Virus record (IMG/VR): IMGVR_UViG_3300022924_000016
Location: 64,001 to 128,000 of that record
Source of the DNA: a virus
Length of the DNA: 64,000 nt
Direction: 5' to 3' (one strand)
Shown here: positions 1 to 64,000 of the stretch, piece by piece
Numbering within the stretch: position 1 is the first letter of the stretch
Layout: each line of letters begins with the position of its first letter
Position numbers and translations under genes: made by a program
Notes under the pieces: generated by a model
Told to the model about the DNA's origin: nothing
What the model saw: the letters and a program-made list of their open reading frames with translations, nothing else
Database searches by the model: none

Positions 1-2
1 AG

Positions 3-221
3 AATGAAATAATAAAGAGTAAAGATGAAGCTATTACTAATAATGATGTTAGATATAATAATAACATTGACGCTCTTCAAAATAAAATCAATGAACAAGA
101 AAAGGAAAAATTTAAAATCAGCGACGATGCTCAAAAGTATTTCAGAGAAAGATTTGAAAAACTTGAAGAAGAGTCCCGTAGAAATTACAGAGAAGTAAGA
201 CAAATAAAACCGAGTAAATAA
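3..221 (+). CDS. 3' part of a coiled-coil protein (runs off the window start)
   Basis: Open frame NEIIKSKDEA...RQIKPSK ending at TAA 219-221, overlapping the next ATG (TAATG). Confidence 0.6.
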   Translation, partial: NEIIKSKDEAITNNDVRYNNNIDALQNKINEQEKEKFKISDDAQKYFRERFEKLEEESRRNYREVRQIKPSK

Positions 222-472
222 TGAAGACATTAGGAGCATTAATTATAGGATTTTTTCTCGTACTATCAGTGAAGAACAATGAGAAAATTTACCCCGAAGT
301 AGCGAAAATAAGTTTAGAAGAATCAAAAAGTTTTGAAGAAACAATGCAAGAAACCGATTTATATAAAAAGACAGTTATTGTAGAGGACACCATAATTCAG
401 ACACAAAAAATATTAAGAGAAATAAAAGATGAAAAAACTCATAGACGATCTGCTGAAATCACCAAGTGGTAA
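221..472 (+). CDS. small membrane-anchored protein, lysis region
   Basis: N-terminal hydrophobic segment; translationally coupled to neighbours. Confidence 0.55.
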   Translation: MKTLGALIIGFFLVLSVKNNEKIYPEVAKISLEESKSFEETMQETDLYKKTVIVEDTIIQTQKILREIKDEKTHRRSAEITKW

Positions 473-689
473 GTATTCAAGAAAAAGTGTTATTATTATT
501 ATAACATTTGCATTCACAATAATTTTAGGAAGTTATATAGTAGTAGCTGAAGTGTTGAATAGTTATGCCTCTGGAATATTTGATTCGTTATTAATATTTT
601 TAAGTACCTTGCTTTCGATTTCGATTGCCGATAAGAAGATTTTAAATAAATCAGTACCGAATATAACTCAAGAAGAAACAGAAATATAA
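429..689 (+). CDS. putative holin (2 TM)
   Basis: Two hydrophobic helices after GKYSRK, charged C-tail, directly upstream of endolysin. Confidence 0.65.
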   Translation: MKKLIDDLLKSPSGKYSRKSVIIIITFAFTIILGSYIVVAEVLNSYASGIFDSLLIFLSTLLSISIADKKILNKSVPNITQEETEI

Positions 690-701
690 AACCAAGAAAT
701 A

Positions 702-1457
702 ATGCCTAAAGCAAAAGAAACAAAAAATTTAGTATTTCATACCTCAGCAGGATTTTCATTAGTTCCAGGAATAGAAGATTTTTGGAGAAATAATTTAAAA
801 TGGAAATCAAAAGGGTATGCCGTAATTATAGAACCTAAAGGTAAAATTTGGTACTTGAACGACAACACTGCCAAATATGGATATGTTGAGAAATACAACC
901 AAGGTAAATGTTTTGAATTTATTACTAATGGAGTAGCAGGAAACAACTCAAATAATGTACATATTTGCTACATAGGAGGGATAGAAGTTGCAGGAAAAGA
1001 TTCAAAAGGACAAAATATCTACAAAGGAAAAGACACAAGAACACTTGAACAGAAAGCCTCATTTGAAGTAGTTATAAAACAGTTTTTAGATTGGTGCAAC
1101 GCTAATGGAAAAGATACCAACTTTGCGACTGGCTTTGTGGGGCATAGGGACTTTTCTAAGGATTCTAATAAAGACGGCATAATTGCAAGTTGGGAAAGAA
1201 TTAAAGAGTGCCCTTGCTTTGATGCGATAAAAGAGTACGAAAAATACGCTTCTCCCGATAGAAAAGGATTACTACCTACAGTTCAATCTACTAAACCACA
1301 AACAATAAAAGATAATAGCTTCAAGTTTTATTCTGTAGTTGCGGGAGATACACTTTCAAAAATCGCCATAAAGAATAAAACGACAGTTATAAAAATTAAA
1401 AAAGATAACTCTTTGAATACCGACTTAATACAAATAGGACAAAAACTTAAAGTATAA
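702..1457 (+). CDS. endolysin: T7-lysozyme-type N-acetylmuramoyl-L-alanine amidase with C-terminal LysM domain
   Basis: LVFHTSA, HICYIGG, GHRD, KECPCF Zn-amidase motifs; YSVVAGDTLSKIA...LIQIGQKLKV LysM. Confidence 0.9.
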   Translation: MPKAKETKNLVFHTSAGFSLVPGIEDFWRNNLKWKSKGYAVIIEPKGKIWYLNDNTAKYGYVEKYNQGKCFEFITNGVAGNNSNNVHICYIGGIEVAGKDSKGQNIYKGKDTRTLEQKASFEVVIKQFLDWCNANGKDTNFATGFVGHRDFSKDSNKDGIIASWERIKECPCFDAIKEYEKYASPDRKGLLPTVQSTKPQTIKDNSFKFYSVVAGDTLSKIAIKNKTTVIKIKKDNSLNTDLIQIGQKLKV

Positions 1458-2101
1458 TGATAGCCTTAAAAACATATTGGAGAGAAATACTCATAGGATT
1501 GCTAGTAATTACAGTTATAGCTTTATTGAAAGATTGCAACCCTGAAACATCTACAGTCACTACTTATAAAGACGTAAAAGTAAAAGTCCCAGAAGTTGTC
1601 GGAACATTAATTCCTGAAACAAATACAGAATTACCAAGCAAAGGGACAGACTCAATAATCTACAAAGATAAGATTATATACTCGACTCATCCATTTGACA
1701 AGAATCTGGCAGAAAAATATTTAAAATCAACGGACAGCTTAAAGAACTTATTATTTATAAAATCAATTCAAGAAAAAGAAAATATAACTGATTTCTCAGA
1801 CAAAAATATAGAGTTAAAAGTAAGGACAACAGTACAAGGACAGCTTAAAGATATTAAGGCAGACTACAAGATAAAAGAAAGAGAAGTGATAGTTCAAGAA
1901 AAAACTATTACAAATACAGTATTAGTCGATAAGACTCCTAAAATTGGATTTCTGCTTGGAGGAGGTTATAACCATTCTTTAGATTTGAAAAATAATTCAA
2001 GTTTTGAAGTAAATGCAGGAATAAGAATAAAAAAAGTAACAGTATTAGGATCAGCCACAACAGAAAAAACAATAGGAGGAAAAATCCTCATAGAATTATG
2101 A
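1457..2101 (+). CDS. putative spanin-like membrane protein
   Basis: N-terminal TM followed by Cys; C-terminal amphipathic beta-strands; follows endolysin. Confidence 0.45.
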   Translation: MIALKTYWREILIGLLVITVIALLKDCNPETSTVTTYKDVKVKVPEVVGTLIPETNTELPSKGTDSIIYKDKIIYSTHPFDKNLAEKYLKSTDSLKNLLFIKSIQEKENITDFSDKNIELKVRTTVQGQLKDIKADYKIKEREVIVQEKTITNTVLVDKTPKIGFLLGGGYNHSLDLKNNSSFEVNAGIRIKKVTVLGSATTEKTIGGKILIEL

Positions 2102-2679
2102 AAACAGTAAAACAACTAATACAAGAATTAAACTGGTTTGATTTTTTAAGAAAGATTAAAGAGATTTTATTCAGGACTTCAGATAATCCGCTAAATTCCA
2201 AAATACAGGCAGGGGATAATATAACCTTATCAGGAGAGGGGACTGAGGAATCTCCTCTAACAATAAATTCAACAGGTGGAGGCTCAAGTGAAGTGCCTAC
2301 TCTTCAAGATGTAGTACATTCAGGTAACGTTATAACTTCGGGAATAGTTTCACAAGGAGCCCCTATTGAAGTCAGAGGTGGTGGAATGGATGTTTATGAC
2401 GGGATTAGTTTTATAAATCAGGCAGGAGATACAGTATCTTCTAGATTGAGTGCTTCTAATTCTAGTGGAATAACTACTCTTTCGCTCCAAAATGGACTTC
2501 CCTTAGATATAATAGGGGGGGTTAGGTTAAGTTCAGTAACTAATCAACAGTACAACAGAGGACTGGCGTTGAATTCTGATAATGAAATAGTAAGCTATGC
2601 TAATTCTGAAATTTCAGGAACTTTCACAACACCTGTTTCAATTACAGTAGTAAACGGAATAATAACAGCAATAACTTAA
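2098..2679 (+). CDS. virion structural/fibre-associated protein
   Basis: AGDNITLSGEGT, PTLQDV and C-terminal ITVVNGIITAI motifs seen in Bacteroidota phage fibre proteins. Confidence 0.5.
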   Translation: MKTVKQLIQELNWFDFLRKIKEILFRTSDNPLNSKIQAGDNITLSGEGTEESPLTINSTGGGSSEVPTLQDVVHSGNVITSGIVSQGAPIEVRGGGMDVYDGISFINQAGDTVSSRLSASNSSGITTLSLQNGLPLDIIGGVRLSSVTNQQYNRGLALNSDNEIVSYANSEISGTFTTPVSITVVNGIITAIT

Positions 2680-2686
2680 CTTAATT

Positions 2687-2887
2687 ATGACAGAGTGTAA
2701 TGATTGCATTGAATTAGAACAGGATTCGTGCCAAGGAGAAAAAAAATTTACAGAGTGCATAGTTTCAAAAAATGCTGTACCAATTTTAGGAATTGGTGTA
2801 AATGAGCCACTAGATATAACTATCATAAAATTATCAATAATAATACAAGGACTTGAAGCAAGAATTCAGGCTCTTGAAAACGCTTAA
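2687..2887 (+). CDS. small Cys-rich structural protein with C-terminal coiled coil
   Basis: CNDC...C...C N-terminus resembling that of the next ORF; LEARIQALEN tail. Confidence 0.5.
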   Translation: MTECNDCIELEQDSCQGEKKFTECIVSKNAVPILGIGVNEPLDITIIKLSIIIQGLEARIQALENA

Positions 2888-2890
2888 AAA

Positions 2891-4678
2891 ATGTGTAAAA
2901 GTAATTGTGATTGCAAAAAATGCTTCTCGGACAATATATGCAACGAATGCCAAGTCAGAACAATGACTGACTGCATAACGGTGAATCCTGAATTACCTAA
3001 TATAGGAACAGAGGCAGGAGAAGTTTTGTCAACAGTTTTGGAGTTAATAGACGCACAGCTAAGTATAACACCGCCAGTACCTACGATATCCATAACAAAT
3101 GTAGGAGCAGGAGAAGAATTATATAAAGGCTTGAGTAATTTAGGCAATTATGAATTTAGAACCTTAGTTCCAGGGTCGGATACTGTAAGCATAGTTCAAA
3201 CCGCCGATACTATAATAATAGACTTCGAAGCACCTGTGGTAACACAGAGAACCTATAGTGCAGTAAATACAGGGACAACTGGCATAGGCGTATTTAGAGA
3301 CGCAACAGTAGGGTCTATAAACACACAGTTTAATTTTAAAAATATAAATTCTGTAAATACGGGCACAGGAACAGATCTCCTAAATGCAGTCGCACAAGTA
3401 GGGGATACTATAACAATCTCTGCAAAAAGAATTGCATCTGACAGTTTGATAATAACAGAGACTGACGGAACTATAAATATAGAGACTCCTACAATTGTAG
3501 ATATACCTAGATTTATAGTGAATTCAGCCTCACAGGCACCTACAGAAGACGGTACTATATCTAAGCCATTTAAAACGATACAGGGAGCACTAACTGCATT
3601 CGTAGGCACAGGCACAGCAATAGCTCCCCAATTTGCAGGAGCAGAAGTAGTAATTCAAAAAGGACTTGGATACTCATTTACAGGGAATTTTAATTACAAT
3701 TCACTTACCATAATATTAGAGGAGTCAACATCTATAGATTCAAATCCTGCTGTGGGAGATTTTATATGCGATTATGATGCACTTTCTGACACTTCATCTT
3801 CAATTAAGATTATAATAAAAGAAGATGCTTCCATCATACTTCAAAAATCAGGATTCAGGAATTCAGGAACAACCACAGCAACCAATAATTTTGCAAATAG
3901 TAAGAGTATTTCTATATCAGGAATGGGTAGCATTAGACAAGTAGTGAACAGCAACACCAATAGCTACAGAATTTTTGATTCTAATTATAATGCAACCAAT
4001 AGCTATAATAATGATGGAGCGTATCAGTTTACTGTATCAGGAATAATAATAGGTACAAATACACAGTCTATTTACAGAATAGGCGGTAATAGCAGGATAA
4101 TACTTGAAGAAGTCTTAATAAGCATTCAAGGTAGCAACACTCTACCAACTACAACTGAATTTTTTAACCAGGTGGGTGGTTCTGCGATATTTTCAAGGGC
4201 AAATCTCGAAATCATACCTGTATTTTCAATAACTTTAAACAGGTTGTTTCCTATATCTCAATCTGCTTCTGTAGCTACTACTTTAGTGTTTAATAATTGC
4301 AAACTTCGCGGAAAAGTACTAACACTTTTTGAAAATATAAGCGTACTTCAGCCTAGCCTGCAAGCATCTTCAAACACGACAGAATTTTTTAATTGTACCA
4401 ACATCATAAAATCTGGCTCTGTCTTCTGGACAAACTGTAGTATGTTTAATAATGTTTTTCAATCTGGTAGACCCGATTTTACACAAGTAGATCTGACAGG
4501 AGCTAATAACTATAGTACATATAATATATTTAACTCAAATGTGGTTGAAAATTTGAGATCTTTTTCAAGCAGGGCAGTGGCTGTAGCGTCAGGACTCAGA
4601 AAAGGGGAAAAATTTATAAATACCGCAGGAGTGGCATCTCCTACAACAGGTTGGATAATAGATACCGTAATGGAATAA
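2891..4678 (+). CDS. tail fibre/spike, probable beta-helix receptor-binding protein
   Basis: Cys-rich N-terminus, Gly/Thr-rich repeats, DGTISKPFKTIQGAL motif that typically precedes a right-handed beta-helix. Confidence 0.7.
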   Translation: MCKSNCDCKKCFSDNICNECQVRTMTDCITVNPELPNIGTEAGEVLSTVLELIDAQLSITPPVPTISITNVGAGEELYKGLSNLGNYEFRTLVPGSDTVSIVQTADTIIIDFEAPVVTQRTYSAVNTGTTGIGVFRDATVGSINTQFNFKNINSVNTGTGTDLLNAVAQVGDTITISAKRIASDSLIITETDGTINIETPTIVDIPRFIVNSASQAPTEDGTISKPFKTIQGALTAFVGTGTAIAPQFAGAEVVIQKGLGYSFTGNFNYNSLTIILEESTSIDSNPAVGDFICDYDALSDTSSSIKIIIKEDASIILQKSGFRNSGTTTATNNFANSKSISISGMGSIRQVVNSNTNSYRIFDSNYNATNSYNNDGAYQFTVSGIIIGTNTQSIYRIGGNSRIILEEVLISIQGSNTLPTTTEFFNQVGGSAIFSRANLEIIPVFSITLNRLFPISQSASVATTLVFNNCKLRGKVLTLFENISVLQPSLQASSNTTEFFNCTNIIKSGSVFWTNCSMFNNVFQSGRPDFTQVDLTGANNYSTYNIFNSNVVENLRSFSSRAVAVASGLRKGEKFINTAGVASPTTGWIIDTVME

Positions 4679-4700
4679 AAATTTTGTTTTCTTTTTTCTT

Positions 4701-4740
4701 GGAAGGAGGGTGAGGGATAATACCTTTGCTCTCCTTTTTT
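4701..4740 (+). terminator. rho-independent terminator
   Basis: AAGGAGGGTGAGGG-ATAATA-CCTTTGCTCTCCTT stem-loop ending in T6. Confidence 0.8.
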
Positions 4741-4785
4741 AATAAATAATAAATTAATCAATTTTTTTAATCCAAAATTCTTTAG

Positions 4786-4793
4786 TAAATTTG
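4786..4793 (+). promoter_or_regulatory. Bacteroidota -7 promoter element
   Basis: TAAATTTG (TAnnTTTG) after terminator, 20 nt before TTG start. Confidence 0.6.
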
Positions 4794-4813
4794 CAAATAA
4801 TAAAAACACAATT

Positions 4814-5470
4814 TTGAAAAATTCTGAATTTGTAGACTTGGTTATAAATCAGGCGAAAGATAACAATATAGACTCCGTGCCTCCAAGAAGATATATCTTA
4901 AGAATGGGCAGAGCCTCCTCTATAAACTTAATAGCCCAAAAGCTTTTAGAAAGAACACTTTTCAGAGAAGCTTCCTTATTCACTACTCTAGAATGTATTG
5001 AATTAGAGAGAAGTGACAGAGTAAACTGTCCTTTGGTAGATTTAAGACGATGTGAGACTTTAATGAAATCTAAAAAACCTCTTCCTAAACCTGTTTTTAG
5101 CCGATTAGGGAGCTCTATTAAGAATATAAGGAGCGTTGATGGAGGATTTGAATTTTCAATTGGTTATGACACTCAAATAAGGCGGGATAAGAAAAGAAAA
5201 TACAATTATAAATCAGACGTTACAGTTTATATTGGAAGTGATTTGCATATCTATATTCCAGATGAAGAGATATATCACTTATCTGTAGATTTGATAACTT
5301 TAGAGACTGAAAAATGCGGTTGTGGGGATGAGTGCAAAAGTGGATGGGATTACGAGTTTATAGTTCCTGACAGATTTGTAAAAATAGTAATAGACGAAAC
5401 AGTTCAAAAAATACTTCTAAGAAAGCAGACACCCGAAGATCAAAACCCAAACGGCATAAACGGAAATTAG
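4814..5470 (+). CDS. tail ring/structural protein (crAss-like)
   Basis: Position before IHF-like, tubular and stabilisation genes; TTG start. Confidence 0.5.
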   Translation: MKNSEFVDLVINQAKDNNIDSVPPRRYILRMGRASSINLIAQKLLERTLFREASLFTTLECIELERSDRVNCPLVDLRRCETLMKSKKPLPKPVFSRLGSSIKNIRSVDGGFEFSIGYDTQIRRDKKRKYNYKSDVTVYIGSDLHIYIPDEEIYHLSVDLITLETEKCGCGDECKSGWDYEFIVPDRFVKIVIDETVQKILLRKQTPEDQNPNGINGN

Positions 5471-5938
5471 ATGGATCACAAATTTTTATTCTTCAAGGAA
5501 ATAGACTCGCTAGGAAGAGAATCTTATGAGTATTTCAAAAAAAATAAAAGATTTACGCATAAAAGTTATGACGAGTTTAAAAAATGGCTTATAATTGCAA
5601 GGGCTTTAGTGACTGAAATGAACATAATGTATGGGGAATCGGATGGTGGTTTGTATCTTAAAGATTTAGGTTATTTTTTATACCTTCCAAAATATTTAGC
5701 AAGAGGTAGAAAAATATCGGTAGTGAGAAGAAAAAAAGACAAGTTTAAATATGAGCAAAGTTTTATACCTCTGTGTAACGAGCTTTTAAGTTTCAGAATT
5801 GAAGGTACGTACCTCACTGACAAAGTATTGATACCCAACCTTAAAAAACTAGATCAAGCAGATGAATTTCAAAAACAAATCATCTATTTAAGAGGCAGAA
5901 TAAAATTCTTGCAACCCACCAAATATATGGAAATTTAA
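5471..5938 (+). CDS. IHF/HU-like basic protein
   Basis: LYLKDLGYF resembles the HU/IHF LxxFGxF signature; crAss-like phages carry IHF-like genes beside tail genes. Confidence 0.45.
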   Translation: MDHKFLFFKEIDSLGRESYEYFKKNKRFTHKSYDEFKKWLIIARALVTEMNIMYGESDGGLYLKDLGYFLYLPKYLARGRKISVVRRKKDKFKYEQSFIPLCNELLSFRIEGTYLTDKVLIPNLKKLDQADEFQKQIIYLRGRIKFLQPTKYMEI

Positions 5939-6804
5939 TGGATACGATATCAATAAACGAATTTATAGCCGAGATAGAGGCAAAATATCCTATACTTGCA
6001 GAGAGCGGAGATATAGATAAGTCCTCTATTGTATTTACTGTGATAAATGCTTTGAGAAAATTCGGAGTAAATGTACAGAATCTAAAAAGTGAATTTTTAG
6101 ATATAGATAATTCCAGAGCAATGCTTCCACAAGACTTTAAATCTTTAAGATTAGCTTATATCTTAGAACCTCTCGGATTTACAATATACGGAGACAGGCA
6201 AAATCTTACAGATAACTATGTTTATAGAGAAAGGATAGAAAATCCCGCTAGATGGAATGAACTTACGAATGAATATATGAAAAGCTGTGACACCAAAATA
6301 GTCACGGAAAAAATAACAATTAAGAGTTCCCAAATTCACACCCATTACAAACACCGTTTTTTAGAAATAGAAGGGACAGTTGAAGCAAATTCCTTAGCGG
6401 CTGACTGCCTTAATAAAAAACTTAGAGTGGACAGTCCTTACAAAGCAAGCATCTCAAACTCTATATTAAATACTAATTTCGACAAAGGTAAAGTTTATAT
6501 TCAGTATTACTCCTTACAGACAGATGAGAACGGAGACATGGTAATCCCTATATTTTCTACAGGAGCTATTTACGACTATATAGAGAATCTTGTAAAAATT
6601 GACATAACAGAGTACCTGATAAATAATAATCTGAATCCGCAAGGCATTTCACAGCTATACCAGAAGCTAGTACAAGAAACAGTTGGATTGAAATCTTTGG
6701 CAATGAAAGAGTCAAAATTTAAGGGATTGGGTAAAAATTGGAGTAAAAGTTTTTCAGAGAACAACAAGAAACACTTCTCAGGATATTTTAGATTTCCAAA
6801 ATAA
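5938..6804 (+). CDS. tail tubular (P22 gp4-like) protein
   Basis: Size and synteny directly before the stabilisation protein; TNFDKGKVYIQY..TDENG motif. Confidence 0.6.
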   Translation: MDTISINEFIAEIEAKYPILAESGDIDKSSIVFTVINALRKFGVNVQNLKSEFLDIDNSRAMLPQDFKSLRLAYILEPLGFTIYGDRQNLTDNYVYRERIENPARWNELTNEYMKSCDTKIVTEKITIKSSQIHTHYKHRFLEIEGTVEANSLAADCLNKKLRVDSPYKASISNSILNTNFDKGKVYIQYYSLQTDENGDMVIPIFSTGAIYDYIENLVKIDITEYLINNNLNPQGISQLYQKLVQETVGLKSLAMKESKFKGLGKNWSKSFSENNKKHFSGYFRFPK

Positions 6805-6815
6805 AATTAAAAACT

Positions 6816-9800
6816 GTGCAACAGAAAAAAGAAATAAGCTTACCGCTTCGCGGAATGAACAGGGAAAATAACATAGACAGACTCCAAGATGGAGAATTTG
6901 TTTTTGCTCTTAATTCTGACACTAACGGACAGGTAACTCACAATGAACCTTCAAATTACTTAAATGTAAACTTTCCAGAGGGTTATAAAGTCATAGGTTT
7001 TAAAAAGAACGCCTTAAAAAACGTAACTTACTATTTTCTAACCAATAGAGAAACAAGCAAGTCTTCGATAGGATATGTCGAAGACTTTTTGACTTTTCAC
7101 GAAAATGAAGACCCTCAAGAAAATTGTGTAGGCTGTGGAAATGCAAACGTATTATCTGAACCTTTGGAACAGACCACACAAACAGCAGAGAACATTTACG
7201 TAGAGCTTATAAATGATAATTGTCTAGATATAGGAAAAGGTCTGAATTTCAAAGATATCTATCCTATAAAACATATTGTAATAAAAAATGAACAGTCAGG
7301 TACTACTATCTATTGGGAAGATAACTTAAATCCTCCAAGATGGTTAAACGTATCAGATACAAGCTATCTTTTTGAAGTGGAGATTCCTTGCGAGGATAAT
7401 GATATTACAAATTGTATAGACATAAAAAAACTTCTGCAATTTCCTGAACATTCTCCTCTTTCAATCCAAGCAGTATCTAGAAATGTAGGAGGTAACTTAA
7501 GAATGGGAAGTTACGAATACTTTGCATGCTATTGTGACAAAAATGGTGCTGAAATGTCAGAGTACTCTTCAAGTTCAGGAGTGATAAAAATATTCAACGA
7601 AAATGATAGAATCTTAGATTCAACTGAATTAGATGACCTGACTTCATTTTCTATAAAGTTAAATATTTTAAACTTAGACCCTAAATACAGATATTACAAG
7701 GTAGTATGTGTAGAAAGAGGCGTATTAAATTCAGATATTTTTGCCTATGAAGAGGGGATTTTCTCTACTTCAAACGATACTGTTTTGTCAACTTCTTCGG
7801 GAAGAATTTACACAAATACCCAAAGAGACAGTCTTATATCTCCTAAAAAGGAAGTACAATTAAACGATATATTTTTTAGAAAGCCTAAAATAGAAAAGGC
7901 AGAAGGTGAAGCCGTTATAGGATCGAGAAAGTATATACACGGAGTAAAAAGAAGGGAAGAAGTGAATATACAGCCTGTGGTAAATCTGCTCTCATCTCTT
8001 ATGAAGTGGCAGACAGTAATCACTAACGAGGAGTTATATAAAGATGGAGTTATTTCAGCCGATTATATGGGATATATGAGAGATGAAGTACAGCCATTTT
8101 CTTTAAGGCTTCTTTTCAAGGATGGAGGCAAGAGCTATAATTTTCCTATCATATCCAGACCAGCAAATAGTGAAGATCTCGAAACAGGATTTTCAGACCT
8201 AATGGGGGATATCTCAGGATGTGATTCAACCGACAGAGATTATAAGTGGCAGTACATAAATACAGCAAAAGTAGAAAAAACTTGCAGTATAGCCACCAGC
8301 GGTACAGAGGTAATACAAGCTGAATCTAGAGTGTGTGTAGTTCGAGGAGTTGATGAAATTAGTGCAAACACAATAGAGATAGAGTTAAATACAGAGTTTG
8401 ACAACCTAAAGGATTACATAGCGGATAATCCTAGCGTAATCATTCCTGAAATAACACCTTATCTTTTAAACCCTTACCCTGAATCTCATTGCATCCCTGT
8501 TTTTGGAACAGTTTCCACTTCAGGAAATTTGACAGAAGGGAAAAATTACATTATCTACGATTTGCAACCAGGAGATGATTTCTCAAATGTAGGTTTTACC
8601 ACAGAAGGCACGGTCTTTACAGCTACTGGAAATACGCCAGTATCATGGTCTAATCAAACAGAGGTGGAAGAGACTGTATGCGATACACCTACTCTAGATG
8701 AATTTAAAGTTTCTATCAATACTGTTGAAGGAGAATTTGTCAATAGAGAAGAATCAGCATTTCCAGAAAGCTACGAAGATTTTCCTAGCAGTTCTTGTAA
8801 CTTTTATGAAGCCAGTTCGGCAGGAGGTTATGTAAGGGATACCACTTTTGAATATCTCTATATGATGCGTTTGGGAATACCTGACAACACAAGAAAGACT
8901 GTATTGAAAAGAAGCTATAATTCTACCAATGAAGGATGCTCTTCTGCCAGCGATATCATCAACATTTCCGCAATAAATAATAATGCTCAAAGATATTTTA
9001 TAAACTACAGAGGCGGAGAAACAAGAGCAGAATTAGAAACTGCTAAAGAGGCATACTTAACAGAACTTACAGGCGTAAATGGGTTTGGAGAAAAAATTCA
9101 GTCAGGGGCTTTGTGGTTTAAAGCAAATACCCTTAATAGAAATAAATTTATATTAGAAGTATCTAAGACTCAAGAGGCTCCCGCAAATGACGACATAATA
9201 GAAACAACAGTAAATCCTACTCAAAAAGTGAGGGTTTCCCTGTTTCACAAGTGTTCTGATACACAAGCCTTCTATGGTGAGATTATTCCCATAAGAACAC
9301 AAGGGTTAAAATATAGAATAGAAAGTTATAGAAATACGGATTCTAGATTGGTCATTACAGGAACTTCGGGTTCTGCAAGCGTCATAATAAACCTAGAGTC
9401 TTACCCTATGGTTTTTGACACAGATATAGACACTACCATTAACAATTTTATGCTCGAAAACGGGACAGAGCTGGAAGAAAATGGAATAAGAATATCGATA
9501 GAAGATGGGATTATAAGTTTAAGATCGGCTATAACCCTCACAGTTAATGTAGACAACCTGGCAGGAGACCTAGACGGTACTTCTCAGAACGATATAGTAA
9601 TAATTAATAATACTGTAATTCCTCTAGTAAATCCCTTTGCTTCGGGAGATATGTTTGTAGCTATAGATCCATGGGTAAATCAAACTTTGGGACTTCCAAA
9701 AGATGACACTCAAGAAAACGGATACGATCCAGAAGCAACGCCCGTAGTAAAGTTTAGAACAGCCCCACCAGACGGATGTTTTGCTGTAGTGACAAGAGAC

Positions 9801-12800
9801 GTAACCTATGATAGAGCAACAGTTTCATGGACTTCAATAATTCTTGACAAATCTGAGAAATACTCTACCTCATGTACTTATTTTCTACCCGATAATTTAG
9901 AATGCGAACCTATACCTTACCAACAAGGGGAATTTGCCTTTTGGGAAAGTACTAGGACATATCCTGACAATAAGGACTTATACGACAGTAGCGGATTAAA
10001 AATTGAGCCTTCCGACATACCTTCTGATTTAAGAAATAAGTTTGAACAGTATTATGCCGAAGGGTTAGACGACGACAACTACTATACGCTTAAAGAAGGT
10101 GCGGATTTCCGATGTGCAAAAATACGACACCCAAAAATGCCAGATAATAGAGTAGCGCCTTTTATTGCAAATCAAGAGATGCCGTCTTTTACGGACAGTT
10201 TTATATACCCTCTAGGAGTGCATTTGGATGCTAGAGTGGTTGAGGGCATGTTAAAAATCGCAGTCAGAAATAATCTTATGACTCAGAGGGAAGCCGACAA
10301 TGTTTTCGGATTTGAAATTTTGAGAGGGGATAACACTTACAGTAAGAGTGTTATTTCAAATGGACTAATGTTTGATATGTATCAATATGACAGGGATGAC
10401 AAACAGTATCTTTATTCTAATTTTCCTTATAATGATTTAGGAGGAGATTTGTATCATAAGCCTAATAGAAGTGCAAGTAATGTAATACAGCACCCTTATC
10501 AAGGAGAAAAAAATAATAAATTTACTTATATTTCTCCTGACCTGCTACATACAAAAACTCAGCTTGGTACAGAAATTTCTATACAGGGGTACTTAAAAGG
10601 AACGGCAAAAAGTAATTTTACTGAATTAGAAGACCATCCTAAATGGACAATATTAGGAAGAAAAGCCAGAAATACAGCAACCACTCTAGCAGTTACAGAG
10701 GTTGTATTAGAAACGGCTATCAGTGTAGCAGAACTTACGTCAAGCCAGTTCTTTATGGCAGGGTTTGTTGTAGGTACAAGTTTGGGACTTGTGGGTGCCA
10801 TACTAGCAGGAGTTGCCTACGCCACGAGCGGGTTTGTAAAGTCAGGACAATACAGATATGACTGGATTAAGTCTTTTAGAGATATCGGAGCTTCTTACAA
10901 CTTTGCTTATTATGGGTACAGTTTAGGAAAGTATAACAATATTATAGTAAACAGGGATGATGCAAATTATTTCAAACCTTTAAGTATATCAAGGTATCTG
11001 CCAGACGGGGATTTCTCTCTAGTCGATACAAAAGCGGGAGAGACTTACAACATAAACAATTTCCAAAGAGAGGGATCGGTATTTCTGGCTTTAGGTGATA
11101 ATTTTTTGGAGTACTCTCAACAATACCAAAGCATAGATAACTCCAATATAAAAAACACTTCTTCAAAAGCTACTTCTAGTACTATAGGCTGTGATAAGAG
11201 AGAATTTTCTCCTGATATTGCAAGTCCCTATGTAACTATGAAAAACTATGTTCCTGACCAATATGGAGATATCGATACGGTGAGATGGCTTACGACAGGG
11301 AAGATTTTTGAATTAGGAGTATCCAACAGCTGTGAACCCGTATTTGGCGGAAACATAAATATAACAAGATTCACCTACAAAAGAAAAATACCGTTTTTTA
11401 GAAGAACTGCTTTTGGAACTCCCGATAAGACAACTTACGAGTATTCGACAGCAAGTAACATAGGATTCCCAAGATTCTACTGTGATTATGAAACAGATAC
11501 CGAATTTGACGGATTTCTAATACCTATGCCAGACATTGATTCTGACTACGAGTTTGACTGTAAGCCAGGAGGGAATAAGTTTTATATCAGGCCTTCAAAA
11601 TTCTACACAGCCTATTATAGTGTGGTAGATTTTCTAGTAGAGTCGGAGATGAACTTGAATATGAGATATGCCAATAAAGATATAAATACGCACTTCTATC
11701 CAGTAGTGCCTAATTTGGAATTCCTCACTCAAGAAAAGAACATATCTATAAAAGAGCCTAATTCTATTCTATATAGCAATGTATTTTCTTTACCTAGAAT
11801 TTACACAAATACTGTAAATCTTCCCACAAGTTATGACAGAAAAAAATGGAATCAAATATCGCAAAACGTTAATGAAATTATATGGTCAGAACTGGATAAT
11901 AGCGAATATGACAACTTTTATGATCCATACTTAGTTTATAAGCCTTTGAACTCTTATGATTTCGATACCGATTCGGGTAAATTGAAAAGCCTAAAAGAGT
12001 CTACAAGAAATCAGGCAGTTGCAAGGTTCACAGATGGGATGCAAGTTTTCAATACTGTGGACAATCTCGCAGAAAGAATAACAGCTCAGACAAAAGAACT
12101 TGGAACAGGAGGAATATTCACAACAAAACCTGTGGAGTTTGTAAAGAGTTCTCTTGGATTTACAGGTACTCAGCACCATAATGTAATTGAGACTGAATTT
12201 GGAGACATCCATATAGATTCTGAAAGAGGACAGGTTATATTCCTAAGCAATGGGGCGGATAAGATAGAAGACATGGCTTACAGCTTTTCAGGAGAGATAT
12301 CCAATATGCAGAGGTGGTTTAAGAAACAGCTTCCATTTAAAATAAAAAGATTTTTCAAAGACGCTGACATAGACAATCCGTTTCTAAAATTAGGAATTTC
12401 AGGAGGGTATGATGCAGTAAACAAAAGATTCTTTTTGACAAAATTAGATGCTGTTCCGATATCAGACTGTATTGAGTATGATCCTGAGACAGGGTTTGTA
12501 TTAAACCTGACAAATTGTGAAGGAGAAGAACCACAGCCGACCTGTTCGCTAGGTTTTACTTACAATCCAGAAACTGAGTTATGTGAAAGAGTCAGTGAAG
12601 TTTCTGCTTGCCCTGCGGGATTCATTTATAATGAAACAACCCAAATGTGTGAAAAAACAGAAGCTTGTGGTGAAGGTCTTGACTTAGTTTTTATATTAGA
12701 TGCAACTTCATCTCAGCAAGGTGCAATAGACTCCATAAAAAATGCTATATCTACAGAAATAGTTCCTGCAATCATATCTCAATTTGGAACAAATTACAGA

Positions 12801-14192
12801 TTAGGGCTTGTGGCAATAAAGGATAGGAGATTTGTAGGTGCTGCATTATTTGACAACCTTGTACCTATGACTCTTTCCAATGAATCTGCAATAAGTTCTG
12901 GGCTAGCAGGAATAGTAAGCGAAGGAGGCGGGGCAAGTCAAGAGCCTAGTGATATGGCTTTAGAAGCTGTTCTTAACAACACAGGAGAAATTGATCCTTT
13001 GGGTACACCAATAGCAGGCTCTATAACAATAGGCACATTCCGACCTACTTCTTCAAAAGCTATCATACTTGTAACAGACAGCTTGCCATCAGGTTTAAAT
13101 GATAATTACAGATTAGAAGATTGGTTGCATGCTGATCAGTTGGCGGACGAAGCTTCAAATAAGCAAATACAGATATTTCCTTATCTCACTTCTCCAACTC
13201 AGGCAAATCCTATACCCCCAGGAGTTAATCCACCGAATGTAACTTATCTTATGCAAAACTATGCTAACAAAACGGGAGGAACTTACTATTTTGCACCAAA
13301 CGGCTTGAATATAAGTGACGGTGTAGTAGATGCAATTCAAAGTGTTGGATGCGAGGTAGAGGAGGTTCCACCTGAATGTTCTTCAAATTGCGAAATATTA
13401 GAAGGAATGTGCACTTGTATTTTCACGGAAACTCCTACTTATGAAGACATAAGAATACCTATTGAAGTTTCAAATCCTGAATACTTTGAAGATAGATCTT
13501 GGACTATAAGCTATAAATTTGAAAGAAAAGGATGGAACAGCTATTTTAGCTCAACTCCAAATTACTACAATTCCCATCAAGATTTTTTCCAAGCGGGATT
13601 TAATTCAAATCAGTCAAAACTGTGGTCACACACTTTGGAGAATACTTCCTTTCAAGTCTTTCAAGGAGAATTAAAACCTTTCTTAGTAGAGACAGTTTAT
13701 GCAAATAAAAATGCAAGCAAGCTTTTAGATAACTTAAGTATAAATTCAGAAGCTTTGAGATATCAAGACAACTGGTCATATTCAGAGTGGGCGAATAAAG
13801 GGTTTAATAAAGCCATTATTTATAATAATACAAATAACTCGGGAAAACTAAACTTGAAAGAGCAAAAAACAGTCTCTGATATAAGAAAATATCCGATAAC
13901 AAACCCTGATAACACTCAAGACATCTTATTTGTTCAACAAGATGAGAAACAGCACATAAACTATTTCTATAACCGCGTAAAAAAAGAGAACAGAAATATT
14001 CCGCAATGGACTTGGGATGATAACAATATCTACAGAGAGATTGACAGAAGAGCGGTAAATTTCGCAAATAAAAAACTTCTAGAAAGAATGAGAGGAGATT
14101 CATTCATAATAAGACTTGAAAATGATTTAGAGTCTAGATTTAAGATTAATTACAAAAACACAGAAAACGATGCCACCTATTACGACAATTAA
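6816..14192 (+). CDS. tail stabilisation/nozzle protein (P22 gp10-like, crAss-type) with inserted Cys-rich repeats and vWA domain
   Basis: RGMNRE N-terminus, YWEDNLNPPR, GYMRDEV, ELGTGGIF, WTISY...W.S motifs; LDLVFILDATSS vWA MIDAS; GTG start. Confidence 0.75.
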   Translation: MQQKKEISLPLRGMNRENNIDRLQDGEFVFALNSDTNGQVTHNEPSNYLNVNFPEGYKVIGFKKNALKNVTYYFLTNRETSKSSIGYVEDFLTFHENEDPQENCVGCGNANVLSEPLEQTTQTAENIYVELINDNCLDIGKGLNFKDIYPIKHIVIKNEQSGTTIYWEDNLNPPRWLNVSDTSYLFEVEIPCEDNDITNCIDIKKLLQFPEHSPLSIQAVSRNVGGNLRMGSYEYFACYCDKNGAEMSEYSSSSGVIKIFNENDRILDSTELDDLTSFSIKLNILNLDPKYRYYKVVCVERGVLNSDIFAYEEGIFSTSNDTVLSTSSGRIYTNTQRDSLISPKKEVQLNDIFFRKPKIEKAEGEAVIGSRKYIHGVKRREEVNIQPVVNLLSSLMKWQTVITNEELYKDGVISADYMGYMRDEVQPFSLRLLFKDGGKSYNFPIISRPANSEDLETGFSDLMGDISGCDSTDRDYKWQYINTAKVEKTCSIATSGTEVIQAESRVCVVRGVDEISANTIEIELNTEFDNLKDYIADNPSVIIPEITPYLLNPYPESHCIPVFGTVSTSGNLTEGKNYIIYDLQPGDDFSNVGFTTEGTVFTATGNTPVSWSNQTEVEETVCDTPTLDEFKVSINTVEGEFVNREESAFPESYEDFPSSSCNFYEASSAGGYVRDTTFEYLYMMRLGIPDNTRKTVLKRSYNSTNEGCSSASDIINISAINNNAQRYFINYRGGETRAELETAKEAYLTELTGVNGFGEKIQSGALWFKANTLNRNKFILEVSKTQEAPANDDIIETTVNPTQKVRVSLFHKCSDTQAFYGEIIPIRTQGLKYRIESYRNTDSRLVITGTSGSASVIINLESYPMVFDTDIDTTINNFMLENGTELEENGIRISIEDGIISLRSAITLTVNVDNLAGDLDGTSQNDIVIINNTVIPLVNPFASGDMFVAIDPWVNQTLGLPKDDTQENGYDPEATPVVKFRTAPPDGCFAVVTRDVTYDRATVSWTSIILDKSEKYSTSCTYFLPDNLECEPIPYQQGEFAFWESTRTYPDNKDLYDSSGLKIEPSDIPSDLRNKFEQYYAEGLDDDNYYTLKEGADFRCAKIRHPKMPDNRVAPFIANQEMPSFTDSFIYPLGVHLDARVVEGMLKIAVRNNLMTQREADNVFGFEILRGDNTYSKSVISNGLMFDMYQYDRDDKQYLYSNFPYNDLGGDLYHKPNRSASNVIQHPYQGEKNNKFTYISPDLLHTKTQLGTEISIQGYLKGTAKSNFTELEDHPKWTILGRKARNTATTLAVTEVVLETAISVAELTSSQFFMAGFVVGTSLGLVGAILAGVAYATSGFVKSGQYRYDWIKSFRDIGASYNFAYYGYSLGKYNNIIVNRDDANYFKPLSISRYLPDGDFSLVDTKAGETYNINNFQREGSVFLALGDNFLEYSQQYQSIDNSNIKNTSSKATSSTIGCDKREFSPDIASPYVTMKNYVPDQYGDIDTVRWLTTGKIFELGVSNSCEPVFGGNINITRFTYKRKIPFFRRTAFGTPDKTTYEYSTASNIGFPRFYCDYETDTEFDGFLIPMPDIDSDYEFDCKPGGNKFYIRPSKFYTAYYSVVDFLVESEMNLNMRYANKDINTHFYPVVPNLEFLTQEKNISIKEPNSILYSNVFSLPRIYTNTVNLPTSYDRKKWNQISQNVNEIIWSELDNSEYDNFYDPYLVYKPLNSYDFDTDSGKLKSLKESTRNQAVARFTDGMQVFNTVDNLAERITAQTKELGTGGIFTTKPVEFVKSSLGFTGTQHHNVIETEFGDIHIDSERGQVIFLSNGADKIEDMAYSFSGEISNMQRWFKKQLPFKIKRFFKDADIDNPFLKLGISGGYDAVNKRFFLTKLDAVPISDCIEYDPETGFVLNLTNCEGEEPQPTCSLGFTYNPETELCERVSEVSACPAGFIYNETTQMCEKTEACGEGLDLVFILDATSSQQGAIDSIKNAISTEIVPAIISQFGTNYRLGLVAIKDRRFVGAALFDNLVPMTLSNESAISSGLAGIVSEGGGASQEPSDMALEAVLNNTGEIDPLGTPIAGSITIGTFRPTSSKAIILVTDSLPSGLNDNYRLEDWLHADQLADEASNKQIQIFPYLTSPTQANPIPPGVNPPNVTYLMQNYANKTGGTYYFAPNGLNISDGVVDAIQSVGCEVEEVPPECSSNCEILEGMCTCIFTETPTYEDIRIPIEVSNPEYFEDRSWTISYKFERKGWNSYFSSTPNYYNSHQDFFQAGFNSNQSKLWSHTLENTSFQVFQGELKPFLVETVYANKNASKLLDNLSINSEALRYQDNWSYSEWANKGFNKAIIYNNTNNSGKLNLKEQKTVSDIRKYPITNPDNTQDILFVQQDEKQHINYFYNRVKKENRNIPQWTWDDNNIYREIDRRAVNFANKKLLERMRGDSFIIRLENDLESRFKINYKNTENDATYYDN

Positions 14193-15942
14193 GTCTTTTC
14201 AGAATGACCCTTATGAGCAGTATACCCGAAAAGTGGCATCGGCAGAAAGTGGAGAAAAAACAACCGCCAAAAATCCTTTCGGTGCGGCGGGACTTTTCCA
14301 ATTTGTACCTTCTACTTGGAGAAATCTTACTCAAAAATATAATCTGAATTACTCTCAAGATGACAGGCTAGACCCCGAAAAATCTAAGCAGGTAATGAAA
14401 CTGTTCACGGAAGAGAATAAAAAACAGCTTTCTAAAAGATTAGGTAGGCAACCTGATGACTACGAACTTTATCTGGCACATGGGTTTGGAGCGGCAGGAG
14501 CGGGAAGATTAATCGAAGGTGTAAATAAGAACCCAAACATAAGAACAGATCAATTTTTCTCTCCCATAATTTTAAAGCAGAACAGAACCCTTTTATATAA
14601 CAAAGACGGTTCTGCAAAAACTTTAGGAGATATAAGCAACCACTTCAAGGCAAAGATGAGTGCGCCTGTAACAAGGTATACAAATAGTGAAAAACAAATA
14701 ACACCACAAGAAACAGTCCAAAACCTTCAAGAAGTTAATAACAGATTAACAGATTTGGTATTTACCAAAGAACTCCCTAATTTTGCAGGAACTTCCTATA
14801 TTCCCGACGAGGATGAAAATATACAAAAACTTGAACAAAAACAGGCGGAAAAAGAAATAATAAGAGAAAAGGAAGTCGTAGTACAACAAGCACCTCAAGA
14901 AGAGTCTCAACCTATTCAAGAAGATACTACAGAATACTATATAGATCCCAATCAAACTTACGCTGAAATAGACAGTTTCTTACAAATGCAAAAAGGGGGA
15001 ACTCTATACGTAGATAATACTAATGACCCAAGATATCAAGCGTACCAAGATAGTTTATATCTATATGAAGAGAACAGACAGACTAAAGAAGATATGCAGA
15101 AAAGACCTTTAGTGTATATGGGAAGCTTGAGAGACGTTGATAATAGTAATAACGGAAGAGTTTTTGATATGAGCGTTACTGAGGATGATAACGGAAGACA
15201 AATCACAGGCATAAACCCAATTTCCCGTACAACTTTTAAGAACACCATAAAAAATCCGATACAAGGTAGACCTGATATAAACACTCAAATTTCAATAGGT
15301 AATTACAAAAAGCCAGAACAAACAGTTACTATAAAAAATAAAGCAGGTTATCAACCAAAAGCCGAAATTTACAAACAACAAAGAGAAATACAAAGTACAG
15401 TCTCAAAAGTAGAGGAGCAAGGAGTAGCCCAAGTTTATAATAACATTGTACCTCAAGCAAGTTTAGAAGTATTACCAAATGCTCAAATACCAAACAGTTT
15501 CAGCCTATCAGAATACAATGAGAGAATGAATAATGCTCAAGGCTATGGTTCGGGTAGGTATGATGAAAACGCAGACATTCTGAAAGCTGAGAGAGCTTTG
15601 GATTATCAAGAGAAATACAACCAAGATATAGAAAGGCGTTACAACAATCCCGAAGCTCAAAATAACCCAAAGGCTCAAGAAAGGTATAATACTTTGAGAA
15701 ATTACCTGAATATAACTCCAAACTATCAAATAGGAGGAGAAATACCGACCTCACCTTTGGGTATGTGGCAATATCCAAATCAAACAGTAAGAGTACCGAG
15801 CGGGAACATAACAATGAATTTTATGAAACACCCTATAGAGGCAATTTCAGAACAAACAGGTGAAAGAGTAGTGTTAAGACCCAATGAAAACTACTCTTTC
15901 AAAAATACAACATCCGTAATAGAAAAACCCATAAGACTATGA
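14170..15942 (+). CDS. virion-associated lytic transglycosylase (SLT-like) internal protein
   Basis: AESG catalytic Glu, AAGLFQF, YLAHGFG motifs in N-terminal ~160 aa. Confidence 0.8.
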   Translation: MPPITTIKSFQNDPYEQYTRKVASAESGEKTTAKNPFGAAGLFQFVPSTWRNLTQKYNLNYSQDDRLDPEKSKQVMKLFTEENKKQLSKRLGRQPDDYELYLAHGFGAAGAGRLIEGVNKNPNIRTDQFFSPIILKQNRTLLYNKDGSAKTLGDISNHFKAKMSAPVTRYTNSEKQITPQETVQNLQEVNNRLTDLVFTKELPNFAGTSYIPDEDENIQKLEQKQAEKEIIREKEVVVQQAPQEESQPIQEDTTEYYIDPNQTYAEIDSFLQMQKGGTLYVDNTNDPRYQAYQDSLYLYEENRQTKEDMQKRPLVYMGSLRDVDNSNNGRVFDMSVTEDDNGRQITGINPISRTTFKNTIKNPIQGRPDINTQISIGNYKKPEQTVTIKNKAGYQPKAEIYKQQREIQSTVSKVEEQGVAQVYNNIVPQASLEVLPNAQIPNSFSLSEYNERMNNAQGYGSGRYDENADILKAERALDYQEKYNQDIERRYNNPEAQNNPKAQERYNTLRNYLNITPNYQIGGEIPTSPLGMWQYPNQTVRVPSGNITMNFMKHPIEAISEQTGERVVLRPNENYSFKNTTSVIEKPIRL

Positions 15943-18900
15943 GCTTCGATAATTTAAAAAAATTCCTTACATTACCAAAAATGCAATTTGGCGGAGGATT
16001 TGATCCAAATAATCCTATGTCAAGATATGATTATACTTCACCATTTCAATTTCCGCAAAGCCAGCAAAATCCGAATTCGGGAATGTCAGTCTATAGTGGG
16101 TATAATCCCGATTTGCAATATCAGCAGGCAAATCCTTATTATGGGATGAGTGTGAATAGCGGATATGCACCAGCCCAAGCTCCCGCACCTGACATAAACT
16201 GGCTTTCGGATTTGACTAAAACCATGAGTCAAAATATCCAATCCGCACAAAACCCAGTAACTCCAATAGCACAAAATACATCAACAGTCCAGACACCCCC
16301 ACTGACGGCATATGATGATGGGTCAGCTCCTCAGCTAGGGGCAATCAGTTCAAATTATAAATCACCCCAAACAAACATATCGAATTTGAATACCCAAGGA
16401 GGTTACCAATTTAATACTTCGGGTAATAACGTAACAGCAGGGCAAGCTTTAGACGCACAAACAAATTATAATAAACAACAGGCAGAACAACCTCTCAAGT
16501 TATTCAATCCGTTTGGAGGAGTAGATGTATCAGCAGCATTACAATACGGTTTCTATAACGCTGGACAAGGGAACGGAGGTCAAGCCACACTAGGTTTTGG
16601 AAAAGGACTATTAGGCTTAGCTAGGCAGGGATTTAGTGCATACGGAGCAGGGAAGGAACAGAGAAACCTTATGAATCAGCAGAATAATCAACCTATTTAC
16701 AACTCAACACCTCTAGAAAAAGGGGGATTTGTAGATTATATGCAAAAAGGAGGGTCGGTAAGTGTAGGGAAGTTTCTAAGTGGTAAATATATTACTGACT
16801 CATCGGATCAAAATGTTGAAATAGAAAAAAATGAATTTGTGTTGAATGCAAAAGATGGCCAAGTACAAAAAGCTATCGGAGAAACTCACGAAAAAGGAGG
16901 AATTAAAACTAATCTGCCCGAAGGTTCGCAAGTTTTATCAGACCATACAAAAATCGGTGCAAAAAATGCTAAAGAGTTATCTAAAGAATTAGATATTAAA
17001 GTGAAGGCTAAAAATACTTTTGCAGATGTTTTAGACAAATATTCAAAGAAAATTGGCGTAGAAAAAAATATAGAAGAGGGAGAAAAATTAGTAAACCAAA
17101 CAGAAGAAACTCTAAAACTTGAAGAAACAGACACTAAACAAATAAATTTAGATTTCATTCAACAAGAAACAGCTAGAATAGAACAAGAAAAAGAAGAATT
17201 GAACACGCAACAACAAGAAGCTTTTAAGACAATTTTCGATAAGCAGGAATCTCAGAAAGGGAACTTTTTACAGGAGGGAGGAGAAACTGTAGCGACAGCT
17301 ACTCAGGAAGAAGAAATAAATCCAAATGATATAGTAGTCCAAGTTCAGCAAGCAGTTGCTCAGGGAGCACCTATTGAAGAAATAGTGAACAATCTTTTGT
17401 CGATGGGATACTCAGAAGACGAAGCATCTCAAATCATACAAGCTTCACAATCAGAACAGCAACCTCAGATGCAAGAGGGAGGCGTAGCAGGAGAGCCAGG
17501 AGCAAGAATAGGTGACTTTTTAAAATCTGCTAATTTAATAGCACAATCAAAAGGGGTAGAGCCTCCAAAACTTGATTTAGAGAAAGGAGATATCACAAAA
17601 AATTGGACAGAGCTTCAAAATTGGTTTGTAAAAAACGCGCCAGAAGAAGTAATAAGCTACTTTGACGAGCAACCTATTACTAACAAAGGTATGGAAATAC
17701 TTTTAAAGAATAATAAGACAGCTCTTAAAAACTTAGGTATTGACACCAATAGAAAACCTAACAGTTTTAGCCTAGAAGAAAAAAGAGCAATCCAAGAAGC
17801 TATTCCTTTAGATGATAAATTTATTTTAGATCAATTTGCAGACGGTAAAGTAGACTACAGATTTCCACAAGTAAGTGCGAATTCACTTTCTTCAATCACT
17901 CCTCAAAATCAAGCAATAAACGCTTCTATGGTTTCGCCAAGTGGTAATGGATTTCAAGAGCAAGAAATGACTGCTCAAGCTACTGATAATAATACTCAAC
18001 AGAATTCCGCGCAGAGAGGAAGAAATGTAATCCCGATGTTACCTGTCCTTGAAGGACTTACCCCTAGTGCCGCGCTTATTCCAAGAGCAGACCAAGTAAG
18101 ATTCAATAGGCTAGAACCTACTTTAAGAACACCAGAGGCTTCAATAGCCGCAATAAATAATCAGACTAATTTTGTAAACCAGCAGGCATTTCAGTCAAAT
18201 CCAAATCTTGCACCTTTCTTAACGGCAACAAATTTAGGAACAACACAACAGTCTGTAAATAAAGCAATAGCAGAAACAGACGCTTATAATGCCGAGGCAG
18301 TTAATAGAGCCAATACTTACAATGCAAATGTAGGCGATAAAGAACAGTTGATGAATATAAATCTCGGTCAAAACTATGAGCAAAGGTTATTCAAGACTAT
18401 TGATAATCAAGAGCAGGCTTGGAGCAGATATCTGGTAAACAAGCAATTGCAAAACAAGCAGAATTGGATGGACGTAAATAATTTGAATTTGACAAATGCA
18501 ATGACGCCTAATTATCAAACTGACGGATCAAATGTGTATTTTTCAAATCCAAGAGATTATTCAACTAGAAGTGAACAGGACATACAGTTTGATAATTGGT
18601 ATAGAAATGCAACACCACAAGAACAGATAGCGTACAGAAATAGCGTAATTTCTAAAAAACAAGATGGTGGGTATATTTATGAGTTTGAAGATGGTGCTCA
18701 GCCTATGACTGACCAGCAAGCTAGAGAAGTGGCACAAGCAACAGGTTTCACAGAAGATTTTGCAAGAGAGTATTTCAGACAGCAAGGGGCAAATCAAACA
18801 CCTCAATATCAGCAAGCTCCTCAAAGACCAAGAGTCAATCTTGAGACGGATATGATTGCAGATATAACTTCGGGAACTAATAGATATACACCTAATGGTG

Positions 18901-19091
18901 GAGTTATCGTAGGAGACTATAAAAAAGTATGGCTCAATAACAGACCTGAGACTTTCACAGCAAGAACCCAGCCACAGGAGGGAAGGGATTTTACATACCT
19001 TTCACCGCAAGATTTTGTTAAATTTCAGCAAAGTCAGAATTACAAGCAGTATAAGTCTGGATACAAGACTTCAAACATAGCTTCTCGATAA
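15939..19091 (+). CDS. internal virion (cargo/ejection) protein
   Basis: Q/N-rich low complexity, GETHEKGG motif, repeated xQxGG motifs, no Cys. Confidence 0.65.
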   Translation: MSFDNLKKFLTLPKMQFGGGFDPNNPMSRYDYTSPFQFPQSQQNPNSGMSVYSGYNPDLQYQQANPYYGMSVNSGYAPAQAPAPDINWLSDLTKTMSQNIQSAQNPVTPIAQNTSTVQTPPLTAYDDGSAPQLGAISSNYKSPQTNISNLNTQGGYQFNTSGNNVTAGQALDAQTNYNKQQAEQPLKLFNPFGGVDVSAALQYGFYNAGQGNGGQATLGFGKGLLGLARQGFSAYGAGKEQRNLMNQQNNQPIYNSTPLEKGGFVDYMQKGGSVSVGKFLSGKYITDSSDQNVEIEKNEFVLNAKDGQVQKAIGETHEKGGIKTNLPEGSQVLSDHTKIGAKNAKELSKELDIKVKAKNTFADVLDKYSKKIGVEKNIEEGEKLVNQTEETLKLEETDTKQINLDFIQQETARIEQEKEELNTQQQEAFKTIFDKQESQKGNFLQEGGETVATATQEEEINPNDIVVQVQQAVAQGAPIEEIVNNLLSMGYSEDEASQIIQASQSEQQPQMQEGGVAGEPGARIGDFLKSANLIAQSKGVEPPKLDLEKGDITKNWTELQNWFVKNAPEEVISYFDEQPITNKGMEILLKNNKTALKNLGIDTNRKPNSFSLEEKRAIQEAIPLDDKFILDQFADGKVDYRFPQVSANSLSSITPQNQAINASMVSPSGNGFQEQEMTAQATDNNTQQNSAQRGRNVIPMLPVLEGLTPSAALIPRADQVRFNRLEPTLRTPEASIAAINNQTNFVNQQAFQSNPNLAPFLTATNLGTTQQSVNKAIAETDAYNAEAVNRANTYNANVGDKEQLMNINLGQNYEQRLFKTIDNQEQAWSRYLVNKQLQNKQNWMDVNNLNLTNAMTPNYQTDGSNVYFSNPRDYSTRSEQDIQFDNWYRNATPQEQIAYRNSVISKKQDGGYIYEFEDGAQPMTDQQAREVAQATGFTEDFAREYFRQQGANQTPQYQQAPQRPRVNLETDMIADITSGTNRYTPNGGVIVGDYKKVWLNNRPETFTARTQPQEGRDFTYLSPQDFVKFQQSQNYKQYKSGYKTSNIASR

Positions 19092-19107
19092 ATTTTCAAT
19101 TAACGAA

Positions 19108-19139
19108 TTTGTATAACTCAAATTAAATCATTAAATTTG
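19108..19139 (+). promoter_or_regulatory. Bacteroidota promoter (-33/-7)
   Basis: TTTG 19108-19111, 20-nt spacer, TAAATTTG 19132-19139. Confidence 0.65.
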
Positions 19140-19173
19140 CCTGCTTTACATCAAGAAGTGGGCATTTTTATTT
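19138..19173 (+). terminator. terminator-like hairpin overlapping the promoter
   Basis: TGCCTGCTT-9 nt loop-AAGTGGGCA followed by TTTTTATTT. Confidence 0.55.
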
Positions 19174-19178
19174 AAAAT

Positions 19179-21827
19179 ATGGCAAACTATACTTCCAAGG
19201 ACATAACCCTAGCTCCCGTAACAACGAGCATTAATCTGCCTCTGATACAGCAAGTATTGCAGGTAAAACAGGGTACGTACAATCAGGCGGATGCACAAGT
19301 CCAAGCAGGATTATCTTCTCTTGAAAACTTAAAACTTTTAAGACCGCAAGACACAGAATACCTAAACTCTAAGATTAGAGGTATGACGGCTTCTTTGGAT
19401 AATATGCAGGATAAGGATTTATCTAATCCAAATGTAGCTTCAAATTTCTATTCCACTATAAAATCAGTAGCGAGAGACCCATTTGTAGTAGAGGCCGCAT
19501 CAAATACAGTGAAGTATCAACAGTTTCAAGCACAGATGCAAGACATACAGAAGAAAAATCCTGATAAGTTCCATCAGATAAACTATCAGTTTGCTTTAGA
19601 TAAGGCAGGATTAAACCAGTATATGGAAGGAGCTACAAACTCTTTGGGCAGTTTCTCTTATCATAATTATTCCGATTATAATAAAAATCTTTTGGATAGG
19701 ATGAAGACTTTGAAAGATGTCAGAGGCGACAGGGAAGTCCAAATACAAGGAAATGGAGTAAATGGCTATCCTGAAGGAACACTGATAACTAAAAAATTAA
19801 GTGGTTTAACACCTCAAGAAATTGTAGATTATGTTCCAGGCATGATGACTTCAGAAGATGATATGCAGATGAGGATAGAGGGTTGGTGGACAGGTAAGCA
19901 AAATCCGCAACAACTAGACTCAGAATTTTCGCAATACACGGAAAATAAAAAAGAACAGCTTGATTCAAGTATAAATCTATTAGAGACTAAGGTAAATAAT
20001 AAGCAGAATACGGAAGAAGAAAGAGAAACAGCCAGACAGCAATTAAGGGCTTTCAGAGCGGAAAAAGAGAATTTCTTGAAAAATAGCGCAACGGCAACTT
20101 TAGAAGAGAAGGGATATTTTGTCAAAAAGAATGATTATGTAAAAGCATTGGCAACAAGTGCAGGAGCATCTGAGAGTGTAAGTATATCCGAAGACAAAGC
20201 TTACTTTGCACGTCAAAATCTACAGTTAAAAACAGAAGAGCTAGATATAAAAAGAGCAGAGTTAGCACTAAAACAACAAAAAGCTGGAACTACAGGAGGT
20301 CTCTATGGCATGGAAGGTATTAGTGAATCGCCACTCACAGCAGAAACAGCCCCTAATATTGACCCGATAGAACAAGTTACAGAAAACTATAAATTAACAC
20401 AAGGACAGCTTACAGAAAATATCTTAGATATATACAAATCTAACGCTACAGCAAGTGAAATAAAAGACCAATACTCGGCATCTATGAATGCTATGGGATA
20501 CACGCCAGAGGGGAACTTGTTAAATGCAAATAAACAGCCAACTATAGATAAGGCAACGGCTATGTCTAAAGCTTTTGAAGACTCAAAAATGTATTTATCT
20601 AATCCTGATAAAGCAGCGGAGATTGTAAGATTGAAAACATTAGCTGATAATTCAGCCTTAGATTATAATAACACTATAGGCTCCGCTTCCAAAGAACTTT
20701 TTAACAGTGCTCCCCAAAAATACATTAGTGAATTTGTTGAAAAAATAAAAGCTTTGGAGATGGAAGATGACGGATTTATAACAGGATTATTCGGTATTGG
20801 AGGAGGTTCGGAAAGAGTACAGAATTTAACAGCTGAAGCAAGAAAGTTCATAAATGAAGTAGGGGGAGAGAGAAATTTAAAGAGTATAGGAAGCAATAAT
20901 GCGAGACTAGAAAAATTTAGAGACCTTTATGGTAAACTTTCGCAAGAAAAAGAATATAATCTGAATTTTAGATTAGGGAATATGACGTTCGCTAGAGATG
21001 TGGAGGCAAAAGCAGGAGAACTTCTTAAATCTACAGGAGTGATGACTTCTTATGGAAGTGCCAATCAAGCAACTCTTAGTAATGAAAGTCAAAATCAAAG
21101 ACTTATATCAATGATTCCTACAACGGAAGAGAGTAGACCATTTGACCCAAAGAAAAAAATAACAGTATATCAAAGAATTGTAGATGGAAGCCCTTCATTT
21201 GTAGTAGAGCAAAATGTCGGTTTTAATGAGAAAATGGGACAGATTAAAAAAGCAACAGCTGTACTGACTCCTAAAATGGCAGGATATGAATTCCTAAGAC
21301 AAAGCTTAGATATGAATGAATCTTCAAGAGGACTCAGTGCAGAAGTAGCAAAAGAAAAAATAAGTATTGCGAAAAATCCAGCATATATAAAAGATGACGG
21401 AAAGTACGCACCTAAAATTGCAGATTACCTGTTAAAAAACACTCCTCCTAACTATATAGGAAAAGCATTTTTCGCAAACCCAGCAAATTATTTGACTAAA
21501 ACTAATACGGAAGAGGCTTATTCAAATGTTTTAAGGAATAACTTTACTCCCGAACAAATACAGCAAGTTACAGAGCATATTTCAAGCCGTCTATCCCAAT
21601 ATAAAATTGATCTAGAACCCTTGGATGGAGAATGGTATATGTCTCTGGAAGATAAAGAAACAGGTGCAGATTATAGAGGTGGAAAATTAGGACAGAAAAA
21701 TTTAGAAACTCAATTTTTAAACATTGCTCAAAATTATCCTCATACAATAGTCTTAGACTTCTTTTTAAGAGACCTAGCTACAAACAATAAAAATGCATTT
21801 AATAGAATTATGAATAATGGCAGATAA
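19179..21827 (+). CDS. internal virion (cargo/ejection) protein
   Basis: 882 aa, helical/coiled-coil, Cys-free, inside cargo cluster. Confidence 0.6.
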   Translation: MANYTSKDITLAPVTTSINLPLIQQVLQVKQGTYNQADAQVQAGLSSLENLKLLRPQDTEYLNSKIRGMTASLDNMQDKDLSNPNVASNFYSTIKSVARDPFVVEAASNTVKYQQFQAQMQDIQKKNPDKFHQINYQFALDKAGLNQYMEGATNSLGSFSYHNYSDYNKNLLDRMKTLKDVRGDREVQIQGNGVNGYPEGTLITKKLSGLTPQEIVDYVPGMMTSEDDMQMRIEGWWTGKQNPQQLDSEFSQYTENKKEQLDSSINLLETKVNNKQNTEEERETARQQLRAFRAEKENFLKNSATATLEEKGYFVKKNDYVKALATSAGASESVSISEDKAYFARQNLQLKTEELDIKRAELALKQQKAGTTGGLYGMEGISESPLTAETAPNIDPIEQVTENYKLTQGQLTENILDIYKSNATASEIKDQYSASMNAMGYTPEGNLLNANKQPTIDKATAMSKAFEDSKMYLSNPDKAAEIVRLKTLADNSALDYNNTIGSASKELFNSAPQKYISEFVEKIKALEMEDDGFITGLFGIGGGSERVQNLTAEARKFINEVGGERNLKSIGSNNARLEKFRDLYGKLSQEKEYNLNFRLGNMTFARDVEAKAGELLKSTGVMTSYGSANQATLSNESQNQRLISMIPTTEESRPFDPKKKITVYQRIVDGSPSFVVEQNVGFNEKMGQIKKATAVLTPKMAGYEFLRQSLDMNESSRGLSAEVAKEKISIAKNPAYIKDDGKYAPKIADYLLKNTPPNYIGKAFFANPANYLTKTNTEEAYSNVLRNNFTPEQIQQVTEHISSRLSQYKIDLEPLDGEWYMSLEDKETGADYRGGKLGQKNLETQFLNIAQNYPHTIVLDFFLRDLATNNKNAFNRIMNNGR

Positions 21828-24800
21828 CAACTTAAATGCGCTTATAGATAATAAAACTATTTCGCCAGAACTTCAGGCAGTTGAACAGGATATTAGAACT
21901 AGAGCAAGTACTCCTCAAATAGACCCTTCTAAAACTAACGGAATTATAAGCAATATTAAAACCGATAATGACTATTTTTACAAGGCTCCTATTAACAGTC
22001 CTCAAAAGATAGCATTAGAGTCGAAAAATTACAATATAAATGATGCTTATGCTCAACTTAATGATGGTACCTACATAGCAAAATATGATACTTATAAAGA
22101 AGGAGCAAACAATAATGAGATTCATGCACAAAATCAAGGAACAGGAGAAAAGTGGCTTAATGGCTTAGCTAAATTTGGAGGCAAAACTCTAAACGCAGTT
22201 ATAGGCGGAACAGCAGGAGTTGTTTATGGAGCAGGGGCGGGAATAGCAGATTGGAAATTTGACTCTGTTTACGATAATAATTTTTCAAACTGGCTAGGAG
22301 ATTTAGATACCAAAATGAACTACAATCTTCCTAACTACTACACGCAACAGGAAACACAAAAAGGATTGGGAGGACAATTATTCACTTCTAATTTTTGGGC
22401 GGATAAAGTTCTAGGAGGATTGTCTTTTACAGCAGGAGCAATTGTATCAGAGGGTATATGGGCTTATGCAACAGGAGGAACTTCTCTAGCAACCACTACC
22501 GCAAGATGGTCTACAAGAACAGCGGGTATGGCAAGAATAGCTAGCGGGACTTCAAAGTTTTCAAGACTTTTAAAAAATTCACTCACAGTAGGAGAGGATG
22601 TAGCAAGAGTAGGTACGGGATTGGTAGATGATTCTATAAACGTGGGAAGAGCCGTAGCTTTTGGTAAGGCGGGAGATGCTTTAAACACTTTAAGATTTAC
22701 AATGACTTCGGCAGGATATGAAGCCTCCGTTGAAGCCTTGCAGTATAAAAAAGAACAAGAGGAAAACTTTTATAGAAATTTTCAAGAAAAAAACGGAAGA
22801 CAGCCCGATCAAGAAGAGATAACAGCTTTTCAAGAAAATCTAAGTTCCTCTGCAAATGCAGTTTTTGGAGTGAATATGGCTTTGGTGGGAAGTTCTAATT
22901 TGGTAACTCTAGGAAGAGTATTCAATCTAAAATCACCTGTAAAAACAGGTTTTGGAGAGATGTACAACAGAGCCTTGTATGGAATAGGAAAAGCAACGCC
23001 TTCAAGACTCCAATCCATTAATAGAAGAATATTACCCTTTGTTCAAAATGCAGTAACTGAGGGACTTTATGAAGAAGGTGGTCAATCGATTACTTCAGCT
23101 ACGGCAGGAAAATGGCTAGAACATGCTTACGATACAAACAACACAAAAGACTCTTTTGATTTAGCAGGGGCTTTATATGAAAACATTTCTCACCAATATG
23201 GTTCAAAAGAAGGATGGGTTGAGAATGGAGTAGGTATAATCATTGGTCTTTTAGGAGAGGCTGGGACAGGAAATACAAGAGGAGGAATAAGCAGGCAAGT
23301 TCAAGAATTTGAGAACCGTTCAAAATTAAATGAAACTTATACTTCAAAAGCATTATCGGAGCATTTCTTGATGATGAACCGTATTAACGGGTTTAATAAA
23401 CAATCAGAAGATGCGCAAAAAAGAGGCAATCTTACAGAAGCTAGAATAGCACAAGACGGAGTAATATTTTCACTTTTAAACAATCGTTACCAATTAGGAG
23501 ATTCTGTTTCAGATGTAGGCTTAGATATTGAAAAAGCTTTGGGAACAGTTACGCAAGACCAGCTAACAGAAATGGGAGTAGAAACTGATTTAGACACTTG
23601 GAAACAAGAACAGTCAACAGCGTTCTCAGAAGTTGCAAAATCTTTCAAAAAGAACAGACAGTTTGCAGAATATATAATAGGAAGAAATCCTGTTGCGGGA
23701 ATACAGGAATTAGAGTCAGTTAACCAACTCAATGGAATTACGGACGAAAATGGAAACTCTCGAATAAATAATCAAGAAGCTCTTATACAAAGTCTAGCTT
23801 TTACAATGATGGGTGGTCAAAGATCGCATACCACCATGAAGGAAGCTGTTCAAGAGATGTCTGAGATTTTAGATTATGAAAAAGTAAAGGCTTTAGATAC
23901 AATATCTAGCTTAGAAACAGTAACTCAAGAAAAAAGAAATCAAGTAAATATTGCTATAAACAGAAGCAATTCTTTAGAGGAGCAAAGAGGAAGACTTGTA
24001 GAACAGTTAAGAAATATTCAGGAAACCACGCAAGGGGATACTGACACAGGAACTAAAGTTTTGAGGTTATCTGACAGGCTTGCAAAACTTACAAACCTGA
24101 TTGATTCTAATAATACAGAATTACAGCAACTTGCAGATGAAGTAAATCTAAATAACAAAACTTTAGAACAGACCACAGGCGTAAACCTAAATCAAGGTTT
24201 AGATATTCAGAGTATCAGTGTAGAGGACTTAAAAAACCTTGATTCAAATATCAAAAATTTAGGGTCTGTAATGGATGCTATAAAAGCTTCTAATCCTGAA
24301 AATTCTGCCAGACTTGAAGCAATTTTAGAAGAGTACAAGAACTCTAGAAAAACATTTGGAGCTTATCAGTCAACTGTATTAGCTTTCAGGGATGGAAAAG
24401 TAAACATTGATAACATCAATACTTTAGTTGGGCGCAAAGTCTTAAAAAAGAACAAAAACTTAGATTCGGCAACAAAAGAGTGGCTGTCAGAAATTTTAGG
24501 AAATTACTCAAAACAAGCTGTAGACGCTTTAGATGAGTTAACTAAAATTAACAACAGAACCACTGTTATTTCAAACGAGTCTATAGTAGATAAGAGAAGA
24601 AGAGGTGATACTTTATCAGAAGAGGAACAAACGTACTACAACGAAAATAAGACGGAGATAGATACTTTTATGAAAAGAGAGCCTATACTTCCAGTTGTAC
24701 CCTTACCAACAGCTAAAACTAAACTTCAATACCTGAGAGAAAGACTTGCTAATTTAGTTTCTAGGTCTAATAACTCCTTGACTTTTATTGGGACTTCAAC

Positions 24801-27069
24801 AGACGAATTTCTTTTAGAAAAACCAACACAAGCGGAAGTAGCAGAATACCAAAATCTATTAAGAGGAGAAACGGGGGAAAAAGCACAACTTTATCAAAAA
24901 CTTGACAATTTATATGAAACACTTTTATCCAATGGGAACAGTGAATCAGAAGCAGAAAGACTAGCTTTAGAATCGCTAACAGAGCAAGAAAGAAATCTTT
25001 TAAGACAGAGAAGTCCGAAAAGAAGAGAAGTGGAAAACTCTTCTGAATTAATAGTAGGCCAAAGGGTAAGCACTCTGACCGACCAAGGAACGGTTACTTC
25101 AATTGATGGAGAATTGGTAACTATTGACTTAGACCAAAAAGGAACATTGACCGCAAACCCAAGACTTGTAGAAATTTTTACCGAGCCTTCAGTAGTAAAC
25201 GTAGATAGATTAGAGCTGTTAAGGGAAAAATTATCAAATTGGAAAGTTTTAGACAGTTTCATAAATGAGGAAGGACTAACAATGGCTGACCTTGCAGAAT
25301 TGATTCAACAGCAACAGCAGAACATTTCAGAGCAAGAAACCATAACTGAAATCACAGAAGATGATTCTTATGCTATGACTCAAGAATCTCAAGCAGGAGA
25401 AAAACTTGATGATTATACTCTGGCACAAAATGTCACAGGAAATGCCACAATAAAGAGAAATAAAGACGGCTCTGTGACTTTGCATCACATATCAGCACAA
25501 TCTCTGGTAAATATCATAGGGGAGCCTTTCCAAGCTACAAGAAAAGGCAAGCCTATTGATATATCGGAAATCGCAATAGGCGATATAGTTACGACAGAAA
25601 GTGGATTAATGTTTTCAGTAGAGTCAGGAAACATCTTGAAAACGAGGAGTGAAGCATTTGATAACATCCCTCTTTTAGTAGTAAGAAGTGCCTCTACAAG
25701 CTGGACTTATGCAGATTTATACTATTTTAACGGTTCGGAGTATGTAAAGAAACCTTCAGACTTTTTTGAAGATATCCAAGCAGATGAGATTTATAATCTT
25801 GAACAAGGCGCGCCTATAAGATTTGAAATTGACAGGCAGGACAGTTACACAAAACAGCTTTTAGATAAATACAAAAAATCACCCACGGAAGAAAATCGAA
25901 AAGCTTTAACAGACGGTATTAAAATTTATTTAGTTTCAAAGGGTAGAAGAATTTCAACTTTAAAAGGAGAAAGAGGCGCATCACCTGATAATTTCAAGCT
26001 TTTAAGAGAAAAGGCTTTTGAATTAGCTATACAGGACAGCTATGAAGCAGACCTCCAAGCAACTTCAACAGTTTCGGCAGTATTTTTAGGGAGCCCTCAA
26101 TTTTTCATTTCAGAAGACGGGCAGTTAGAATCAAGACCATTCACAGAAACTTCATTAGATAAAGTTTTGACTAAAGGGTATATTTTAAATGGTGAAGTCG
26201 TAACATCAGAAGACCTACCACAAGTAAATACTTCCTACGTATCTAAGATTTCAAGAAAATACCCTCAAAGAAAAATGCCCTTGGTGGTTGTAAAAAGAGG
26301 TGAAAATTACGTAGCTTTGCCAATATTTTTGAATAAATCACCTTTAGGGCAAAGAGGATTAGACATGGTGGAGAATGCCATAGAAACAGCCACGAGTCCA
26401 ATAGAAGTTGCAAAGAACTTGAATGCACTGATTAACCAAGAAGGTATCAGAACTGAAAAGGTACTACCGCAAGAAGTTACAGATGAAAATCTTGAAAGAA
26501 TCAGAACAGCTTTTCAAGAACATTTAATTTTCACAACAGCAGATGAAATAGCTTCACAAGATTATAACAAATCTAATCTTTTAGTGGATGCTCAGATGTA
26601 TATTGACGCAGATAATCTAGAACAGGTAATCAATGCTCCAAAAGTAAGAATAGATATTCAAAATATGCTTTTCAATCAAGAAGCAACCTTTGATACATCT
26701 GATGTCAAAACTTCGGTGGAAAATGAATTAGATACTTTAGCAAAAGACCTTTATAACGATTTCATAAGAAATGCTTCCGCAACTTACGTAAATTCCAAAG
26801 GAGATATCATAGAAAATTCCTATACGGATGCCTTTGACGAAGAAAGTATGATGGAAGGGAGTTCACACCTTGATAAACTTCACAACATACGAATTTTAAG
26901 AGAAGCTTTCAAAGTGGATTTCTCTAAAAATAAGATTTTGAGGGATGCTGTAGGAAACGACAAGATTGAAAGAATAAAAATTCTTTTCGGTATTTTAGAT
27001 AACATCAACAAACAAGTAAAGCCTAAAGAAGATATTCTGAAATCGGGCAATAACAACACTAAATGTTAA
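21817..27069 (+). CDS. large internal virion/ejection protein with N-terminal Gly-rich hydrophobic helices
   Basis: 1750 aa; hydrophobic segments AVIGGTAGVVYGAGAGIA, VLGGLSFTAGAIV; single Cys is the last residue. Confidence 0.65.
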   Translation: MADNNLNALIDNKTISPELQAVEQDIRTRASTPQIDPSKTNGIISNIKTDNDYFYKAPINSPQKIALESKNYNINDAYAQLNDGTYIAKYDTYKEGANNNEIHAQNQGTGEKWLNGLAKFGGKTLNAVIGGTAGVVYGAGAGIADWKFDSVYDNNFSNWLGDLDTKMNYNLPNYYTQQETQKGLGGQLFTSNFWADKVLGGLSFTAGAIVSEGIWAYATGGTSLATTTARWSTRTAGMARIASGTSKFSRLLKNSLTVGEDVARVGTGLVDDSINVGRAVAFGKAGDALNTLRFTMTSAGYEASVEALQYKKEQEENFYRNFQEKNGRQPDQEEITAFQENLSSSANAVFGVNMALVGSSNLVTLGRVFNLKSPVKTGFGEMYNRALYGIGKATPSRLQSINRRILPFVQNAVTEGLYEEGGQSITSATAGKWLEHAYDTNNTKDSFDLAGALYENISHQYGSKEGWVENGVGIIIGLLGEAGTGNTRGGISRQVQEFENRSKLNETYTSKALSEHFLMMNRINGFNKQSEDAQKRGNLTEARIAQDGVIFSLLNNRYQLGDSVSDVGLDIEKALGTVTQDQLTEMGVETDLDTWKQEQSTAFSEVAKSFKKNRQFAEYIIGRNPVAGIQELESVNQLNGITDENGNSRINNQEALIQSLAFTMMGGQRSHTTMKEAVQEMSEILDYEKVKALDTISSLETVTQEKRNQVNIAINRSNSLEEQRGRLVEQLRNIQETTQGDTDTGTKVLRLSDRLAKLTNLIDSNNTELQQLADEVNLNNKTLEQTTGVNLNQGLDIQSISVEDLKNLDSNIKNLGSVMDAIKASNPENSARLEAILEEYKNSRKTFGAYQSTVLAFRDGKVNIDNINTLVGRKVLKKNKNLDSATKEWLSEILGNYSKQAVDALDELTKINNRTTVISNESIVDKRRRGDTLSEEEQTYYNENKTEIDTFMKREPILPVVPLPTAKTKLQYLRERLANLVSRSNNSLTFIGTSTDEFLLEKPTQAEVAEYQNLLRGETGEKAQLYQKLDNLYETLLSNGNSESEAERLALESLTEQERNLLRQRSPKRREVENSSELIVGQRVSTLTDQGTVTSIDGELVTIDLDQKGTLTANPRLVEIFTEPSVVNVDRLELLREKLSNWKVLDSFINEEGLTMADLAELIQQQQQNISEQETITEITEDDSYAMTQESQAGEKLDDYTLAQNVTGNATIKRNKDGSVTLHHISAQSLVNIIGEPFQATRKGKPIDISEIAIGDIVTTESGLMFSVESGNILKTRSEAFDNIPLLVVRSASTSWTYADLYYFNGSEYVKKPSDFFEDIQADEIYNLEQGAPIRFEIDRQDSYTKQLLDKYKKSPTEENRKALTDGIKIYLVSKGRRISTLKGERGASPDNFKLLREKAFELAIQDSYEADLQATSTVSAVFLGSPQFFISEDGQLESRPFTETSLDKVLTKGYILNGEVVTSEDLPQVNTSYVSKISRKYPQRKMPLVVVKRGENYVALPIFLNKSPLGQRGLDMVENAIETATSPIEVAKNLNALINQEGIRTEKVLPQEVTDENLERIRTAFQEHLIFTTADEIASQDYNKSNLLVDAQMYIDADNLEQVINAPKVRIDIQNMLFNQEATFDTSDVKTSVENELDTLAKDLYNDFIRNASATYVNSKGDIIENSYTDAFDEESMMEGSSHLDKLHNIRILREAFKVDFSKNKILRDAVGNDKIERIKILFGILDNINKQVKPKEDILKSGNNNTKC

Positions 27070-27073
27070 TAAA

Positions 27074-29371
27074 TTGAGCTGTAATATAATAAGAGAAAAT
27101 GGAGAAATAAGAGTAGTGACGGATCAAGATACTCCGTCATTGCTTTTCCAGGAGCTAAAAGAAAAATTCACCCAAGAAGAAGCTTTAGAAATCTATAAGG
27201 CTTCTAAATCAGAGGCTTTTGAAACTGTCAACAGAGCTAAGAATGCTTTATTATACTCAGTGAACCAAACTGATGTAAGACTTTCTAGGCAAATCAATGG
27301 AAACTCAATCTCCTATATTCCGACAATCAGAGGAAAAAGAATAGGAACTTTGAGGATAAAAGGGGACAGGGTAGATATGATAACTATTTATGACGCTTTC
27401 AAAGGCAAAGGATACGGAAAGAGTCTTTACAAGCAAGTGGCTAAAGATTTATTTCAGAGAGGAGTACAGCTAAAAAGCGATAATGCTTCAAGTCAAGATG
27501 ATTTGAATGTGTGGGAGTCCCTTGTGAGAGATAATCTTGCCGAGCAGACACCGGACGGCAGATATCAGTTCCTACTCCAAAACAGCTACCCAAACGGCGA
27601 ACCCTCAATGCAAAGCGTCTTAGAATTCCTAAGAAATCAAAACCGCACACAAAGGGAACTTGACACAGAGGAAAGAATAGAACTTAAAAATTTATCTTTA
27701 GGATTTCAAGGAGATTTAAAAGCGGAGATGAACAGGGTATTTTATGACCAAGAAAATTTTTTTACAATAGTCCCGCAAAAAATGCAATCTTTATATTCGC
27801 AATATGAAATTGACAGGATTTTGAAATCACCAAGCCTGCAAAATCAAATAAAAGAAAGTTTAGAAGCATTTCAAAATACGGAATTTGATTTAGTTACAGA
27901 ACAAGAGGTGCCACAAGAACAGTTAGTAAAATCAAGCACAATAGGAAAGTTTGGAAAAGCCCTTTATGAGAATCCAAACCGTCTAAAACAAGATTTGATG
28001 GAGGAAATTGCTGGCGTAGAGGAAGACATGTTTGAAGAAAATCCTTTTATAACTTTAGAAGAATCACAAGAATTTGTAAAAGCAAGAGTTTTAGCAGATG
28101 TAGACGGAACGATAGTAGAGCCTAATCTAGGAGACCGTTTAGCGATTTCGGCTACAATCTTAAAGAATCCTTATAAGGCTGTTTCTGCAATTGTCAAAAT
28201 TACAAATATCTCAGATGAAACTCTTCTAGAAAATCCACAAGAAACTTATAAAGCTCTGAGCAACATTGAAAACGAAGCCTTGAAAATGGGGATAGATGTC
28301 ATAGGAATAAAAGACCAAGCAGATAATCCAACTCTGAAACCTTTCTTAAATGCTTTAGGGGGTGTTATGGAAAATCCCATAGAAGAAAACTTGGCAACAT
28401 TTTCTAAACTCTACTCAGAATTCTTTCCAAGGCAAATCCAAGAAACAAAAGCAATAAGACAGCCTAATGACAGAGATTATATCTACCTAAGAACAGCTTT
28501 GAGTGAGGGTGAAGTTTTCAATCAAATAGGGGCGATAAAAAAAGCGGAAAACGTTTATGTTCAAGTTAATGATAAAACTTTAGAAGAACTCTATGAAATA
28601 GCTTCATATTACAACCCAAGCCTCACACAACAGGAGAACCAAAGACAGGCTCTGAGAATAGAATCGCCCGAAAGAGAAACAGCAGAAAAAATAAATTTAT
28701 TTAAAACTATTTTAGGTTTCGAGGGTGTAAATGAGGGAATTAGTGAGGGTATGAACGAAACTGCTTTCACAGGAAACTACGAATACCTTACAAATGATTT
28801 CGTGGCAGAATTCAATATAAAATCCCTAAGAGAAAAGAAAAAGAATTCTCCAATGTGGCTCAATTTCTATTCAAATTTTGAAATTAATGAGCAAGGTATA
28901 AATTTAAAATATACAGACGACTCAACACTGTCAACAGTAGAAGAGTTAGCTGATGAAAATTTAAGGCAGTACTCTTTGATTTCAAAACAAATGCCGAATC
29001 TGAACCAAACTACTTTAGATGAGAATCCAGATATATCTCAAAAAGAAAGAGATTTTTACGTGAACAATCCACAGATGGCACCTCTGATGCAAAGTCCCAC
29101 AATAGTAGATTCAGAAACCCTAATATCGGATAGTCAAGAAAGGTTCACTAAAAGACAAGATGGAAGTTTATGGGAAAATGTGTTCACTCAAAATGGCAAA
29201 AGCTTATTTAAAAGACAAATGGTAAACAGATCGCAATACAATACCTTTGGAAACCCAAAACCACAATTTAATGAATATGACTTTGACTTGAAAGCAAGCA
29301 TGTCAGATAATTCAAATGTTAAAGATTCCCTAAAAGCAAAAAATATATTAAAAGAAAGTTTTGATTGTTAA
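27074..29371 (+). CDS. internal virion protein containing a GNAT acetyltransferase domain
   Basis: FKGKGYGKSLY acetyl-CoA motif A plus downstream LKSD...VWESL; TTG start; Cys only at residue 3 and at the C-terminus. Confidence 0.65.
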   Translation: MSCNIIRENGEIRVVTDQDTPSLLFQELKEKFTQEEALEIYKASKSEAFETVNRAKNALLYSVNQTDVRLSRQINGNSISYIPTIRGKRIGTLRIKGDRVDMITIYDAFKGKGYGKSLYKQVAKDLFQRGVQLKSDNASSQDDLNVWESLVRDNLAEQTPDGRYQFLLQNSYPNGEPSMQSVLEFLRNQNRTQRELDTEERIELKNLSLGFQGDLKAEMNRVFYDQENFFTIVPQKMQSLYSQYEIDRILKSPSLQNQIKESLEAFQNTEFDLVTEQEVPQEQLVKSSTIGKFGKALYENPNRLKQDLMEEIAGVEEDMFEENPFITLEESQEFVKARVLADVDGTIVEPNLGDRLAISATILKNPYKAVSAIVKITNISDETLLENPQETYKALSNIENEALKMGIDVIGIKDQADNPTLKPFLNALGGVMENPIEENLATFSKLYSEFFPRQIQETKAIRQPNDRDYIYLRTALSEGEVFNQIGAIKKAENVYVQVNDKTLEELYEIASYYNPSLTQQENQRQALRIESPERETAEKINLFKTILGFEGVNEGISEGMNETAFTGNYEYLTNDFVAEFNIKSLREKKKNSPMWLNFYSNFEINEQGINLKYTDDSTLSTVEELADENLRQYSLISKQMPNLNQTTLDENPDISQKERDFYVNNPQMAPLMQSPTIVDSETLISDSQERFTKRQDGSLWENVFTQNGKSLFKRQMVNRSQYNTFGNPKPQFNEYDFDLKASMSDNSNVKDSLKAKNILKESFDC

Positions 29372-29389
29372 TAAAGTTTACTATATTTG
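29360..29389 (+). promoter_or_regulatory. Bacteroidota promoter for the methyltransferase
   Basis: TTTG 29360-29363, 18-nt spacer, TATATTTG 29382-29389. Confidence 0.6.
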
Positions 29390-29405
29390 CTGAAAATATA
29401 AAAAT

Positions 29406-30326
29406 ATGGATAGAGGAATAAATGTTTTTGGAGCTTTTGATGGAATGAGTAATGGTCAAATAGCTTTAGAAAAACAAGGAATTAAAGTAAATAAATATTA
29501 TGCTTCTGAAATTGAAAAAGAGCCTATAGTTATAACGCAAAAAAATTATCCAAACACAATTCAATTAGGAAGTATTACCGAAATAGAGAATATTGATTGG
29601 CCAGCAAGGAAGATTGATCTATTTATAGGAGGAAGCCCTTGTCAAAATTTCAGTTTTGCAGGCTCTGCACAAGGATTGAGACAAGATAATATAGAAATTA
29701 CAAATCTAGAAAAGTATAATAAATTAAAACAAGAGAATTTTGTCTTTGAGGGACAATCTTATTTGTTTTGGGAATATGTTAGACTTTTAAAAGAGGTTCA
29801 AAAAGTGAATCCTCAAGTAAAGTTCCTCTTAGAAAATGTCAAGATGGCAAAAAAATGGGAGAATGTAATTACAGAAGCTTTGGGTGTAAAACCAAAAGAA
29901 ATAAATTCAAAACACTTTTGTGCCCAAAATCGACCTAGACTATATTGGACTAACATACAAATAGACAGTTTACCAAATAATGGCGATGTTATAAAAGACA
30001 TACTAGAAAAAGATGCAGATTTTAATTTCAACTATGCAGGATGGATGCTAAATAAATGGGGTGAAAAAAGAAGATTGGATCAATTCTTTAATGTAGATAA
30101 TAAAGCTAGTTGTTTAACTGCAAACATGGCAAAAGGTCAAAAACCAAGCTACTGTGTAAATGACGAAAAAGCAATACATAAATTTACAGTTAATGAATGC
30201 GAAAGGCTCCAAACAGTACCCTTTGATTACACGAAAGGTGTTTCTAATGGAGCAAGATATAAAATGCTCGGTAACGGTTGGACAGTAGATGTCATAGCCC
30301 ATATATTTAAAAACTTAAAACAATAA
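29406..30326 (+). CDS. C5 cytosine DNA methyltransferase
   Basis: FDGMS (motif I), GGSPCQ (IV), LLENV (VI), QNRPRLYW (VIII), LGNGW (X). Confidence 0.92.
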   Translation: MDRGINVFGAFDGMSNGQIALEKQGIKVNKYYASEIEKEPIVITQKNYPNTIQLGSITEIENIDWPARKIDLFIGGSPCQNFSFAGSAQGLRQDNIEITNLEKYNKLKQENFVFEGQSYLFWEYVRLLKEVQKVNPQVKFLLENVKMAKKWENVITEALGVKPKEINSKHFCAQNRPRLYWTNIQIDSLPNNGDVIKDILEKDADFNFNYAGWMLNKWGEKRRLDQFFNVDNKASCLTANMAKGQKPSYCVNDEKAIHKFTVNECERLQTVPFDYTKGVSNGARYKMLGNGWTVDVIAHIFKNLKQ

Positions 30327-30327
30327 A

Positions 30328-33300
30328 ATGGCTTGTGAAATAATTTATAAGAATGGTAGACAAGTTGGAGTAAACGCTCCTGATGGCAGACCTTCTTTAG
30401 TTTTCAATCAAATACTCAATATCCCACATATCCAAGACTTTCAAGAAGCTCTAAAAGGGTATACAAATCTTTTAGCGGATAATAACAATGAAGAATCTCC
30501 AATCAGCTTTCAAAACCAAGGTCAAGAATTTCAAACTTTAAAAGAGGCTCTTAAAAACAGCCAACCAAATTCTGAAATCCAAGTAGTTACAAACGGAAAG
30601 TCTTTTATGACAATTGACACTACAATAAATCCTCAGACTCGTTCAGGACTTTTAAATTCCCTAATCAAAGAAGACATTCTGACGGGAAATTCTTTTTTAG
30701 ACGTTGACGGCGCAAAAGTCTTAGAAGTAACAGGAAACAACGAACAGGAAAAAGCGGTCTACGCCGATGTAGCCAGAACAGTTTCAAAACGATATAAAGG
30801 TGCATTTTCAGCCTTAGTTGGACAGGATAATAATATTACTTTCAGAGAAAGACAGGAAGTTCCCAAATCAGAAACTTTTACCCAGCTTACTCAAAGATTT
30901 GATGAACCAACAGCAGTTTTTATCAAGACTTTAGAAGAAATAAGTTTGGAGACTAATGCAAATAATTCTGCTTTAGAAGAGATTCAAATCATTCCTGAGA
31001 ATCAGCTACAAGAAAAACTATTACAGCTACTAAACAAGTTAGGCGTAAAGACTACATCCATTGAAAAGTGGGCGGAAAAATACGCTCAAAAGAATGGTTA
31101 TGAACCATCGGCAAAAGCTCTAGCAGATTTGGCAAATAACATCGTAGCCTTTAAAGATGGTATTATCACGCAAGCAGATTTAACAGAGGAAGTGAGTCAC
31201 TTTATTATTGCAACTTTAGATGAGGAGCAGATAGCAAACCAAAAAAGAAATGTACATAGAACTAAAGAGTGGGCGGAATTTGCAGAACAATACTTCGAAA
31301 TCTACTCAGAGACTTTAGAGGGAGAAGGCTTAGAAGATGCTGTCAGAGAAGAAATTTTAGGAAAGGTTTTAGCTAATTCACTTTTAGATAATTTTGCAAG
31401 AGAAGGTGAAACTACTTTGGAAGGCGGTATTGTTGCAACTTTAAGAAACTTCTTCCAAGACTTCTTTAATAGAGTTTATGACTTCTTTCAGCCAAACTAT
31501 CAAACCCAACTAGAAACATTCACAGAACAAGTTTATAGAGACCTTATGAATGACTCCTTGGACGTAGATGTAAGAAACAAGGAGAACAAGTCTTATACGC
31601 TCTATAATTCAGCAGGACGTACAGCTTTAGCCCAAACTATTCAGAAGTCTTATGAAACACTTTTGAATCAGCAATATGCTCTAAGAAATTCTTCGGCGAA
31701 TAAAAATACCTTAAACAAATTAAAGCAGACAATTGCACTTACAGATGAAGCTTCCTTGAAAAATTCAACTCTACAATTAGTAGCAGTTGCAAATTCTCAA
31801 GCAAATTCACTTTTGAAATCTTTAGAAACCGCCGATAAAAATTCAAGACACTTCACGTCAGAAGAAAATGGAGTATTTCAATCAACAGTTTCAAGACTTG
31901 CTCCGATGCTAAGACAAATCAGAGAAAGCATAAATGACAAGGCTATTGCAAAACAGATCGATGATGTCCTGCAAAAGATTTCTACAATTGAAGGAAGAGT
32001 TCCCGCAACAAATACAAAGGCAAGAGATTTGATTGTTGAGAGAGTTATTAGAAAGAACAATATGACTCCTGAACAGGCTAATAAATACCGTGAGTATATA
32101 GACAACATTTCAAGAACAGCAGAAGCAGATACAGGCTGGTTGCATGCCCACTTGGGAGGATTAATCAATTCAAGAGACGGACTTTTAAATTTGGCGGGAG
32201 AAATTATAGAGAGAACACAATATCAAGAAAGAACAACACATCAAAACCAAACTAAGCCTTTTTTAAACCGTTTAGAAGCTTTAGGACTGACAGAAAGCCA
32301 AATTCCCACAACACTAAAAAAGCTTATCTATAATGGCGGAATAATAAACGAAACAGATCCTCAAAAAGTATTGGAAGTCGATAATACAGAAAAAGCTAGA
32401 ATTTTGTCTGTAATTTTAAGAGAGCCTCTAACAAAAGAAACAGTTCAAGAAAAGATTGATTCTATGCAAAGCGAATATGACTCCTTGCAAAGAGAACTCA
32501 CAGCAAATAAAGAATTAAGCCAAGAAGATATTGACAAGAAAACGCAAAACAGGGACGAGATATCAGGACAGCTTGCTAACTTGGAAAAAGAGTTTAGAAA
32601 GACTTTTACTCAAAGATTCGAGTCTTATTTTGATCCAAAATACTTAGAGAAACTTCAAAACTTCTCTATTGTGACAAACGGCGTAACAATTGACAGAACT
32701 TCTATTCCAGATGATGTCTTACAGTTGGATAAATTGTATCGTTCTCAAATCGGGGAAATAAAAAAACAAGGAGAACTTACTTCAAGTGAAATCGCGGAAA
32801 TAAAAAATTTAACAAAACAAAAACTCCAAGAGGCAAATCCAAGGTATTCTGATGGAAAATTGAAAAAAGGAGTTTTGGAAGTCTATGATAGAGAGTTAAA
32901 AAAGTTTACTTATTTCTTAGATGCCTCGGAAGACTTATCAGATTTAGATTTTTCAGAAGCTCAAAAAGTCGTAGGATTGCAAAACCTGATGCTTCTAAAT
33001 TCAGAATTCTATAAAGGCAATTCAAACTCACAAGGAATCACTCAGAAGTTTTTAGATGAATTAAACAGCTTGAGTACAGAGCAAGAAAAATTTGACTTCT
33101 TGAACAATAATGCAACAACAGCTTTCACTCAAGATTTCTGGGACAATTTCGATCCTAACAACTCTTTGGTGGCAAGACTTTTGGAGGTGGGTTCGCCCGA
33201 AGCTTTAGAATTCGCGCAAAACATCAGAGAACAGCAGTCAATAATCTCTACAATAATTCGCGGGAATAAAAGTATGTCAAATCCTTCGGAGGTAGACGTA

Positions 33301-35892
33301 TTTGATATGAATGACATAGAAATGTCAGCTGTCAGGGATGCCCAATCTATTTTGGAAGTTCAGACCGCCGAGGCAAGAAACATTCTAGAAGAACAAGAAA
33401 CAACAGAAATTCAATCAGTTTCAACAGTTAATGAAAGCTACAGAAAAGATTTACAATCTAATGGAATCACTTCAAACAGTCCGCAAGAAATTGATTTTAT
33501 ATTAAAACACGTAACTTCAAACGGTAGAAGCAGTATAGAATCTTTAAGAAGAAACTTGCAGAGATTGCAAAAAGGAGAGTCTGTCATTATGACTGATTTT
33601 TTAAGGAACTTAACTGATGGAAGAACAGACTATGACAATGTCTTATCAGAATTTGCGAGAAGAAAACTTTTACCATATTATAAAAGAACAGAACCGCAAG
33701 GATTTACGGAAGCCTATGAAGAACTAAAAAGAAATGTCTCTGAAAACCAATCGGGAGCAGTTTTAGATTTTATTGAAAGCGGTATAGTAGAAGTAAAACC
33801 AAGTTGGAGCTATTATGACGCAATGGCAAATGTAAACCCTAAATGGATTGAAAATCGTGACGCGCAAAGAGACCAATACACAGAAGCCTATAAAAACTCT
33901 GTAAGGAATGATGAATACTACCAAAGATATGGAATAGACGAGCAAGGAAACGCCACACAAAACATTCAAGAGTTCGAAGCCAGAAAAATACTTCTAGAAT
34001 ATAACGACCAAAGTTTGGAAAATTATGGTATCCAAGCAACACATGACAGATACCAATTACCGCAGTTTTTAAGGAGCGCGACAAGAAGATTAACAGACGG
34101 CTCAAATAAACTAAAATCCCTAAAAGAAATCGCCTCAGATATGACAGGTATCAGAGAGGATGAAGCAGATTTAGGACAGGATGTATCAGGAAATCTCGCC
34201 AAAAAAGGAGACAGCCTATTATCGGTTCCAACTTACGGGGTAAGAAAATTGAAAGACCAAACAGATGTAACAGACGAACTTTTATTGTCTTATGCAATGT
34301 TCAACCAACAGTCAGCATTATACAAAGCAAGAAGAGAAAACATCTCAGATATGCTGGTATTGGAAGATTTCATATTGTCAAAAGAAAGAGATTATCCAGG
34401 CAAAAAAGCGGAAGCAACAAACACCTATAAAATGTTCAATTCATTTCTAAAATCAAATTTCTATGGCGTAAAAGAAACATTCAGCCAAGAAGTAACAGTT
34501 TTAGGGAAAAAAGTGGATTTAGGAAAACTGGCAAGAACTTTCAACAGCTGGGTAAGATTCTCAAATTTAGCGGGTGTGACAGTACCATTGACTTCGGCTC
34601 TGCAAGGAAAAACTCAAGAATTTTTAGAGGTGGCTGTAGGTGAAGTTTTAGATAGAACGGCTTACAAGGAGGCGCAGAAAGAATTTGCAAGGAAAGGAAG
34701 TCAGCAGGCGGGAGAAATTTTAAAATATAATGGGAAAGCTGAGATTTCAGTCTATGGTGAGCGTTTTGGATTATACAATCTGACAGAAAGATTTGAAAAC
34801 TCTTACATTGGAAGAGCGGGGAGAGGTATTTTGAAATCATCGTCACTTTTGCATAGTTTGGGCAACTTTCCTGTAACAACGACCGTGATGCTTTCTGTAA
34901 TTTACGACTATAGAGTTTATGGAAACGAAGTTATTACATATAGACAGTTTAAGGAGATTAATAATGGAAAAGACGACAGATTACTTTGGGAAAAACAACC
35001 TCTATTCAAAGATTTAATCCCTGTAAAAGATGGTGTTATTGCGCCTAATTACAAAGGTATCTCTGAACAGTTAAACATAAGTGAAGAGGAAGCTGTTGAA
35101 AAAACAGACTTGATTTTAGAAGCAATTAATGCTAGAACGGCTTCGGCGGTTCAGAGAGTCGATTCTCAGATAAAAGAAAGTGACAAGTCAATTGCGGCTA
35201 GGGACAGTCGATCTAACTTTTTCTTACTTCATCAAGGATGGTTTTTGGTTGCGCTACAAAATAAGACAAAAAACTATCACTATAACATTTCGGAGGGGAC
35301 ATATCAGGAAGGGAACCTAAGAACTACCTTAAATTTAATAAACAATCTTGCCCAAAATGTTTTAAAACCAAAAGAATTAAAAAGAATTTGGCAAGAAAAT
35401 ATGGCAGATGAGTTATCAAGAAGAAATCTTAGACGTACGGCATATGAGATAGCTTTAGCCAATATATTAGCAATTGCGGCAATACTTTTAGCCAACATGG
35501 CAGATGAACCCGACGATCCAGCATACCTACTGACAATGAGTGATTACTTTCTTACAAGAGTAGCGGTTGAGCAGATTTCAGGAACAGTTGCTCTACCATT
35601 AAATGTTGACCAAATGCTTTCAGACCCTTTGATTATTAAAACTAAATTTGAAGACTTGATGAAAATAGATGAACTATTTAGTTCTGACTTGGTATCAACA
35701 GGAAGTTTCGCAAATGAGACAAAAAGATACCGTTGGCTATCTAAAAACTTACCTTTTGTTAAAGACTATCACAGGTTTTCTGACCTATCCAAAGCCCGTG
35801 ATACCTATGCGTACTTTTCAGTGGAAAAACCAAATTTGTTTAGGAATTGGGCTTGGTTATCAAATTTAGCAGAAAACGAATCAGAAGAATAA
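30328..35892 (+). CDS. large internal virion/ejection protein with degenerate zincin-like domain
   Basis: 1854 aa; EEVSH plus downstream EE; C-terminal hydrophobic helix IALANILAIAAILLA; single Cys at residue 3. Confidence 0.65.
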   Translation: MACEIIYKNGRQVGVNAPDGRPSLVFNQILNIPHIQDFQEALKGYTNLLADNNNEESPISFQNQGQEFQTLKEALKNSQPNSEIQVVTNGKSFMTIDTTINPQTRSGLLNSLIKEDILTGNSFLDVDGAKVLEVTGNNEQEKAVYADVARTVSKRYKGAFSALVGQDNNITFRERQEVPKSETFTQLTQRFDEPTAVFIKTLEEISLETNANNSALEEIQIIPENQLQEKLLQLLNKLGVKTTSIEKWAEKYAQKNGYEPSAKALADLANNIVAFKDGIITQADLTEEVSHFIIATLDEEQIANQKRNVHRTKEWAEFAEQYFEIYSETLEGEGLEDAVREEILGKVLANSLLDNFAREGETTLEGGIVATLRNFFQDFFNRVYDFFQPNYQTQLETFTEQVYRDLMNDSLDVDVRNKENKSYTLYNSAGRTALAQTIQKSYETLLNQQYALRNSSANKNTLNKLKQTIALTDEASLKNSTLQLVAVANSQANSLLKSLETADKNSRHFTSEENGVFQSTVSRLAPMLRQIRESINDKAIAKQIDDVLQKISTIEGRVPATNTKARDLIVERVIRKNNMTPEQANKYREYIDNISRTAEADTGWLHAHLGGLINSRDGLLNLAGEIIERTQYQERTTHQNQTKPFLNRLEALGLTESQIPTTLKKLIYNGGIINETDPQKVLEVDNTEKARILSVILREPLTKETVQEKIDSMQSEYDSLQRELTANKELSQEDIDKKTQNRDEISGQLANLEKEFRKTFTQRFESYFDPKYLEKLQNFSIVTNGVTIDRTSIPDDVLQLDKLYRSQIGEIKKQGELTSSEIAEIKNLTKQKLQEANPRYSDGKLKKGVLEVYDRELKKFTYFLDASEDLSDLDFSEAQKVVGLQNLMLLNSEFYKGNSNSQGITQKFLDELNSLSTEQEKFDFLNNNATTAFTQDFWDNFDPNNSLVARLLEVGSPEALEFAQNIREQQSIISTIIRGNKSMSNPSEVDVFDMNDIEMSAVRDAQSILEVQTAEARNILEEQETTEIQSVSTVNESYRKDLQSNGITSNSPQEIDFILKHVTSNGRSSIESLRRNLQRLQKGESVIMTDFLRNLTDGRTDYDNVLSEFARRKLLPYYKRTEPQGFTEAYEELKRNVSENQSGAVLDFIESGIVEVKPSWSYYDAMANVNPKWIENRDAQRDQYTEAYKNSVRNDEYYQRYGIDEQGNATQNIQEFEARKILLEYNDQSLENYGIQATHDRYQLPQFLRSATRRLTDGSNKLKSLKEIASDMTGIREDEADLGQDVSGNLAKKGDSLLSVPTYGVRKLKDQTDVTDELLLSYAMFNQQSALYKARRENISDMLVLEDFILSKERDYPGKKAEATNTYKMFNSFLKSNFYGVKETFSQEVTVLGKKVDLGKLARTFNSWVRFSNLAGVTVPLTSALQGKTQEFLEVAVGEVLDRTAYKEAQKEFARKGSQQAGEILKYNGKAEISVYGERFGLYNLTERFENSYIGRAGRGILKSSSLLHSLGNFPVTTTVMLSVIYDYRVYGNEVITYRQFKEINNGKDDRLLWEKQPLFKDLIPVKDGVIAPNYKGISEQLNISEEEAVEKTDLILEAINARTASAVQRVDSQIKESDKSIAARDSRSNFFLLHQGWFLVALQNKTKNYHYNISEGTYQEGNLRTTLNLINNLAQNVLKPKELKRIWQENMADELSRRNLRRTAYEIALANILAIAAILLANMADEPDDPAYLLTMSDYFLTRVAVEQISGTVALPLNVDQMLSDPLIIKTKFEDLMKIDELFSSDLVSTGSFANETKRYRWLSKNLPFVKDYHRFSDLSKARDTYAYFSVEKPNLFRNWAWLSNLAENESEE

Positions 35893-36650
35893 TGGCAATA
35901 AAAAGATCAGATAGAGTAGGAGAAAAATTCATAACTAGGCAGGGATACTCAGGCGAAATAGTAAGTTATACAAATTCTTATGTTTCAACAGTTAAGTTAT
36001 CAGATGGCACTTTTATTGATAATGTAGCCTATGAGAGAATAAGTGACGGATGTCTTAAAAACCCTAATCATAGAAATGCTTTAGGTATTGGGTTCCAAGG
36101 ACAGGGTAAATATACTTTTACACAATATCCTGAAATAGAACAAAAATGGAGATCAATGATATCTAGATGTTATTCAGAAGCAGTTCATAAAAGACAACCT
36201 GCTTATATTGGGTGTTCTGTCTCAGAAGAATGGCATAATTTCCAAGTTTTTGCCGAATGGTATGAAAATAACTATAATCCTGAGTATATGAATTCAAGTT
36301 GGCATTTAGATAAGGATATTATTTGCAAAGATTGTAAAACTTACTCATCAGAAAATTGTGCTTTCATACCTCGTGAAATCAACAACTTATTTTTAAAATC
36401 TGCCAAAGTAGATAATAATTGCCCAAGAGGAGTGTCTAAGAAAAAACAAGGAGGGAAGTATCACATTAATTTATCTCTAAAGGTAACTAAAGGTTTCAAA
36501 GGATATTTCATTACACCCGAAGAAGCTTTTAAAGTATTCAAAGACATGAAAGAGCAACATATAAAAGAAGTCGCCGACAAATGGAAAGACCTAATCGATC
36601 CAAGAGTTTACGAAGCACTCTATAATTATAGAGTAGAAATAACAGATTAA
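35892..36650 (+). CDS. HNH-type homing endonuclease
   Basis: WRSMISRCY, WHNFQVFAEW, WHLDKD, YSSENC, AP2-like C-terminus; ATG in TAATG overlap preferred to 35847. Confidence 0.8.
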   Translation: MAIKRSDRVGEKFITRQGYSGEIVSYTNSYVSTVKLSDGTFIDNVAYERISDGCLKNPNHRNALGIGFQGQGKYTFTQYPEIEQKWRSMISRCYSEAVHKRQPAYIGCSVSEEWHNFQVFAEWYENNYNPEYMNSSWHLDKDIICKDCKTYSSENCAFIPREINNLFLKSAKVDNNCPRGVSKKKQGGKYHINLSLKVTKGFKGYFITPEEAFKVFKDMKEQHIKEVADKWKDLIDPRVYEALYNYRVEITD

Positions 36651-36674
36651 AAATTAACCCAAACACAAATAAAA

Positions 36675-36830
36675 ATGAACAGATTCAGATTAAGCTGGTT
36701 TAACCTTTTCACAACCCTTAACGCATTAATCCTGCCAAAAGATGTAGTAGTTGAAAAAGTAGAAGATGGGGATGACATCCTCACAGCAATAGCAAAATTA
36801 CAAGCCCAAATTGATGAATTAAACGCCTAA
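36675..36830 (+). CDS. 51-aa small protein, probably structural (missing from ORF track)
   Basis: MNRFRLSWFNLF...DGDDILTAIAKLQAQIDELNA; AAATAAAA upstream; ends at terminator. Confidence 0.55.
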   Translation: MNRFRLSWFNLFTTLNALILPKDVVVEKVEDGDDILTAIAKLQAQIDELNA

Positions 36831-36834
36831 AACG

Positions 36835-36870
36835 AAAATCCCTGAGACTAAATATCAAAGGGATTTTTTA
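36835..36870 (+). terminator. rho-independent terminator ending the structural operon
   Basis: AAAATCCCT...AGGGATTTTTT. Confidence 0.75.
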
Positions 36871-36910
36871 ATTTAACAAACCTTTGGCTTTTATTTTGAA
36901 TTAAACTTCC

Positions 36911-36918
36911 TATATTTG
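36911..36918 (+). promoter_or_regulatory. Bacteroidota -7 element starting the small-gene region
   Basis: TATATTTG followed by CAGAAGAAA, like promoters at 49242 and 61259. Confidence 0.7.
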
Positions 36919-36939
36919 CAGAAGAAAAATAAATAAAAT

Positions 36940-37167
36940 ATGGAAGATTTTAAATGGAAAACTTACGCACCTCATTCAAATAACAATGAAACTATGGATG
37001 ATTTCTTGACCAATTACCTCGATAACCATTGCGGGATAGACTTCACCATTGTTTATGAAGATGGATCGTATGCTGAGATAATTAATTCAGAAAAAGAGCA
37101 TTATGCAATCCATGCCTCGGGAGATGGGGATTTCTTTAACCATAAAATTAGATTTGAAAAACTATGA
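36940..37167 (+). CDS. hypothetical phage protein
   Basis: ORF after promoter, ATGA-coupled to next gene. Confidence 0.6.
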   Translation: MEDFKWKTYAPHSNNNETMDDFLTNYLDNHCGIDFTIVYEDGSYAEIINSEKEHYAIHASGDGDFFNHKIRFEKL

Positions 37168-37376
37168 AAACAGCAATGCAAGATATGATACAGTTTTTAG
37201 AAGAAAACTGCATGGATGGAGCAACAGAACCAAAAGAAATTCTTTTTAAAGCTTTTGAACTCCAAGACAAAGAAAAAAAGCAAATTTCTGATGCTTGGGA
37301 ATTTGGAAAGTCGGCTGGGTACGCTAATGCCGATTATACAGTAGGAGATTATTTTAACGAAATATTTAATTCATAG
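37164..37376 (+). CDS. hypothetical protein, paralog of 41397-41606
   Basis: Shared EENCxDGxTEPKEILFKAxEL. Confidence 0.65.
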   Translation: MKTAMQDMIQFLEENCMDGATEPKEILFKAFELQDKEKKQISDAWEFGKSAGYANADYTVGDYFNEIFNS

Positions 37377-37379
37377 CTT

Positions 37380-37784
37380 ATGAAAACACAAGAAAACAAA
37401 CAAAAAGCTATTGAGTTGGCTTATGGGGATTATTATTTAGAAGGTAGTTCAATTGATGAAAACGGATGGACTGATTCTATTAGTTCTGAAATGTTAAATA
37501 CAATACCTTGTGATTATAAATCATTAGAAATAGAATATAAAAGAACTAGTCATTTTTATAGACCAAAATCACTTTCAGCAATCGAACACAACAACAATTG
37601 GATTTCCATACGTTCAAAAGAAGATTTGCCAAATAATAATGGTCATTATTTAGTATTTAATAAACACAACAATACCATTGATATTGATTATATACATTCT
37701 GACTATGATTCTCATTCAGAAAGATGGATGGAATTTAATTCACATTACCAACCTATCGAAAAACCATCAAAACCACTGTACTAA
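37380..37784 (+). CDS. hypothetical protein with DUF551-like C-terminus
   Basis: WISI..KEDLP...YLV...SHYQP pattern. Confidence 0.6.
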   Translation: MKTQENKQKAIELAYGDYYLEGSSIDENGWTDSISSEMLNTIPCDYKSLEIEYKRTSHFYRPKSLSAIEHNNNWISIRSKEDLPNNNGHYLVFNKHNNTIDIDYIHSDYDSHSERWMEFNSHYQPIEKPSKPLY

Positions 37785-38016
37785 TGAACACAAAAATTAA
37801 AATTTTTAGAAATGGAAATAGTGATAGTTTACTAGAATCACAAGTTAACCAATTTTTAAACAAGTGCAAAAGCATTCTATCAGTAACGGCTTTAAGCACT
37901 TCAAAAGTAGGGGATATCGCAATAGTTGTGGTATTTATCGATAATTTATAAAAAGCAATATACTATAAAACAGCAAAAGGAATTTAAAATATAAATTCAA
38001 CCACTAAATAAAATAA

Positions 38017-40068
38017 ATGAAAACATTATTAACAGCATTACTTATTACAACATTATCTTTCGGGCAATTTAATCCCCAAACACAGCAAAACACTGTAAAC
38101 CAACCAACAACAGCTTCAAACACTTACTCACACCCTAGTGAGCTTAAATTAGACAACACACTAACCTTAGTAGAAGGAGCAAACCTTACAATAAACGGCA
38201 ATTTGTCTAGGCTAGGTAATAATGGTAGAATCATTATGATGGGTAATAACAAGCTCATAGTAAATGGAAACATAAACAGTAACATTAAGTTTGAAATGAA
38301 TGGAAATTGCTGTATCTATTCTTCTTCCAATATCAATATCCAATCAGGCGATGTTACTTCAAATAACTCTGGAAACTATATCAGCAGTGGGGGAAATATT
38401 AACGGGCTAAGCAACATCCCACAATCAATTTGTGCCAACCAGCAAATCTCTAATCCTTGCGCCAATCCTAATACGATTAACTGCGGAAACCAATGTTCAA
38501 CCGATCCGAATAACACCGCCACTTGGAAGACAGTGAATGGAGTTTTAGGCTGGTATAACGGACAGAACCCTACTACACCGGCAGACAAGACAGCTATCAT
38601 AGCGGAGGACTTTTCAGGTTTTGGATTCAGATGTTGCTCTCTTACAATCAATACAGGAAAATCATTAACCGTTAATACAGGCATTACAGTTTCAGTTACA
38701 AACTCTGTTAAAAACTACGGCAACCTAACAGTCAATAACGGAGGAAATCTTATTCAAGTGAACGACTATTCCATTAATTTAGGCAACGCCATAGTAAAAA
38801 GAACAGCAAAACCTATGACAAGATATGACTACACTTATTGGTCTTCTCCTGTTGCAAATCAGACTCTTTTTAATCTATCACCTCTAACTCTATCAGATAA
38901 GTATTTTAAATGGAACTCAACCAATCAAAGCTGGCAGGTAATTCCATCAGGGAATGAAGTGATGCAGAAAGCCTTGGGGTATATTGTTAGAGCACCTCAG
39001 ACATTTACAATCTCAGGAACGCCTGAAGTATTTTCAGCCACTTTCTCAGGAGTCTTAAATAACGGCTTAGCAAAAGTAACAACATCTACAGGCTTGGCAC
39101 TTTTAGGAAATCTTTATCCGAGTTCTCTAGACGCTAGAAAATTTATCTTGCAAAATTCTGTAGGAACACTATATTTTTGGACGCACAACACAAAGGTAAG
39201 CAGTATTCCTAATTCAGAGGGTCATTACAGCTACAATAGTGCAGACTACGCATGTTTTAATCTAACAGGCGGAACAGCCACAGGAGTAGGAGAAACGCCT
39301 AATGGATATATTGGTTCGGGACAGGGATTCTTTGTGGAGACTTCTACAAGCTCAGAGATAGTTTTTAATAATTCAATGAGAACTTTAGGCAGTACCAATA
39401 CGCAGTTTTTTAGGAATGGTCAAGAAGGCAGATTATGGCTAAATCTTGTAAATTCTGAAAATACTAGATTCTCTCAAATTCTTTTGGGGTATTTAGCAGA
39501 AGCAAATGATGGGTTTGATAACTTATATGACGGAAAAACAAAAAGTTCAGGAAGTTATTTATATTCTATTTTAGATGATAAAGAATTGGCAATCCAAGGA
39601 AAGGCTGTTTTTCAAGATACAGACGAAGTTAAATTAGGATATTCGGCGACAACACAGGGAAGCTTTAATATTTCTTTGGATAGCTTTGAAGGAGTTTTTG
39701 ATAATCAAGATATTTACTTAGAGGACAAGCTTTTAAACTTAGTTCATAACTTAAAAAACTCTGCTTATTCTTTCAGTACTTCGGCGGGAAACTTTAAAGA
39801 GAGATTTGTTTTAAAATATAGACAGGCGAATTTAGGGGTAAAAGAAAGTAAACTAGAATGTAATATCTATGCTTCAAATAACATAATTAGAGTAAATAGC
39901 AAAGAAACAGTAAAATCAATAGAAGTTTATGATTTATCAGGGAAATTACTATATAAACAAACGGTTAACAACACTAATTTCAAAACAGAAAGAATTGAAG
40001 CTGATTGTGTAATAGTGAAATTGAATATTGAAGTAAAGACATTTTCAAAAAAGATTCTGCTAAAGTAA
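38017..40068 (+). CDS. T9SS type A sorting-domain-containing secreted protein (host-like)
   Basis: Sec signal MKTLLTALLITTLSFG|Q; YTYWSSPV, GNLYPS, GQGFFV, IYLED..HNL, RFVLKY; C-terminal IEVYDLSGKLLY...KKILLK. Confidence 0.85.
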   Translation: MKTLLTALLITTLSFGQFNPQTQQNTVNQPTTASNTYSHPSELKLDNTLTLVEGANLTINGNLSRLGNNGRIIMMGNNKLIVNGNINSNIKFEMNGNCCIYSSSNINIQSGDVTSNNSGNYISSGGNINGLSNIPQSICANQQISNPCANPNTINCGNQCSTDPNNTATWKTVNGVLGWYNGQNPTTPADKTAIIAEDFSGFGFRCCSLTINTGKSLTVNTGITVSVTNSVKNYGNLTVNNGGNLIQVNDYSINLGNAIVKRTAKPMTRYDYTYWSSPVANQTLFNLSPLTLSDKYFKWNSTNQSWQVIPSGNEVMQKALGYIVRAPQTFTISGTPEVFSATFSGVLNNGLAKVTTSTGLALLGNLYPSSLDARKFILQNSVGTLYFWTHNTKVSSIPNSEGHYSYNSADYACFNLTGGTATGVGETPNGYIGSGQGFFVETSTSSEIVFNNSMRTLGSTNTQFFRNGQEGRLWLNLVNSENTRFSQILLGYLAEANDGFDNLYDGKTKSSGSYLYSILDDKELAIQGKAVFQDTDEVKLGYSATTQGSFNISLDSFEGVFDNQDIYLEDKLLNLVHNLKNSAYSFSTSAGNFKERFVLKYRQANLGVKESKLECNIYASNNIIRVNSKETVKSIEVYDLSGKLLYKQTVNNTNFKTERIEADCVIVKLNIEVKTFSKKILLK

Positions 40069-40096
40069 AGTTAAAAAATAATTGGAAAATATTGCG

Positions 40097-40104
40097 TAGA
40101 TTTG
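40097..40104 (+). promoter_or_regulatory. Bacteroidota -7 element
   Basis: Intergenic TAGATTTG; implies the real start is ATG 40123. Confidence 0.5.
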
Positions 40105-40122
40105 AAGAATAAAATAAAAGAT

Positions 40123-40614
40123 ATGGACAAGATTAAACAACTACAAAAACAACTTGATGTTGAAAGAGCCAAAGAAAAAAGTAAAGAGCTTGAAAAAATT
40201 AATAAATTGACGGGTATTAGAATTGGGGATGTTGTTGAATTTACTTATGAAGATGGATCAGGTGGTTATGACAGTGAATACTACTGGTCAAAGGGAGAAG
40301 TATACGATATTCATAAATCCTTTGAATCTATTTTTCTCTATATAAAAGGACGACACACTTCTATAAATTTAAAAGATGCTAAATTATTCAATGAAAATGA
40401 CTATGAGATGCGTCACTCTATCTATGAAAGAGAGTTAGACTTAGAAGATGAGTTTCAATTGATTGTTGAAAAACCAAAATCTACAAAAGGAAAAGTGTAT
40501 AAGGTATATAAAATATTAAAGGAAGTAGGTGAAAATATTCAATATTTTTATTGGAATGATTATAATAAATCGCAATCCTTATACGAAGGAGAGTTTTACG
40601 TAACAAAACCTTGA
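40123..40614 (+). CDS. hypothetical protein (SH3/KOW-like IRIGDVV segment)
   Basis: ORF with A-rich leader. Confidence 0.55.
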   Translation: MDKIKQLQKQLDVERAKEKSKELEKINKLTGIRIGDVVEFTYEDGSGGYDSEYYWSKGEVYDIHKSFESIFLYIKGRHTSINLKDAKLFNENDYEMRHSIYERELDLEDEFQLIVEKPKSTKGKVYKVYKILKEVGENIQYFYWNDYNKSQSLYEGEFYVTKP

Positions 40615-41064
40615 AATGGACAAACATCTAAAAGAGCTGTATAACGTGTCAATGGGATTACTTTTAAAAGATACTCAAAATAAATCTTTTTTCACGCAAA
40701 AAGAGTTTGAGAAGAACAGAGCTAAAATTGGAATTATCCATAACGCAAAAGATAAATTAGAAGAAAAATTAAAAGTATGAGATATTACTATCATCACTTT
40801 GGAGACGATGAGCCTGTAGAAGTTTTCATTATACAGGAATCAAAAGGCTTAGTTGAAATTAACCGAGACCCAAAAGCAAGAGCAGGGCATTGGAAAAGTA
40901 AAACACAATTAATCATAAAATAATGGAAAAATCTTTCAAAGAGTTTATTGATATAGTTTTTGGAACGACTATGTTTTTTCTCCTTTTGGTAAATTTTCAA
41001 GAGGATTTAGGAAGTGCTAAACTACTATCGATATGTGCAGTTTTATCTATATTTTATAGAAAGT

Positions 41065-41400
41065 ATGACAACAGAACTAACTAAAGACATTTGGAATAAC
41101 TTCATAGCAATTCCATTCAACAAAAACAAGTCACACAACTTTTCGGTAAAAGATTTGAAAACAATCATAGAAAAGCATTTAGGTAAGGAAGAAGTAAAGA
41201 AACAGTTTAAACCTTTTAAAGTTGGAGAAGTTTACCAAACCAAAGGGCAAGTTTCAGAACCGTTCAAAATCGCGGAAATAAAAACTAAAATAAAAGAAGG
41301 CAAAACAGTTCCATATTACTTTAACGGATTTTATTTAAACAGAGAACACTTAGGAATTTGTCCAATAAACGCAGAACAATTAATACAGAAAATAAGATGA
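41065..41400 (+). CDS. hypothetical protein
   Basis: ATG 41065 preferred to GTG 41014; ATGA-coupled downstream. Confidence 0.5.
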   Translation: MTTELTKDIWNNFIAIPFNKNKSHNFSVKDLKTIIEKHLGKEEVKKQFKPFKVGEVYQTKGQVSEPFKIAEIKTKIKEGKTVPYYFNGFYLNREHLGICPINAEQLIQKIR

Positions 41401-41606
41401 AAACAATAATTCAAGAATTAATTGAGTGGATTGAAGAAAATTGCATAGATGGTGTGACAGAACCTAAAGAAATTCTTTTCAAGGCTATTGAACTTAAAGA
41501 AAAAGAAAAACAACAAATTATGGACGCTTATCAATATGCAGAAGACGTTTGCTATGCAGAATCTGATTTTACCGCAGAGGAATACTATAATAAATACTTC
41601 AAATAA
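41397..41606 (+). CDS. hypothetical protein, paralog of 37164-37376
   Basis: Sequence similarity; ATGA overlap. Confidence 0.65.
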   Translation: MKTIIQELIEWIEENCIDGVTEPKEILFKAIELKEKEKQQIMDAYQYAEDVCYAESDFTAEEYYNKYFK

Positions 41607-41608
41607 GA

Positions 41609-41959
41609 ATGAATATATTTACTCTAACCGAATATGACTACGATGGAAACAGCTGGTCATTATGGATGCACAAGACTAAAGAAAAAGAACAGTTTGTTGA
41701 AGATTGTCAATGGATTGTAAAAACTCATTTGGAATTGTTATTTAAAGCCGAAGAAGAGGGATTTTACAAGAGAATTGGAAGTGAAGAAGTAATAAATTTA
41801 ATAAGAGAGTATTTACCTAAGCTAGGCTATGAAAACACCAGAGCCTGGGATTATGGTTTTAGATGGCAAATCCGTGCTGAGGAAATCTTAGAAGAAATTG
41901 TAGATGAAAGTACTCTATCTAAGTTAAAGCAACACAATAAAAAAGCATTTAAGAAATGA
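41609..41959 (+). CDS. hypothetical protein
   Basis: Tightly packed ORF. Confidence 0.55.
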   Translation: MNIFTLTEYDYDGNSWSLWMHKTKEKEQFVEDCQWIVKTHLELLFKAEEEGFYKRIGSEEVINLIREYLPKLGYENTRAWDYGFRWQIRAEEILEEIVDESTLSKLKQHNKKAFKK

Positions 41960-42213
41960 AAAACTTAATATTATTTTTACTCTTTCCAATTTTAATTTTG
42001 GCGCAAGAAAAAGAATTAGAAGTATTCCAAACAAACGAAATAGGGTTACAACAGTTAGTACCAAGCCAAATAGTTATAGAAACAGAGTACAAAACAGAAA
42101 TCTATAAAACTAATGAGTTAGGTATTAGAAACCTAATACCCGAAGTAATTATAGAAAAGAAAAACGAACAAGATTTAGAACCAATTAATTATATAGATGG
42201 AAACAAGAATTAA
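41956..42213 (+). CDS. small exported protein with internal duplication
   Basis: Signal peptide ending ILA|Q; two copies of E[VI][FY]xTNE[IL]G[LI]xxL[VI]P. Confidence 0.6.
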   Translation: MKNLILFLLFPILILAQEKELEVFQTNEIGLQQLVPSQIVIETEYKTEIYKTNELGIRNLIPEVIIEKKNEQDLEPINYIDGNKN

Positions 42214-42457
42214 ACTTACATTTGGAAGCTTCAACAATAATCAAGGAGAAGTAGAGGTTACAAATAATATCCACAATCAAACTTATGAATTATCAGAAGA
42301 ATTTTTAGGAGAGATGGAAAAAGTTCTAAGGTTAGACAGCTCTTTTAAAATCGGCGGGAAAAGTATTGAAACACAAGAAATTGAAATTCATGGATTCAGA
42401 TTCCTAGACAGAAAAGAGATAGAACAGTTTTTAAATTGGTTTGACAAAAATGTTTAG
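42197..42457 (+). CDS. hypothetical protein
   Basis: Overlapping operon ORF. Confidence 0.55.
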   Translation: METRIKLTFGSFNNNQGEVEVTNNIHNQTYELSEEFLGEMEKVLRLDSSFKIGGKSIETQEIEIHGFRFLDRKEIEQFLNWFDKNV

Positions 42458-42845
42458 CTTCAACAACAATATCGCCGAAAAACAAGTAAGAGATAAAATC
42501 ACGTCAACTTGTAAAAAGATTAAGGTAAAGGTAGGTAAAATCTCATGGACGTACAAATGCCATTTGAATTCTGTTGATAGCGCCATAAAAAAGAAAGATA
42601 AAGAGATTGCTATGGTTATGGCTTATAAAAACGGCTATGGGTTCATTCATTTCATAAATCTAAGAAAAGGTAAATACACAGACAATACTTGGGGAGTTTG
42701 GTCAGCAGAGTATGATTACTATTTAATCAAGAAAATACCAAGAGAAGACTTTTATAAGGTTGGAGATATTTTTGACAGCTACCGTGCGGAGTTAAGAAAC
42801 AGTCTACGATGGTATTTGAGGATTACTTCTACAGAAACTTGGTAA
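42450..42845 (+). CDS. hypothetical protein
   Basis: ATG 42450; operon ORF. Confidence 0.55.
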   Translation: MFSFNNNIAEKQVRDKITSTCKKIKVKVGKISWTYKCHLNSVDSAIKKKDKEIAMVMAYKNGYGFIHFINLRKGKYTDNTWGVWSAEYDYYLIKKIPREDFYKVGDIFDSYRAELRNSLRWYLRITSTETW

Positions 42846-42883
42846 TAAAACGTTAAAAACAAAAAACTAATTAAATTTTTAAG

Positions 42884-42891
42884 TATCTTTG
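42884..42891 (+). promoter_or_regulatory. Bacteroidota -7 element (near-leaderless)
   Basis: TATCTTTG only 4 nt before ATG 42896. Confidence 0.45.
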
Positions 42892-42895
42892 AATT

Positions 42896-43342
42896 ATGGA
42901 AAATAAAACTTTAGAATTCGTAAGGGAGTTCAACACAGCATTAGGAGAAACAGATGAATATCTTTGCTTAAATTATAATCAAGATGGATTTTCAGAATCA
43001 ATTACATTTCCAAAGCAGATTTTATGGGATGATAATAATGACAATGAAGATTTTCAGAAACAGCATACACTGTCAAGGCTGTATAGAATCTTGATTCATA
43101 CAGAAGAAGTGGTTCAGCAATTTATAGTAGATGAAGTAGATAAGTTTTTTGCGGAAAAAGTAAGACAGAGTGAAGAAAAGTTTTCAAATATAAAATTAAA
43201 TTTAGACAGACAAACAAAATGCTTATATAAATTATCTGTAGAAGGTAATTATAATGAGGATAGAATGGAAGAATTTGTAGATATTTTTAAAGAAGATTTT
43301 CAATACCTTTTTGAAGGTTTTAAATTAGAATATGAGTACTAA
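42896..43342 (+). CDS. hypothetical protein
   Basis: 148-aa ORF. Confidence 0.55.
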   Translation: MENKTLEFVREFNTALGETDEYLCLNYNQDGFSESITFPKQILWDDNNDNEDFQKQHTLSRLYRILIHTEEVVQQFIVDEVDKFFAEKVRQSEEKFSNIKLNLDRQTKCLYKLSVEGNYNEDRMEEFVDIFKEDFQYLFEGFKLEYEY

Positions 43343-43374
43343 AACTGTATCACAATTCATTCAATAAATAAAAA

Positions 43375-43590
43375 ATGAGACAAATAGGTAAACAAAAACT
43401 TTCATACTTACAAATTATAGATAGATGCAATTTTAATTTTATGCCTTGCGTAATTTATACATCGAATGAAGAAAAATCAAAGAATAATTTCTTAAGTTTT
43501 CTAGATTATTTAAAAAAGGATTATAAGGTAGTAGACAATATAGTTGAGTTAAATTTAAGGGAAGTAGAATTTAAAAACGTAAAAGGATGA
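43375..43590 (+). CDS. hypothetical protein
   Basis: AATAAAAA leader; ATGA-coupled. Confidence 0.5.
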   Translation: MRQIGKQKLSYLQIIDRCNFNFMPCVIYTSNEEKSKNNFLSFLDYLKKDYKVVDNIVELNLREVEFKNVKG

Positions 43591-44093
43591 TAACAGAAGG
43601 ACAATTTATAATAGGGGTAACATTAATTTATTGGATAACATTTATAATTTTATGGAGAAAAGCTTGCGATGAAGCTATAGATTGGGTTTTTAATATTTTT
43701 CTTAATTTACTTTTATCAGTTTTTCTAATGTTTGGTACTTTATCTTTGGACGTAAAAGAACAGAGGATAAATTACGAGTATTATTGTAAGATACAATCTC
43801 TCAAAAATTCCAATGATATACAAGGCAGTTTTGTTTTGGGGACAGGTTCAGTGGAGCAAGTCGAATACTACTATTATTATTTTAAAGATATCAATGGTTA
43901 TTTCAGGCGCGGCAAAAAACAAGTAGAAAACACAGTTATTGAAGAAAGAGGAGGAACGCCACACATAGAAAGAAAATACATAAAAAGGGTATCAATAACA
44001 GGTATTGTAAAATCTTATAAAGACCAACCTTCAGAAGAATATAAAATAGTAGTGCCTAAAGGAACAGTTATTAACAAATTTGAAGTATATTAG
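43587..44093 (+). CDS. membrane protein (2 TM plus soluble domain)
   Basis: Two N-terminal TMs; GSFVLGTG...YYYYY...IVVPKGTV. Confidence 0.65.
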   Translation: MITEGQFIIGVTLIYWITFIILWRKACDEAIDWVFNIFLNLLLSVFLMFGTLSLDVKEQRINYEYYCKIQSLKNSNDIQGSFVLGTGSVEQVEYYYYYFKDINGYFRRGKKQVENTVIEERGGTPHIERKYIKRVSITGIVKSYKDQPSEEYKIVVPKGTVINKFEVY

Positions 44094-44095
44094 AT

Positions 44096-45034
44096 ATGAA
44101 AGTAAAAGGCTACACAATAGAAGATAAAGGAGTAAATGTATTGATTTTTCCAAGCACAACTTTAGTAAAGAGTAAAGTAAACGGCAAGACATTTGAAGCA
44201 AGTGGAGAAGTTACAGTAGACAATTTCAATGATTTAGTGAGGCTTAATACTAAGACAAGAGTTAAGTCAATCCAGCACAAAGAAACCAAAGAAGAAATAA
44301 GTGAAGTTGAATACTTAGATCGCGAGAAAAAACTTCTAGAAAAAAGAAAATATGATAAAGACGAATACACGCATTATTGGGAAAACCTAGACGATGAATT
44401 CAACTACAGAAAATTCATAGCTTCCTATGATAACGTTTTAGAAACAGTTTATGAAGAAGAGGAAGTCATTGTGGAAGAACAAAAGAAAGTACTCTTAGAC
44501 ACAAACCATCCTTTCATAAAATCTAAATTTCAAAATTCAGGAGAGATTTCAGATGTGTGCGTGTACAATAAATTTTCTGCTTATAAAGAAATTCTAAAAG
44601 AAAAGATGGATGAAATCGGAGCAGTAGAACTTCCAGGAGGAGGTTTTAGTGACCCGACAGAGGGAAAATTGTCTTGGGCAAATTCCACACATTCTTGTAT
44701 CAGATATGCTAAATTTGCGGGAGGCTATTTATTCGATGATTCTTATGATGTAAAGAGTGTCAGAGTCGGAACATTTGAAGCTTTGAAAGAGGAGTATGAA
44801 AATGATAAATTGCGCATAAGAAAAATTATACAAGACAAATATCTTTTAAAATTTGGAAAATTCAATGAAGAAAAGACACCTTTAGTTTTAGAAGCCTTAA
44901 ATAAAATTGAAGTGGCTTACAGAACCTTGCAAAATCTAAAACCTATGAAGTCAAGTTATAATGACAAATCCTCGGCGATGAAAAGCATAAGGGAAGCAAA
45001 AGAATTATTAAACAGTAGTTTTAAAGTAGAGTAA
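44096..45034 (+). CDS. hypothetical protein
   Basis: 312-aa ORF. Confidence 0.65.
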   Translation: MKVKGYTIEDKGVNVLIFPSTTLVKSKVNGKTFEASGEVTVDNFNDLVRLNTKTRVKSIQHKETKEEISEVEYLDREKKLLEKRKYDKDEYTHYWENLDDEFNYRKFIASYDNVLETVYEEEEVIVEEQKKVLLDTNHPFIKSKFQNSGEISDVCVYNKFSAYKEILKEKMDEIGAVELPGGGFSDPTEGKLSWANSTHSCIRYAKFAGGYLFDDSYDVKSVRVGTFEALKEEYENDKLRIRKIIQDKYLLKFGKFNEEKTPLVLEALNKIEVAYRTLQNLKPMKSSYNDKSSAMKSIREAKELLNSSFKVE

Positions 45035-45200
45035 ATATGGAATTAGAATTTTACAAGTGGTTAGATGAAGCTCTTGAAGAATTTTGTAGAGAAAGATACA
45101 TAAGACCAGGGGAGGTATTACCTACCATAAACATAACCAAGGCAAAACTTTCTTTTATTAAAGGTATTTCGGCGAAAGAATATTTAAAAACAGTTTAGTT

Positions 45201-45746
45201 ATGAACACAGAAAAAAGAACAACAGTAGACTTTAGCAAACACATCATCCTAGAAAGTCACTACCAAGACGGGGAATATAATTTAGATGTGTGGGATTTCA
45301 AACTACCTGATAGTAATTATAGACATAGAATAACATTCATAAACAGTTGTGGTATTTTAGCCGTAAAAGGAGATTTTGGAAATTGGATATTTTGCAGAGA
45401 ATTTCATCCTTCTAAAAATGGATTTGTTTCGGGTGGATATTGGGATGAGAAACTAGCAATAAGTTCTCAGCAAGAGTCTTCTAAATATTCAGCAGAAGCT
45501 ACAAGAAAAGCTATTGAAGAGTTTGAAAAGAAGCATGAGGATTCACAAGAAGATATAAAAGATTGGATTGGATCCTTAAAAGACTCAGTTGAGGATGAAG
45601 AAGAATATATATTCAAAGCTTATAGAGAAACTCCAAGAGATATTGATTATGAAGATGTACCTTTTGAAAAAGAGAGACATTACTATCTGAATGTAATTTA
45701 TGATGCTTTTGATGAAATGTGTAGAAAAATCGCGGAAAAAGACTAA
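45201..45746 (+). CDS. conserved phage hypothetical protein
   Basis: GILAVKGDFGNWIF...YWDEKL pattern. Confidence 0.6.
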   Translation: MNTEKRTTVDFSKHIILESHYQDGEYNLDVWDFKLPDSNYRHRITFINSCGILAVKGDFGNWIFCREFHPSKNGFVSGGYWDEKLAISSQQESSKYSAEATRKAIEEFEKKHEDSQEDIKDWIGSLKDSVEDEEEYIFKAYRETPRDIDYEDVPFEKERHYYLNVIYDAFDEMCRKIAEKD

Positions 45747-45933
45747 AAACAGCAAAAAATGACCTACATTTACAAACAAAAACAATACGAAATCCTAGAC
45801 AAAGAACTAGAGCTTAAAAACCCAGAAACAAGAGAATGGCATAAAGCAGTTTTATATAGGCAAATAGAAACAGGACTTTGGTTTTGTAGGGATAAGAATG
45901 AATTTTTTAAATTATTTAGGGAGGTAGAGTAGT

Positions 45934-47937
45934 ATGAATTTAGATAGTGCAATAGTCTGTGACATAGAATCGGTGGGATTTCTTGATAGTTTAAAGAGCT
46001 TTGAAGATTTACACGTATTCTCTTGCTGTTTTAAATCTGAGGGCACTTGGAAAATAAAGAGCACAAAATCTAAAGAAGACATACAAAAAGTTGTAGGTAA
46101 TAAGAATAATACACTGATATTTCATAACGGAATTTCATATGATAAGCCAGCACTTGAAATTATGGGTTTAGATTTTAAGGCTGAAATAATTGACACATTA
46201 CCACTAAGCTACTATTTATATAGTGAAAGAGATAAGCACGGATTAGCCCAATGGGGAGAATTTTTCGGCGTGAAAAAGCCCGAAATAGAGTCGTGGACTG
46301 GTCTATCGTATGACGAATATCGAGTAAGATGTGAAGAGGATTGTAAGATAAATACAAACCTATGGATTATGATTTTAGATTATATGAGAGTGCTGTACGA
46401 CAATGATGACGAGCTCATAATCAAAACAATAAGGTATTTGAATCATAAGGCTAATATGCTTTATATTCAAGACCAAAATCCCATATTAATAGATGTAGAG
46501 CAGTGCAAGAAGAATTTACAATACTTAGAAGGGATAATTTCGGAGAAAGAATTGGAATTAAATGCCATAATGCCTAAAATCCCTATAACTTCTCGAAGAA
46601 GTAAGCCCAAGGTAATGTACAAAAAGACAGGCGACTTATCAGAGGCGGGGATAAAGTGGCAAGAACTGCTTAAAAACTGCAACTTAGAAGAAGATTATGA
46701 AGGACAGATAGATGTGGTTACAGGTTATACGGAGCCTAATTGCCAAAGTTCTGCACAAATGAAAAAATTTCTTATGCAGGAAGGTTGGGTTCCCACAATA
46801 TTTAAAGATGGGGCAAATGGTAAAGTTCCTCAGCTAAGGGACGATGAGAAAAATTTATGCCCTAACATACAGAAATTGATAGAAAAAGTTCCAAAACTTC
46901 AATCACTTGATGGACTATCTGTTGCACAACACCGCTCAGGCTATTTAAAGGCTTTCTTAGCTCATATAAATGATAAAGGGTACGCCAAGGCTTGGGCACA
47001 CTCTTTTACCCGCACATTGCGTTTAAAACACAGTAATCCATTTGTAAATCTCCCAAAACCTAAGTCTAAATATGGAAACCTAGTTAGAGCCGTTATGATT
47101 GCCCCTAAAGGGTATGTTTGTATAGGTGCAGATTTATCAAGTATAGAAGATAAGTGCAAGCAGATTTCCATATTTTCTCTAGACAGAGAGTATGTAGAGT
47201 CTATGAACAGTAAGGGTTGGGATGCACACTTAGCTCTGGGGCTAAAAGCAGGAATGTTTACAGAAGAGGAGGTTCAATTTTATAAATGGTTTAACTCTAA
47301 GGATAAAAAAGAAAATGATTACACTTGCCCTAAGAGTTTTTCTCACCTTTCAGAGGAAGAGCAAGAAGTACTTTTTGACGTATTAAGTAAGAAAAGGGCT
47401 ACAAGTAAGACAGGAAATTACGGATTGACTTATGGATGTGGTGTGGCTAAACTTATGGAATCCACGGGATTAAGTAAAAAGGAGTCTGAAAACCTACATA
47501 AAGGATACCACGCCATAAATTGGGCGGTTAAAAAATTCGCCCAGGATAGAGTGGTTAAAACTGTCAAGGGTAGGAACTGGTTAAGGCTTAATAAAAAGGC
47601 AGGGGGGTTGTCAGAAGTAAATGAAACAACTTGGATATGGAACGAGTACTCTAATATGTGGCTATTTTTAAAAAATGATAAGGATAGGTTTTCTAGCTGT
47701 AATCAGAATTTTGGAGTGAAGGTTTTTGATGTTTGGAGTTGGTATTTGATTCAAGGAGGTATCACTCCCTCATATCAAGCGCACGACGAACAGCTCTGGT
47801 ACTGTAAAGAGGAAGAAGTAGGAAAACATATCAAAATTATAGAGGAAAGTATTACAAAGGTTAATGAAATATTTAATCCTCCTATTCCTTTGGAGTGCGA
47901 TTATAAGATAGGAAAGACATACGCGGACGTCCATTAA
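45934..47937 (+). CDS. polA: family A DNA polymerase with 3'-5' exonuclease
   Basis: Exo I CDIES, Exo II HNGISYD, Exo III YRVRCEED; motif A ADLSSIE, B KTGNYGLTYG, C AHDE. Confidence 0.92.
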   Translation: MNLDSAIVCDIESVGFLDSLKSFEDLHVFSCCFKSEGTWKIKSTKSKEDIQKVVGNKNNTLIFHNGISYDKPALEIMGLDFKAEIIDTLPLSYYLYSERDKHGLAQWGEFFGVKKPEIESWTGLSYDEYRVRCEEDCKINTNLWIMILDYMRVLYDNDDELIIKTIRYLNHKANMLYIQDQNPILIDVEQCKKNLQYLEGIISEKELELNAIMPKIPITSRRSKPKVMYKKTGDLSEAGIKWQELLKNCNLEEDYEGQIDVVTGYTEPNCQSSAQMKKFLMQEGWVPTIFKDGANGKVPQLRDDEKNLCPNIQKLIEKVPKLQSLDGLSVAQHRSGYLKAFLAHINDKGYAKAWAHSFTRTLRLKHSNPFVNLPKPKSKYGNLVRAVMIAPKGYVCIGADLSSIEDKCKQISIFSLDREYVESMNSKGWDAHLALGLKAGMFTEEEVQFYKWFNSKDKKENDYTCPKSFSHLSEEEQEVLFDVLSKKRATSKTGNYGLTYGCGVAKLMESTGLSKKESENLHKGYHAINWAVKKFAQDRVVKTVKGRNWLRLNKKAGGLSEVNETTWIWNEYSNMWLFLKNDKDRFSSCNQNFGVKVFDVWSWYLIQGGITPSYQAHDEQLWYCKEEEVGKHIKIIEESITKVNEIFNPPIPLECDYKIGKTYADVH

Positions 47938-47958
47938 AGTTAATCTTTACTTAATATA

Positions 47959-47990
47959 TTTGCTTTTCTGAAATACTTTTTGTAAGTTTG
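47959..47990 (+). promoter_or_regulatory. Bacteroidota promoter upstream of LAGLIDADG leader
   Basis: TTTG 47959-47962, 20-nt spacer, TAAGTTTG 47983-47990. Confidence 0.7.
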
Positions 47991-47993
47991 CAA

Positions 47994-48130
47994 TGTTGAA
48001 AATAGAGAGGGCAAGTCTTTATGAGTAGACAAATTAAAAATAATAAGAATAGCAATAAAATATTTCAAAAAGCTTTCATAGATTGTTTTCACTTGCCCTG
48101 AATACAGTCCTTGGGAGCTTTTTGTATTTA
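47994..48130 (+). ncRNA. structured 5' leader with two hairpins and complementary loops (GGGCAAG / CTTGCCC)
   Basis: Hairpin 48002-48022 and ~26-bp hairpin 48066-48124 with U-rich 3' end. Confidence 0.65.
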
Positions 48131-48137
48131 AGATAGT

Positions 48138-48866
48138 ATGGAAAAATTAACAAACGAACAAAGGCAAGTACTCTTAAGCGGTATTTTGGGAGATGGGCAC
48201 TTAAAGAATGGAAGAGCAATTTTTAGTTGTATACACAAGGAGTATATGGAATTAAAAAAGAAGTTATTGGGGGATTTATCTCTACTTGTAGAAAGAAAAC
48301 AAAACAGCGGTTTTAAAAAAGATGCTTTCATCTATAAATTAGGTACTTTGGCACACCCTGAGATAAAAGAGATGGAAAAATACTCTACAAAACGAATTCT
48401 TGAAGAGATTGACGAGTTAGGTATTGCGCTATGGATTGCAGATGATGGCTCAAGGCACAAGAAGAATAACTTTTATAATATAAATACACACGCATTGCCA
48501 AGATATGAAGAGGAGCAACACTTACTACCATTCTTTAACAGCATCGGCATATTTCCTAGAATTACCACAGAAACTAAAAAAGATGGTAGATGCTTTTCTT
48601 ACCTATATATCCCTAAGTGGGAGGGAGCTATGGAACTTTCGAGAATTCTAAGAAAACTAGAGTTAAATTGCTATGATTATAAGCTTATGCCTATTGAAAT
48701 GGAGGAGGCATATTTTAGAAACAAAGATTTAGAAGAGTTCAAAATGGCAAATAGTTATGGGAGAACTAAAATAATTAAGAATGGAATGGGGCTGACATAT
48801 AAGGACATACTTCATAAGAATGTCACATCAACAGAAATGAGAATTACTAATAGCGCAAACATATAA
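48138..48866 (+). CDS. free-standing LAGLIDADG homing endonuclease (two-motif type)
   Basis: VLLSGILGDG and IALWIADDG motifs. Confidence 0.85.
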   Translation: MEKLTNEQRQVLLSGILGDGHLKNGRAIFSCIHKEYMELKKKLLGDLSLLVERKQNSGFKKDAFIYKLGTLAHPEIKEMEKYSTKRILEEIDELGIALWIADDGSRHKKNNFYNINTHALPRYEEEQHLLPFFNSIGIFPRITTETKKDGRCFSYLYIPKWEGAMELSRILRKLELNCYDYKLMPIEMEEAYFRNKDLEEFKMANSYGRTKIIKNGMGLTYKDILHKNVTSTEMRITNSANI

Positions 48867-48891
48867 AAATGAAAAATTTGAATGGTCTGAA

Positions 48892-49197
48892 TTGGATAAG
48901 TTGTGGGAAAATACATTTCCTAATACTAAAATTATATTTTCAATGTTTGACTTCGATGAAAATGATTCAGAAAATGTTGTAATACCCACAGTAGATTTTA
49001 CTTCCGAAATTCCAATTATAAAAGGAAAGTTTAGTGTAGGGTTTCACACTTGGAAAGGATTGATAACACAATCAGGCACAGATTTGACTTGGAAGAAGCT
49101 TATAAAAATTTTAGATAAACATAATGATGGAAGCCACATATTCCTAGAGGTTGTAGATGTTATAGGTGATAAGGCTTTTGTATTCTTAGGGTCTTAA
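48892..49197 (+). CDS. hypothetical protein (start possibly frameshifted)
   Basis: HIFLE...FVFLGS C-terminus; better-placed ATG 48869 is out of frame by one A. Confidence 0.5.
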   Translation: MDKLWENTFPNTKIIFSMFDFDENDSENVVIPTVDFTSEIPIIKGKFSVGFHTWKGLITQSGTDLTWKKLIKILDKHNDGSHIFLEVVDVIGDKAFVFLGS

Positions 49198-49240
49198 GTT
49201 AAAAAATTCATAAAAAGAATTTACTAAAGAAAACTATTAA

Positions 49241-49309
49241 GTATATTTGTAGAAGAAATGCTGAAAAATCTGTTTTTTAAATCTTTTTCGGCGAAAATTA
49301 AATAAAATG
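49241..49309 (+). repeat. ~70-bp promoter/leader cassette, copy 1
   Basis: TATATTTGTAGAAGAAAT...TTTTTAAATCTTTTTCGGCGAAAATTAAATAAAATG; matches 61258-61327. Confidence 0.75.
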
Positions 49310-49462
49310 GAGAAATTAATACTGAATAATCAACTAATACTAATGCAGATTCAGCTAGATAAAAGTCGAATTGGGGTTAGCTATATATCAGATGAAACCA
49401 AGAACAGATTAAAGGATCAAATTTTAATAAGTAAAAAAGCTTTAGAAAAATGCTCGAAATAG
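49307..49462 (+). CDS. 51-aa hypothetical protein (missing from ORF track)
   Basis: ATG at end of promoter cassette; MEKLILNNQLILMQ... Confidence 0.5.
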   Translation: MEKLILNNQLILMQIQLDKSRIGVSYISDETKNRLKDQILISKKALEKCSK

Positions 49463-49746
49463 GACAAACAATCGTATGTATAAACTCGTCTATGCAAACA
49501 CACACAAAAGACGAAATTGAAAAAGACATGCCAAATTGGATCAAAAAGGATAAGAAATACACAATTAGAGCCTTGCACGATTTCGATTTTGTTTTAGGAA
49601 TTCTTTTAGAAGAGGTTAGAAACGATTTAAAGTATTTTAAGGTGGTAAACAAAACTATAGAGCCTGCTTTTGCTTCTTGGAGGTTCAGGGCATTAAAAGA
49701 GAGTGAAAAAGAAGTAGAAGTTGAACAATTAGAAACAGTAATATAA
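49450..49746 (+). CDS. hypothetical protein (SH3-like)
   Basis: IGQTIVCIN...YTIR...GILLEEV...FASWRF. Confidence 0.6.
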   Translation: MLEIGQTIVCINSSMQTHTKDEIEKDMPNWIKKDKKYTIRALHDFDFVLGILLEEVRNDLKYFKVVNKTIEPAFASWRFRALKESEKEVEVEQLETVI

Positions 49747-49921
49747 TGAAAAAATATGAGTATGCTAAATTAGTTGAAGAGTATGAATCTATGGGCTCTG
49801 TAGAAATAGGGGATATTAATAAACCTTACTTTTTCCCGAAATTATCAGAAGAAGAAAAGAAAATATATTCAAAACAGTTTAAGTTATTATGGGGTGATAA
49901 ATATTTAAAAAAATAAATAAA

Positions 49922-50152
49922 ATGGAGAATCAAGTATTAAATTACAATTATAGAAAAGGAGTAAGGGAAGTAAAACCAGCTCATCCAATGGTTCAGAATT
50001 GGTTATTTTCAGAAGAAACAGAAGACCAAGCAGTTTTGGCTAATTCTTTAGCTATAGTGGCTGAGAAGAACGGGTTAACGGCTAATGATTTGATTCATCT
50101 TTTTCCCGCGATTTTAAGAATGCTTAAAGATAACTCAAACTGGTCGAAATAA
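49922..50152 (+). CDS. hypothetical protein
   Basis: AATAAAATG start context. Confidence 0.55.
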   Translation: MENQVLNYNYRKGVREVKPAHPMVQNWLFSEETEDQAVLANSLAIVAEKNGLTANDLIHLFPAILRMLKDNSNWSK

Positions 50153-50415
50153 TGGCAAAGATACTAAAACTATATAATGGAGGACAGATTTATACAGGAG
50201 ATTTTAAAAGGTGTTACTTTTATGTCGCCGCGTATAGTTTCAAACACTGTATAGAACTTTTAAATGAAGCTACAGGAACCAATTCAATACCTTCTCAAAT
50301 GAATCCTTATTGGAATAAAGATTGTTGGGGAAATGCTATGCAAGGAATTGAGCCTACTGAACCCTGTGTTTATTACACTAATATTTCGGAAAAAGGACCT
50401 AAAAGATTATTATGA
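50152..50415 (+). CDS. hypothetical protein
   Basis: TAATG coupling. Confidence 0.55.
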   Translation: MAKILKLYNGGQIYTGDFKRCYFYVAAYSFKHCIELLNEATGTNSIPSQMNPYWNKDCWGNAMQGIEPTEPCVYYTNISEKGPKRLL

Positions 50416-50597
50416 CACTAATTATTTTAATACTTCTGTTCATAGCCTATAAATATTTTAAGCCTGACATTGAATGGATTGAAGAGAGTGAGATTTTGAT
50501 TATGCACTATCGTAAAGGGTTAAGTAGGGATTATATGATTTTGTGGAGAAAGAACCGTTCGTTTTAATTCTTTTTTTCCGCGCTAAAAACTAAATAA

Positions 50598-50996
50598 ATG
50601 ACAGATTGGCAACCCCACCCCGACTATAAGAATATGTTCTTTAAGATCAAGGATTTCAATGACTTTACATACTCTGTACAAATCACTTTATTAGAGAACA
50701 AAAGGTCTCAAAAGTTCTATGTCACAGCTTCTTCGGGTAAAAAGAGAAAAGATATGGAAGTATTTGAACAAAAAGCTGATAAATCCCTAGGCGGGATGAA
50801 AGCTTTACTGTGGATAAAAGAAACAGCTTTAAGTTTTACAGAGTGGTTTAATTTTCTGTATAAGGTAAAAGAAAATCAATATCTTTGTATAGGTTGGGCA
50901 GATAGCCGTAGAAGAAATATTTACGAGAGGCTTAAAAAAGACGGTTTTATCTTTATGATGGATGAGGGACAGAAAATATTAATGAAGAAATTATGA
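50598..50996 (+). CDS. hypothetical protein
   Basis: 132-aa ORF; IGWADSRRRNIY. Confidence 0.6.
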   Translation: MTDWQPHPDYKNMFFKIKDFNDFTYSVQITLLENKRSQKFYVTASSGKKRKDMEVFEQKADKSLGGMKALLWIKETALSFTEWFNFLYKVKENQYLCIGWADSRRRNIYERLKKDGFIFMMDEGQKILMKKL

Positions 50997-51202
50997 TAGG
51001 AGAGTGGTATAAGTGGGAAGAAGACTTCAATAAAGTAAGAACAGCTTTGAAATTAGAAATAAAAAAGTTTAATAAAGAAAATCAGTTATGTTACTATGAT
51101 TCGATTGATTTGACAGGTAAAGGACTAGATGAAGAAACCGCCGAAGAAATTGAGGGGATAAGATTCGGAGTTTCTAAAGGAACGGAAATAACACCGATAT
51201 AA
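50993..51202 (+). CDS. hypothetical protein
   Basis: ATGA coupling. Confidence 0.5.
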   Translation: MIGEWYKWEEDFNKVRTALKLEIKKFNKENQLCYYDSIDLTGKGLDEETAEEIEGIRFGVSKGTEITPI

Positions 51203-51204
51203 TT

Positions 51205-51426
51205 ATGATAAAAGAAAATTTTGAAAAATTAACAGAAGAAGATTTAATATTTGACTCACTCAGTATCCCGCAATGCTGGGAAGAATTCGAGAGAACAGGA
51301 GACTTAAAACCTCTAGAGAACGCTTCAATAGCTCTAAATAAAGTCCTAAGAGAAAGCGTTGAAATTTTAAAAACAACAAATCCTGAGAATGTATATTTAA
51401 TTAACCGCTTAAAACAGTTTATATAA
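51205..51426 (+). CDS. hypothetical protein
   Basis: Operon ORF. Confidence 0.5.
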   Translation: MIKENFEKLTEEDLIFDSLSIPQCWEEFERTGDLKPLENASIALNKVLRESVEILKTTNPENVYLINRLKQFI

Positions 51427-51896
51427 TGAAAAAATATTCAGATAATCAATACCGAGGAATTTTTAGAAATAATAATCTTACAGATTTAGCATTAATAAAG
51501 AACAAAAAGAAAAAAGGATTAGGTGCAAACTTAGTCTCTTTGGAAGCATTGACTTATATTCTAGAAGATTTCGGAATTAGTGTTTTTGGGGCAACAAAAG
51601 TAGAAAACACAGAATTAGAATTTTACTATGCTTGGGTGGATTTAGAAGTGCCTTTAGAGAATGAAGAACTACTTAGACAGCTTTATGGGTATGAAGATAT
51701 AACAGTTGATGTCGGAATAACCCAAAATTTTGTTGAGAATTGTCAAATTTCTTTTGGATATAACACTAAGAATTTTACTTGCCAGCTTAGAAAAAATATT
51801 TTTGGAACAATTGAAGAAAGAAAACTTTTCACTAGCTTTACAGAAATGATGGAAAAGATTAACTCTACTGAAGATGTAGAAAAATGGTTTGAATAA
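51426..51896 (+). CDS. hypothetical protein
   Basis: TAATG coupling. Confidence 0.55.
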   Translation: MKKYSDNQYRGIFRNNNLTDLALIKNKKKKGLGANLVSLEALTYILEDFGISVFGATKVENTELEFYYAWVDLEVPLENEELLRQLYGYEDITVDVGITQNFVENCQISFGYNTKNFTCQLRKNIFGTIEERKLFTSFTEMMEKINSTEDVEKWFE

Positions 51897-52102
51897 TGCA
51901 AGAATATAAAAAATACAATACATTCAAAGAGTGGAGCAATGAACACTTGATGCTGGCATTATATCAAGTAGAAGAAAGCTTTGATTATTTCTTAGAGCTA
52001 AGAATTTCAGAACTTGAATCTCTACAAGAAAAGTGCGAGACAGAATGTGAGAAGCAAGCCAACATTAGAGTTATTAACGAGTTAAAAAGATTGGGGAAAT
52101 AG
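51896..52102 (+). CDS. hypothetical protein
   Basis: TAATG coupling. Confidence 0.5.
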   Translation: MQEYKKYNTFKEWSNEHLMLALYQVEESFDYFLELRISELESLQEKCETECEKQANIRVINELKRLGK

Positions 52103-53023
52103 ATGGATGAAAGTTTTATTGACAGTATATCTTTTCCTTGGTATGAGGCCGATATCAGAAAAATAAGACCGAAAGGAAACATTACTCTCAGGCAAATGAT
52201 TAACTCTACCATAGCTCCAAAAGAAGTACTAAAGCAAACTTTTAGAGAAATTGAAAAAGCTTCTTTGGCGGGAGATAAAACTTTGAAAGCAGAATTAAAA
52301 AAAGGTCTTTTTGCAATGACTCCATGTGTTCAAATAGAGGGTTCGAGAAATTATGAAAGTGTTAAATCATTCAACAATATTTTAGTAATCGAGTATGATG
52401 GAATTGAACATTCTAATATCTTGAGAGACTATGTTTTTGAGAAATTTGACAGTTGTTTTTTTGCCTTTTTGTCACCGAGTAAAAGTGGTTGTAAATTTTT
52501 ATTCAGAATCAGTCCAGTAACGACAGTTTTGGAATTCAAAAGGCTTTTTTGGGGACTTGCTTATGAGTTAGATAAGTTTATAAATTTGGATTATTCGGGA
52601 GCCAACCCTGTATTACCTTTGTTTATAAGCTGGGATGAAGAGGCCAAAGTGAGAGAAAACCCAACAGAATGGTCAAGAGGCGGGTATAAGGAAGGAAGTT
52701 TTGTTGCGTATGAAGGAGATTTCGAAACCCCAGAAGATGTAAATGAAGAGGATAAAAAAGAAGTTATAAATAAGATAACGTACTTATTCAATAAGATTGA
52801 AGATAATGGCCATCCACAATGCCTTAAAGCTTCCTGCCTCCTTTCAGGTTATGTAGCAAGCAATTATATCTCATTTGATGAAGCGCAAGATCTACTGATA
52901 GAACTTATTGACAATAATGACTATCTTTCAAAAGACCTGAATAACTACAAAACGACTGCTAAAACAATGCTATTGAAATGTCTCGGAAGCCCTGTTCTTT
53001 TAAAACGCCACCAAAATGACTAG
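52103..53023 (+). CDS. VirE-N/BT4734-family primase-like (AEP) protein with helical C-terminal domain
   Basis: KxxLFAMTP, ILVIEYDG, SPSKSGCK, LFISWD motifs. Confidence 0.7.
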   Translation: MDESFIDSISFPWYEADIRKIRPKGNITLRQMINSTIAPKEVLKQTFREIEKASLAGDKTLKAELKKGLFAMTPCVQIEGSRNYESVKSFNNILVIEYDGIEHSNILRDYVFEKFDSCFFAFLSPSKSGCKFLFRISPVTTVLEFKRLFWGLAYELDKFINLDYSGANPVLPLFISWDEEAKVRENPTEWSRGGYKEGSFVAYEGDFETPEDVNEEDKKEVINKITYLFNKIEDNGHPQCLKASCLLSGYVASNYISFDEAQDLLIELIDNNDYLSKDLNNYKTTAKTMLLKCLGSPVLLKRHQND

Positions 53024-53158
53024 AGAAGAAAAACTGATTAGTTTATTACAACCTAAAGATTATGTTTCAAAATTAAAATTGTATTGTAGAGACAGCGTTT
53101 TTAAAATAGAAAAATTCCGCGAAAAAGAGAAACACACTAAAAGAGTAAAAATAACAAA

Positions 53159-53404
53159 ATGGACAGAAGAAGGGTAGAAATAGAAGGTAGGTATGTAGAT
53201 CAAGAGGGGGGTGTAACAGTAATTTCAGTGCCTATTAGAGAGCTAATTGAAACATTGGACTATAATGGCTACACTGTAGTTCAAGATAGCGAAGTTAACC
53301 TGGATTATTCAGATAAGATAAAATTTGAAGAACTGGTAGAGAAGTACTTAAAAGCCTCTTGGAGTGAAAGAGAAGAAATTTACAAAAATGCCACGAAACA
53401 ATAA
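53159..53404 (+). CDS. hypothetical protein
   Basis: Operon ORF. Confidence 0.5.
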   Translation: MDRRRVEIEGRYVDQEGGVTVISVPIRELIETLDYNGYTVVQDSEVNLDYSDKIKFEELVEKYLKASWSEREEIYKNATKQ

Positions 53405-53621
53405 AGAGTATTGCCGTAATTGGCACGCTAAGAATAGAGAAAGAAGTAGAGAACTAGCCAAAGAATATTACCAAAGAATCTCAAAGCCAATAGAGCCTTT
53501 AAAATCACAAAAAGAAGTGAATAAAATACTTAAACATAATTCTGAGTGTTTTTTATACGATTTAGAAGTTGAGAAATGGTCTTTAAGGCATTGGAGAATA
53601 TTTGAAAAATTAACAGATTAA
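53388..53621 (+). CDS. hypothetical basic protein
   Basis: ATG 53388; KEYCRNWHAKNRE. Confidence 0.5.
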   Translation: MPRNNKEYCRNWHAKNRERSRELAKEYYQRISKPIEPLKSQKEVNKILKHNSECFLYDLEVEKWSLRHWRIFEKLTD

Positions 53622-53630
53622 AAATACTAT

Positions 53631-53891
53631 ATGAAAGACAAAACCCTAGAATTAGACGAAAATTACTCGATAGAAATTACAACAAACGATTTCTACTTGA
53701 AGTATGAGAACAAGTACCTGAAAGACGGCAAAGAAGTAAACTCCAAAAACGGATGGTCTTATCCAAACCTAAAACTGAGCCTAAAAAAGTATCTAGAGGA
53801 AAGCCAAAAACAAGATAGTTTAAATGGTATTTTAGAAGCAACAAATAGAGTAGAACAAACAATTGAAGCATTATGCAAAACTTTAAAGTAG
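53631..53891 (+). CDS. hypothetical protein, tandem paralog of next ORF
   Basis: LDENYSIEI...LKxxLKKY. Confidence 0.55.
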   Translation: MKDKTLELDENYSIEITTNDFYLKYENKYLKDGKEVNSKNGWSYPNLKLSLKKYLEESQKQDSLNGILEATNRVEQTIEALCKTLK

Positions 53892-54088
53892 ATACAAATT
53901 ACACAATTGAAGTAGCAGAGGAAGCATTTACTTTAAATCATAAAGATAAAACTTATCCCCATAAAACCTTAAAAGACGTACTACAGCAGTACATAAGCTT
54001 GGCTTTGGACGAGGATAATTTTGAATTGGTTTTTAAAAACGCCGAGACAGTAGAAACAAAGATAAAAAGACAGTTTAAAAAGAGATGA
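53873..54088 (+). CDS. hypothetical protein, tandem paralog of previous ORF
   Basis: VDTNYTIEV...LKxxLQQY. Confidence 0.55.
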   Translation: MQNFKVDTNYTIEVAEEAFTLNHKDKTYPHKTLKDVLQQYISLALDEDNFELVFKNAETVETKIKRQFKKR

Positions 54089-54288
54089 AAGAACTTAGAA
54101 AAAATGAGTACGTTGAGCTACTTGAAATAAATGAACTAATTTTTGAAGAAAAAGAACATTCAATAGTAGCGGACATACCAAAAATAGGTAAAACAACCTA
54201 TTATCCAAAATCGAACAAAGTTCTAATCCACAAAGAAAATAAGTGGGAAGAAGATGGATTTTACTACATTAAAAACAAACTAAAATGA
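54085..54288 (+). CDS. hypothetical protein
   Basis: YYPKSNKVLIHKENKW; ATGA coupling. Confidence 0.55.
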   Translation: MKELRKNEYVELLEINELIFEEKEHSIVADIPKIGKTTYYPKSNKVLIHKENKWEEDGFYYIKNKLK

Positions 54289-54515
54289 AATATCAAGAAT
54301 TAGAGGATAACAAAAATTTCCAAAAAGGGGATCGTGTGATTATTCCCGTAGGCTTCGGATATAAGATACTTGATGTATTGGAAGATGATTTAGGATTATA
54401 CTGTGTAGATCCCTGCGGAGGAAAATCAAGCAAAAGACATATTTTCATATCCGAGCATGATAAGTGGGATACTTCGTTAATAAAAGAATTAGGATTTAGA
54501 AAAATAAAACAATAG
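54285..54515 (+). CDS. hypothetical protein
   Basis: ATGA coupling. Confidence 0.5.
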   Translation: MKYQELEDNKNFQKGDRVIIPVGFGYKILDVLEDDLGLYCVDPCGGKSSKRHIFISEHDKWDTSLIKELGFRKIKQ

Positions 54516-54878
54516 ATGCAAAAAGAAATTAATACGTTAAGAGATATCTGCTATAAAAACTCATTTAATGCAGGCTGGCATACAAATTTAGCAACAGGGG
54601 AGATATTGAAAAGAAATAAAGGCGAAATGCTGATGTTAGTAGTCACTGAAATAGCTGAGGCGATGGAAGGGGAAAGGAAAGACTTAATGGATGACCACTT
54701 ACCAAACAGACCGATGGCAGAAGTAGAAATGGCGGATGCTGTAATCAGGATTATGGATTATTGTGGTAGATGGGGATATGATATTGGTGGAGCGATTGAA
54801 GAGAAGTTGCAATACAACAAAAGTCGTTTAGATCACAAAGTAGAAAACAGAATAAAAGATGGAGGTAAAAAGTTCTAA
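54516..54878 (+). CDS. MazG-like nucleotide pyrophosphohydrolase
   Basis: TEIAEAME...EVEMADAVIRIMD...EKLQYN (ExxE / ExxD). Confidence 0.85.
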   Translation: MQKEINTLRDICYKNSFNAGWHTNLATGEILKRNKGEMLMLVVTEIAEAMEGERKDLMDDHLPNRPMAEVEMADAVIRIMDYCGRWGYDIGGAIEEKLQYNKSRLDHKVENRIKDGGKKF

Positions 54879-55120
54879 TGTCTAACCGACAAAAAGCATT
54901 AGAGGCACTAAATTCAAAAACATTGCCTCTAAATTTAATTTGGAATTGCTACCTAGAAGAATGCCATGAAAGAAAATTCAGAGCACATCCAATAAGCACA
55001 TTCCAAACAGCAATCAACCAATGGATAAGGTTTACAGATACTGACTTAAATTTGTATTTGGTTAAGAAGTTCAAAATAAACAGTCTAGAGAAAGACGGAG
55101 AAATCATAAAATATTATTAG
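54878..55120 (+). CDS. hypothetical protein
   Basis: TAATG coupling. Confidence 0.5.
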   Translation: MSNRQKALEALNSKTLPLNLIWNCYLEECHERKFRAHPISTFQTAINQWIRFTDTDLNLYLVKKFKINSLEKDGEIIKYY

Positions 55121-55121
55121 A

Positions 55122-55739
55122 ATGTTCGTCAATTTTAAAGTTGTAGATAAGTTCTTAAAAGAATTTAAGATAGAAGATTTATTTTTTATTCTCGCCGTAA
55201 AACAGCAAGACCGAGAAAACATACAAGAGTATTGTAATTTAAGTTCAAGCCAAAAACTTTTAGATTCAGGCTATTTAAAACGAATCAAAAACGGTGAATT
55301 AAGGCTTGATAAAAAAGGTACAGAGTTTTTAAGGGATTTGGGTAAGTCAGACAAGATTAGCGAGGATACAGAGAAACTATGTTCTTGGCTGGTTGAATTG
55401 TATCGAGGTAGAGAAGATGGAATCGTGAAAAATAAACAAGAAATTCGTAGAAAGGCTCAGTGGTATTCGGACGAGACAGGGATCTTTAAAAATCGTTTAG
55501 CTGTATTGTTGCAATGTTTTATGCAAGACTGCTACACAAAGGAATCTGGCTTGACAATACAAGAGTTTAAAGAACAGAATCCAAGAATGTGCATGAACAA
55601 TATGTTGGACAATTTATTCTATAAGCCCGAATCAATGTTCGACAAGCACTACACACTTGCCAAATCTCCTTTGAATAACTACTTTGAAGATAACCAACAG
55701 TACATTGAAGAGGTTTGGCGAAAAAACAATTTAGAATAG
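55122..55739 (+). CDS. hypothetical protein, possible N-terminal winged helix (replication-associated?)
   Basis: LLDSGYLK...LRLDKKG resembles a wHTH wing. Confidence 0.5.
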   Translation: MFVNFKVVDKFLKEFKIEDLFFILAVKQQDRENIQEYCNLSSSQKLLDSGYLKRIKNGELRLDKKGTEFLRDLGKSDKISEDTEKLCSWLVELYRGREDGIVKNKQEIRRKAQWYSDETGIFKNRLAVLLQCFMQDCYTKESGLTIQEFKEQNPRMCMNNMLDNLFYKPESMFDKHYTLAKSPLNNYFEDNQQYIEEVWRKNNLE

Positions 55740-55741
55740 AA

Positions 55742-56395
55742 ATGAGAAAGAAAAAATTAGTTGAATTATTTGCAGGCTCAAGATGTATGAGTAAAGAAGG
55801 TGAAAAATTGGGAATGGAGACATTTTCTATTGATTGGACACCTTATGAAGATATTGATTTATCTATTGATATTGAATATTTACTTTTAAGTGATATTCCT
55901 TTTATACCCGATCACGTTCACGCATCTTTCGACTGCACTACTTACACCATTGCCGCTATCTCGCATCATAGAAATGGCACAGAACCAAAATCAGACTATG
56001 CAAAAAAATGTGATAGAGTGAATCAAAGAGTGATTTTTTTAATTAAAGAATGGATGAAAGTAAACCCAAACTTAACTTTTACTTTTGAAAATCCAAGAGG
56101 AATGTTGAGGCATATGCGATGGATGCAAGAATTTAAAAGATACACGGTTTGGTATTGCCAGTATGGAGATGAAAGAGCTAAACCAACAGATATTTGGACT
56201 AACTTGCAGAATTGGAAACCTAGACCTATGTGCAGAAATTACAAATATGACAAAGAGGGTAATATAATAGATAAGCATTGTCATCACGAAAGTGCAAGAC
56301 GTGGAGCAAAAACAGGAACTCAGGGTAAAAAAGGAAGTTATGAACGATCTAAAATACCAGTAGAACTCTGTCAAGAAATCTTAAAATCAATTTAG
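55742..56395 (+). CDS. short phage-type C5 DNA methyltransferase-like protein
   Basis: ELFAGS (motif I), HASFDCT (catalytic Cys), FENPRG (VI), YCQYG..KPTDIW. Confidence 0.75.
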   Translation: MRKKKLVELFAGSRCMSKEGEKLGMETFSIDWTPYEDIDLSIDIEYLLLSDIPFIPDHVHASFDCTTYTIAAISHHRNGTEPKSDYAKKCDRVNQRVIFLIKEWMKVNPNLTFTFENPRGMLRHMRWMQEFKRYTVWYCQYGDERAKPTDIWTNLQNWKPRPMCRNYKYDKEGNIIDKHCHHESARRGAKTGTQGKKGSYERSKIPVELCQEILKSI

Positions 56396-56397
56396 AT

Positions 56398-56693
56398 ATG
56401 AAAATGGAGTATAAGGGTAGATGGGGGATTGCAGTATGAAAGGGGAGGAGGTAAAAACTTAAACTTAATCATGCCAAATCATTTATACACAGACTCCACA
56501 CGAACAGATCAGAAAAGTATTAAGAAGAAACGGTACAACCATCTTGAAAGATATTTCAGATGAGTGGTTAGATAACATTATTATTTATGAAGAAGACCAA
56601 AGACCTGATAATCCTTTTTTACCTATTTATCACGCGGAAAAAGAGTTTAGAAAAATGAATGATATTTCAAACAAAACTGACGATAATGATTGA
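56398..56693 (+). pseudogene. frameshifted gene remnant
   Basis: MK / WSIRVDGGLQYERGG..YTD / PHEQIRK..LKDISDEWLDNII read in three successive frames (shifts near 56404 and 56495). Confidence 0.5.
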
Positions 56694-56711
56694 AATAACG
56701 GACAATAAAAA

Positions 56712-56930
56712 ATGAAAAATGAATTAAAACCACTCAAAAACCGTCTAAATAAAATAGGAATCGAAATGTCAGGAAACGTTCCTTGGATATATTTAGATAA
56801 AGTAAACGGCAAAAGAGTCCAAGAAAAACTACATTCCGAACATTATTTTACAGTAGCTTTTTATAGTAGTAAAGGTTACATCTTGACAGACCTAAAAGAA
56901 ATATTTAAAATTATTAGAAAATATAGATGA
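56712..56930 (+). CDS. hypothetical protein
   Basis: GNVPWIYLDKVNGKRV.EK..SEH.FT. Confidence 0.6.
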   Translation: MKNELKPLKNRLNKIGIEMSGNVPWIYLDKVNGKRVQEKLHSEHYFTVAFYSSKGYILTDLKEIFKIIRKYR

Positions 56931-57139
56931 CAACAAGACACGAACTATACTCAGAACTTGAAATTTGGGTGAAAGATAAAATAGAAGATTTAGAAATCGA
57001 AAGGGATGAAGAATCAATGATGTGGCAAGAGGGCGCAGAAAACCCAAGCCACGAAGATTATGAAATCTGTATACAAGCTTTAAATCAAATCAATAAAGAC
57101 TATCACGAATCAATGGAATTTTTAGAGAATTTATTATGA
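56927..57139 (+). CDS. hypothetical acidic protein
   Basis: ATGA coupling. Confidence 0.5.
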   Translation: MTTRHELYSELEIWVKDKIEDLEIERDEESMMWQEGAENPSHEDYEICIQALNQINKDYHESMEFLENLL

Positions 57140-57402
57140 AAGTACAAGAGTTTTTAAAAGAAATTTCAATGAACATAGGAGTAGTTGACAATCATTCTTA
57201 CTTAACAAAGGCAATGGAAGATTTTGCCGAATATAAATTAAAAGAGTATCAAAAAAGTCTTGCAAGTATGTGTGAAGAAGAAATCAAAAATTGTTGGGAT
57301 TTTGGAGAAATGTCTGAAACAGAAGAAGATGCAGTGATGTGGATGCACAGAAGAAACACATTTGAAGAACTACAATCTAAGTTTGAAAATGAAACTACTT
57401 AA
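57136..57402 (+). CDS. hypothetical protein
   Basis: ATGA coupling. Confidence 0.5.
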   Translation: MKVQEFLKEISMNIGVVDNHSYLTKAMEDFAEYKLKEYQKSLASMCEEEIKNCWDFGEMSETEEDAVMWMHRRNTFEELQSKFENETT

Positions 57403-57544
57403 AGACCGTTTAAACCATTTAAAATCAGATTTGGCGGGAGAAGAAAATCCAAAACTAGATAAATTTCTAAATAAAGAAAAAATAAACAGTTTAAAAATAA
57501 GAATCCGAGAATTAGAGTATTTAATATTTAAAAGCGAAAAATAA
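57389..57544 (+). CDS. hypothetical protein
   Basis: ATG 57389. Confidence 0.45.
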   Translation: MKLLKDRLNHLKSDLAGEENPKLDKFLNKEKINSLKIRIRELEYLIFKSEK

Positions 57545-57546
57545 TT

Positions 57547-57930
57547 ATGTCATATCAAGAATTACACTACGGAAAATTAAAAAAGATTCAGCAATTACCA
57601 CTACAAGAACTTGTAACTTGGGTAGAAACAAAACCAAATTTAGAAATTGAGGATTTTGAAGAGAAAATGGAAGATGAGTATGACTACTTTGAAATCCGCG
57701 ATAAAACTAAAAGATACAAAGAACCGTTTTATATAAAATATATCTGGAATAAAGGTAATTTATACGAAATGGTAGAACACTCAGGAGAATTAGAATCAGA
57801 TGATTTATATTTGACAACAGAAAACTCTGATGGTACAATCAGTTTCACATATTCATTCTATAACGGTGGGACTTGTCTTTCAGAGCTTTTGGAAGAAGGC
57901 CTTGATAAAATCCCGAAAAAAAGAAACTAA
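57547..57930 (+). CDS. conserved phage hypothetical protein
   Basis: HYGKL...FYNGGTCLSE. Confidence 0.6.
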   Translation: MSYQELHYGKLKKIQQLPLQELVTWVETKPNLEIEDFEEKMEDEYDYFEIRDKTKRYKEPFYIKYIWNKGNLYEMVEHSGELESDDLYLTTENSDGTISFTYSFYNGGTCLSELLEEGLDKIPKKRN

Positions 57931-58209
57931 ATGAACATATTCAAAAGATTATTCGGCAAAAAGAAATTGGAACAGGAAAGAATAATTCCAAGACCATATT
58001 CCTCATTTTATGCTAGCAGAACAGCAAGTACTAGCACAACATATACTGACATCAACAGTATAATTTTTACAACCTCAGATTATTCTAACGACTCTAGTAG
58101 TTTTGATTCAGGATTTGGAGGAGGAGATTTTAGCGGAGGCGGTGCAGGAGGAAGTTGGGATTCGGATAGCAGTTCCTATGATTCAAGTAATTCAAGTGGA
58201 GATTATTAA
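57931..58209 (+). CDS. small Gly/Ser-rich protein with GFGGGDFSGGGAGGSW motif
   Basis: Motif resembles the C-terminal tail of TPM/YgcG-family proteins. Confidence 0.6.
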   Translation: MNIFKRLFGKKKLEQERIIPRPYSSFYASRTASTSTTYTDINSIIFTTSDYSNDSSSFDSGFGGGDFSGGGAGGSWDSDSSSYDSSNSSGDY

Positions 58210-58325
58210 AATAATGTTAAAGCAGTGCAAATCGGCGCAAAAAACAGTTAAAAACAAATGAACATAAACAGAATCAAAGAACTTTTCCAAGAGGAAGACA
58301 ACATTACAAAAACGACTTAAACTAA

Positions 58326-59915
58326 ATGGGAAAAAAGAGATATTCACAAGAGCAGATAGACTTCGTAGTAAATCTAGTAGGTAATGGAGATACTGTTACA
58401 GGAGCTACTAGAAAAATGTGCGAGCATTTCGAGATAAAATACGATGAAACTGCGGGCAGAAGATTCCGAGATATTTTACAAAAGAAAGGAGTCACAAGCA
58501 ATACAGTAACTGTTGAAGACACTGATGTATTTAAAGAAGCTCAGCAGAAGCAGCATGACTCCACAAAGAAACGGTTTTTAATTTCGTGGGCGCAGTCAGA
58601 AACACCTGTACATAAGAGATTTCTTAAAAATATGGAAGCTTACGCAAATCATATTGATGGAGATATACTTATCTGTGCTGGGCGCTATCGTAACCCATCA
58701 TCCCTGTCTTCAAGTAAGCAATTAAAGAAAAAAGAAAAGGATGTTAAAAATACATGGGATGCTTCGATAATACCTTATCTAGATGCTAACAGGCACAATT
58801 TACACCCTTTGTTGTGTGTCCTTTCTAATTTGAAAACGCAACCTACCAGCTCGATGCCTCTGAATGGTTTGAATGGAATTACAGGATTAGAGTCTTGTAT
58901 AATTGGTCATCCTAGAGTACACATGAAGTCTTTGCCTGTTGTAGAGGGGTATCCACATAAGATTTTGATGACAACGGGAGCAGTAACAGTTGAAAATTAT
59001 ACAGATACAGCAGTGGGTGTTAAGGGAGCTTTCCACCATCAGATAGCTTGTGTTATCGTAGAAATTGATGGTGAGAATTTTCACCTCAGACATATTATAG
59101 CAGATAAAAAAGGCGATTTTCAAGATTTAATGTATTGTGTCACTAATTCTGAAGTCACAGTGTGTAGTAAACCTGTGGAAGCTCTGATATTTGGAGATCT
59201 CCACATAGGGGAAACAAATCCTATTGCGGAAGAGGTTTCTTTTAAAATGGCGGAATTGTTGAAACCTAAAAAAATTATAATTCACGATGCTGTAAATTCT
59301 CACTCTGTAAGTCACCACGAACAGAAAAATCCATTCCAACTATTAGAGAGAGAAGAAAATGGCAGTTGGTCGTTACAGAGGGAATTAGACGAAGCTGTTT
59401 CTTGGTTTAATAAGTATCCTCAGTACCAATTTGTAACTGTCCGTTCGAACCACTGTGAGCATATAGATGGTTGGGTAAAAAATACAGACTGGAGAAAATC
59501 TACAAATAAGAAATTATACTTAAAATTTGCTAACATTTTGGCAGAAGGATTAGCTCCAAAAGGTATAGTGCCGTATGTATTTTCTACTGAATTGAACAAC
59601 GTTTATCCGTTAGGTTTAGATGAGGCATATAATGTAAAAGGTATTGAATTAAGTATCCATTCTCACGTTGGTGTCCATGGTTCGAGATCGAGCCCAACAC
59701 AACTTAAAAATTTACCAGTGCGTACTATAGTCGGCCACAGTCATGTACCAAGTAGAATAGATGGAACAATATCGGTGGGGACTCTGACACATCTAAGAAT
59801 CTCTTATAACTCTGGAGCATCAGGGTGGTTAAACTCTAATGCGGTCATTTACCCTAACGGAAGAGTAGCACAACTTAATATCATTAATGGTAGATTTACA
59901 ACGTTATTAGATTAA
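58326..59915 (+). CDS. calcineurin-like metallophosphoesterase with N-terminal HTH, probably T5 A1-like
   Basis: GDLH, IHD, RSNH, HSH, VGHSH motifs; RFLISWAQSETPVH; 529 aa. Confidence 0.7.
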   Translation: MGKKRYSQEQIDFVVNLVGNGDTVTGATRKMCEHFEIKYDETAGRRFRDILQKKGVTSNTVTVEDTDVFKEAQQKQHDSTKKRFLISWAQSETPVHKRFLKNMEAYANHIDGDILICAGRYRNPSSLSSSKQLKKKEKDVKNTWDASIIPYLDANRHNLHPLLCVLSNLKTQPTSSMPLNGLNGITGLESCIIGHPRVHMKSLPVVEGYPHKILMTTGAVTVENYTDTAVGVKGAFHHQIACVIVEIDGENFHLRHIIADKKGDFQDLMYCVTNSEVTVCSKPVEALIFGDLHIGETNPIAEEVSFKMAELLKPKKIIIHDAVNSHSVSHHEQKNPFQLLEREENGSWSLQRELDEAVSWFNKYPQYQFVTVRSNHCEHIDGWVKNTDWRKSTNKKLYLKFANILAEGLAPKGIVPYVFSTELNNVYPLGLDEAYNVKGIELSIHSHVGVHGSRSSPTQLKNLPVRTIVGHSHVPSRIDGTISVGTLTHLRISYNSGASGWLNSNAVIYPNGRVAQLNIINGRFTTLLD

Positions 59916-59965
59916 TATAAAATTTACACATTTTGTAAACCAATTATAGTTTCGTATTTTTTTTT

Positions 59966-60069
59966 TCAGATTCTTACTGGCATATTTATCTGATATAAAC
60001 GAATTATTTATTGAGAGACTCTTTTCATTAACTGTGCCAGCGGTTTTTGATTGGGGTTTTCTTGTTTTT
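59966..60069 (+). ncRNA. structured 5' leader with two hairpins and complementary loops (CTGGCA / TGCCAG)
   Basis: Hairpin 59966-59993 and hairpin 60013-60063 followed by a T-run. Confidence 0.55.
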
Positions 60070-60080
60070 AAGCCGAAGTA

Positions 60081-61187
60081 ATGGAGCATTCAGAGTTTTT
60101 AAAAAGATTAGAAAAAAATGAACACTTTGTAAGTGGGTATTTTAAAGTTATAAGTAAATATCAATGTGATAAATGTAAAGTACTGGTTGAAACACCTTAT
60201 GGGGTTTGTGCATGTGATCCTAGAAATTTATATGAGCATAATACAAGACCCACAATTATGACAGCGGTTGATAAAAATAGTTACTATTCAAATTATATTA
60301 AAGAACACAATGAAAACTATAAAAATAATAACTTTGAAATTGTTTCAGACTTCATAGGTTTTAATAAGGAGATATTTGTTAAAACAGAATATGGAGTTCA
60401 TAAAACAACTGCCAATAGCTTAAAACGAGGAGAGATGCCTGGAATAAACAGTGCTGTTAATAAGGTAGATTATGTTCATAACCAATTAATTGAAACAAAC
60501 GAATATTACAGAAAAGGACTATTTAAAGTAATAAGTTATAAAAGAGGAAAAGTCACTTTAGAAGACAGTTTTGGGTTGTGTACTATGTTATTAAATGATT
60601 TGGTTAACAACTGTCAACCCACTATTTTAAGTGCTGTGGACAAGACAGATTATATTAAAAATAAATTTAAGGATTTAATACACTATGGTAATTATGACTA
60701 TTCTAAATTTGTATATGATTGTGCTAGATGTAAATCTATAATAATCTGTAGAGAACATGGTGAATTTTATCAAACCCCCTCAAAACATTTAGGTAACCAA
60801 GGGTGTCCTAAATGTGGTAGTATAAGAACTGGAAAATATATGCTTGAAAACCCAAATGGTTGGAATTATACGAATTGGCAAAATGCAGGAGATAGAAGTG
60901 ATAATTTTGACTCATTTAAAGTATACATAATCAGGTGTTGGAATGAGCAGGAGGAGTTTTATAAGATAGGAAAGACTTTTGTAACTGTAGAAAGTAGATT
61001 TAGGTTAAAACTATTGATGCCGTATAATTATGAAATTATTGAACAGTTTATTTTTAATAGCTCAAAAGAAGCATCCAGGTATGAGTTACACTTACAAAAA
61101 TTGAATAAAAAGTCTACCTATAAACCTTTTATTTTATTTAATGGGTCAAATGAATGCTTTAATAAATATTCTTTAACAGTCCTATAG
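60081..61187 (+). CDS. putative homing endonuclease: three tandem repeats, CxxH/CxxC zinc ribbon, GIY-YIG-like C-terminus
   Basis: PTIMTAVDK / PGINSAVNK / PTILSAVDK repeats; ICREHG...GCPKC; VYIIRC...YKIGKT. Confidence 0.7.
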   Translation: MEHSEFLKRLEKNEHFVSGYFKVISKYQCDKCKVLVETPYGVCACDPRNLYEHNTRPTIMTAVDKNSYYSNYIKEHNENYKNNNFEIVSDFIGFNKEIFVKTEYGVHKTTANSLKRGEMPGINSAVNKVDYVHNQLIETNEYYRKGLFKVISYKRGKVTLEDSFGLCTMLLNDLVNNCQPTILSAVDKTDYIKNKFKDLIHYGNYDYSKFVYDCARCKSIIICREHGEFYQTPSKHLGNQGCPKCGSIRTGKYMLENPNGWNYTNWQNAGDRSDNFDSFKVYIIRCWNEQEEFYKIGKTFVTVESRFRLKLLMPYNYEIIEQFIFNSSKEASRYELHLQKLNKKSTYKPFILFNGSNECFNKYSLTVL

Positions 61188-61257
61188 GTACAACTGATAC
61201 CTCATACTATCAAACCTAATCTTTTGTTAAATAAAATTTGCAGTTAAAACTAATTGT

Positions 61258-61327
61258 ATATCTTTGTAGAAGAAATCAGGAAAATGATTATTTTTAAGTC
61301 TTTTTCCGCCGAAAATTAAATAAAATG
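61258..61327 (+). repeat. ~70-bp promoter/leader cassette, copy 2
   Basis: TATCTTTGTAGAAGAAAT...TTTTTAAGTCTTTTTCCGCCGAAAATTAAATAAAATG; -33 TTTG at 61237-61240. Confidence 0.75.
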
Positions 61328-61744
61328 ACACTAAATGTAAAAACACTCGCTCAAGAACTTGAAGATTTTCGCAATCCAGAAGAAGGTAAAGCAGTCTTGA
61401 AAGAGTGGGGAGAAAAGCTAATTAGAGAGCATGCTCACAAAAACCGCTGGCAAGAAAAGACTGCCAAACTTCTAGAGTCAAAAACAGATGAAGAATTGGA
61501 CTCGCTTTACGCTAAGTATTTAAAACATGCACAAAAAAGAAGTGATATTCTTTATGAGCAAAATATTGATGGAGAGAGTAGTCTAAACGCAATAATTCTA
61601 GAAGCTTTTTCAAAGGCAGGTAAAGTTTCCAAAAAGAAAAAAGATTACGGCATGTTCACTTCTATTGTTTATCGTTATAGGGGATTTAAAGCTGAGTTAA
61701 TTTGTGGTCAAGGCTGTTTTATATCAATTGATAAAATTAAATAA
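61325..61744 (+). CDS. hypothetical protein
   Basis: ORF after promoter cassette; ICGQG. Confidence 0.6.
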   Translation: MTLNVKTLAQELEDFRNPEEGKAVLKEWGEKLIREHAHKNRWQEKTAKLLESKTDEELDSLYAKYLKHAQKRSDILYEQNIDGESSLNAIILEAFSKAGKVSKKKKDYGMFTSIVYRYRGFKAELICGQGCFISIDKIK

Positions 61745-61746
61745 TT

Positions 61747-61941
61747 ATGGATATATTAGCATTTATGACACCATTTTTTAAGAGTAAGCAAGATGTAATG
61801 GCTGAAAAGAAAAGAGAATTATTTAAAGCTTACAAGTGGATTAGAGAAAACAACAATACTATATCAGATGAAATTTTAGATTTGATGTATAATTCAGCGA
61901 AAGAAAAGATTGAGACAAACCCTGAAATGTTTAAATTATGA
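61747..61941 (+). CDS. hypothetical protein
   Basis: Operon ORF. Confidence 0.5.
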   Translation: MDILAFMTPFFKSKQDVMAEKKRELFKAYKWIRENNNTISDEILDLMYNSAKEKIETNPEMFKL

Positions 61942-62050
61942 AAAATAAATCATATTGGTATTATTTGAAACAACAGATTAAGAAAGATAGCACTGAATTA
62001 TTAATTGTAGTAGGTTCAGTTATTGTAGGTATAATTTTAGTCAATTTAAT

Positions 62051-62290
62051 ATGAAAAAACTGTTTTTATTTTTAATTCTTTTTTGCGCGATTTCGTGCTC
62101 ATTCAAAGAACCAAAACCAATAGAGAGGTATCAAGACAAAGGGTTTGTGCTTATTGAAGAGCCTATGAAATGGAACGGCTCTAAATTATTTTTAAAACTT
62201 AAGAATGCAGATACTATTATTGAAGTAGCTGTCCCACCATTCGATGCTTTAAATCTAAAAATAGGCGACACATTAAAATCAAAATTATGA
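62051..62290 (+). CDS. small lipoprotein
   Basis: MKKLFLFLILFCAIS|C lipobox. Confidence 0.65.
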   Translation: MKKLFLFLILFCAISCSFKEPKPIERYQDKGFVLIEEPMKWNGSKLFLKLKNADTIIEVAVPPFDALNLKIGDTLKSKL

Positions 62291-62679
62291 GAGAAGAAAT
62301 TATAAGTTTCGAGACGGCTAAAGTAGCTAAGGAAAAAGGATTTGGGTGGTTTATTGGAGATAATAGAGATGTCTATTTTTGGGGAGAGCTACATAAAAGG
62401 GAAGACGTTGATTGGAATATAACGCACCCTGATTTTCAAGATAGATTTGTCCCTGCCCCAACACAATCGCTCTTACAACGTTGGCTTAGAGAAGTACATA
62501 ATATTATAGTTGATGTTATATATGATGAGAACTCTGAAGACCAGTTTGAATATCTTTTATCAATCTATAAAGATAAACTAGATATTATAAATTCCGAACA
62601 TGAACTTTATGAGATGTTTTGGGATAATTACGAAGAGGCTTTGGAAGAAGGGTTACAAAAAGCTTTAGAACTAATATGA
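62287..62679 (+). CDS. conserved Bacteroidota-phage hypothetical protein
   Basis: ISFETAK..KEKGF...APTQSLLQRWLRE...YEEALEEGL. Confidence 0.65.
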   Translation: MREEIISFETAKVAKEKGFGWFIGDNRDVYFWGELHKREDVDWNITHPDFQDRFVPAPTQSLLQRWLREVHNIIVDVIYDENSEDQFEYLLSIYKDKLDIINSEHELYEMFWDNYEEALEEGLQKALELI

Positions 62680-62993
62680 GCAGTTTAGCACACAAAGAAG
62701 AGCTGTTTTTTATTTTGTCCGCCACAATGGAAAAAGAAGAAGCAGAAAGAATTGCTAGTAATTTTTCTCCTAAGAAACCTACTTTAAATCCTATCAAAGG
62801 TTCGGACACTTATAAATATTATATCCAAAAATATATAGAAAATGGTTGGAATTCATATTGGGAATCTAGAATTTTCAAGTATGTGAATGGGAAGTGGGAT
62901 ACTTTTATGAGATGGGACAGTTCGGGATTTATCCAAGCGGAGGAAACAGTAAAAAGACTAGAATTAGGAGGTAACACAGTAATAGAAAATTAA
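62676..62993 (+). CDS. hypothetical protein
   Basis: ATGA coupling. Confidence 0.5.
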   Translation: MSSLAHKEELFFILSATMEKEEAERIASNFSPKKPTLNPIKGSDTYKYYIQKYIENGWNSYWESRIFKYVNGKWDTFMRWDSSGFIQAEETVKRLELGGNTVIEN

Positions 62994-63123
62994 TTATGGA
63001 AATTACATGGACTTGGAATTGGTTAGAAACTGTTGGTTTTGTTGTTTTAACTGTTTTCGGCGGATTTTATTTATTAAGGCTCCTGTTGCAACTATGGCTC
63101 TATCTTAAATTTAAAGGTAAGAT

Positions 63124-63429
63124 ATGAGAGGATATTTAACACAACTAGGTGGGTATTTATACTTTACCGAAATGAATAGACAACCTCAATTAGATTCTTT
63201 TATTATTCAGGGAAAAGTAAAATCAGTTTATTTTTACACATTTAATGAGGAATCCACTGAATTATGGATGAGTTATAATCCTTTTCCGCGTAAAAGAAAA
63301 GTAGATAAATATTCAAGACCAATAAGATTAAGTAATAATCCAGAATTAGGTTTGCCAAATTTTACATCAGATCAATTTTTAGAGATTATGAAATATGTTG
63401 AAAAACCAAATGAAATTATAAGATTATGA
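63124..63429 (+). CDS. hypothetical protein
   Basis: Operon ORF. Confidence 0.5.
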   Translation: MRGYLTQLGGYLYFTEMNRQPQLDSFIIQGKVKSVYFYTFNEESTELWMSYNPFPRKRKVDKYSRPIRLSNNPELGLPNFTSDQFLEIMKYVEKPNEIIRL

Positions 63430-63635
63430 AAACAAACTATGATGTTGCAATTGGCTATAGGGCCGTGATTACAGCTACGATAAAAGCAGAATCAGAAGAA
63501 CAGGCTAGAGAACTAGCTTTAAAAGAATTTGAAAAGTTCAGGTCTAATGCTAACAAAGGTAATTTACAGTTATCAGATGATAGTTTTGAAATTGCAGGTG
63601 TTTTAGACTTGGATAAATCTTGGAATATATTATAG
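63426..63635 (+). CDS. hypothetical protein
   Basis: IKAESEEQARELA motif; ATGA coupling. Confidence 0.55.
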   Translation: MKTNYDVAIGYRAVITATIKAESEEQARELALKEFEKFRSNANKGNLQLSDDSFEIAGVLDLDKSWNIL

Positions 63636-63636
63636 A

Positions 63637-63897
63637 ATGTTTTCAAATGAACAATGGCGTACTCTATCAGACCGCTTTAACAAAAATACCTTCACAGGAA
63701 AACTTATTTTAATCAAGAGTAATCCTGAGATATTTAAGCTAGAATATGATGGAGACTGTTTTTGGCTGAGACTACACGATAACCAAGCACAGTTGAAAGA
63801 ATTTGACAGGCTTTTTAACTTTCCACAATTATTAACTTTTGAACAGATGAGGGATTTATTTTCTCTTTCTGATTGTAAACTTTTTCCCGCGAAATGA
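63637..63897 (+). CDS. hypothetical protein
   Basis: Operon ORF. Confidence 0.5.
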   Translation: MFSNEQWRTLSDRFNKNTFTGKLILIKSNPEIFKLEYDGDCFWLRLHDNQAQLKEFDRLFNFPQLLTFEQMRDLFSLSDCKLFPAK

Positions 63898-64000
63898 TAA
63901 AACACTTCATAAGATTTATAAAACCAATACTACTTGAACCAATAAGGTACTTAGAAAATATCCTAGTTGTCATAGAATGGAGCTTTAAACTATGGTTAAT

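What the first reader, a model, noticed from the sequence alone, without database searches (positions are those of the whole stretch)
21817..35892. Terminal-cysteine daisy chain linking three consecutive giant ejection proteins
Seen: reading the six internal virion proteins (590, 1050, 882, 1750, 765 and 1854 aa; about 6,900 aa), I find only four cysteines, all at facing ends. The 1750-aa protein has one Cys, its last residue (..NTKC, TGT 27064-27066). The 765-aa protein has exactly two, residue 3 (MSC, 27080-27082) and its last residue (..SFDC, 29366-29368). The 1854-aa protein has one, residue 3 (MAC, 30334-30336). The two N-terminal Cys sit in homologous modules (MSCNIIRENGEIRVV..DTPSLLF vs MACEIIYKNGRQVGV..DGRPSLVF). 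Inference: each C-terminal Cys docks into the next protein's N-terminal module and forms a disulfide (or other Cys-based ligation). This would give a ~4,400-aa covalent chain threaded through the tail in fixed order and released in the reducing cytoplasm. The chain has hydrophobic helices at both outer ends.
Basis: partly seen in the sequence, partly recalled or inferred. Interest (0 to 1): 0.88.

Follow-up and report, generated by a model that had tools for sequence, protein, structure and literature searches.

The report
Terminal cysteines chain phage cargo proteins
Three giant proteins that this marine-type phage most likely packs in its particle and injects have no cysteine except one at each end that meets the next protein; hundreds of relatives keep this rule and drop it where two of the genes are fused, which points to end-to-end disulfide links joining the proteins into one thread.

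Summary
Six consecutive virion proteins (6,891 aa) hold four cysteines where about 109 are expected. They are the last residue of X (1750 aa), residues 3 and 765 (last) of Y (765 aa), and residue 3 of Z (1854 aa).

The rule is strongly conserved:
- X: 118 of 120 homologues have a single C-terminal Cys.
- Y: 132 of 150 cluster representatives have exactly one Cys at each end.
- Z: 40 of 43 homologues have a single Cys at residue 3-6.

X and Z are homologous to the crAss-like cargo proteins phi14:2 gp67 and gp65. Those phages (phi14:2, crAss001, DAC15) obey the same rule, with the virion RNA polymerase as Y.

Two results favour head-to-tail pairing. First, cryo-EM of cyanophage A4 shows this disulfide (gp27 Cys1715 to gp26 Cys5). 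Second, a natural Y-Z fusion lacks the Y tail and the Z N-terminal module with both cysteines, yet keeps the X/Y pair.

Threading order and release by reduction remain inference. This scan found the rule before in crAss-like phages. New here are a non-Crassvirales lineage, a Y that is not a polymerase, and the fusion control.

The parts
14170..15942 (+). 590-aa Cys-free virion protein with an N-terminal lytic transglycosylase (SLT) domain
   Evidence: 0 Cys. Pfam SLT E 1.2e-9. PHROG hits to transglycosylase and to internal virion protein with endolysin domain.
15939..19091 (+). 1050-aa Cys-free virion protein
   Evidence: 0 Cys. phrog_36695 virion structural protein, E 1.6e-51. The phi17:2 counterpart gp041 also has 0 Cys.
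19179..21827 (+). 882-aa Cys-free virion protein
   Evidence: 0 Cys. phrog_32131, E 1.7e-42. phi17:2 gp040 has 0 Cys.
21817..27069 (+). X: 1750-aa protein whose only Cys is its last residue (codon 27064-27066); donor of the first clasp
   Evidence: 118 of 120 homologues have a single Cys within the last 4 residues. Weak homology to phi14:2 gp67 (BLASTP E 2e-4).
22189..22914 (+). Gly/Ala-rich, moderately hydrophobic segments of X (residues 125-143, 198-216, 348-366), within the stretch that aligns to phi14:2 gp67
   Evidence: KD 1.3-1.4. They lie inside the BLASTP-aligned region 111-457.
27074..29371 (+). Y: 765-aa two-ended adaptor with TTG start; Cys3 and Cys765 are its only Cys
   Evidence: The 92%-identical homologue in L003 starts with ATG at the same codon. 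132 of 150 family representatives have exactly one Cys at each end. No DFDxD motif was found in eight Y-type proteins of related loci (the window's own Y was not scanned), and the window Y model has no PDB fold match.
27074..27253 (+). N-terminal acceptor module of Y (about 60 aa: Cys3, beta-hairpin, helices)
   Evidence: AF2 model: strands 5-8 and 11-15, helices 23-59, pLDDT 65-86. Homologous to the Z module.
29267..29368 (+). C-terminal tail of Y (residues 732-765; short helix 751-761, then ..ESFDC)
   Evidence: Cys is the only invariant column in the last 150 aa of 18 Y proteins. The tail has low confidence when modelled alone (pLDDT about 30). It is missing from the Y-Z fusion P0185.
29406..30326 (+). 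Inserted C5 cytosine DNA methyltransferase gene (306 aa, 5 Cys) between Y and Z; not part of the chain
   Evidence: Pfam DNA_methylase E 4e-30 and phrog_116. Relatives carry other genes in this slot.
30328..35892 (+). Z: 1854-aa protein whose only Cys is residue 3 (codon 30334-30336); acceptor of the second clasp
   Evidence: 40 of 43 homologues have a single Cys at residue 3-6. The C-terminal ~440 aa are homologous to phi14:2 gp65 (HHalign 98.5%, E 1.5e-15).
30328..30513 (+). N-terminal acceptor module of Z (residues 1-62)
   Evidence: M1, C3 and F26 are invariant in 27 homologues. AF2 model: hairpin 4-8/11-16 plus helices, pLDDT 79-90. Missing from the Y-Z fusion P0185. Weak structural match to residues 2-95 of phi14:2 gp66, PDB 6VR4 (Z 4.6).
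35446..35502 (+). The one clearly hydrophobic helix of the block (Z residues 1707-1725)
   Evidence: KD 1.96. It falls in the region aligned to gp65.

Best explanation
X, Y and Z are Cys-purged cargo (ejection) proteins of a Lightbulbvirus-like phage of Bacteroidota. They are joined head to tail in the virion. The flexible C-terminal tail of X, ending in Cys, docks on the ~60-aa N-terminal module of Y, and the two cysteines form a disulfide. The tail of Y does the same with the module of Z. The result is an unbranched pseudo-polyprotein of about 4,370 aa. Because the links sit at the chain ends, it can pass a narrow channel like a single polypeptide.

All other cysteines have been purged. The likely reason is that nothing else should cross-link in the packed capsid or in the oxidising periplasm.

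Shown here: the pattern, its conservation, the homology to crAss cargo proteins, and the loss of tail, module and both Cys in a fusion. Taken from a solved structure of another phage: that such a Cys pair forms a disulfide. Inferred: that the bond forms in this phage, that the chain sets the order of ejection, and that the reducing cytoplasm releases the three proteins.
For: 1) Purge plus placement. Four Cys are seen where about 109 are expected, all within 3 residues of the facing ends.

2) Conservation at 22-50% identity.
- X: 118 of 120 homologues have a single C-terminal Cys; 121 Cys in 209,719 aa.
- Y: 138 of 150 representatives have Cys at both ends, 132 have only those two, across lengths of 234-2807 aa.
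- Z: 40 of 43 homologues have a single Cys at residue 3-6, even at 3,119-3,520 aa.
- Among 17 Z clusters in viral contigs, all 15 in which a neighbouring X or Y could be seen obey the rule.

3) Natural fusion. P0185 in L136 is Y(1-731) joined to Z(63-1831). It lacks the Y tail, the Z module and both Cys, and keeps Cys3. Its upstream X (1985 aa) keeps its single last-residue Cys. crAss002 gp33, also a Y+Z fusion, has no Cys between residues 2140 and 3119, where the junction must lie.

4) Structural precedent. [quoted passage not shown] In the A-4L genome these are the only Cys of the two proteins (1717 and 1114 aa).

5) The same rule in homologous crAss cargo blocks: phi14:2 gp67/gp66/gp65, crAss001 gp47/gp50/gp49 and DAC15. 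It holds even when X or Y is encoded on the opposite strand, so it is not a by-product of gene junctions.

Against:
- The Y tail is low-confidence in the single-chain model.
- X, Y and Z show no sequence or fold similarity to A4 gp27/gp26, so A4 is an analogue rather than a shown relative.
- Virions assemble in a reducing cytoplasm, so the disulfide would have to form late, and gut crAss phages live without oxygen.
- Copy numbers of X, Y and Z are unknown.
- The distant gut-type group keeps the terminal Cys but has 2-3 extra internal Cys in Y and Z.
- Which tail goes with which module rests mainly on gene order and on two fusions.
Confidence: 0.7

Rival explanations
1. The cysteines do form disulfides, but with another topology: X tail to Z module with Y closed on itself, or like-with-like bonds (X-X and Z-Z dimers, Y-Y rings or polymers) within multi-copy cargo layers.
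For: Counts of N- and C-terminal Cys balance under any of these schemes. Internal virion proteins of podophages are multi-copy, for example 5+5+10+10 in A4. Sequence alone cannot assign tails to modules.
Against: In A4 the bond is heterotypic and follows gene order. The Y-Z fusion removes the Y tail and the Z module together and leaves the X-tail and Y-module cysteines; this is not expected if X paired with Z or if Y closed on itself. X and Y tails carry different conserved motifs, N-[ST]-x-C against F-[DNE]-C.
Confidence: 0.12
2. The terminal thiols are brought together by the same docking, but they hold a metal ion (Zn, Fe or Cu) or use other thiol chemistry rather than a disulfide.
For: Assembly occurs in a reducing cytoplasm and gut relatives live anoxically. 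Two or four thiols can bridge a metal.
Against: No His or further Cys is conserved near either motif: the invariant columns of the Z module are M1, C3 and F26, and C is the only invariant column in the Y tail. Genomes with two Y-type proteins would have six thiols, which fits pairs but not one Cys4 site. A4 shows a disulfide. crAss001 virions contain disulfides in the tail.
Confidence: 0.08
3. Each terminal Cys anchors its cargo protein to a different, Cys-containing virion part (portal, inner capsid face, or the Cys-rich 2458-aa protein upstream) rather than to the next cargo protein.
For: The neighbouring 2458-aa virion protein has 36 Cys. crAss001 uses many disulfides between tail and portal-vertex proteins.
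Against: This does not explain why N- and C-terminal Cys always come in matched numbers, nor why both disappear together in fusions. In A4 the partners are the two cargo proteins themselves.
Confidence: 0.06
4. Chance or composition: low-Cys proteins that happen to carry a few Cys near their ends.
For: Cys suppression alone is a known trait of ejected phage proteins (PMC11445570).
Against: Poisson P is about 2e-41 for the depletion. The terminal positions recur in about 300 homologues at 22-50% identity.
Confidence: 0.01

Closest known systems
Cyanopodophage A4 (A-4L) pre-ejectosome proteins gp27 and gp26, with the disulfide Cys1715-Cys5 (PDB 9K2V and 9K3A; PMC12002296)
   Same: A giant upstream protein whose only Cys lies within 3 residues of its C-terminus. 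The next protein's only Cys is at residue 5. The C-terminal segment docks on the next protein. The neighbouring ejection proteins are Cys-poor.
   Different: A4 has two proteins and one bond; here there are three (four in some relatives), with a two-ended adaptor. No sequence or fold similarity was detected. The A4 acceptor is described as all-alpha domains; here it is a small hairpin-plus-helix module. The paper does not generalise the feature.
RNA-polymerase cargo block of Crassvirales: phi14:2 gp67-gp66-gp65 (gp66 is PDB 6VR4) and crAss001 gp47-gp50-gp49
   Same: Z is homologous to gp65 and gp49 (HHalign 98.5%; tblastn 1e-6), and X weakly to gp67. The same terminal-Cys rule applies. These proteins were detected in virions. 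In some phages they are fused into one polyprotein.
   Different: The middle protein here is not an RNA polymerase: the Y model has no fold match in the PDB, and eight Y-type proteins of related loci lack the DFDxD motif. Y ranges from 234 to 2807 aa among its 150 family representatives. The phage belongs to the Lightbulbvirus-like group, with genomes of about 145 kb, which is not classified in Crassvirales. Neither crAss paper that I read mentions the cysteines of these cargo proteins.
Cys-suppressed ejection proteins of Schitoviridae (N4 gp50; DEV gp71, gp72, gp73)
   Same: Near-total absence of Cys in giant ejected proteins. The published rationale is passage through the oxidising periplasm (PMC11445570).
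   Different: Those proteins have essentially no Cys at all. Here the purge spares one Cys at each facing end.
T7-type internal core proteins (gp14, gp15, gp16) with a lytic transglycosylase
   Same: A run of internal virion protein genes that begins with an SLT-domain protein.
   Different: No homology beyond the SLT domain was found. From memory, no covalent links between T7 core proteins are known to me; this was not checked here.

Membership tests
A4-type C-terminal/N-terminal Cys clasp between consecutive ejection proteins | The upstream giant protein has its single Cys within about 3 residues of the C-terminus | tested here: met
   X Cys1750 is the last residue. 118 of 120 homologues agree. 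A4 gp27 has Cys1715 of 1717.
A4-type C-terminal/N-terminal Cys clasp between consecutive ejection proteins | The downstream protein has its Cys at residue 3-6 | tested here: met
   Y Cys3 and Z Cys3. 40 of 43 Z and 138 of 150 Y homologues agree. A4 gp26 has Cys5.
A4-type C-terminal/N-terminal Cys clasp between consecutive ejection proteins | The disulfide between the two Cys is physically observed | not testable with these tools
A4-type C-terminal/N-terminal Cys clasp between consecutive ejection proteins | Sequence or fold homology to A4 gp27 or gp26 | tested here: inconclusive
   No PDB sequence hit for X, Y or the Z profile. HHalign of Z against gp26 gave probability 0.2%. Foldseek and VIA list no 9K2V or 9K3A chain for the Z N-terminal model.
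Crassvirales RNAP cargo block (gp67/gp66/gp65 of phi14:2) | A gp65/gp49-type protein | tested here: met
   HHalign of the Z profile against gp65: 98.5%, E 1.5e-15, 438 columns. crAss001 gp49 hits the phi17:2 Z homologue at E 1e-6.
Crassvirales RNAP cargo block (gp67/gp66/gp65 of phi14:2) | A gp67/gp47-type protein | tested here: inconclusive
   Pairwise BLASTP of X against gp67 gave E 2e-4, 23% identity over about 350 aa at matching N-terminal positions. It is a single weak hit.
Crassvirales RNAP cargo block (gp67/gp66/gp65 of phi14:2) | The middle protein is a two-barrel virion RNA polymerase (DFDxD) | tested here: not met
   No DFDxD-like motif in eight Y-type proteins of related loci, 751-2584 aa; the window's own 765-aa Y was not scanned for the motif. 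Its model has no significant PDB match, with 6VR4_A only at E 0.5. At 765 aa it is about a third the length of gp66.
Cys-suppressed ejected phage proteins | Cys frequency far below the phage's own proteome | tested here: met
   0.06% against 1.58%.
Virion-internal (cargo) proteins | Detected in purified virions | not testable with these tools
   Only indirect support. The homologues phi17:2 gp036, gp038, gp040, gp041 and gp043 are annotated 'virion structural protein' (gp039 'structural protein', gp042 'tail protein'), by similarity to phi4:1 for all but gp042. The crAss homologues were found by MS.

The most novel reading that the evidence does not exclude
Disulfide-clasped 'pseudo-polyproteins' are a general device of large podophage-like viruses: the Lightbulbvirus group, Crassvirales, and cyanophages such as A4 and Lbo-JY46. 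Separately translated cargo proteins would be clipped end to end by a small N-terminal acceptor module and a Cys-ending tail. They would leave the capsid as one thread in a fixed order. The host cytoplasm's reducing power would then cut them apart, doing the job a protease does for a true polyprotein.
Probability: 0.45. Interest if true: 0.85.

Novelty: new variant of a known kind. Interest (0 to 1): 0.75.

Why it matters
How several megadaltons of cargo protein leave a phage capsid in the right order is an open question. [quoted passage not shown]

A conserved, sequence-readable clasp gives a concrete and cheap test: non-reducing gels and disulfide mapping on phages that are already cultured (phi4:1, phi17:2, phi14:2, crAss001, DAC15).

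It would also explain why these proteins are split in some phages and fused in others. It gives annotators a simple rule for recognising cargo chains and their order, even when the genes are scattered or on opposite strands. Finally, it suggests a redox-cleavable linker principle for delivering proteins into bacteria.

Tried and rejected
No docking model exists.
- The single-chain AF2 model of the whole Y gave a confident N-module but a low-confidence tail. It says nothing on cis against trans docking, and the tool returns no coordinates or distances.
- Homology to A4 gp26/gp27 was not found by phmmer or hmmsearch against PDB sequences, by HHalign, by Foldseek or by VIA wide.
- I tried to locate a remnant of the Z module at the junction of the crAss002 gp33 fusion by Smith-Waterman with shuffles. 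The scores were not above shuffles. Only the absence of Cys across the junction zone can be stated.
- A search for longer (fused) Z homologues returned one 3,520-aa Z with extra domains and no fusion. The Y-Z fusion came from the Y search instead.
- IAS virus has ambiguous bases and split ORFs, so I did not use it as evidence.
- Translational coupling, read-through or frameshifting as the reason for Cys codons at gene ends is rejected. X/Y spacing differs between relatives: a 4-nt gap here and a 17-nt overlap in phi17:2. The rule also holds for genes on opposite strands.
- An N-terminal nucleophile or lipobox role is rejected. The Cys sits at variable positions 3-6 with no signal peptide.
- Literature searches for a description of terminal Cys in crAss or Lightbulbvirus cargo found only the A4 paper.
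Full report
**What is there.** The window carries a virion module on the + strand. It starts with a Cys-rich 2458-aa structural protein (6816-14192, 36 Cys). Six large proteins follow: 590, 1050, 882, 1750 (X), 765 (Y) and 1854 (Z) aa.

The first three have no cysteine. X has one, its last residue. Y has two, residue 3 and its last residue. Z has one, residue 3.

Other + strand ORFs of the window contain 1.58% Cys. That predicts about 109 Cys in these 6,891 aa; four are present (Poisson P about 2e-41).

The 590-aa protein has an SLT lytic transglycosylase domain. The others match PHROGs annotated as virion structural proteins.

**Whose genome.** The closest cultured relatives are Cellulophaga phages phi17:2 and phi4:1 (genus Lightbulbvirus, 145 kb), at about 27% protein identity. 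A 144-kb IMG/VR contig is about 90% identical.

In phi17:2 the syntenic block repeats the pattern:
- gp042, gp041 and gp040 have no Cys.
- gp039 (1957 aa) has one Cys, its last residue.
- gp038 (517 aa) has Cys4 and Cys516.
- gp036 (1914 aa) has Cys3 only.
- An unrelated 119-aa gene again lies between Y and Z.

**Conservation.**
- Z: of 43 homologues (26-89% identical, up to 3,119 aa), 40 have exactly one Cys, at residue 3-6. Two exceptions look like mis-called starts. A 3,520-aa homologue also has only Cys3. M1, C3 and F26 are invariant in the alignment.
- X: 684 homologues were found. Among the best 120 (209,719 aa) there are 121 Cys in total, and 118 proteins have a single Cys within their last four residues.
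- Y: 150 representatives of 50%-identity clusters span 234-2807 aa and contain 0.21% Cys. Of these, 138 have a Cys within the first eight and the last four residues, and 132 have exactly those two. Most exceptions are fragments. In the last 150 residues of 18 Y proteins, the Cys is the only invariant column.
- Loci: among 80 viral-contig loci falling into 17 Z clusters, all 15 clusters in which a neighbouring X or Y could be seen obey the rule. In the other two, Z lies at the contig end.
- Variants: some genomes have two Y-type proteins, separated by unrelated, partly Cys-rich genes, which gives three clasps (L012). In others, Y lies on the opposite strand to Z (L017, L022).

**The elements.** The first ~60 residues of Y and Z are homologous (E 2e-5). 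AF2 models both as a beta-hairpin that starts right after the Cys, followed by helices, with good confidence.

The last ~35 residues of Y are low-confidence on their own and end in a short helix and the Cys.

X tails and Y tails carry different motifs: roughly N-[ST]-x-C for X and F-[DNE]-C for Y.

**Link to crAss-like phages.** A weak structural hit of the Z module to the N-terminus of the phi14:2 virion RNA polymerase (6VR4; Z 4.6) led me to that genome.
- phi14:2: gp67 (1797 aa) has one Cys, its last residue. gp66, the RNA polymerase (2180 aa), has Cys3 and Cys2179 only. gp65 (1421 aa) has Cys3 only.
- crAss001: gp47 has Cys2339 of 2341. gp50 has Cys5, Cys2404 and one internal Cys. gp49 has Cys5. 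gp47 is encoded on the strand opposite to gp50 and gp49.
- DAC15 follows the same rule.

Z is homologous to gp65 (HHalign 98.5%, E 1.5e-15) and to gp49. X is weakly similar to gp67 (E 2e-4).

The window's block is therefore a relative of the crAss RNAP cargo block in which the middle protein is not a polymerase.

Neither the phi14:2 preprint nor the crAss001 atlas mentions the cysteines of these cargo proteins. [quoted passage not shown]

**Direct precedent.** Cryo-EM of the cyanopodophage A4 pre-ejectosome shows the C-terminal helix of gp27 inserted into gp26. [quoted passage not shown]

In the A-4L genome these are the only cysteines of the 1717-aa and 1114-aa proteins, and the two genes are consecutive.

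I found no sequence or fold similarity between these proteins and X, Y or Z. A4 is therefore an analogue or a very remote relative.

Leptolyngbya phage Lbo-JY46 also has a two-protein version: a 1552-aa protein whose last residue is its only Cys, followed by a 2748-aa protein with Cys4 only.

**Natural control.** One Y-family representative, P0185 (2380 aa), is an in-frame Y-Z fusion. Residues 1-634 align to Y 1-731, and residues 621-2364 align to Z 63-1831.

The Y tail with its Cys and the Z module with its Cys are exactly what is missing. The fusion protein has a single Cys, at residue 3.

On its contig, the upstream X (1985 aa) keeps its single Cys as the last residue.

crAss002 gp33 (4245 aa) is likewise a Y+Z fusion. 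It has no Cys between residues 2140 and 3119, the zone that must contain the junction. Its X (gp32) still ends ..SFVCS, and gp33 begins MSC at an internal Met.

So the tail/module/Cys pair is needed only when the two proteins are separate. This also assigns the partners: Y tail with Z module, and X tail with Y module.

**Interpretation.** Cys suppression in ejected proteins is already known for Schitoviridae. There it is explained by passage through the oxidising periplasm (PMC11445570).

What is added here is that the purge spares one Cys at each facing end. The best reading is a head-to-tail disulfide chain X-Y-Z, a pseudo-polyprotein of about 4,370 aa.

The inferred steps are:
- that the bond forms in this phage, probably late, since assembly is cytoplasmic;
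- that the stoichiometry is 1:1:1;
- that the chain fixes the order of exit;
- that reduction in the cytoplasm separates the parts.

The rivals are other disulfide topologies, metal bridging, and anchoring to other virion proteins. They are listed with their tests. Chance is excluded.

**Limits.** The assignment of these proteins to the virion interior rests on homologues. X-gp67 homology is a single weak hit.

**Earlier notes of this scan.** After I had reached this reading, the search of earlier findings showed that the same rule had been reported several times for crAss-like phages on other DNA. One note cited A4, and two noted loss of the pair in fusions.

This window adds four things:
- a lineage outside Crassvirales;
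- a middle protein that is not a polymerase and varies widely in length (234-2807 aa among its family representatives);
- large family-wide counts;
- a clean fusion in the same family.

**Verdict.** I rate it a new variant of a known kind, the A4 clasp, extended to a multi-protein chain.

Noticed in passing
window 29406-30326; L001 21162-21521; L003 9043-9999; L004 7141-7578; L012 9254-10000; L028 4124-9407: The gap next to Y (mostly between Y and Z) is a hot spot for unrelated inserted genes. This window and L003 carry a C5 methyltransferase there. phi17:2 has a 119-aa gene, L012 a 248-aa Cys-rich gene, and the gut-type group about 5 kb of small genes. In L004 a 145-aa gene lies just upstream of Y instead.
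   Followed up: partly
window 35847-36650: An HNH endonuclease ORF (phrog_953, E 1e-60; 7 Cys) overlaps the last 46 nt of Z. It is probably a homing-type insertion at the end of the cargo block.
   Followed up: no
P0009, P0012, P0038; L014 10001-16240: Longer Z homologues carry extra enzyme domains inserted just after the N-terminal module: ART-PolyVal with LPD23, PolyA_pol with HD, and MuF_C. L014 has an insert containing a HELSH motif. All remain Cys-free, which suggests Z is a carrier for injected effector domains.
   Followed up: partly
window 30994-31557 (Z residues 223-410): There is a weak structural resemblance to zincin-like domains of anthrax lethal factor, Certhrax and PPEP (VIA Z about 4-5). 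E287, E288 and H291 are invariant. This fits the zincin-like protease domain reported for phi14:2 gp65 orthologues, but it was not tested further.
   Followed up: no
window 6816-14192: The 2458-aa virion protein immediately upstream has 36 Cys (1.46%), a sharp contrast with the six Cys-free or Cys-poor proteins that follow. It is a homologue of phi17:2 gp043.
   Followed up: no
L133 2626-4650 (Leptolyngbya phage Lbo-JY46): A 674-aa protein with a single Cys at residue 5 (MKKKC) lies three genes upstream of the X/Z-type pair. No partner with a C-terminal Cys is evident: the upstream ORF does not end in Cys.
   Followed up: no
L012 818-2251 and 7398-9221; L007 7146-9524: Some relatives have two Y-type proteins, separated by unrelated, partly Cys-rich genes. 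One of them starts with a different N-terminus (MSKIKCFQG..), which is also seen in the Z-type protein P0027. There may be a second type of acceptor module.
   Followed up: no
window 27074: Y starts with TTG, four bases after the stop codon of X. The 92%-identical homologue in L003 has ATG at the same codon.
   Followed up: yes

Follow-up and report, generated by a model that had tools for sequence, protein, structure and literature searches.

A class of two-hairpin phage leaders with covarying complementary loops in front of free-standing endonuclease and other genes

Introduction

How free-standing homing endonucleases are controlled within their own phage is understood only for a few genes of the T4 family. 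In the T-even phages, endonuclease genes are held down by hairpins and internal terminators, examples being the hairpins of I-TevI, I-TevII, I-TevIII, segB and Aeh1 mobE, the internal terminators of mobE and segF, and the hairpin of seg43(25) (reviewed in PMC2988022). Here, we consider a LAGLIDADG endonuclease gene of an uncultured phage, and ask what the structured stretch between its promoter and its start codon is and what it may do. A preliminary description of this stretch (47959–48137), made from the sequence, had proposed a promoter followed by two hairpins with complementary loops, and had read them as a cis-regulatory RNA that throttles toxic endonucleases, either as a loop–loop attenuator/antiterminator or as a translation switch.

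The window analysed, 64,000 nucleotides long, covers bases 64001–128000 of a viral contig of 141 kb (33% G+C). Among public sequencing runs, a leaf-litter metagenome, which may be the source sample, is the only one to contain it in full, and no RNA run is listed as containing it. For comparison, we fetched 20 loci encoding LAGLIDADG homologues, together with nine related or comparison phage genomes, which were taken whole. A single-sequence search for related endonuclease-bearing loci returned none; an alignment query succeeded.

Results

The leader at 47959–48137

The features of this locus, in window coordinates, are as follows.

45934–47937, plus strand: gene for a family A DNA polymerase (PolA; Pfam DNA_pol_A)
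47959–47962 and 47983–47990, plus strand: cassette promoter of the Bacteroidetes type, a pattern match with a −33 TTTG, 20 nt and the −7 box TAAGTTTG
48002–48022, plus strand: hairpin 1, ATAGAGA (48002–48008) paired with UCUUUAU (48016–48022), 7 bp with one G–U
48023–48065, plus strand: A-rich single-stranded linker, 43 nt (54% A, 16% G+C)
48066–48124, plus strand: hairpin 2, 23 bp in three segments (13 bp, a 2×2 internal loop, 6 bp, a 1-nt bulge, 4 bp)
48138–48866, plus strand: gene for a free-standing, double-motif LAGLIDADG homing endonuclease, 242 aa, intact (Pfam LAGLIDADG_2)

The PolA gene is complete, its C-terminus (..GKTYADVH) aligning with the ends of its relatives. The LAGLIDADG protein has 56 homologues at 43–74% identity, across which GDG and DDG are invariant. 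A group I intron with its LAGLIDADG ORF at 48138 was rejected as an explanation of the locus, PolA being complete to its conserved C-terminus and Rfam giving no match.

Promoter, hairpins and complementary loops are all present where the preliminary description had put them. Hairpin 1, which begins a few nucleotides 3′ of the predicted transcription start, displays the 7-nt loop GGGCAAG (48009–48015; site 1), and its exact reverse complement, CUUGCCC (48092–48098; site 2), forms the apical loop of hairpin 2. Pairing had been thought extendable beyond the loops, and indeed the complementarity reaches 9 nt (48008–48016 with 48091–48099). Hairpin 2 had been given as about 26 bp; its position, its U-run and the 13 nt between G48124 and the ATG at 48138 stand, while its size is 23 pairs, or 28 pairs (48058–48129) in the MFE fold. 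Its 3′ arm is terminator-like, running through GGGAGC into UUUUU (48119–48123), with the U-run lying within the 3′ end of the stem. The segment 47995–48130 folds at −32.4 kcal/mol (z = −3.05 versus dinucleotide shuffles), and hairpin 2 at 48066–48124 is more stable in the sense than in the antisense strand (−25.4 versus −18.7 kcal/mol). Among the 28 gene starts of the window, only the leaders before 48138 and 60081 stand out.

The second of these leaders lies in front of an unrelated endonuclease gene, as had been proposed.

59966–59993, plus strand: hairpin 1 of the second copy, UCAGAU (59966–59971) paired with AUCUGA (59988–59993), 6 bp
60013–60069, plus strand: hairpin 2 of the second copy, stem 60013–60063 and U-run UUUUU 60065–60069
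60081–61187, plus strand: gene for an endonuclease of another family, 368 aa (PHROG phrog_681 endonuclease, 1e-23)

The loop of its hairpin 1 (16 nt) holds CUGGCA (59977–59982), and for UGCCAG (60035–60040) to form the apical loop, a fold 2.1 kcal/mol less stable than the MFE is required. This second copy is real, but weaker than the leader at 47959–48137. The arms of its hairpin 2 are homologous to those of two other leaders that carry different loops. The protein encoded at 60081 also has a weak HNH match to phrog_559, and a Pfam search with it gave no match.

Two other hairpins of the window deserve mention. Before the ORF at 50598 (50440–50597), the 17-nt loop of a 12-pair hairpin (50542–50582) can pair over about 14 bp (−10.5 kcal/mol) with sequence at most 100 nt upstream; this hairpin might be a weaker relative of the kissing-loop design, or chance. 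A 24-pair hairpin at 55650–55741 (about 119650–119741 of the contig; −18.5 kcal/mol) with the loop AAGAUAAC precedes an ORF start and is of the same size class without the kissing feature, no complementary partner of its loop having been found upstream.

Whether the RNA belongs to a known family had been left as a question by the preliminary description. Rfam 15 gave no match to the whole window at gathering thresholds, and at permissive E-values the segment 47900–48200 returned chance-level hits only (E of at least 1.3; 13–18 bits versus cut-offs of 50–119). Full-text literature searches found no kissing-loop leader for endonuclease genes; single clusters may be listed in the tables of PMC10690425, which catalogues 10,006 candidate structured viral RNAs.

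A recurrent class with constant geometry

The layout occurs in 17 instances, spread over six related phage genomes and three metagenome contigs and using about 15 different complementary loop pairs.

Window's genome (G000): 4 instances
G001: 1 instance
G002: 2 instances
G003: 5 instances
G008: 1 instance
G010: 1 instance
Metagenome contigs: 3 instances

The four leaders of the window's genome precede the LAGLIDADG gene, the gene for the 368-aa endonuclease, an Endonuclease VII/HNH-like gene 3.9 kb beyond the window, and, on the other strand, a primase-like gene. Five of the loci fetched with LAGLIDADG homologues (L004, L005, L007, L008 and L014) share the layout of the window leader with other loop pairs, namely ACGCAAC/GUUGCGU, UGGCGG/CCGCCA (two loci), AGCUCUGA/UCAGAGCU and GGUCGGA/UCCGACC.

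Geometry is held within narrow bounds. Sites 1 and 2 are 53–83 nt apart in the 17 instances, and the distance from the end of site 2 to the ATG is 35–42 nt in 15 of them. A TAnnTTTG-like box lies 13–34 nt 5′ of site 1 in 16 instances, the exception being the G002 leader of a 296-aa product, where none was found in the 48 nt examined; from the end of the −7 box to site 1 there are 13–22 nt in most copies. Site 1 lies in the loop of a weak hairpin and is enclosed by a stem of at least 5 bp in 16/17 instances, compared with 48% of random sites. Linkers are A-rich throughout, and hairpin 2 has 15–29 pairs, usually with an internal loop that separates the lower stem from the upper stalk, at whose apex site 2 is displayed.

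The window leader also contains a 26-codon uORF (48021–48101), which starts in the 3′ arm of hairpin 1 and ends with a UGA directly after the hairpin 2 loop; the other leaders have no conserved equivalent, and this uORF is probably fortuitous. Leader-peptide attenuation was rejected, uORFs being absent from most other instances.

To judge chance, we ran a census of the nine whole genomes in which hairpins were chosen blind to complementarity: they had to lie in the 90 nt before an ORF of at least 80 aa and to have 14 or more pairs, an energy of −16 kcal/mol or better and a loop of 5–13 nt. For each loop, the reverse complement was then sought over the 100 nt upstream, with 3000 random windows from its own genome as background. 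The complement was found upstream at p ≤ 0.02 for 9 and at p ≤ 0.05 for 11 of 23 hairpins; with the loop sequence reversed, the count was 0/23. This control was preferred to a complement-only one because several loops are reverse-symmetric, so that the complement-only control matches the true site. The probability of at least 9 of 23 at p = 0.02 is estimated near 4e-10, the instances not all being independent. Given the census and its reversed-sequence control (9/23 versus 0/23), chance is excluded at the level of the class.

Beyond these genomes, a DNA pattern search of viral contigs for leaders homologous to the second copy of the window returned only the known G003 copy and chance matches, and no such leader was found in the first 50 kb of the cultured relative Cellulophaga phage phi38:1.

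A sense-strand RNA structure ending in a terminator signature

Across the class, the sense fold of hairpin 2 is more stable than the antisense fold in 16/17 instances (14 of the 15 tabulated, often by 7–15 kcal/mol), and its stems contain 0–6 G–U pairs. Because of these G–U pairs, the bias towards the sense fold, the placing of the sites precisely in loops and the position of the promoter outside the sites, the structure points to the sense transcript and not to a DNA repeat. A feature of the DNA itself, such as an inverted repeat for recombination, an endonuclease target or a cruciform, would have in its favour that sites 1 and 2 do form an inverted repeat and that the cassettes are mobile (see below). 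Yet that repeat is only 6–9 bp long and sits exactly in the loops of two local hairpins, which, like the strand bias seen in nearly all copies and the promoter outside the repeat, makes a DNA-level role barely credible; coincidence, which we group with it as disfavoured, runs against the census and its reversed-sequence control.

The 3′ base of hairpin 2 bears a second mark. A T-run of at least 4 is found there in 16/17 instances, compared with 25% of random windows and 21% of the regions upstream of ordinary ORFs drawn from the same genomes; for runs of at least 5, the corresponding figures are 12/17, 10% and 8%. The enrichment has a binomial p of 3e-9, several instances being mutually homologous, so that p-values overstate independence. 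A stable hairpin, a G/C-rich lower stem and a U-tract directly after it are thus combined, and hairpin 2 with its T-run carries what we read as the signature of an intrinsic terminator, one that is much longer than textbook terminators. A generic terminator scan, which found fewer sites than in shuffles, did not call hairpin 2, because its stem rules do not fit interrupted stems.

Loop pairs covary and are private to each leader

When every loop is matched against every leader, a loop always finds a complement of at least 6 nt in its own leader, whereas matches of that length to other leaders occur in 12 of 272 comparisons, some of them between related leaders. The most direct comparison is offered by three leaders that share the sequence of the hairpin 2 arms (..GCUUCUUUCAUUAAC..) and differ in their loops, the pairs being CUGGCA/UGCCAG, CUGCGAA/UUCGCAG and AUGCAA/UUGCAU. 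Hairpin 2 of this trio has four compensatory pairs (RNAalifold); since the MAFFT alignment sets the G003 member one column out of register in hairpin 1 and the loop, the loop pairs were read directly from the sequences. We take the loop pairing of the trio, with three different matching pairs on homologous arms, to be true covariation. Its absence in homologous leaders had been named as the result that would speak against a regulatory loop–loop contact, and the opposite was found: the view of a recurrent class of structured leaders with covarying loop pairing is borne out by the 17 instances and by this trio.

The same pattern of kept architecture and changed sequence recurs elsewhere. Nucleotide similarity between the window and L004, L007 and L008 starts exactly at the ATG, the coding sequences being 67–69% identical and the leaders unalignable with the architecture kept. 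The leaders of the primase-like genes of G000 and G010, two phages whose PolA proteins are 38% identical, have similar lower stems and different loop pairs (GUGGAAAGG and AAUAGCCGA with their complements). Two hairpins with Watson–Crick complementary loops, the pairing of which is kept by covariation, are what defines an intramolecular kissing-loop complex, here a predicted one.

Some loop sequences are shared. The pair GUGGAAAG/CUUUCCAC is common to the primase-like leader of the window's genome (L055:2584–2700; G000 40584–40700, minus strand) and to an HTH-like leader (L040:9135–9240; G003 28935–29040), and UCUCAC is common to two other leaders. Such shared kissing sequences could reflect common leader ancestry or a preferred sequence.

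Private pairs would also suit a regulator that acts in trans. A terminated, stable small RNA of about 125 nt carrying both loops could kiss the nascent leaders of its own cassette and set their termination or decay, in a logic like that of P4 CI or the pT181/pIP501 countertranscripts: the order promoter, terminator, gene would yield such a short RNA, every cassette within a genome has its own loop pair (four in the window's genome, five in G003), and cross-matches between cassettes are rare. Private codes are, however, equally expected from neutral compensatory drift, and with both partners on the same molecule 53–83 nt apart, pairing in cis is kinetically favoured. We therefore consider self-addressed feedback very unlikely.

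Genes behind the leaders

The genes behind the leaders are mostly free-standing endonucleases of unrelated families, as had been claimed. They include LAGLIDADG_2 genes (six instances), Endonuclease_7-type genes with zinc ribbons (G001, G008 and a similar gene in the window's genome), a 365-aa HNH gene in G003 and the phrog_681 gene of the window. In G003 (103575–103833; L044:4577–4833), an intact leader with the pair CUGCGAA/UUCGCAG stands before a 41-codon remnant of a zinc-ribbon endonuclease gene, and has thereby outlived its gene.

A restriction to endonucleases, implied in the preliminary description, does not hold. Two primase-like genes (BT4734-like_N with PriCT_1), which are not endonucleases, lie behind leaders, one of them at the head of a leftward operon in a divergent promoter region, and so do two homologous HTH-like genes. 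The leader class is not confined to endonucleases, and the diversity of the downstream proteins speaks against a single ligand that would be the protein product of the regulated gene.

Leader and gene as one mobile cassette

Promoter, leader and endonuclease gene are common to L005 and L014 over 1.2 kb at 72% identity. The upstream genes of the two loci differ, and it is precisely from their stop codons onwards that the sequences are similar. Judging from such boundaries, promoter, leader and gene move as one cassette. At the window locus, similarity to L002, which has a 64% identical PolA and no endonuclease gene, ends at 47960, where the cassette promoter begins. In L002 (6000–6070), a TATATTTG box and a plain, A-rich 17-nt leader precede the next gene, which shows the ordinary promoter-to-ATG distance in this clade.

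That a plain 17-nt leader suffices for ordinary genes under this type of promoter bears on the question of whether the structure simply protects or processes the message. RNase III sites set mature 5′ ends in the T7 and lambda leaders, and the enzyme requires about 20 bp. The 5′ hairpin and kissing lock might shield the message from 5′-end-dependent nucleases, or the duplex of at least 20 bp might be an RNase III site that sets the mature 5′ end. A hairpin 1 that begins a few nucleotides from the predicted start site, and a hairpin 2 of about two helical turns (15–29 pairs) with a recurrent internal loop, would both suit such an element. It would leave the conserved U-tract and the fixed spacing to the ATG unexplained, as well as the plain leaders of ordinary genes, and we think it quite unlikely to be the main role.

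Homologous endonuclease genes without a promoter of their own are also without the leader, the gap to the upstream stop codon being −13 to +18 nt. In the closest homologues (58–74% identity; L003:2495–2501, L010, L011, L023:771–776 and the contig of P0003), which have neither promoter nor leader, the ATG is adjacent to, or overlaps, the stop codon ending an unannotated gene (about 700 aa, without a Pfam match). This arrangement suggests translational coupling as an alternative route to low endonuclease expression.

More distant LAGLIDADG homologues (38–43% identity) interrupt PolA right after the ‘HD’ of motif C (L017:2300–3350, L006, L018, L019, L021 and L022); in L017, the rest of the polymerase is a 48-aa ORF (3200–3346) ending in ..GKCWIH. 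These elements, found in human-gut contigs, are probably group I introns, and five intron-type loci gave no Rfam match at gathering thresholds. The same endonuclease family thus occurs in three settings: within PolA, directly behind it, and behind a different gene. The PolA-interrupting homologues have a TATATTTG box and a short leader with no long hairpin. A terminator in such intron-borne copies would cut off the second exon of PolA, which would fit the missing hairpin.

Discussion

Recurrence and covariation of the leader, the latter in the loop pairing and in both stems, are solid, and the reading of its function that we prefer, a promoter-proximal attenuator holding down its downstream gene, is plausible; we would put its chances at about even. 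It is derived from the T-run signature being placed after a promoter and before a gene, and the termination itself, the net limit on expression and the direction in which the kissing contact acts are all what we infer from that arrangement.

According to this attenuator model, a host-type promoter would drive a two-hairpin leader RNA of about 130 nt, making the whole a self-contained expression cassette. The small 5′ hairpin would present site 1 (6–9 nt) in its loop. The long hairpin would consist of some 12 bp of lower stem and, beyond an internal loop, some 10 bp of upper stalk; it would carry the complementary site 2 at its apex, and its 3′ arm would enter a U-tract that ends roughly 5–20 nt before the start codon. 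Pairing of the two loops within one RNA molecule, a kissing complex and formally a pseudoknot, may lock the leader in one compact fold. The long hairpin and U-tract would act as an intrinsic terminator stopping most transcripts, whether initiated at the cassette promoter or arriving by read-through from upstream, so that a set fraction would reach the endonuclease gene. On read-through transcripts, the hairpin beside the start codon could further restrict ribosome loading.

The loop–loop contact would tune or secure this fold, and three effects can be envisaged. It could stabilize the upper stalk, the folding of which is needed for quick closure of the lower stem; if formed first, it could slow lower-stem closure; or it could make the terminated leader a compact, stable RNA. 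Of the loop–loop attenuator/antiterminator suggested earlier, the attenuator half is thus compatible with hairpin 2 and its U-run, but the antiterminator half is not: no alternative pairing was found, the complementarity of site 1 stopping at the loop with 0–1 extra bp and not reaching the terminator stem. Because complementarity is confined to the loops, the kissing contact does not compete with the terminator stem.

The length of hairpin 2 beyond that of textbook terminators and the missing call by the generic scan count against attenuation, and so do further observations. A terminator in a row of co-directional genes would also cut transcription of the next gene, and no TAnnTTTG box precedes the ORF at 48892. 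In addition, the tight spacing to the ATG fits translation control at least as well as transcription control. The leader might then be mainly a translational gate, in which a long hairpin 5′ of an A/U-rich ribosome landing region limits 30S loading in a host without Shine–Dalgarno pairing, the kissing contact stabilizes the closed fold, and the U-tract is landing region or stem instead of terminator. The near-constant distance between site 2 and the ATG (35–42 nt in 15/17) and an extended stem that ends 1–24 nt from the ATG agree with such a gate, and there is precedent in phage 25, where seg43(25) has a stable hairpin just upstream of an unsequestered RBS, as well as in other T-even endonuclease genes that use RBS-sequestering hairpins (PMC2988022). 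Here, however, the strong part of the stem includes neither the start codon nor the 5–18 nt 5′ of it, fraying at the stem base should not respond to an apical contact, and the U-tract would go unexplained, given that ordinary genes of these genomes show no upstream T-run enrichment. Nor do the loops pair with the start region, where site 1 has a match at p ≤ 0.05 in 2/17 and site 2 in 5/17 instances, mostly with weak energies; this leaves the simple translation switch of the earlier proposal, and likewise a three-way switch with the start region, unsupported. Altogether, we regard a mainly translational gate as unlikely.

Several known systems share parts of this design. As in the leaders of T-even endonuclease genes, cis RNA structures front selfish endonuclease genes whose expression they are thought to hold low, and promoters, hairpins and intrinsic terminators are combined; the very stable hairpin just upstream of an RBS left unsequestered is a feature of seg43(25). 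T-even hairpins, in contrast, sequester the RBS and have a late promoter inside the hairpin. Here, the ATG at 48138 and the 13 nt before it are outside the 48066–48124 stem, and the promoter, in place of being an embedded late or middle one, precedes both hairpins (box at 47983–47990), leaving the start codon free. Two hairpins with covarying loops, in a design common to unrelated gene families of Bacteroidetes-type phages, are a further difference.

Promoter-proximal attenuators such as lambda PR′–tR′ with its 6S RNA, and riboswitch platforms, have the same order of promoter, short structured leader, hairpin with U-tract, and gene. Unlike in those systems, no antiterminator alternative, conserved ligand pocket or nut/qut-like sequence was found here, and the sole long-range contact is made by the apical loop of the terminator. 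The likeness to P4 CI and P1 C4 noted in the preliminary description is sound as far as short complementary leader sequences go, and is otherwise an analogy: P4 CI (seqA/seqB/seqC), P1/P7 C4 and pT181/pIP501 also rely on short complementary loops encoded in leaders and tied to premature termination or blocked expression, but they act in trans via processed or antisense RNA and serve immunity or copy-number control, whereas both partners here belong to one leader, with one site pair per leader. The leader of T4 gene 32, again a phage mRNA, likewise carries a pseudoknot close to its 5′ end, with A/U-rich sequence between that fold and the start codon; the gene 32 pseudoknot is a small H-type fold which nucleates gp32 binding for autoregulation, in contrast to the long terminator-like hairpin described here.

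A bolder version of the preferred attenuator reading would have the leader serve as a portable expression governor on mobile phage cassettes. The contact between the 5′ hairpin and the terminator tip would then set terminator efficiency kinetically or topologically, and not through competing stems, while private loops could restrict terminated RNAs to their own cassette. We offer this as a speculation and consider it unlikely.

What stands is one easily recognized RNA design with strong covariation and no database entry. In an uncultured phage clade, it is used by some replication genes and by endonucleases of at least four unrelated families. It is a sequence-independent marker for mobile cassettes in phage metagenomes. 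If a loop–loop contact on a terminator does dose expression, this would be a new regulatory principle for attenuators and would provide a compact part for synthetic biology, programmable in that any complementary 7-mer appears to work.

What the first reader, a model, noticed from the sequence alone, without database searches (positions are those of the whole stretch)
59932..60080. Second, sequence-unrelated kissing-loop leader before the GIY-YIG-like endonuclease
Seen: hairpin 1 (TCAGAT 59966-59971 / ATCTGA 59988-59993, inner TA/TA pairs) displays CTGGCA at 59977-59982. Hairpin 2 (AACTG/CGGTT upper stem, extending 60013-60063, then GTTTTT) displays TGCCAG at 60035-60040, the perfect complement. 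Topology and spacing to the ATG match the 48.0-kb element despite no primary similarity, so each nuclease may have its own loop code. The matching promoter looks degenerate: TTTG 59932-59935, 19-nt spacer, then TATTTTTT instead of TAnnTTTG inside a T10 run.
Basis: partly seen in the sequence, partly recalled or inferred. Interest (0 to 1): 0.75.

Follow-up and report, generated by a model that had tools for sequence, protein, structure and literature searches.

The report
Kissing-loop leader RNA of endonuclease cassette
Between the promoter and the start of a mobile endonuclease gene of a Bacteroidota phage lies a folded RNA leader of about 105 bases in which the tip of a small first hairpin can base-pair with the tip of a transcription-stop-like hairpin; related phages keep this pairing with different letters, so it is a real, uncatalogued control element whose function has not been tested.

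Summary
A 6-base loop match alone is close to chance in this AT-rich genome. The match becomes convincing only in context.

- **Where it occurs.** I examined 15 loci encoding homologues of this endonuclease (35-94% identity). Thirteen have the same order: promoter, hairpin P1, long hairpin P2 with a U-rich tail, then the ATG 13-24 nt later.
- **Covariation.** The P1 loop and the P2 apical loop are complementary in every one, using seven different sequences. Compensatory changes also occur in the P2 stems.
- **Statistics.** Shuffle tests on 11 independent loop codes, including three other leaders of this phage, give a Fisher p of about 5e-14.
- **Mobility.** Leader and gene are 93-98% identical to a sister phage, while the flanking gene is 68-80% identical. 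The leader therefore belongs to a recently exchanged cassette.
- **Databases.** Rfam has no match.

Most likely function (inferred, not shown): P2 is a leaky terminator that limits and insulates nuclease expression, and the loop-loop contact locks the leader fold.

The loop code is not specific to nucleases. A primase-like gene carries such a leader, and orthologous nucleases carry different codes.

This scan had already noted the same design: copy 1 of this genome and several other phages.

The parts
59932..59935 (+). -33 element (TTTG) of a Bacteroidota-type sigma-A promoter
   Evidence: Read. There are 19 nt to the -7 box. The same element is present in the sister phage.
59955..59962 (+). 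Degenerate -7 box. The sister phage has a canonical TAnnTTTG here; this copy lacks the final G.
   Evidence: Alignments. The box lies at -12 to -5 according to PMC9723704.
59957..59966 (+). T10 run, which is T5-G-T5 in the sister phage
   Evidence: It is identical in the independent assembly L166.
59966..59993 (+). Hairpin P1: a 6-bp stem (59966-71/59988-93) with a 16-nt loop. It starts at or next to the predicted transcription start.
   Evidence: Pair probabilities are 0.81-0.98 in the terminated form.
59977..59982 (+). K, the six P1-loop bases complementary to the P2 apical loop
   Evidence: Unpaired probability is at least 0.93. The predicted duplex with K' is -8.4 kcal/mol.
59994..60014 (+). 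A/U-rich linker between P1 and P2
   Evidence: Unpaired in the minimum-energy structures.
60015..60060 (+). Hairpin P2, made of three helical segments separated by 2x2 internal loops. Four G-U pairs in the lower stem make the structure specific to the + strand.
   Evidence: z = -4.0, 0 of 200 shuffles fold as well; all three substitutions against the sister phage turn G-U into A-U; compensatory changes in relatives.
60035..60040 (+). K', the P2 apical loop and perfect complement of K
60057..60069 (+). U-rich tract directly after the G/C-rich base of P2, giving a terminator-like tail
   Evidence: In most of the 11 leaders solved by the pipeline, the 10 nt after the base of P2 contain 6-8 T.
60081..61187 (+). 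368-aa endonuclease gene (phrog_681; DUF723 family; GIY-YIG-like/T5orf172-like C-terminal part)
   Evidence: The paralogue L004 reaches the Pfam T5orf172 cut-off.
59950..61150 (+). Block that is 93-98% identical to the sister phage, while the gene to its left is 68-80% identical: the recently exchanged cassette (-7 box, leader, gene)
   Evidence: Identity profile.
47959..48137 (+). Copy 1 of the same leader design, in front of the LAGLIDADG gene, with its own 9-bp loop code (48008-16/48091-99)

Best explanation
This is the RNA leader of a self-contained, mobile homing-endonuclease cassette.

A Bacteroidota sigma-A promoter starts transcription at or next to the first base of a small hairpin, P1. 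After a 21-nt A/U-rich linker comes a long, three-segment hairpin, P2. Its G/C-rich base is followed by a U-rich tract, and the ATG lies 20 nt beyond the last pair of P2.

Six bases in the P1 loop pair with the six-base apical loop of P2. This closes the leader into a compact pseudoknotted fold (a kissing complex).

**Supported by sequence, folding and comparison (not probed):** the two hairpins, the loop-loop complementarity and its covariation, and the co-transfer of leader and gene.

**Inferred:**
- P2 acts as a leaky intrinsic terminator. Most transcripts, whether from the cassette promoter or from the gene upstream, would end as an RNA of about 105 nt, and only read-through would reach the nuclease ORF. 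Expression would stay low and independent of the insertion site.
- The kissing contact stabilises the weak P1 and holds the terminator-competent, nuclease-resistant fold.

In this particular phage the promoter has lost the G of its -7 box, so the copy may be transcribed weakly.
For: 1. **Anatomy.** All features are at the stated coordinates. Both hairpins appear in the minimum-energy structure and the loops are free. P2 has z = -4.0.
2. **Strand.** The + strand folds at -22.6 kcal/mol and the - strand at -12.3. G-U pairs lie in the stems.
3. **Relatives.** Thirteen of 15 homologous endonuclease loci, from at least 10 different contigs and insertion sites, have promoter, P1, P2, U tract and ATG in this order.
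4. **Loop pairing varies but is kept.** Among the endonuclease-gene leaders the pairing uses seven different sequences. L030 versus L031 shows one double substitution and two wobble-compatible changes. L041 versus L045 swap two adjacent pairs.
5. **P2 stems covary.** The upper stem changes A-U to G-C and G-C to A-U. The lower stem changes C-G to U-A.
6. **Statistics.**
   - In a blind ranking of 47 promoter-plus-hairpin units in three phage records, the six leader units came first and the controls were uniform.
   - Eleven independent codes give a Fisher p of 5e-14.
   - The four leaders of this genome are among the top 5 of 137 pre-ATG hairpins.
7. **U-rich tail.** Most of the 11 leaders solved by the pipeline have 6-8 T in the 10 nt after the base of P2. 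The order promoter, hairpin, ATG is the reverse of the ordinary terminator, promoter, ATG order seen at L003, which lacks the leader.
8. **Mobility.** Leader and gene are 93-98% identical to the sister phage, while the flanking gene is 68-80% identical.
9. **Precedent.** Terminators and hairpins that throttle free-standing homing endonuclease genes are known in T4-like phages (PMC2988022).
Against: - There are no transcript or probing data, so termination, read-through and the kissing contact are all inferred.
- The simple terminator scan does not call P2. P2 is much longer and more elaborate than the plain terminators of this phage, which hints at a further role.
- P1 alone is marginal (-3.5 kcal/mol), and the whole intergenic region has z = -0.95.
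- A six-base match alone is near chance.
- This copy's promoter is degenerate.
- Two homologous genes lack the leader (L003, L044).
- In relatives with short linkers, a kissing contact within one molecule needs a bend in P2. I could not model this.
Confidence: 0.6

Rival explanations
1. Post-transcriptional element rather than a terminator. P1 would be a 5'-terminal protective stem-loop. P2 would be a roadblock or an RNase III-type processing site just upstream of the start codon. Together they would set mRNA half-life or translation of the nuclease, with the kissing contact compacting the 5' UTR.
For: - P1 begins at the predicted +1 in several copies.
- P2 has 16-27 pairs in two or three segments with internal loops, unlike the simple terminators of this phage.
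- The ATG always lies 13-24 nt after the G/C-rich base of P2.
- A stable hairpin just upstream of a homing endonuclease start that does not sequester the ribosome-binding site is described for phage 25 (PMC2988022).
Against: - The U-rich tract after a G/C-rich stem base is conserved although its exact sequence is not. This points to termination.
- The start codon is not inside P2.
Confidence: 0.2
2. The terminated leader is a discrete small RNA that works between molecules. This would give each cassette a private, address-coded feedback or a way to tell co-infecting phages apart.
For: - Both ends of the predicted RNA of about 105 nt are closed by hairpins.
- The four codes in one genome are orthogonal.
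- Orthologous leaders can differ in the whole code while the P2 stems stay similar.
- Short linkers in some relatives make a contact within one molecule geometrically demanding.
Against: - The partner loop on the same molecule is always nearer.
- No target outside the leader is known.
- No abundance data exist.
- Ordinary drift with compensation also produces differing codes.
Confidence: 0.1
3. Two-state switch. The K:K' pairing would form a nested long-range helix that excludes P2 and so acts as an antiterminator, rather than coexisting with it.
For: RNAfold, which cannot draw pseudoknots, prefers the nested K:K' helix over P2 for L041 and L045.
Against: - K and K' always lie in loops and never share bases with the P1 or P2 stems. 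Nothing therefore forces the structures to be exclusive.
- P1, P2 and K:K' all covary.
- No ligand-binding core is present and there is no Rfam match.
Confidence: 0.06
4. Chance complementarity between two unrelated hairpins, for example the upstream gene's terminator and a random AT-rich stem.
For: Loose searches find such 6-mers about once per 30 nt in real and in shuffled sequence. The whole-region z-score is -0.95.
Against: - The complementarity is kept with seven different sequences in 13 homologous loci, and with four more in other leaders.
- The combined p is 5e-14, and control hairpins behave as expected by chance.
Confidence: 0.03

Closest known systems
RNA controls of free-standing homing endonuclease genes in T4-like phages: the intrinsic terminators at the 5' end of mobE and segF, the hairpins that sequester the ribosome-binding site of I-TevI, segB and Aeh1 mobE, and the hairpin upstream of seg43(25) (PMC2988022)
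   Same: In both cases a mobile nuclease gene is held down by RNA structure at its 5' end. A partial terminator (about 30% termination for mobE) limits transcripts entering the gene. The neighbouring genes have their own promoters.
   Different: Here the terminator-like hairpin lies between the cassette's own promoter and the ATG, not inside the coding region. The start site is not sequestered. A second hairpin makes a covarying loop-loop contact with the terminator loop, which is not described for the T4 cases. The host transcription and translation signals are Bacteroidota-type (no Shine-Dalgarno sequence).
Promoter-proximal terminator units of lambdoid phages (PR' - 6S RNA - tR', read through with Q); comparison from general knowledge
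   Same: Both have a promoter followed within about 100-200 nt by an intrinsic terminator, so a short RNA is made unless the polymerase reads through.
   Different: No Q-like factor or loading site has been identified here. There are several units per genome, each in front of a single accessory gene. The kissing loops have no counterpart.
Antisense kissing complexes of plasmids (ColE1 RNA I/RNA II, R1 CopA/CopT) and antisense-driven attenuation (pT181, pIP501); comparison from general knowledge
   Same: Both use 6-8-nt loop-loop helices between hairpins, and the loop sequence acts as a specificity code that differs between related elements. In the attenuation systems the contact decides whether a terminator is used.
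   Different: There the two loops sit on two RNAs made from opposite strands, so complementarity is automatic. Here both loops are on the same strand of the same leader, about 50 nt apart, so complementarity has to be maintained by paired mutations.
   Same: Both have two loops of one RNA with complementary bases that covary between relatives, while the primary sequence drifts.
   Different: pRNA is a single gene at a genome end, pairs between molecules to form a ring on the portal, and is not a leader of an ORF. Neither Rfam nor the sequence relates the two.
Insulator terminator at the end of the conjugative element Tn916 (PMC11658703; abstract seen)
   Same: Both are mobile elements that carry a terminator near their edge, so that outside transcription does not drive their genes.
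   Different: Tn916 is a different type of element, and its abstract mentions no loop-loop contact. The paper title pairs the terminator with antitermination; nothing comparable was looked for here.

Membership tests
Kissing-loop terminator leader RNA of phages (uncatalogued; so far named only in notes of this scan) | Lies between a promoter and the start codon of the gene it precedes | tested here: met
   The -33 and -7 elements are at 59932-59962 and the ATG at 60081. The sister phage has a canonical box.
Kissing-loop terminator leader RNA of phages (uncatalogued; so far named only in notes of this scan) | A 5' hairpin whose loop is complementary to the apical loop of a downstream long hairpin | tested here: met
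   59977-82 against 60035-40, 6 bp, with both loops free in the ensemble.
Kissing-loop terminator leader RNA of phages (uncatalogued; so far named only in notes of this scan) | The second hairpin ends in a U-rich tract shortly before the ATG | tested here: met
   The U-rich tract is at 60057-60069, and relatives have 6-8 T in 10 nt.
Kissing-loop terminator leader RNA of phages (uncatalogued; so far named only in notes of this scan) | Loop-loop complementarity is kept by different sequences in relatives | tested here: met
   There are seven codes among 13 homologous loci and eleven codes overall, with Fisher p = 5e-14.
Intrinsic (Rho-independent) terminator | G/C-rich stem base directly followed by a U tract | tested here: met
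   Pairs 60019-22/60053-56 are followed by the U-rich 60057-69. The simple consensus scan, which needs a 3-8-nt loop, does not call it.
Intrinsic (Rho-independent) terminator | Releases transcripts at the U tract | not testable with these tools
   This needs in vitro transcription or 3'-end mapping.
T4-type translational hairpin of homing endonuclease genes | [quoted passage not shown] | tested here: not met
   P2 ends at 60060, 20 nt before the ATG, and the start codon is not paired with the leader.
Any Rfam family (riboswitches with kissing loops, pRNA, phage small RNAs) | Match to a curated covariance model | tested here: not met
   There was no match at E <= 1 in six loci that hold seven leaders.
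GIY-YIG superfamily / T5orf172-type endonuclease (the gene behind the leader) | Profile match to the family | tested here: inconclusive
   My Pfam scan of the 368-aa protein found nothing at E <= 0.1. It matches phrog_681 'endonuclease' at 1e-23. The precomputed annotation gives DUF723. The 30%-identical paralogue reaches T5orf172 at 21.1 bits against a cut-off of 20.
Free-standing homing endonuclease cassette | Present or absent between related genomes, found at different insertion sites, and more conserved than its flanks | tested here: met
   It is 93-98% identical against flanks at 68-80%. Homologues sit next to five or more different neighbour genes. Cleavage activity was not tested.

The most novel reading that the evidence does not exclude
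The leaders would be portable, address-coded RNA modules. Each cassette would make a short, end-protected RNA whose two loops recognise only its own kind.
Probability: 0.1. Interest if true: 0.85.

Novelty: new variant of a known kind. Interest (0 to 1): 0.62.

Why it matters
- **Biology of mobile nucleases.** It would show that homing-endonuclease cassettes of Bacteroidota phages carry their own RNA control module, and that this module moves with the gene. That extends the known ways in which such selfish genes keep their expression harmless.
- **RNA structure.** The element is a compact, uncatalogued RNA design. A loop-loop contact of 6-9 base pairs to the tip of a terminator-like hairpin is maintained by paired mutations and differs from copy to copy.
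- **Experiments it allows.** It offers a simple natural system for asking what a tertiary contact on a terminator hairpin does to termination or RNA stability.
- **Possible use.** If it works as a dosing device, it would provide a set of orthogonal parts for gene control in Bacteroidota.

Tried and rejected
- **Loose genome-wide scan.** Searching for any two hairpins with complementary 6-8-mer loops found almost as many in shuffled DNA. I dropped it as a test and used restricted tests instead.
- **Pattern scan of viral contigs.** The conserved 3' flank returned only the sister phage and two chance hits.
- **Pattern scan of metagenome contigs.** The P2 3' arm of the commonest relative gave 82 matches in the loci delivered, and none was a leader.
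- **Searches for related loci.** The primase-like protein and the upstream gene gave almost no relatives. The two phages' DNA polymerases are only 23% identical, so they were useless as a marker.
- **MAFFT alignments A4, A5 and A7.** They are out of structural register in the loops. I therefore did not run the count of structure pairs or build a covariance model, and used coordinate-based scripts instead.
- **A possible fifth copy at about window 42.8 kb (p = 0.004).** It lies inside an ORF and shows no structure signal. I rejected it as the expected false positive.
- **DNA-level cruciform.** Rejected because of the G-U pairs and the difference in folding energy between strands.

Full report
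**Setting.** The window is bases 64001-128000 of a 141,323-bp phage record that is estimated to be 96% complete. Genes in this region are preceded by Bacteroidota-type promoters: TTTG, about 19-20 nt, then TAnnTTTG.

The finding lies in the 165-nt gap between two genes.
- Upstream is a 529-aa gene (58326-59915; phrog_1745, 'DNA transfer protein').
- Downstream is a 368-aa gene (60081-61187). It matches phrog_681 'endonuclease' at 1e-23 and belongs to the DUF723 family.
- My Pfam scan of the 368-aa protein found nothing.
- A 30%-identical paralogue in the sister phage reaches the T5orf172 cut-off. 'GIY-YIG-like' is therefore a fair but unproven label.

**The observation.**
- P1 has a 6-bp stem (59966-71/59988-93) and a 16-nt loop, with the six K bases at 59977-82.
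- P2 (60015-60060) has a lower stem of 8 pairs (four of them G-U), a 3-bp middle stem and a 5-bp upper stem, separated by 2x2 internal loops. Its 6-nt apical loop, K' (60035-40), is the perfect complement of K.
- A U-rich tract follows at 60057-69, and the ATG is at 60081.

Folding results:
- RNAfold returns both hairpins.
- In the ensemble the K bases are at least 93% unpaired and the four central K' bases are fully unpaired.
- P2 alone has z = -4.0 (0 of 200 shuffles). P1 alone is weak (-3.5 kcal/mol). The leader folds at -22.6 kcal/mol on the + strand and -12.3 on the - strand.
- The whole intergenic stretch is not remarkable (z = -0.95).

**Is it more than chance?** Taken alone, no. A loose search for two hairpins with complementary 6-8-mer loops finds about 4,900 six-mers per strand in the real genome and about 4,350 in shuffled DNA. 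I therefore asked narrower questions.

1. Among 47 units in three phage records that consist of a Bacteroidota promoter followed by a strong hairpin, I ranked each by a shuffle p-value for a complement of the hairpin's apical loop in the sequence upstream. The six leader units took the first six places (p from 0 to 0.012). The others were spread uniformly.
2. Among 137 hairpins lying just before start codons in this genome, five have p < 0.01. Four of them are this leader and three others of the same design. The fifth lies inside an ORF, shows no structure signal, and is the expected false positive.
3. For eleven independent loop codes the combined Fisher p is 5e-14.

**Relatives of this very leader.** A protein search found homologues of the endonuclease at 35-94% identity. 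I read the DNA in front of 15 of them.

Thirteen have the same order: promoter, P1, P2, U-rich tract, ATG. These are this phage, two genes of the sister phage G001, and L030, L031, L032, L033, L036, L038, L040, L041, L045 and L167. Two do not. At L003 a plain terminator comes first and the promoter lies 4 nt before the ATG. L044 has no intergenic space.

The loop-loop complementarity is present in all thirteen, with seven different sequences.
- Three leaders are clearly homologous in their P2 stems and 3' flank: this one, L030 and L031.
- Between this leader and L030, the upper P2 stem changes an A-U pair to G-C and a G-C pair to A-U. The loop changes from six to seven bases, and the P1 loop changes to match.
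- Between L030 and L031, one loop pair changes on both sides and two change to wobble pairs. The lower stem changes C-G to U-A.
- L041 and L045 swap two adjacent loop pairs on both sides.
- Against the near-identical sister copy there are five substitutions in the transcribed leader. Three lie in the P2 lower stem and each turns G-U into A-U. None touches P1, K, K' or the upper stem.

MAFFT alignments were out of register in the loops. These counts therefore come from my own coordinate-based scripts, not from the count of structure pairs.

**Other leaders of the same design.** This genome has four:
- the LAGLIDADG gene at 48.0 kb;
- this one;
- an HNH/endonuclease VII-like gene 3.8 kb past the window;
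- a primase-like gene (BT4734-like N-terminal domain plus PriCT_1) on the minus strand at genome position 40.6 kb.

Their loop codes are orthogonal. Cognate duplexes are -11.6 to -16.1 kcal/mol and non-cognate ones -0.2 to -7.4. The sister phage's copy in front of the primase-like gene keeps similar P2 stems but has a wholly different P1 and loop code. The design is therefore not restricted to nucleases, and the code does not follow the protein.

**The leader is part of a mobile cassette.** Against the sister phage the upstream gene is 68-80% identical per 100 nt. Identity jumps to 93-98% from about 59,950 to about 61,150, then falls again. The homologous genes sit beside at least five different neighbours, including an RNase H-like exonuclease, DnaB, and 420-aa and 361-aa genes. 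Most bring the promoter and leader with them.

**Promoter and 5' end.** The sister phage has T5-G-T5 where this phage has T10. That restores a canonical -7 box. A second assembly of this phage also has T10, so the lost G is probably real. In Flavobacterium the box occupies -12 to -5 (PMC9723704). This puts +1 on the first base of P1 in the sister copy and in L036, L031, L040 and the paralogous leader. The predicted terminated RNA runs from about 59966 to 60070 and would be closed by a hairpin at both ends.

**How it most likely works.**
- *Supported by sequence, folding and comparison:* two hairpins, a covarying loop-loop helix that shares no bases with either stem, a conserved U-rich tail after a G/C-rich stem base, and co-transfer with the gene.
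- *Inferred:* P2 is a leaky intrinsic terminator placed after the cassette promoter. Transcripts from that promoter and from the gene upstream would mostly stop before the ATG, and the nuclease would be made only from read-through. The kissing contact would stabilise the weak P1 and lock a compact fold.
- *Precedent:* T4-like phages throttle free-standing homing endonuclease genes with partial terminators and hairpins (PMC2988022).
- *Points against:* P2 is far more elaborate than the plain terminators of this phage, which leaves room for a role in RNA processing or stability. The simple terminator scan does not call it. In relatives with short linkers, a contact within one molecule would need a bend in P2, so pairing between molecules cannot be excluded.

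**What is known.** Rfam has no match at E <= 1 for any of seven leaders tested. Four full-text searches found no description of such a phage leader.

Notes of this scan describe the same design for copy 1 of this genome and for several other phages. I treated those notes as leads only. I re-tested the claims for copies 1 and 3 of this genome myself.

**Verdict.** The function is inferred. I class it as a new variant of a known kind, namely RNA or terminator control of mobile nuclease genes.

Noticed in passing
window about 61296-61312 and about 49280-49296; many other gene starts in the genome (output): A short G/C-rich core (CCGCG- or CCGCC-like), flanked by a T run and an A run, recurs about 15-25 nt upstream of many start codons. 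It often follows a sigma-A-type promoter. It could be a second promoter class or a binding site for a regulator.
   Followed up: no
window 45934-47937 versus L004:221-2308 (sister phage): The two phages' DNA polymerase genes are only 23% identical in protein. Each is followed directly by a different homing endonuclease gene (LAGLIDADG here, a 491-aa DUF723/T5orf172 type there). Each of those has its own kissing-loop leader, and the two share the start of the promoter region.
   Followed up: partly
L031:2365-2383: The -7 box of this relative reads TAnnTTGY rather than TAnnTTTG. That form is reported as a separate motif (SM5) in Flavobacterium psychrophilum (PMC9723704), so some cassettes may use another sigma factor.
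   Followed up: no
L033:1164-1217 and L040:234-299: Gene callers start these homologues at an in-frame ATG inside the 5' arm of P2, which gives proteins of 387 and 391 aa. The alignment of N-termini puts the real start 18-22 codons later, after the leader.
   Followed up: partly
window 60089-60095: The first codons of the endonuclease ORF repeat most of the 5' arm of P1. In read-through transcripts RNAfold gives P1 only about 47% probability, because its 3' arm can pair there instead. This may be chance.
   Followed up: no
L026:876-2084 (genome position 39.4-40.6 kb, minus strand): A primase-like gene (BT4734-like N-terminal domain plus PriCT_1) carries a leader of the same design. Its P1 and loop code are completely replaced in the sister phage, although the P2 stems stay similar.
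   Followed up: partly
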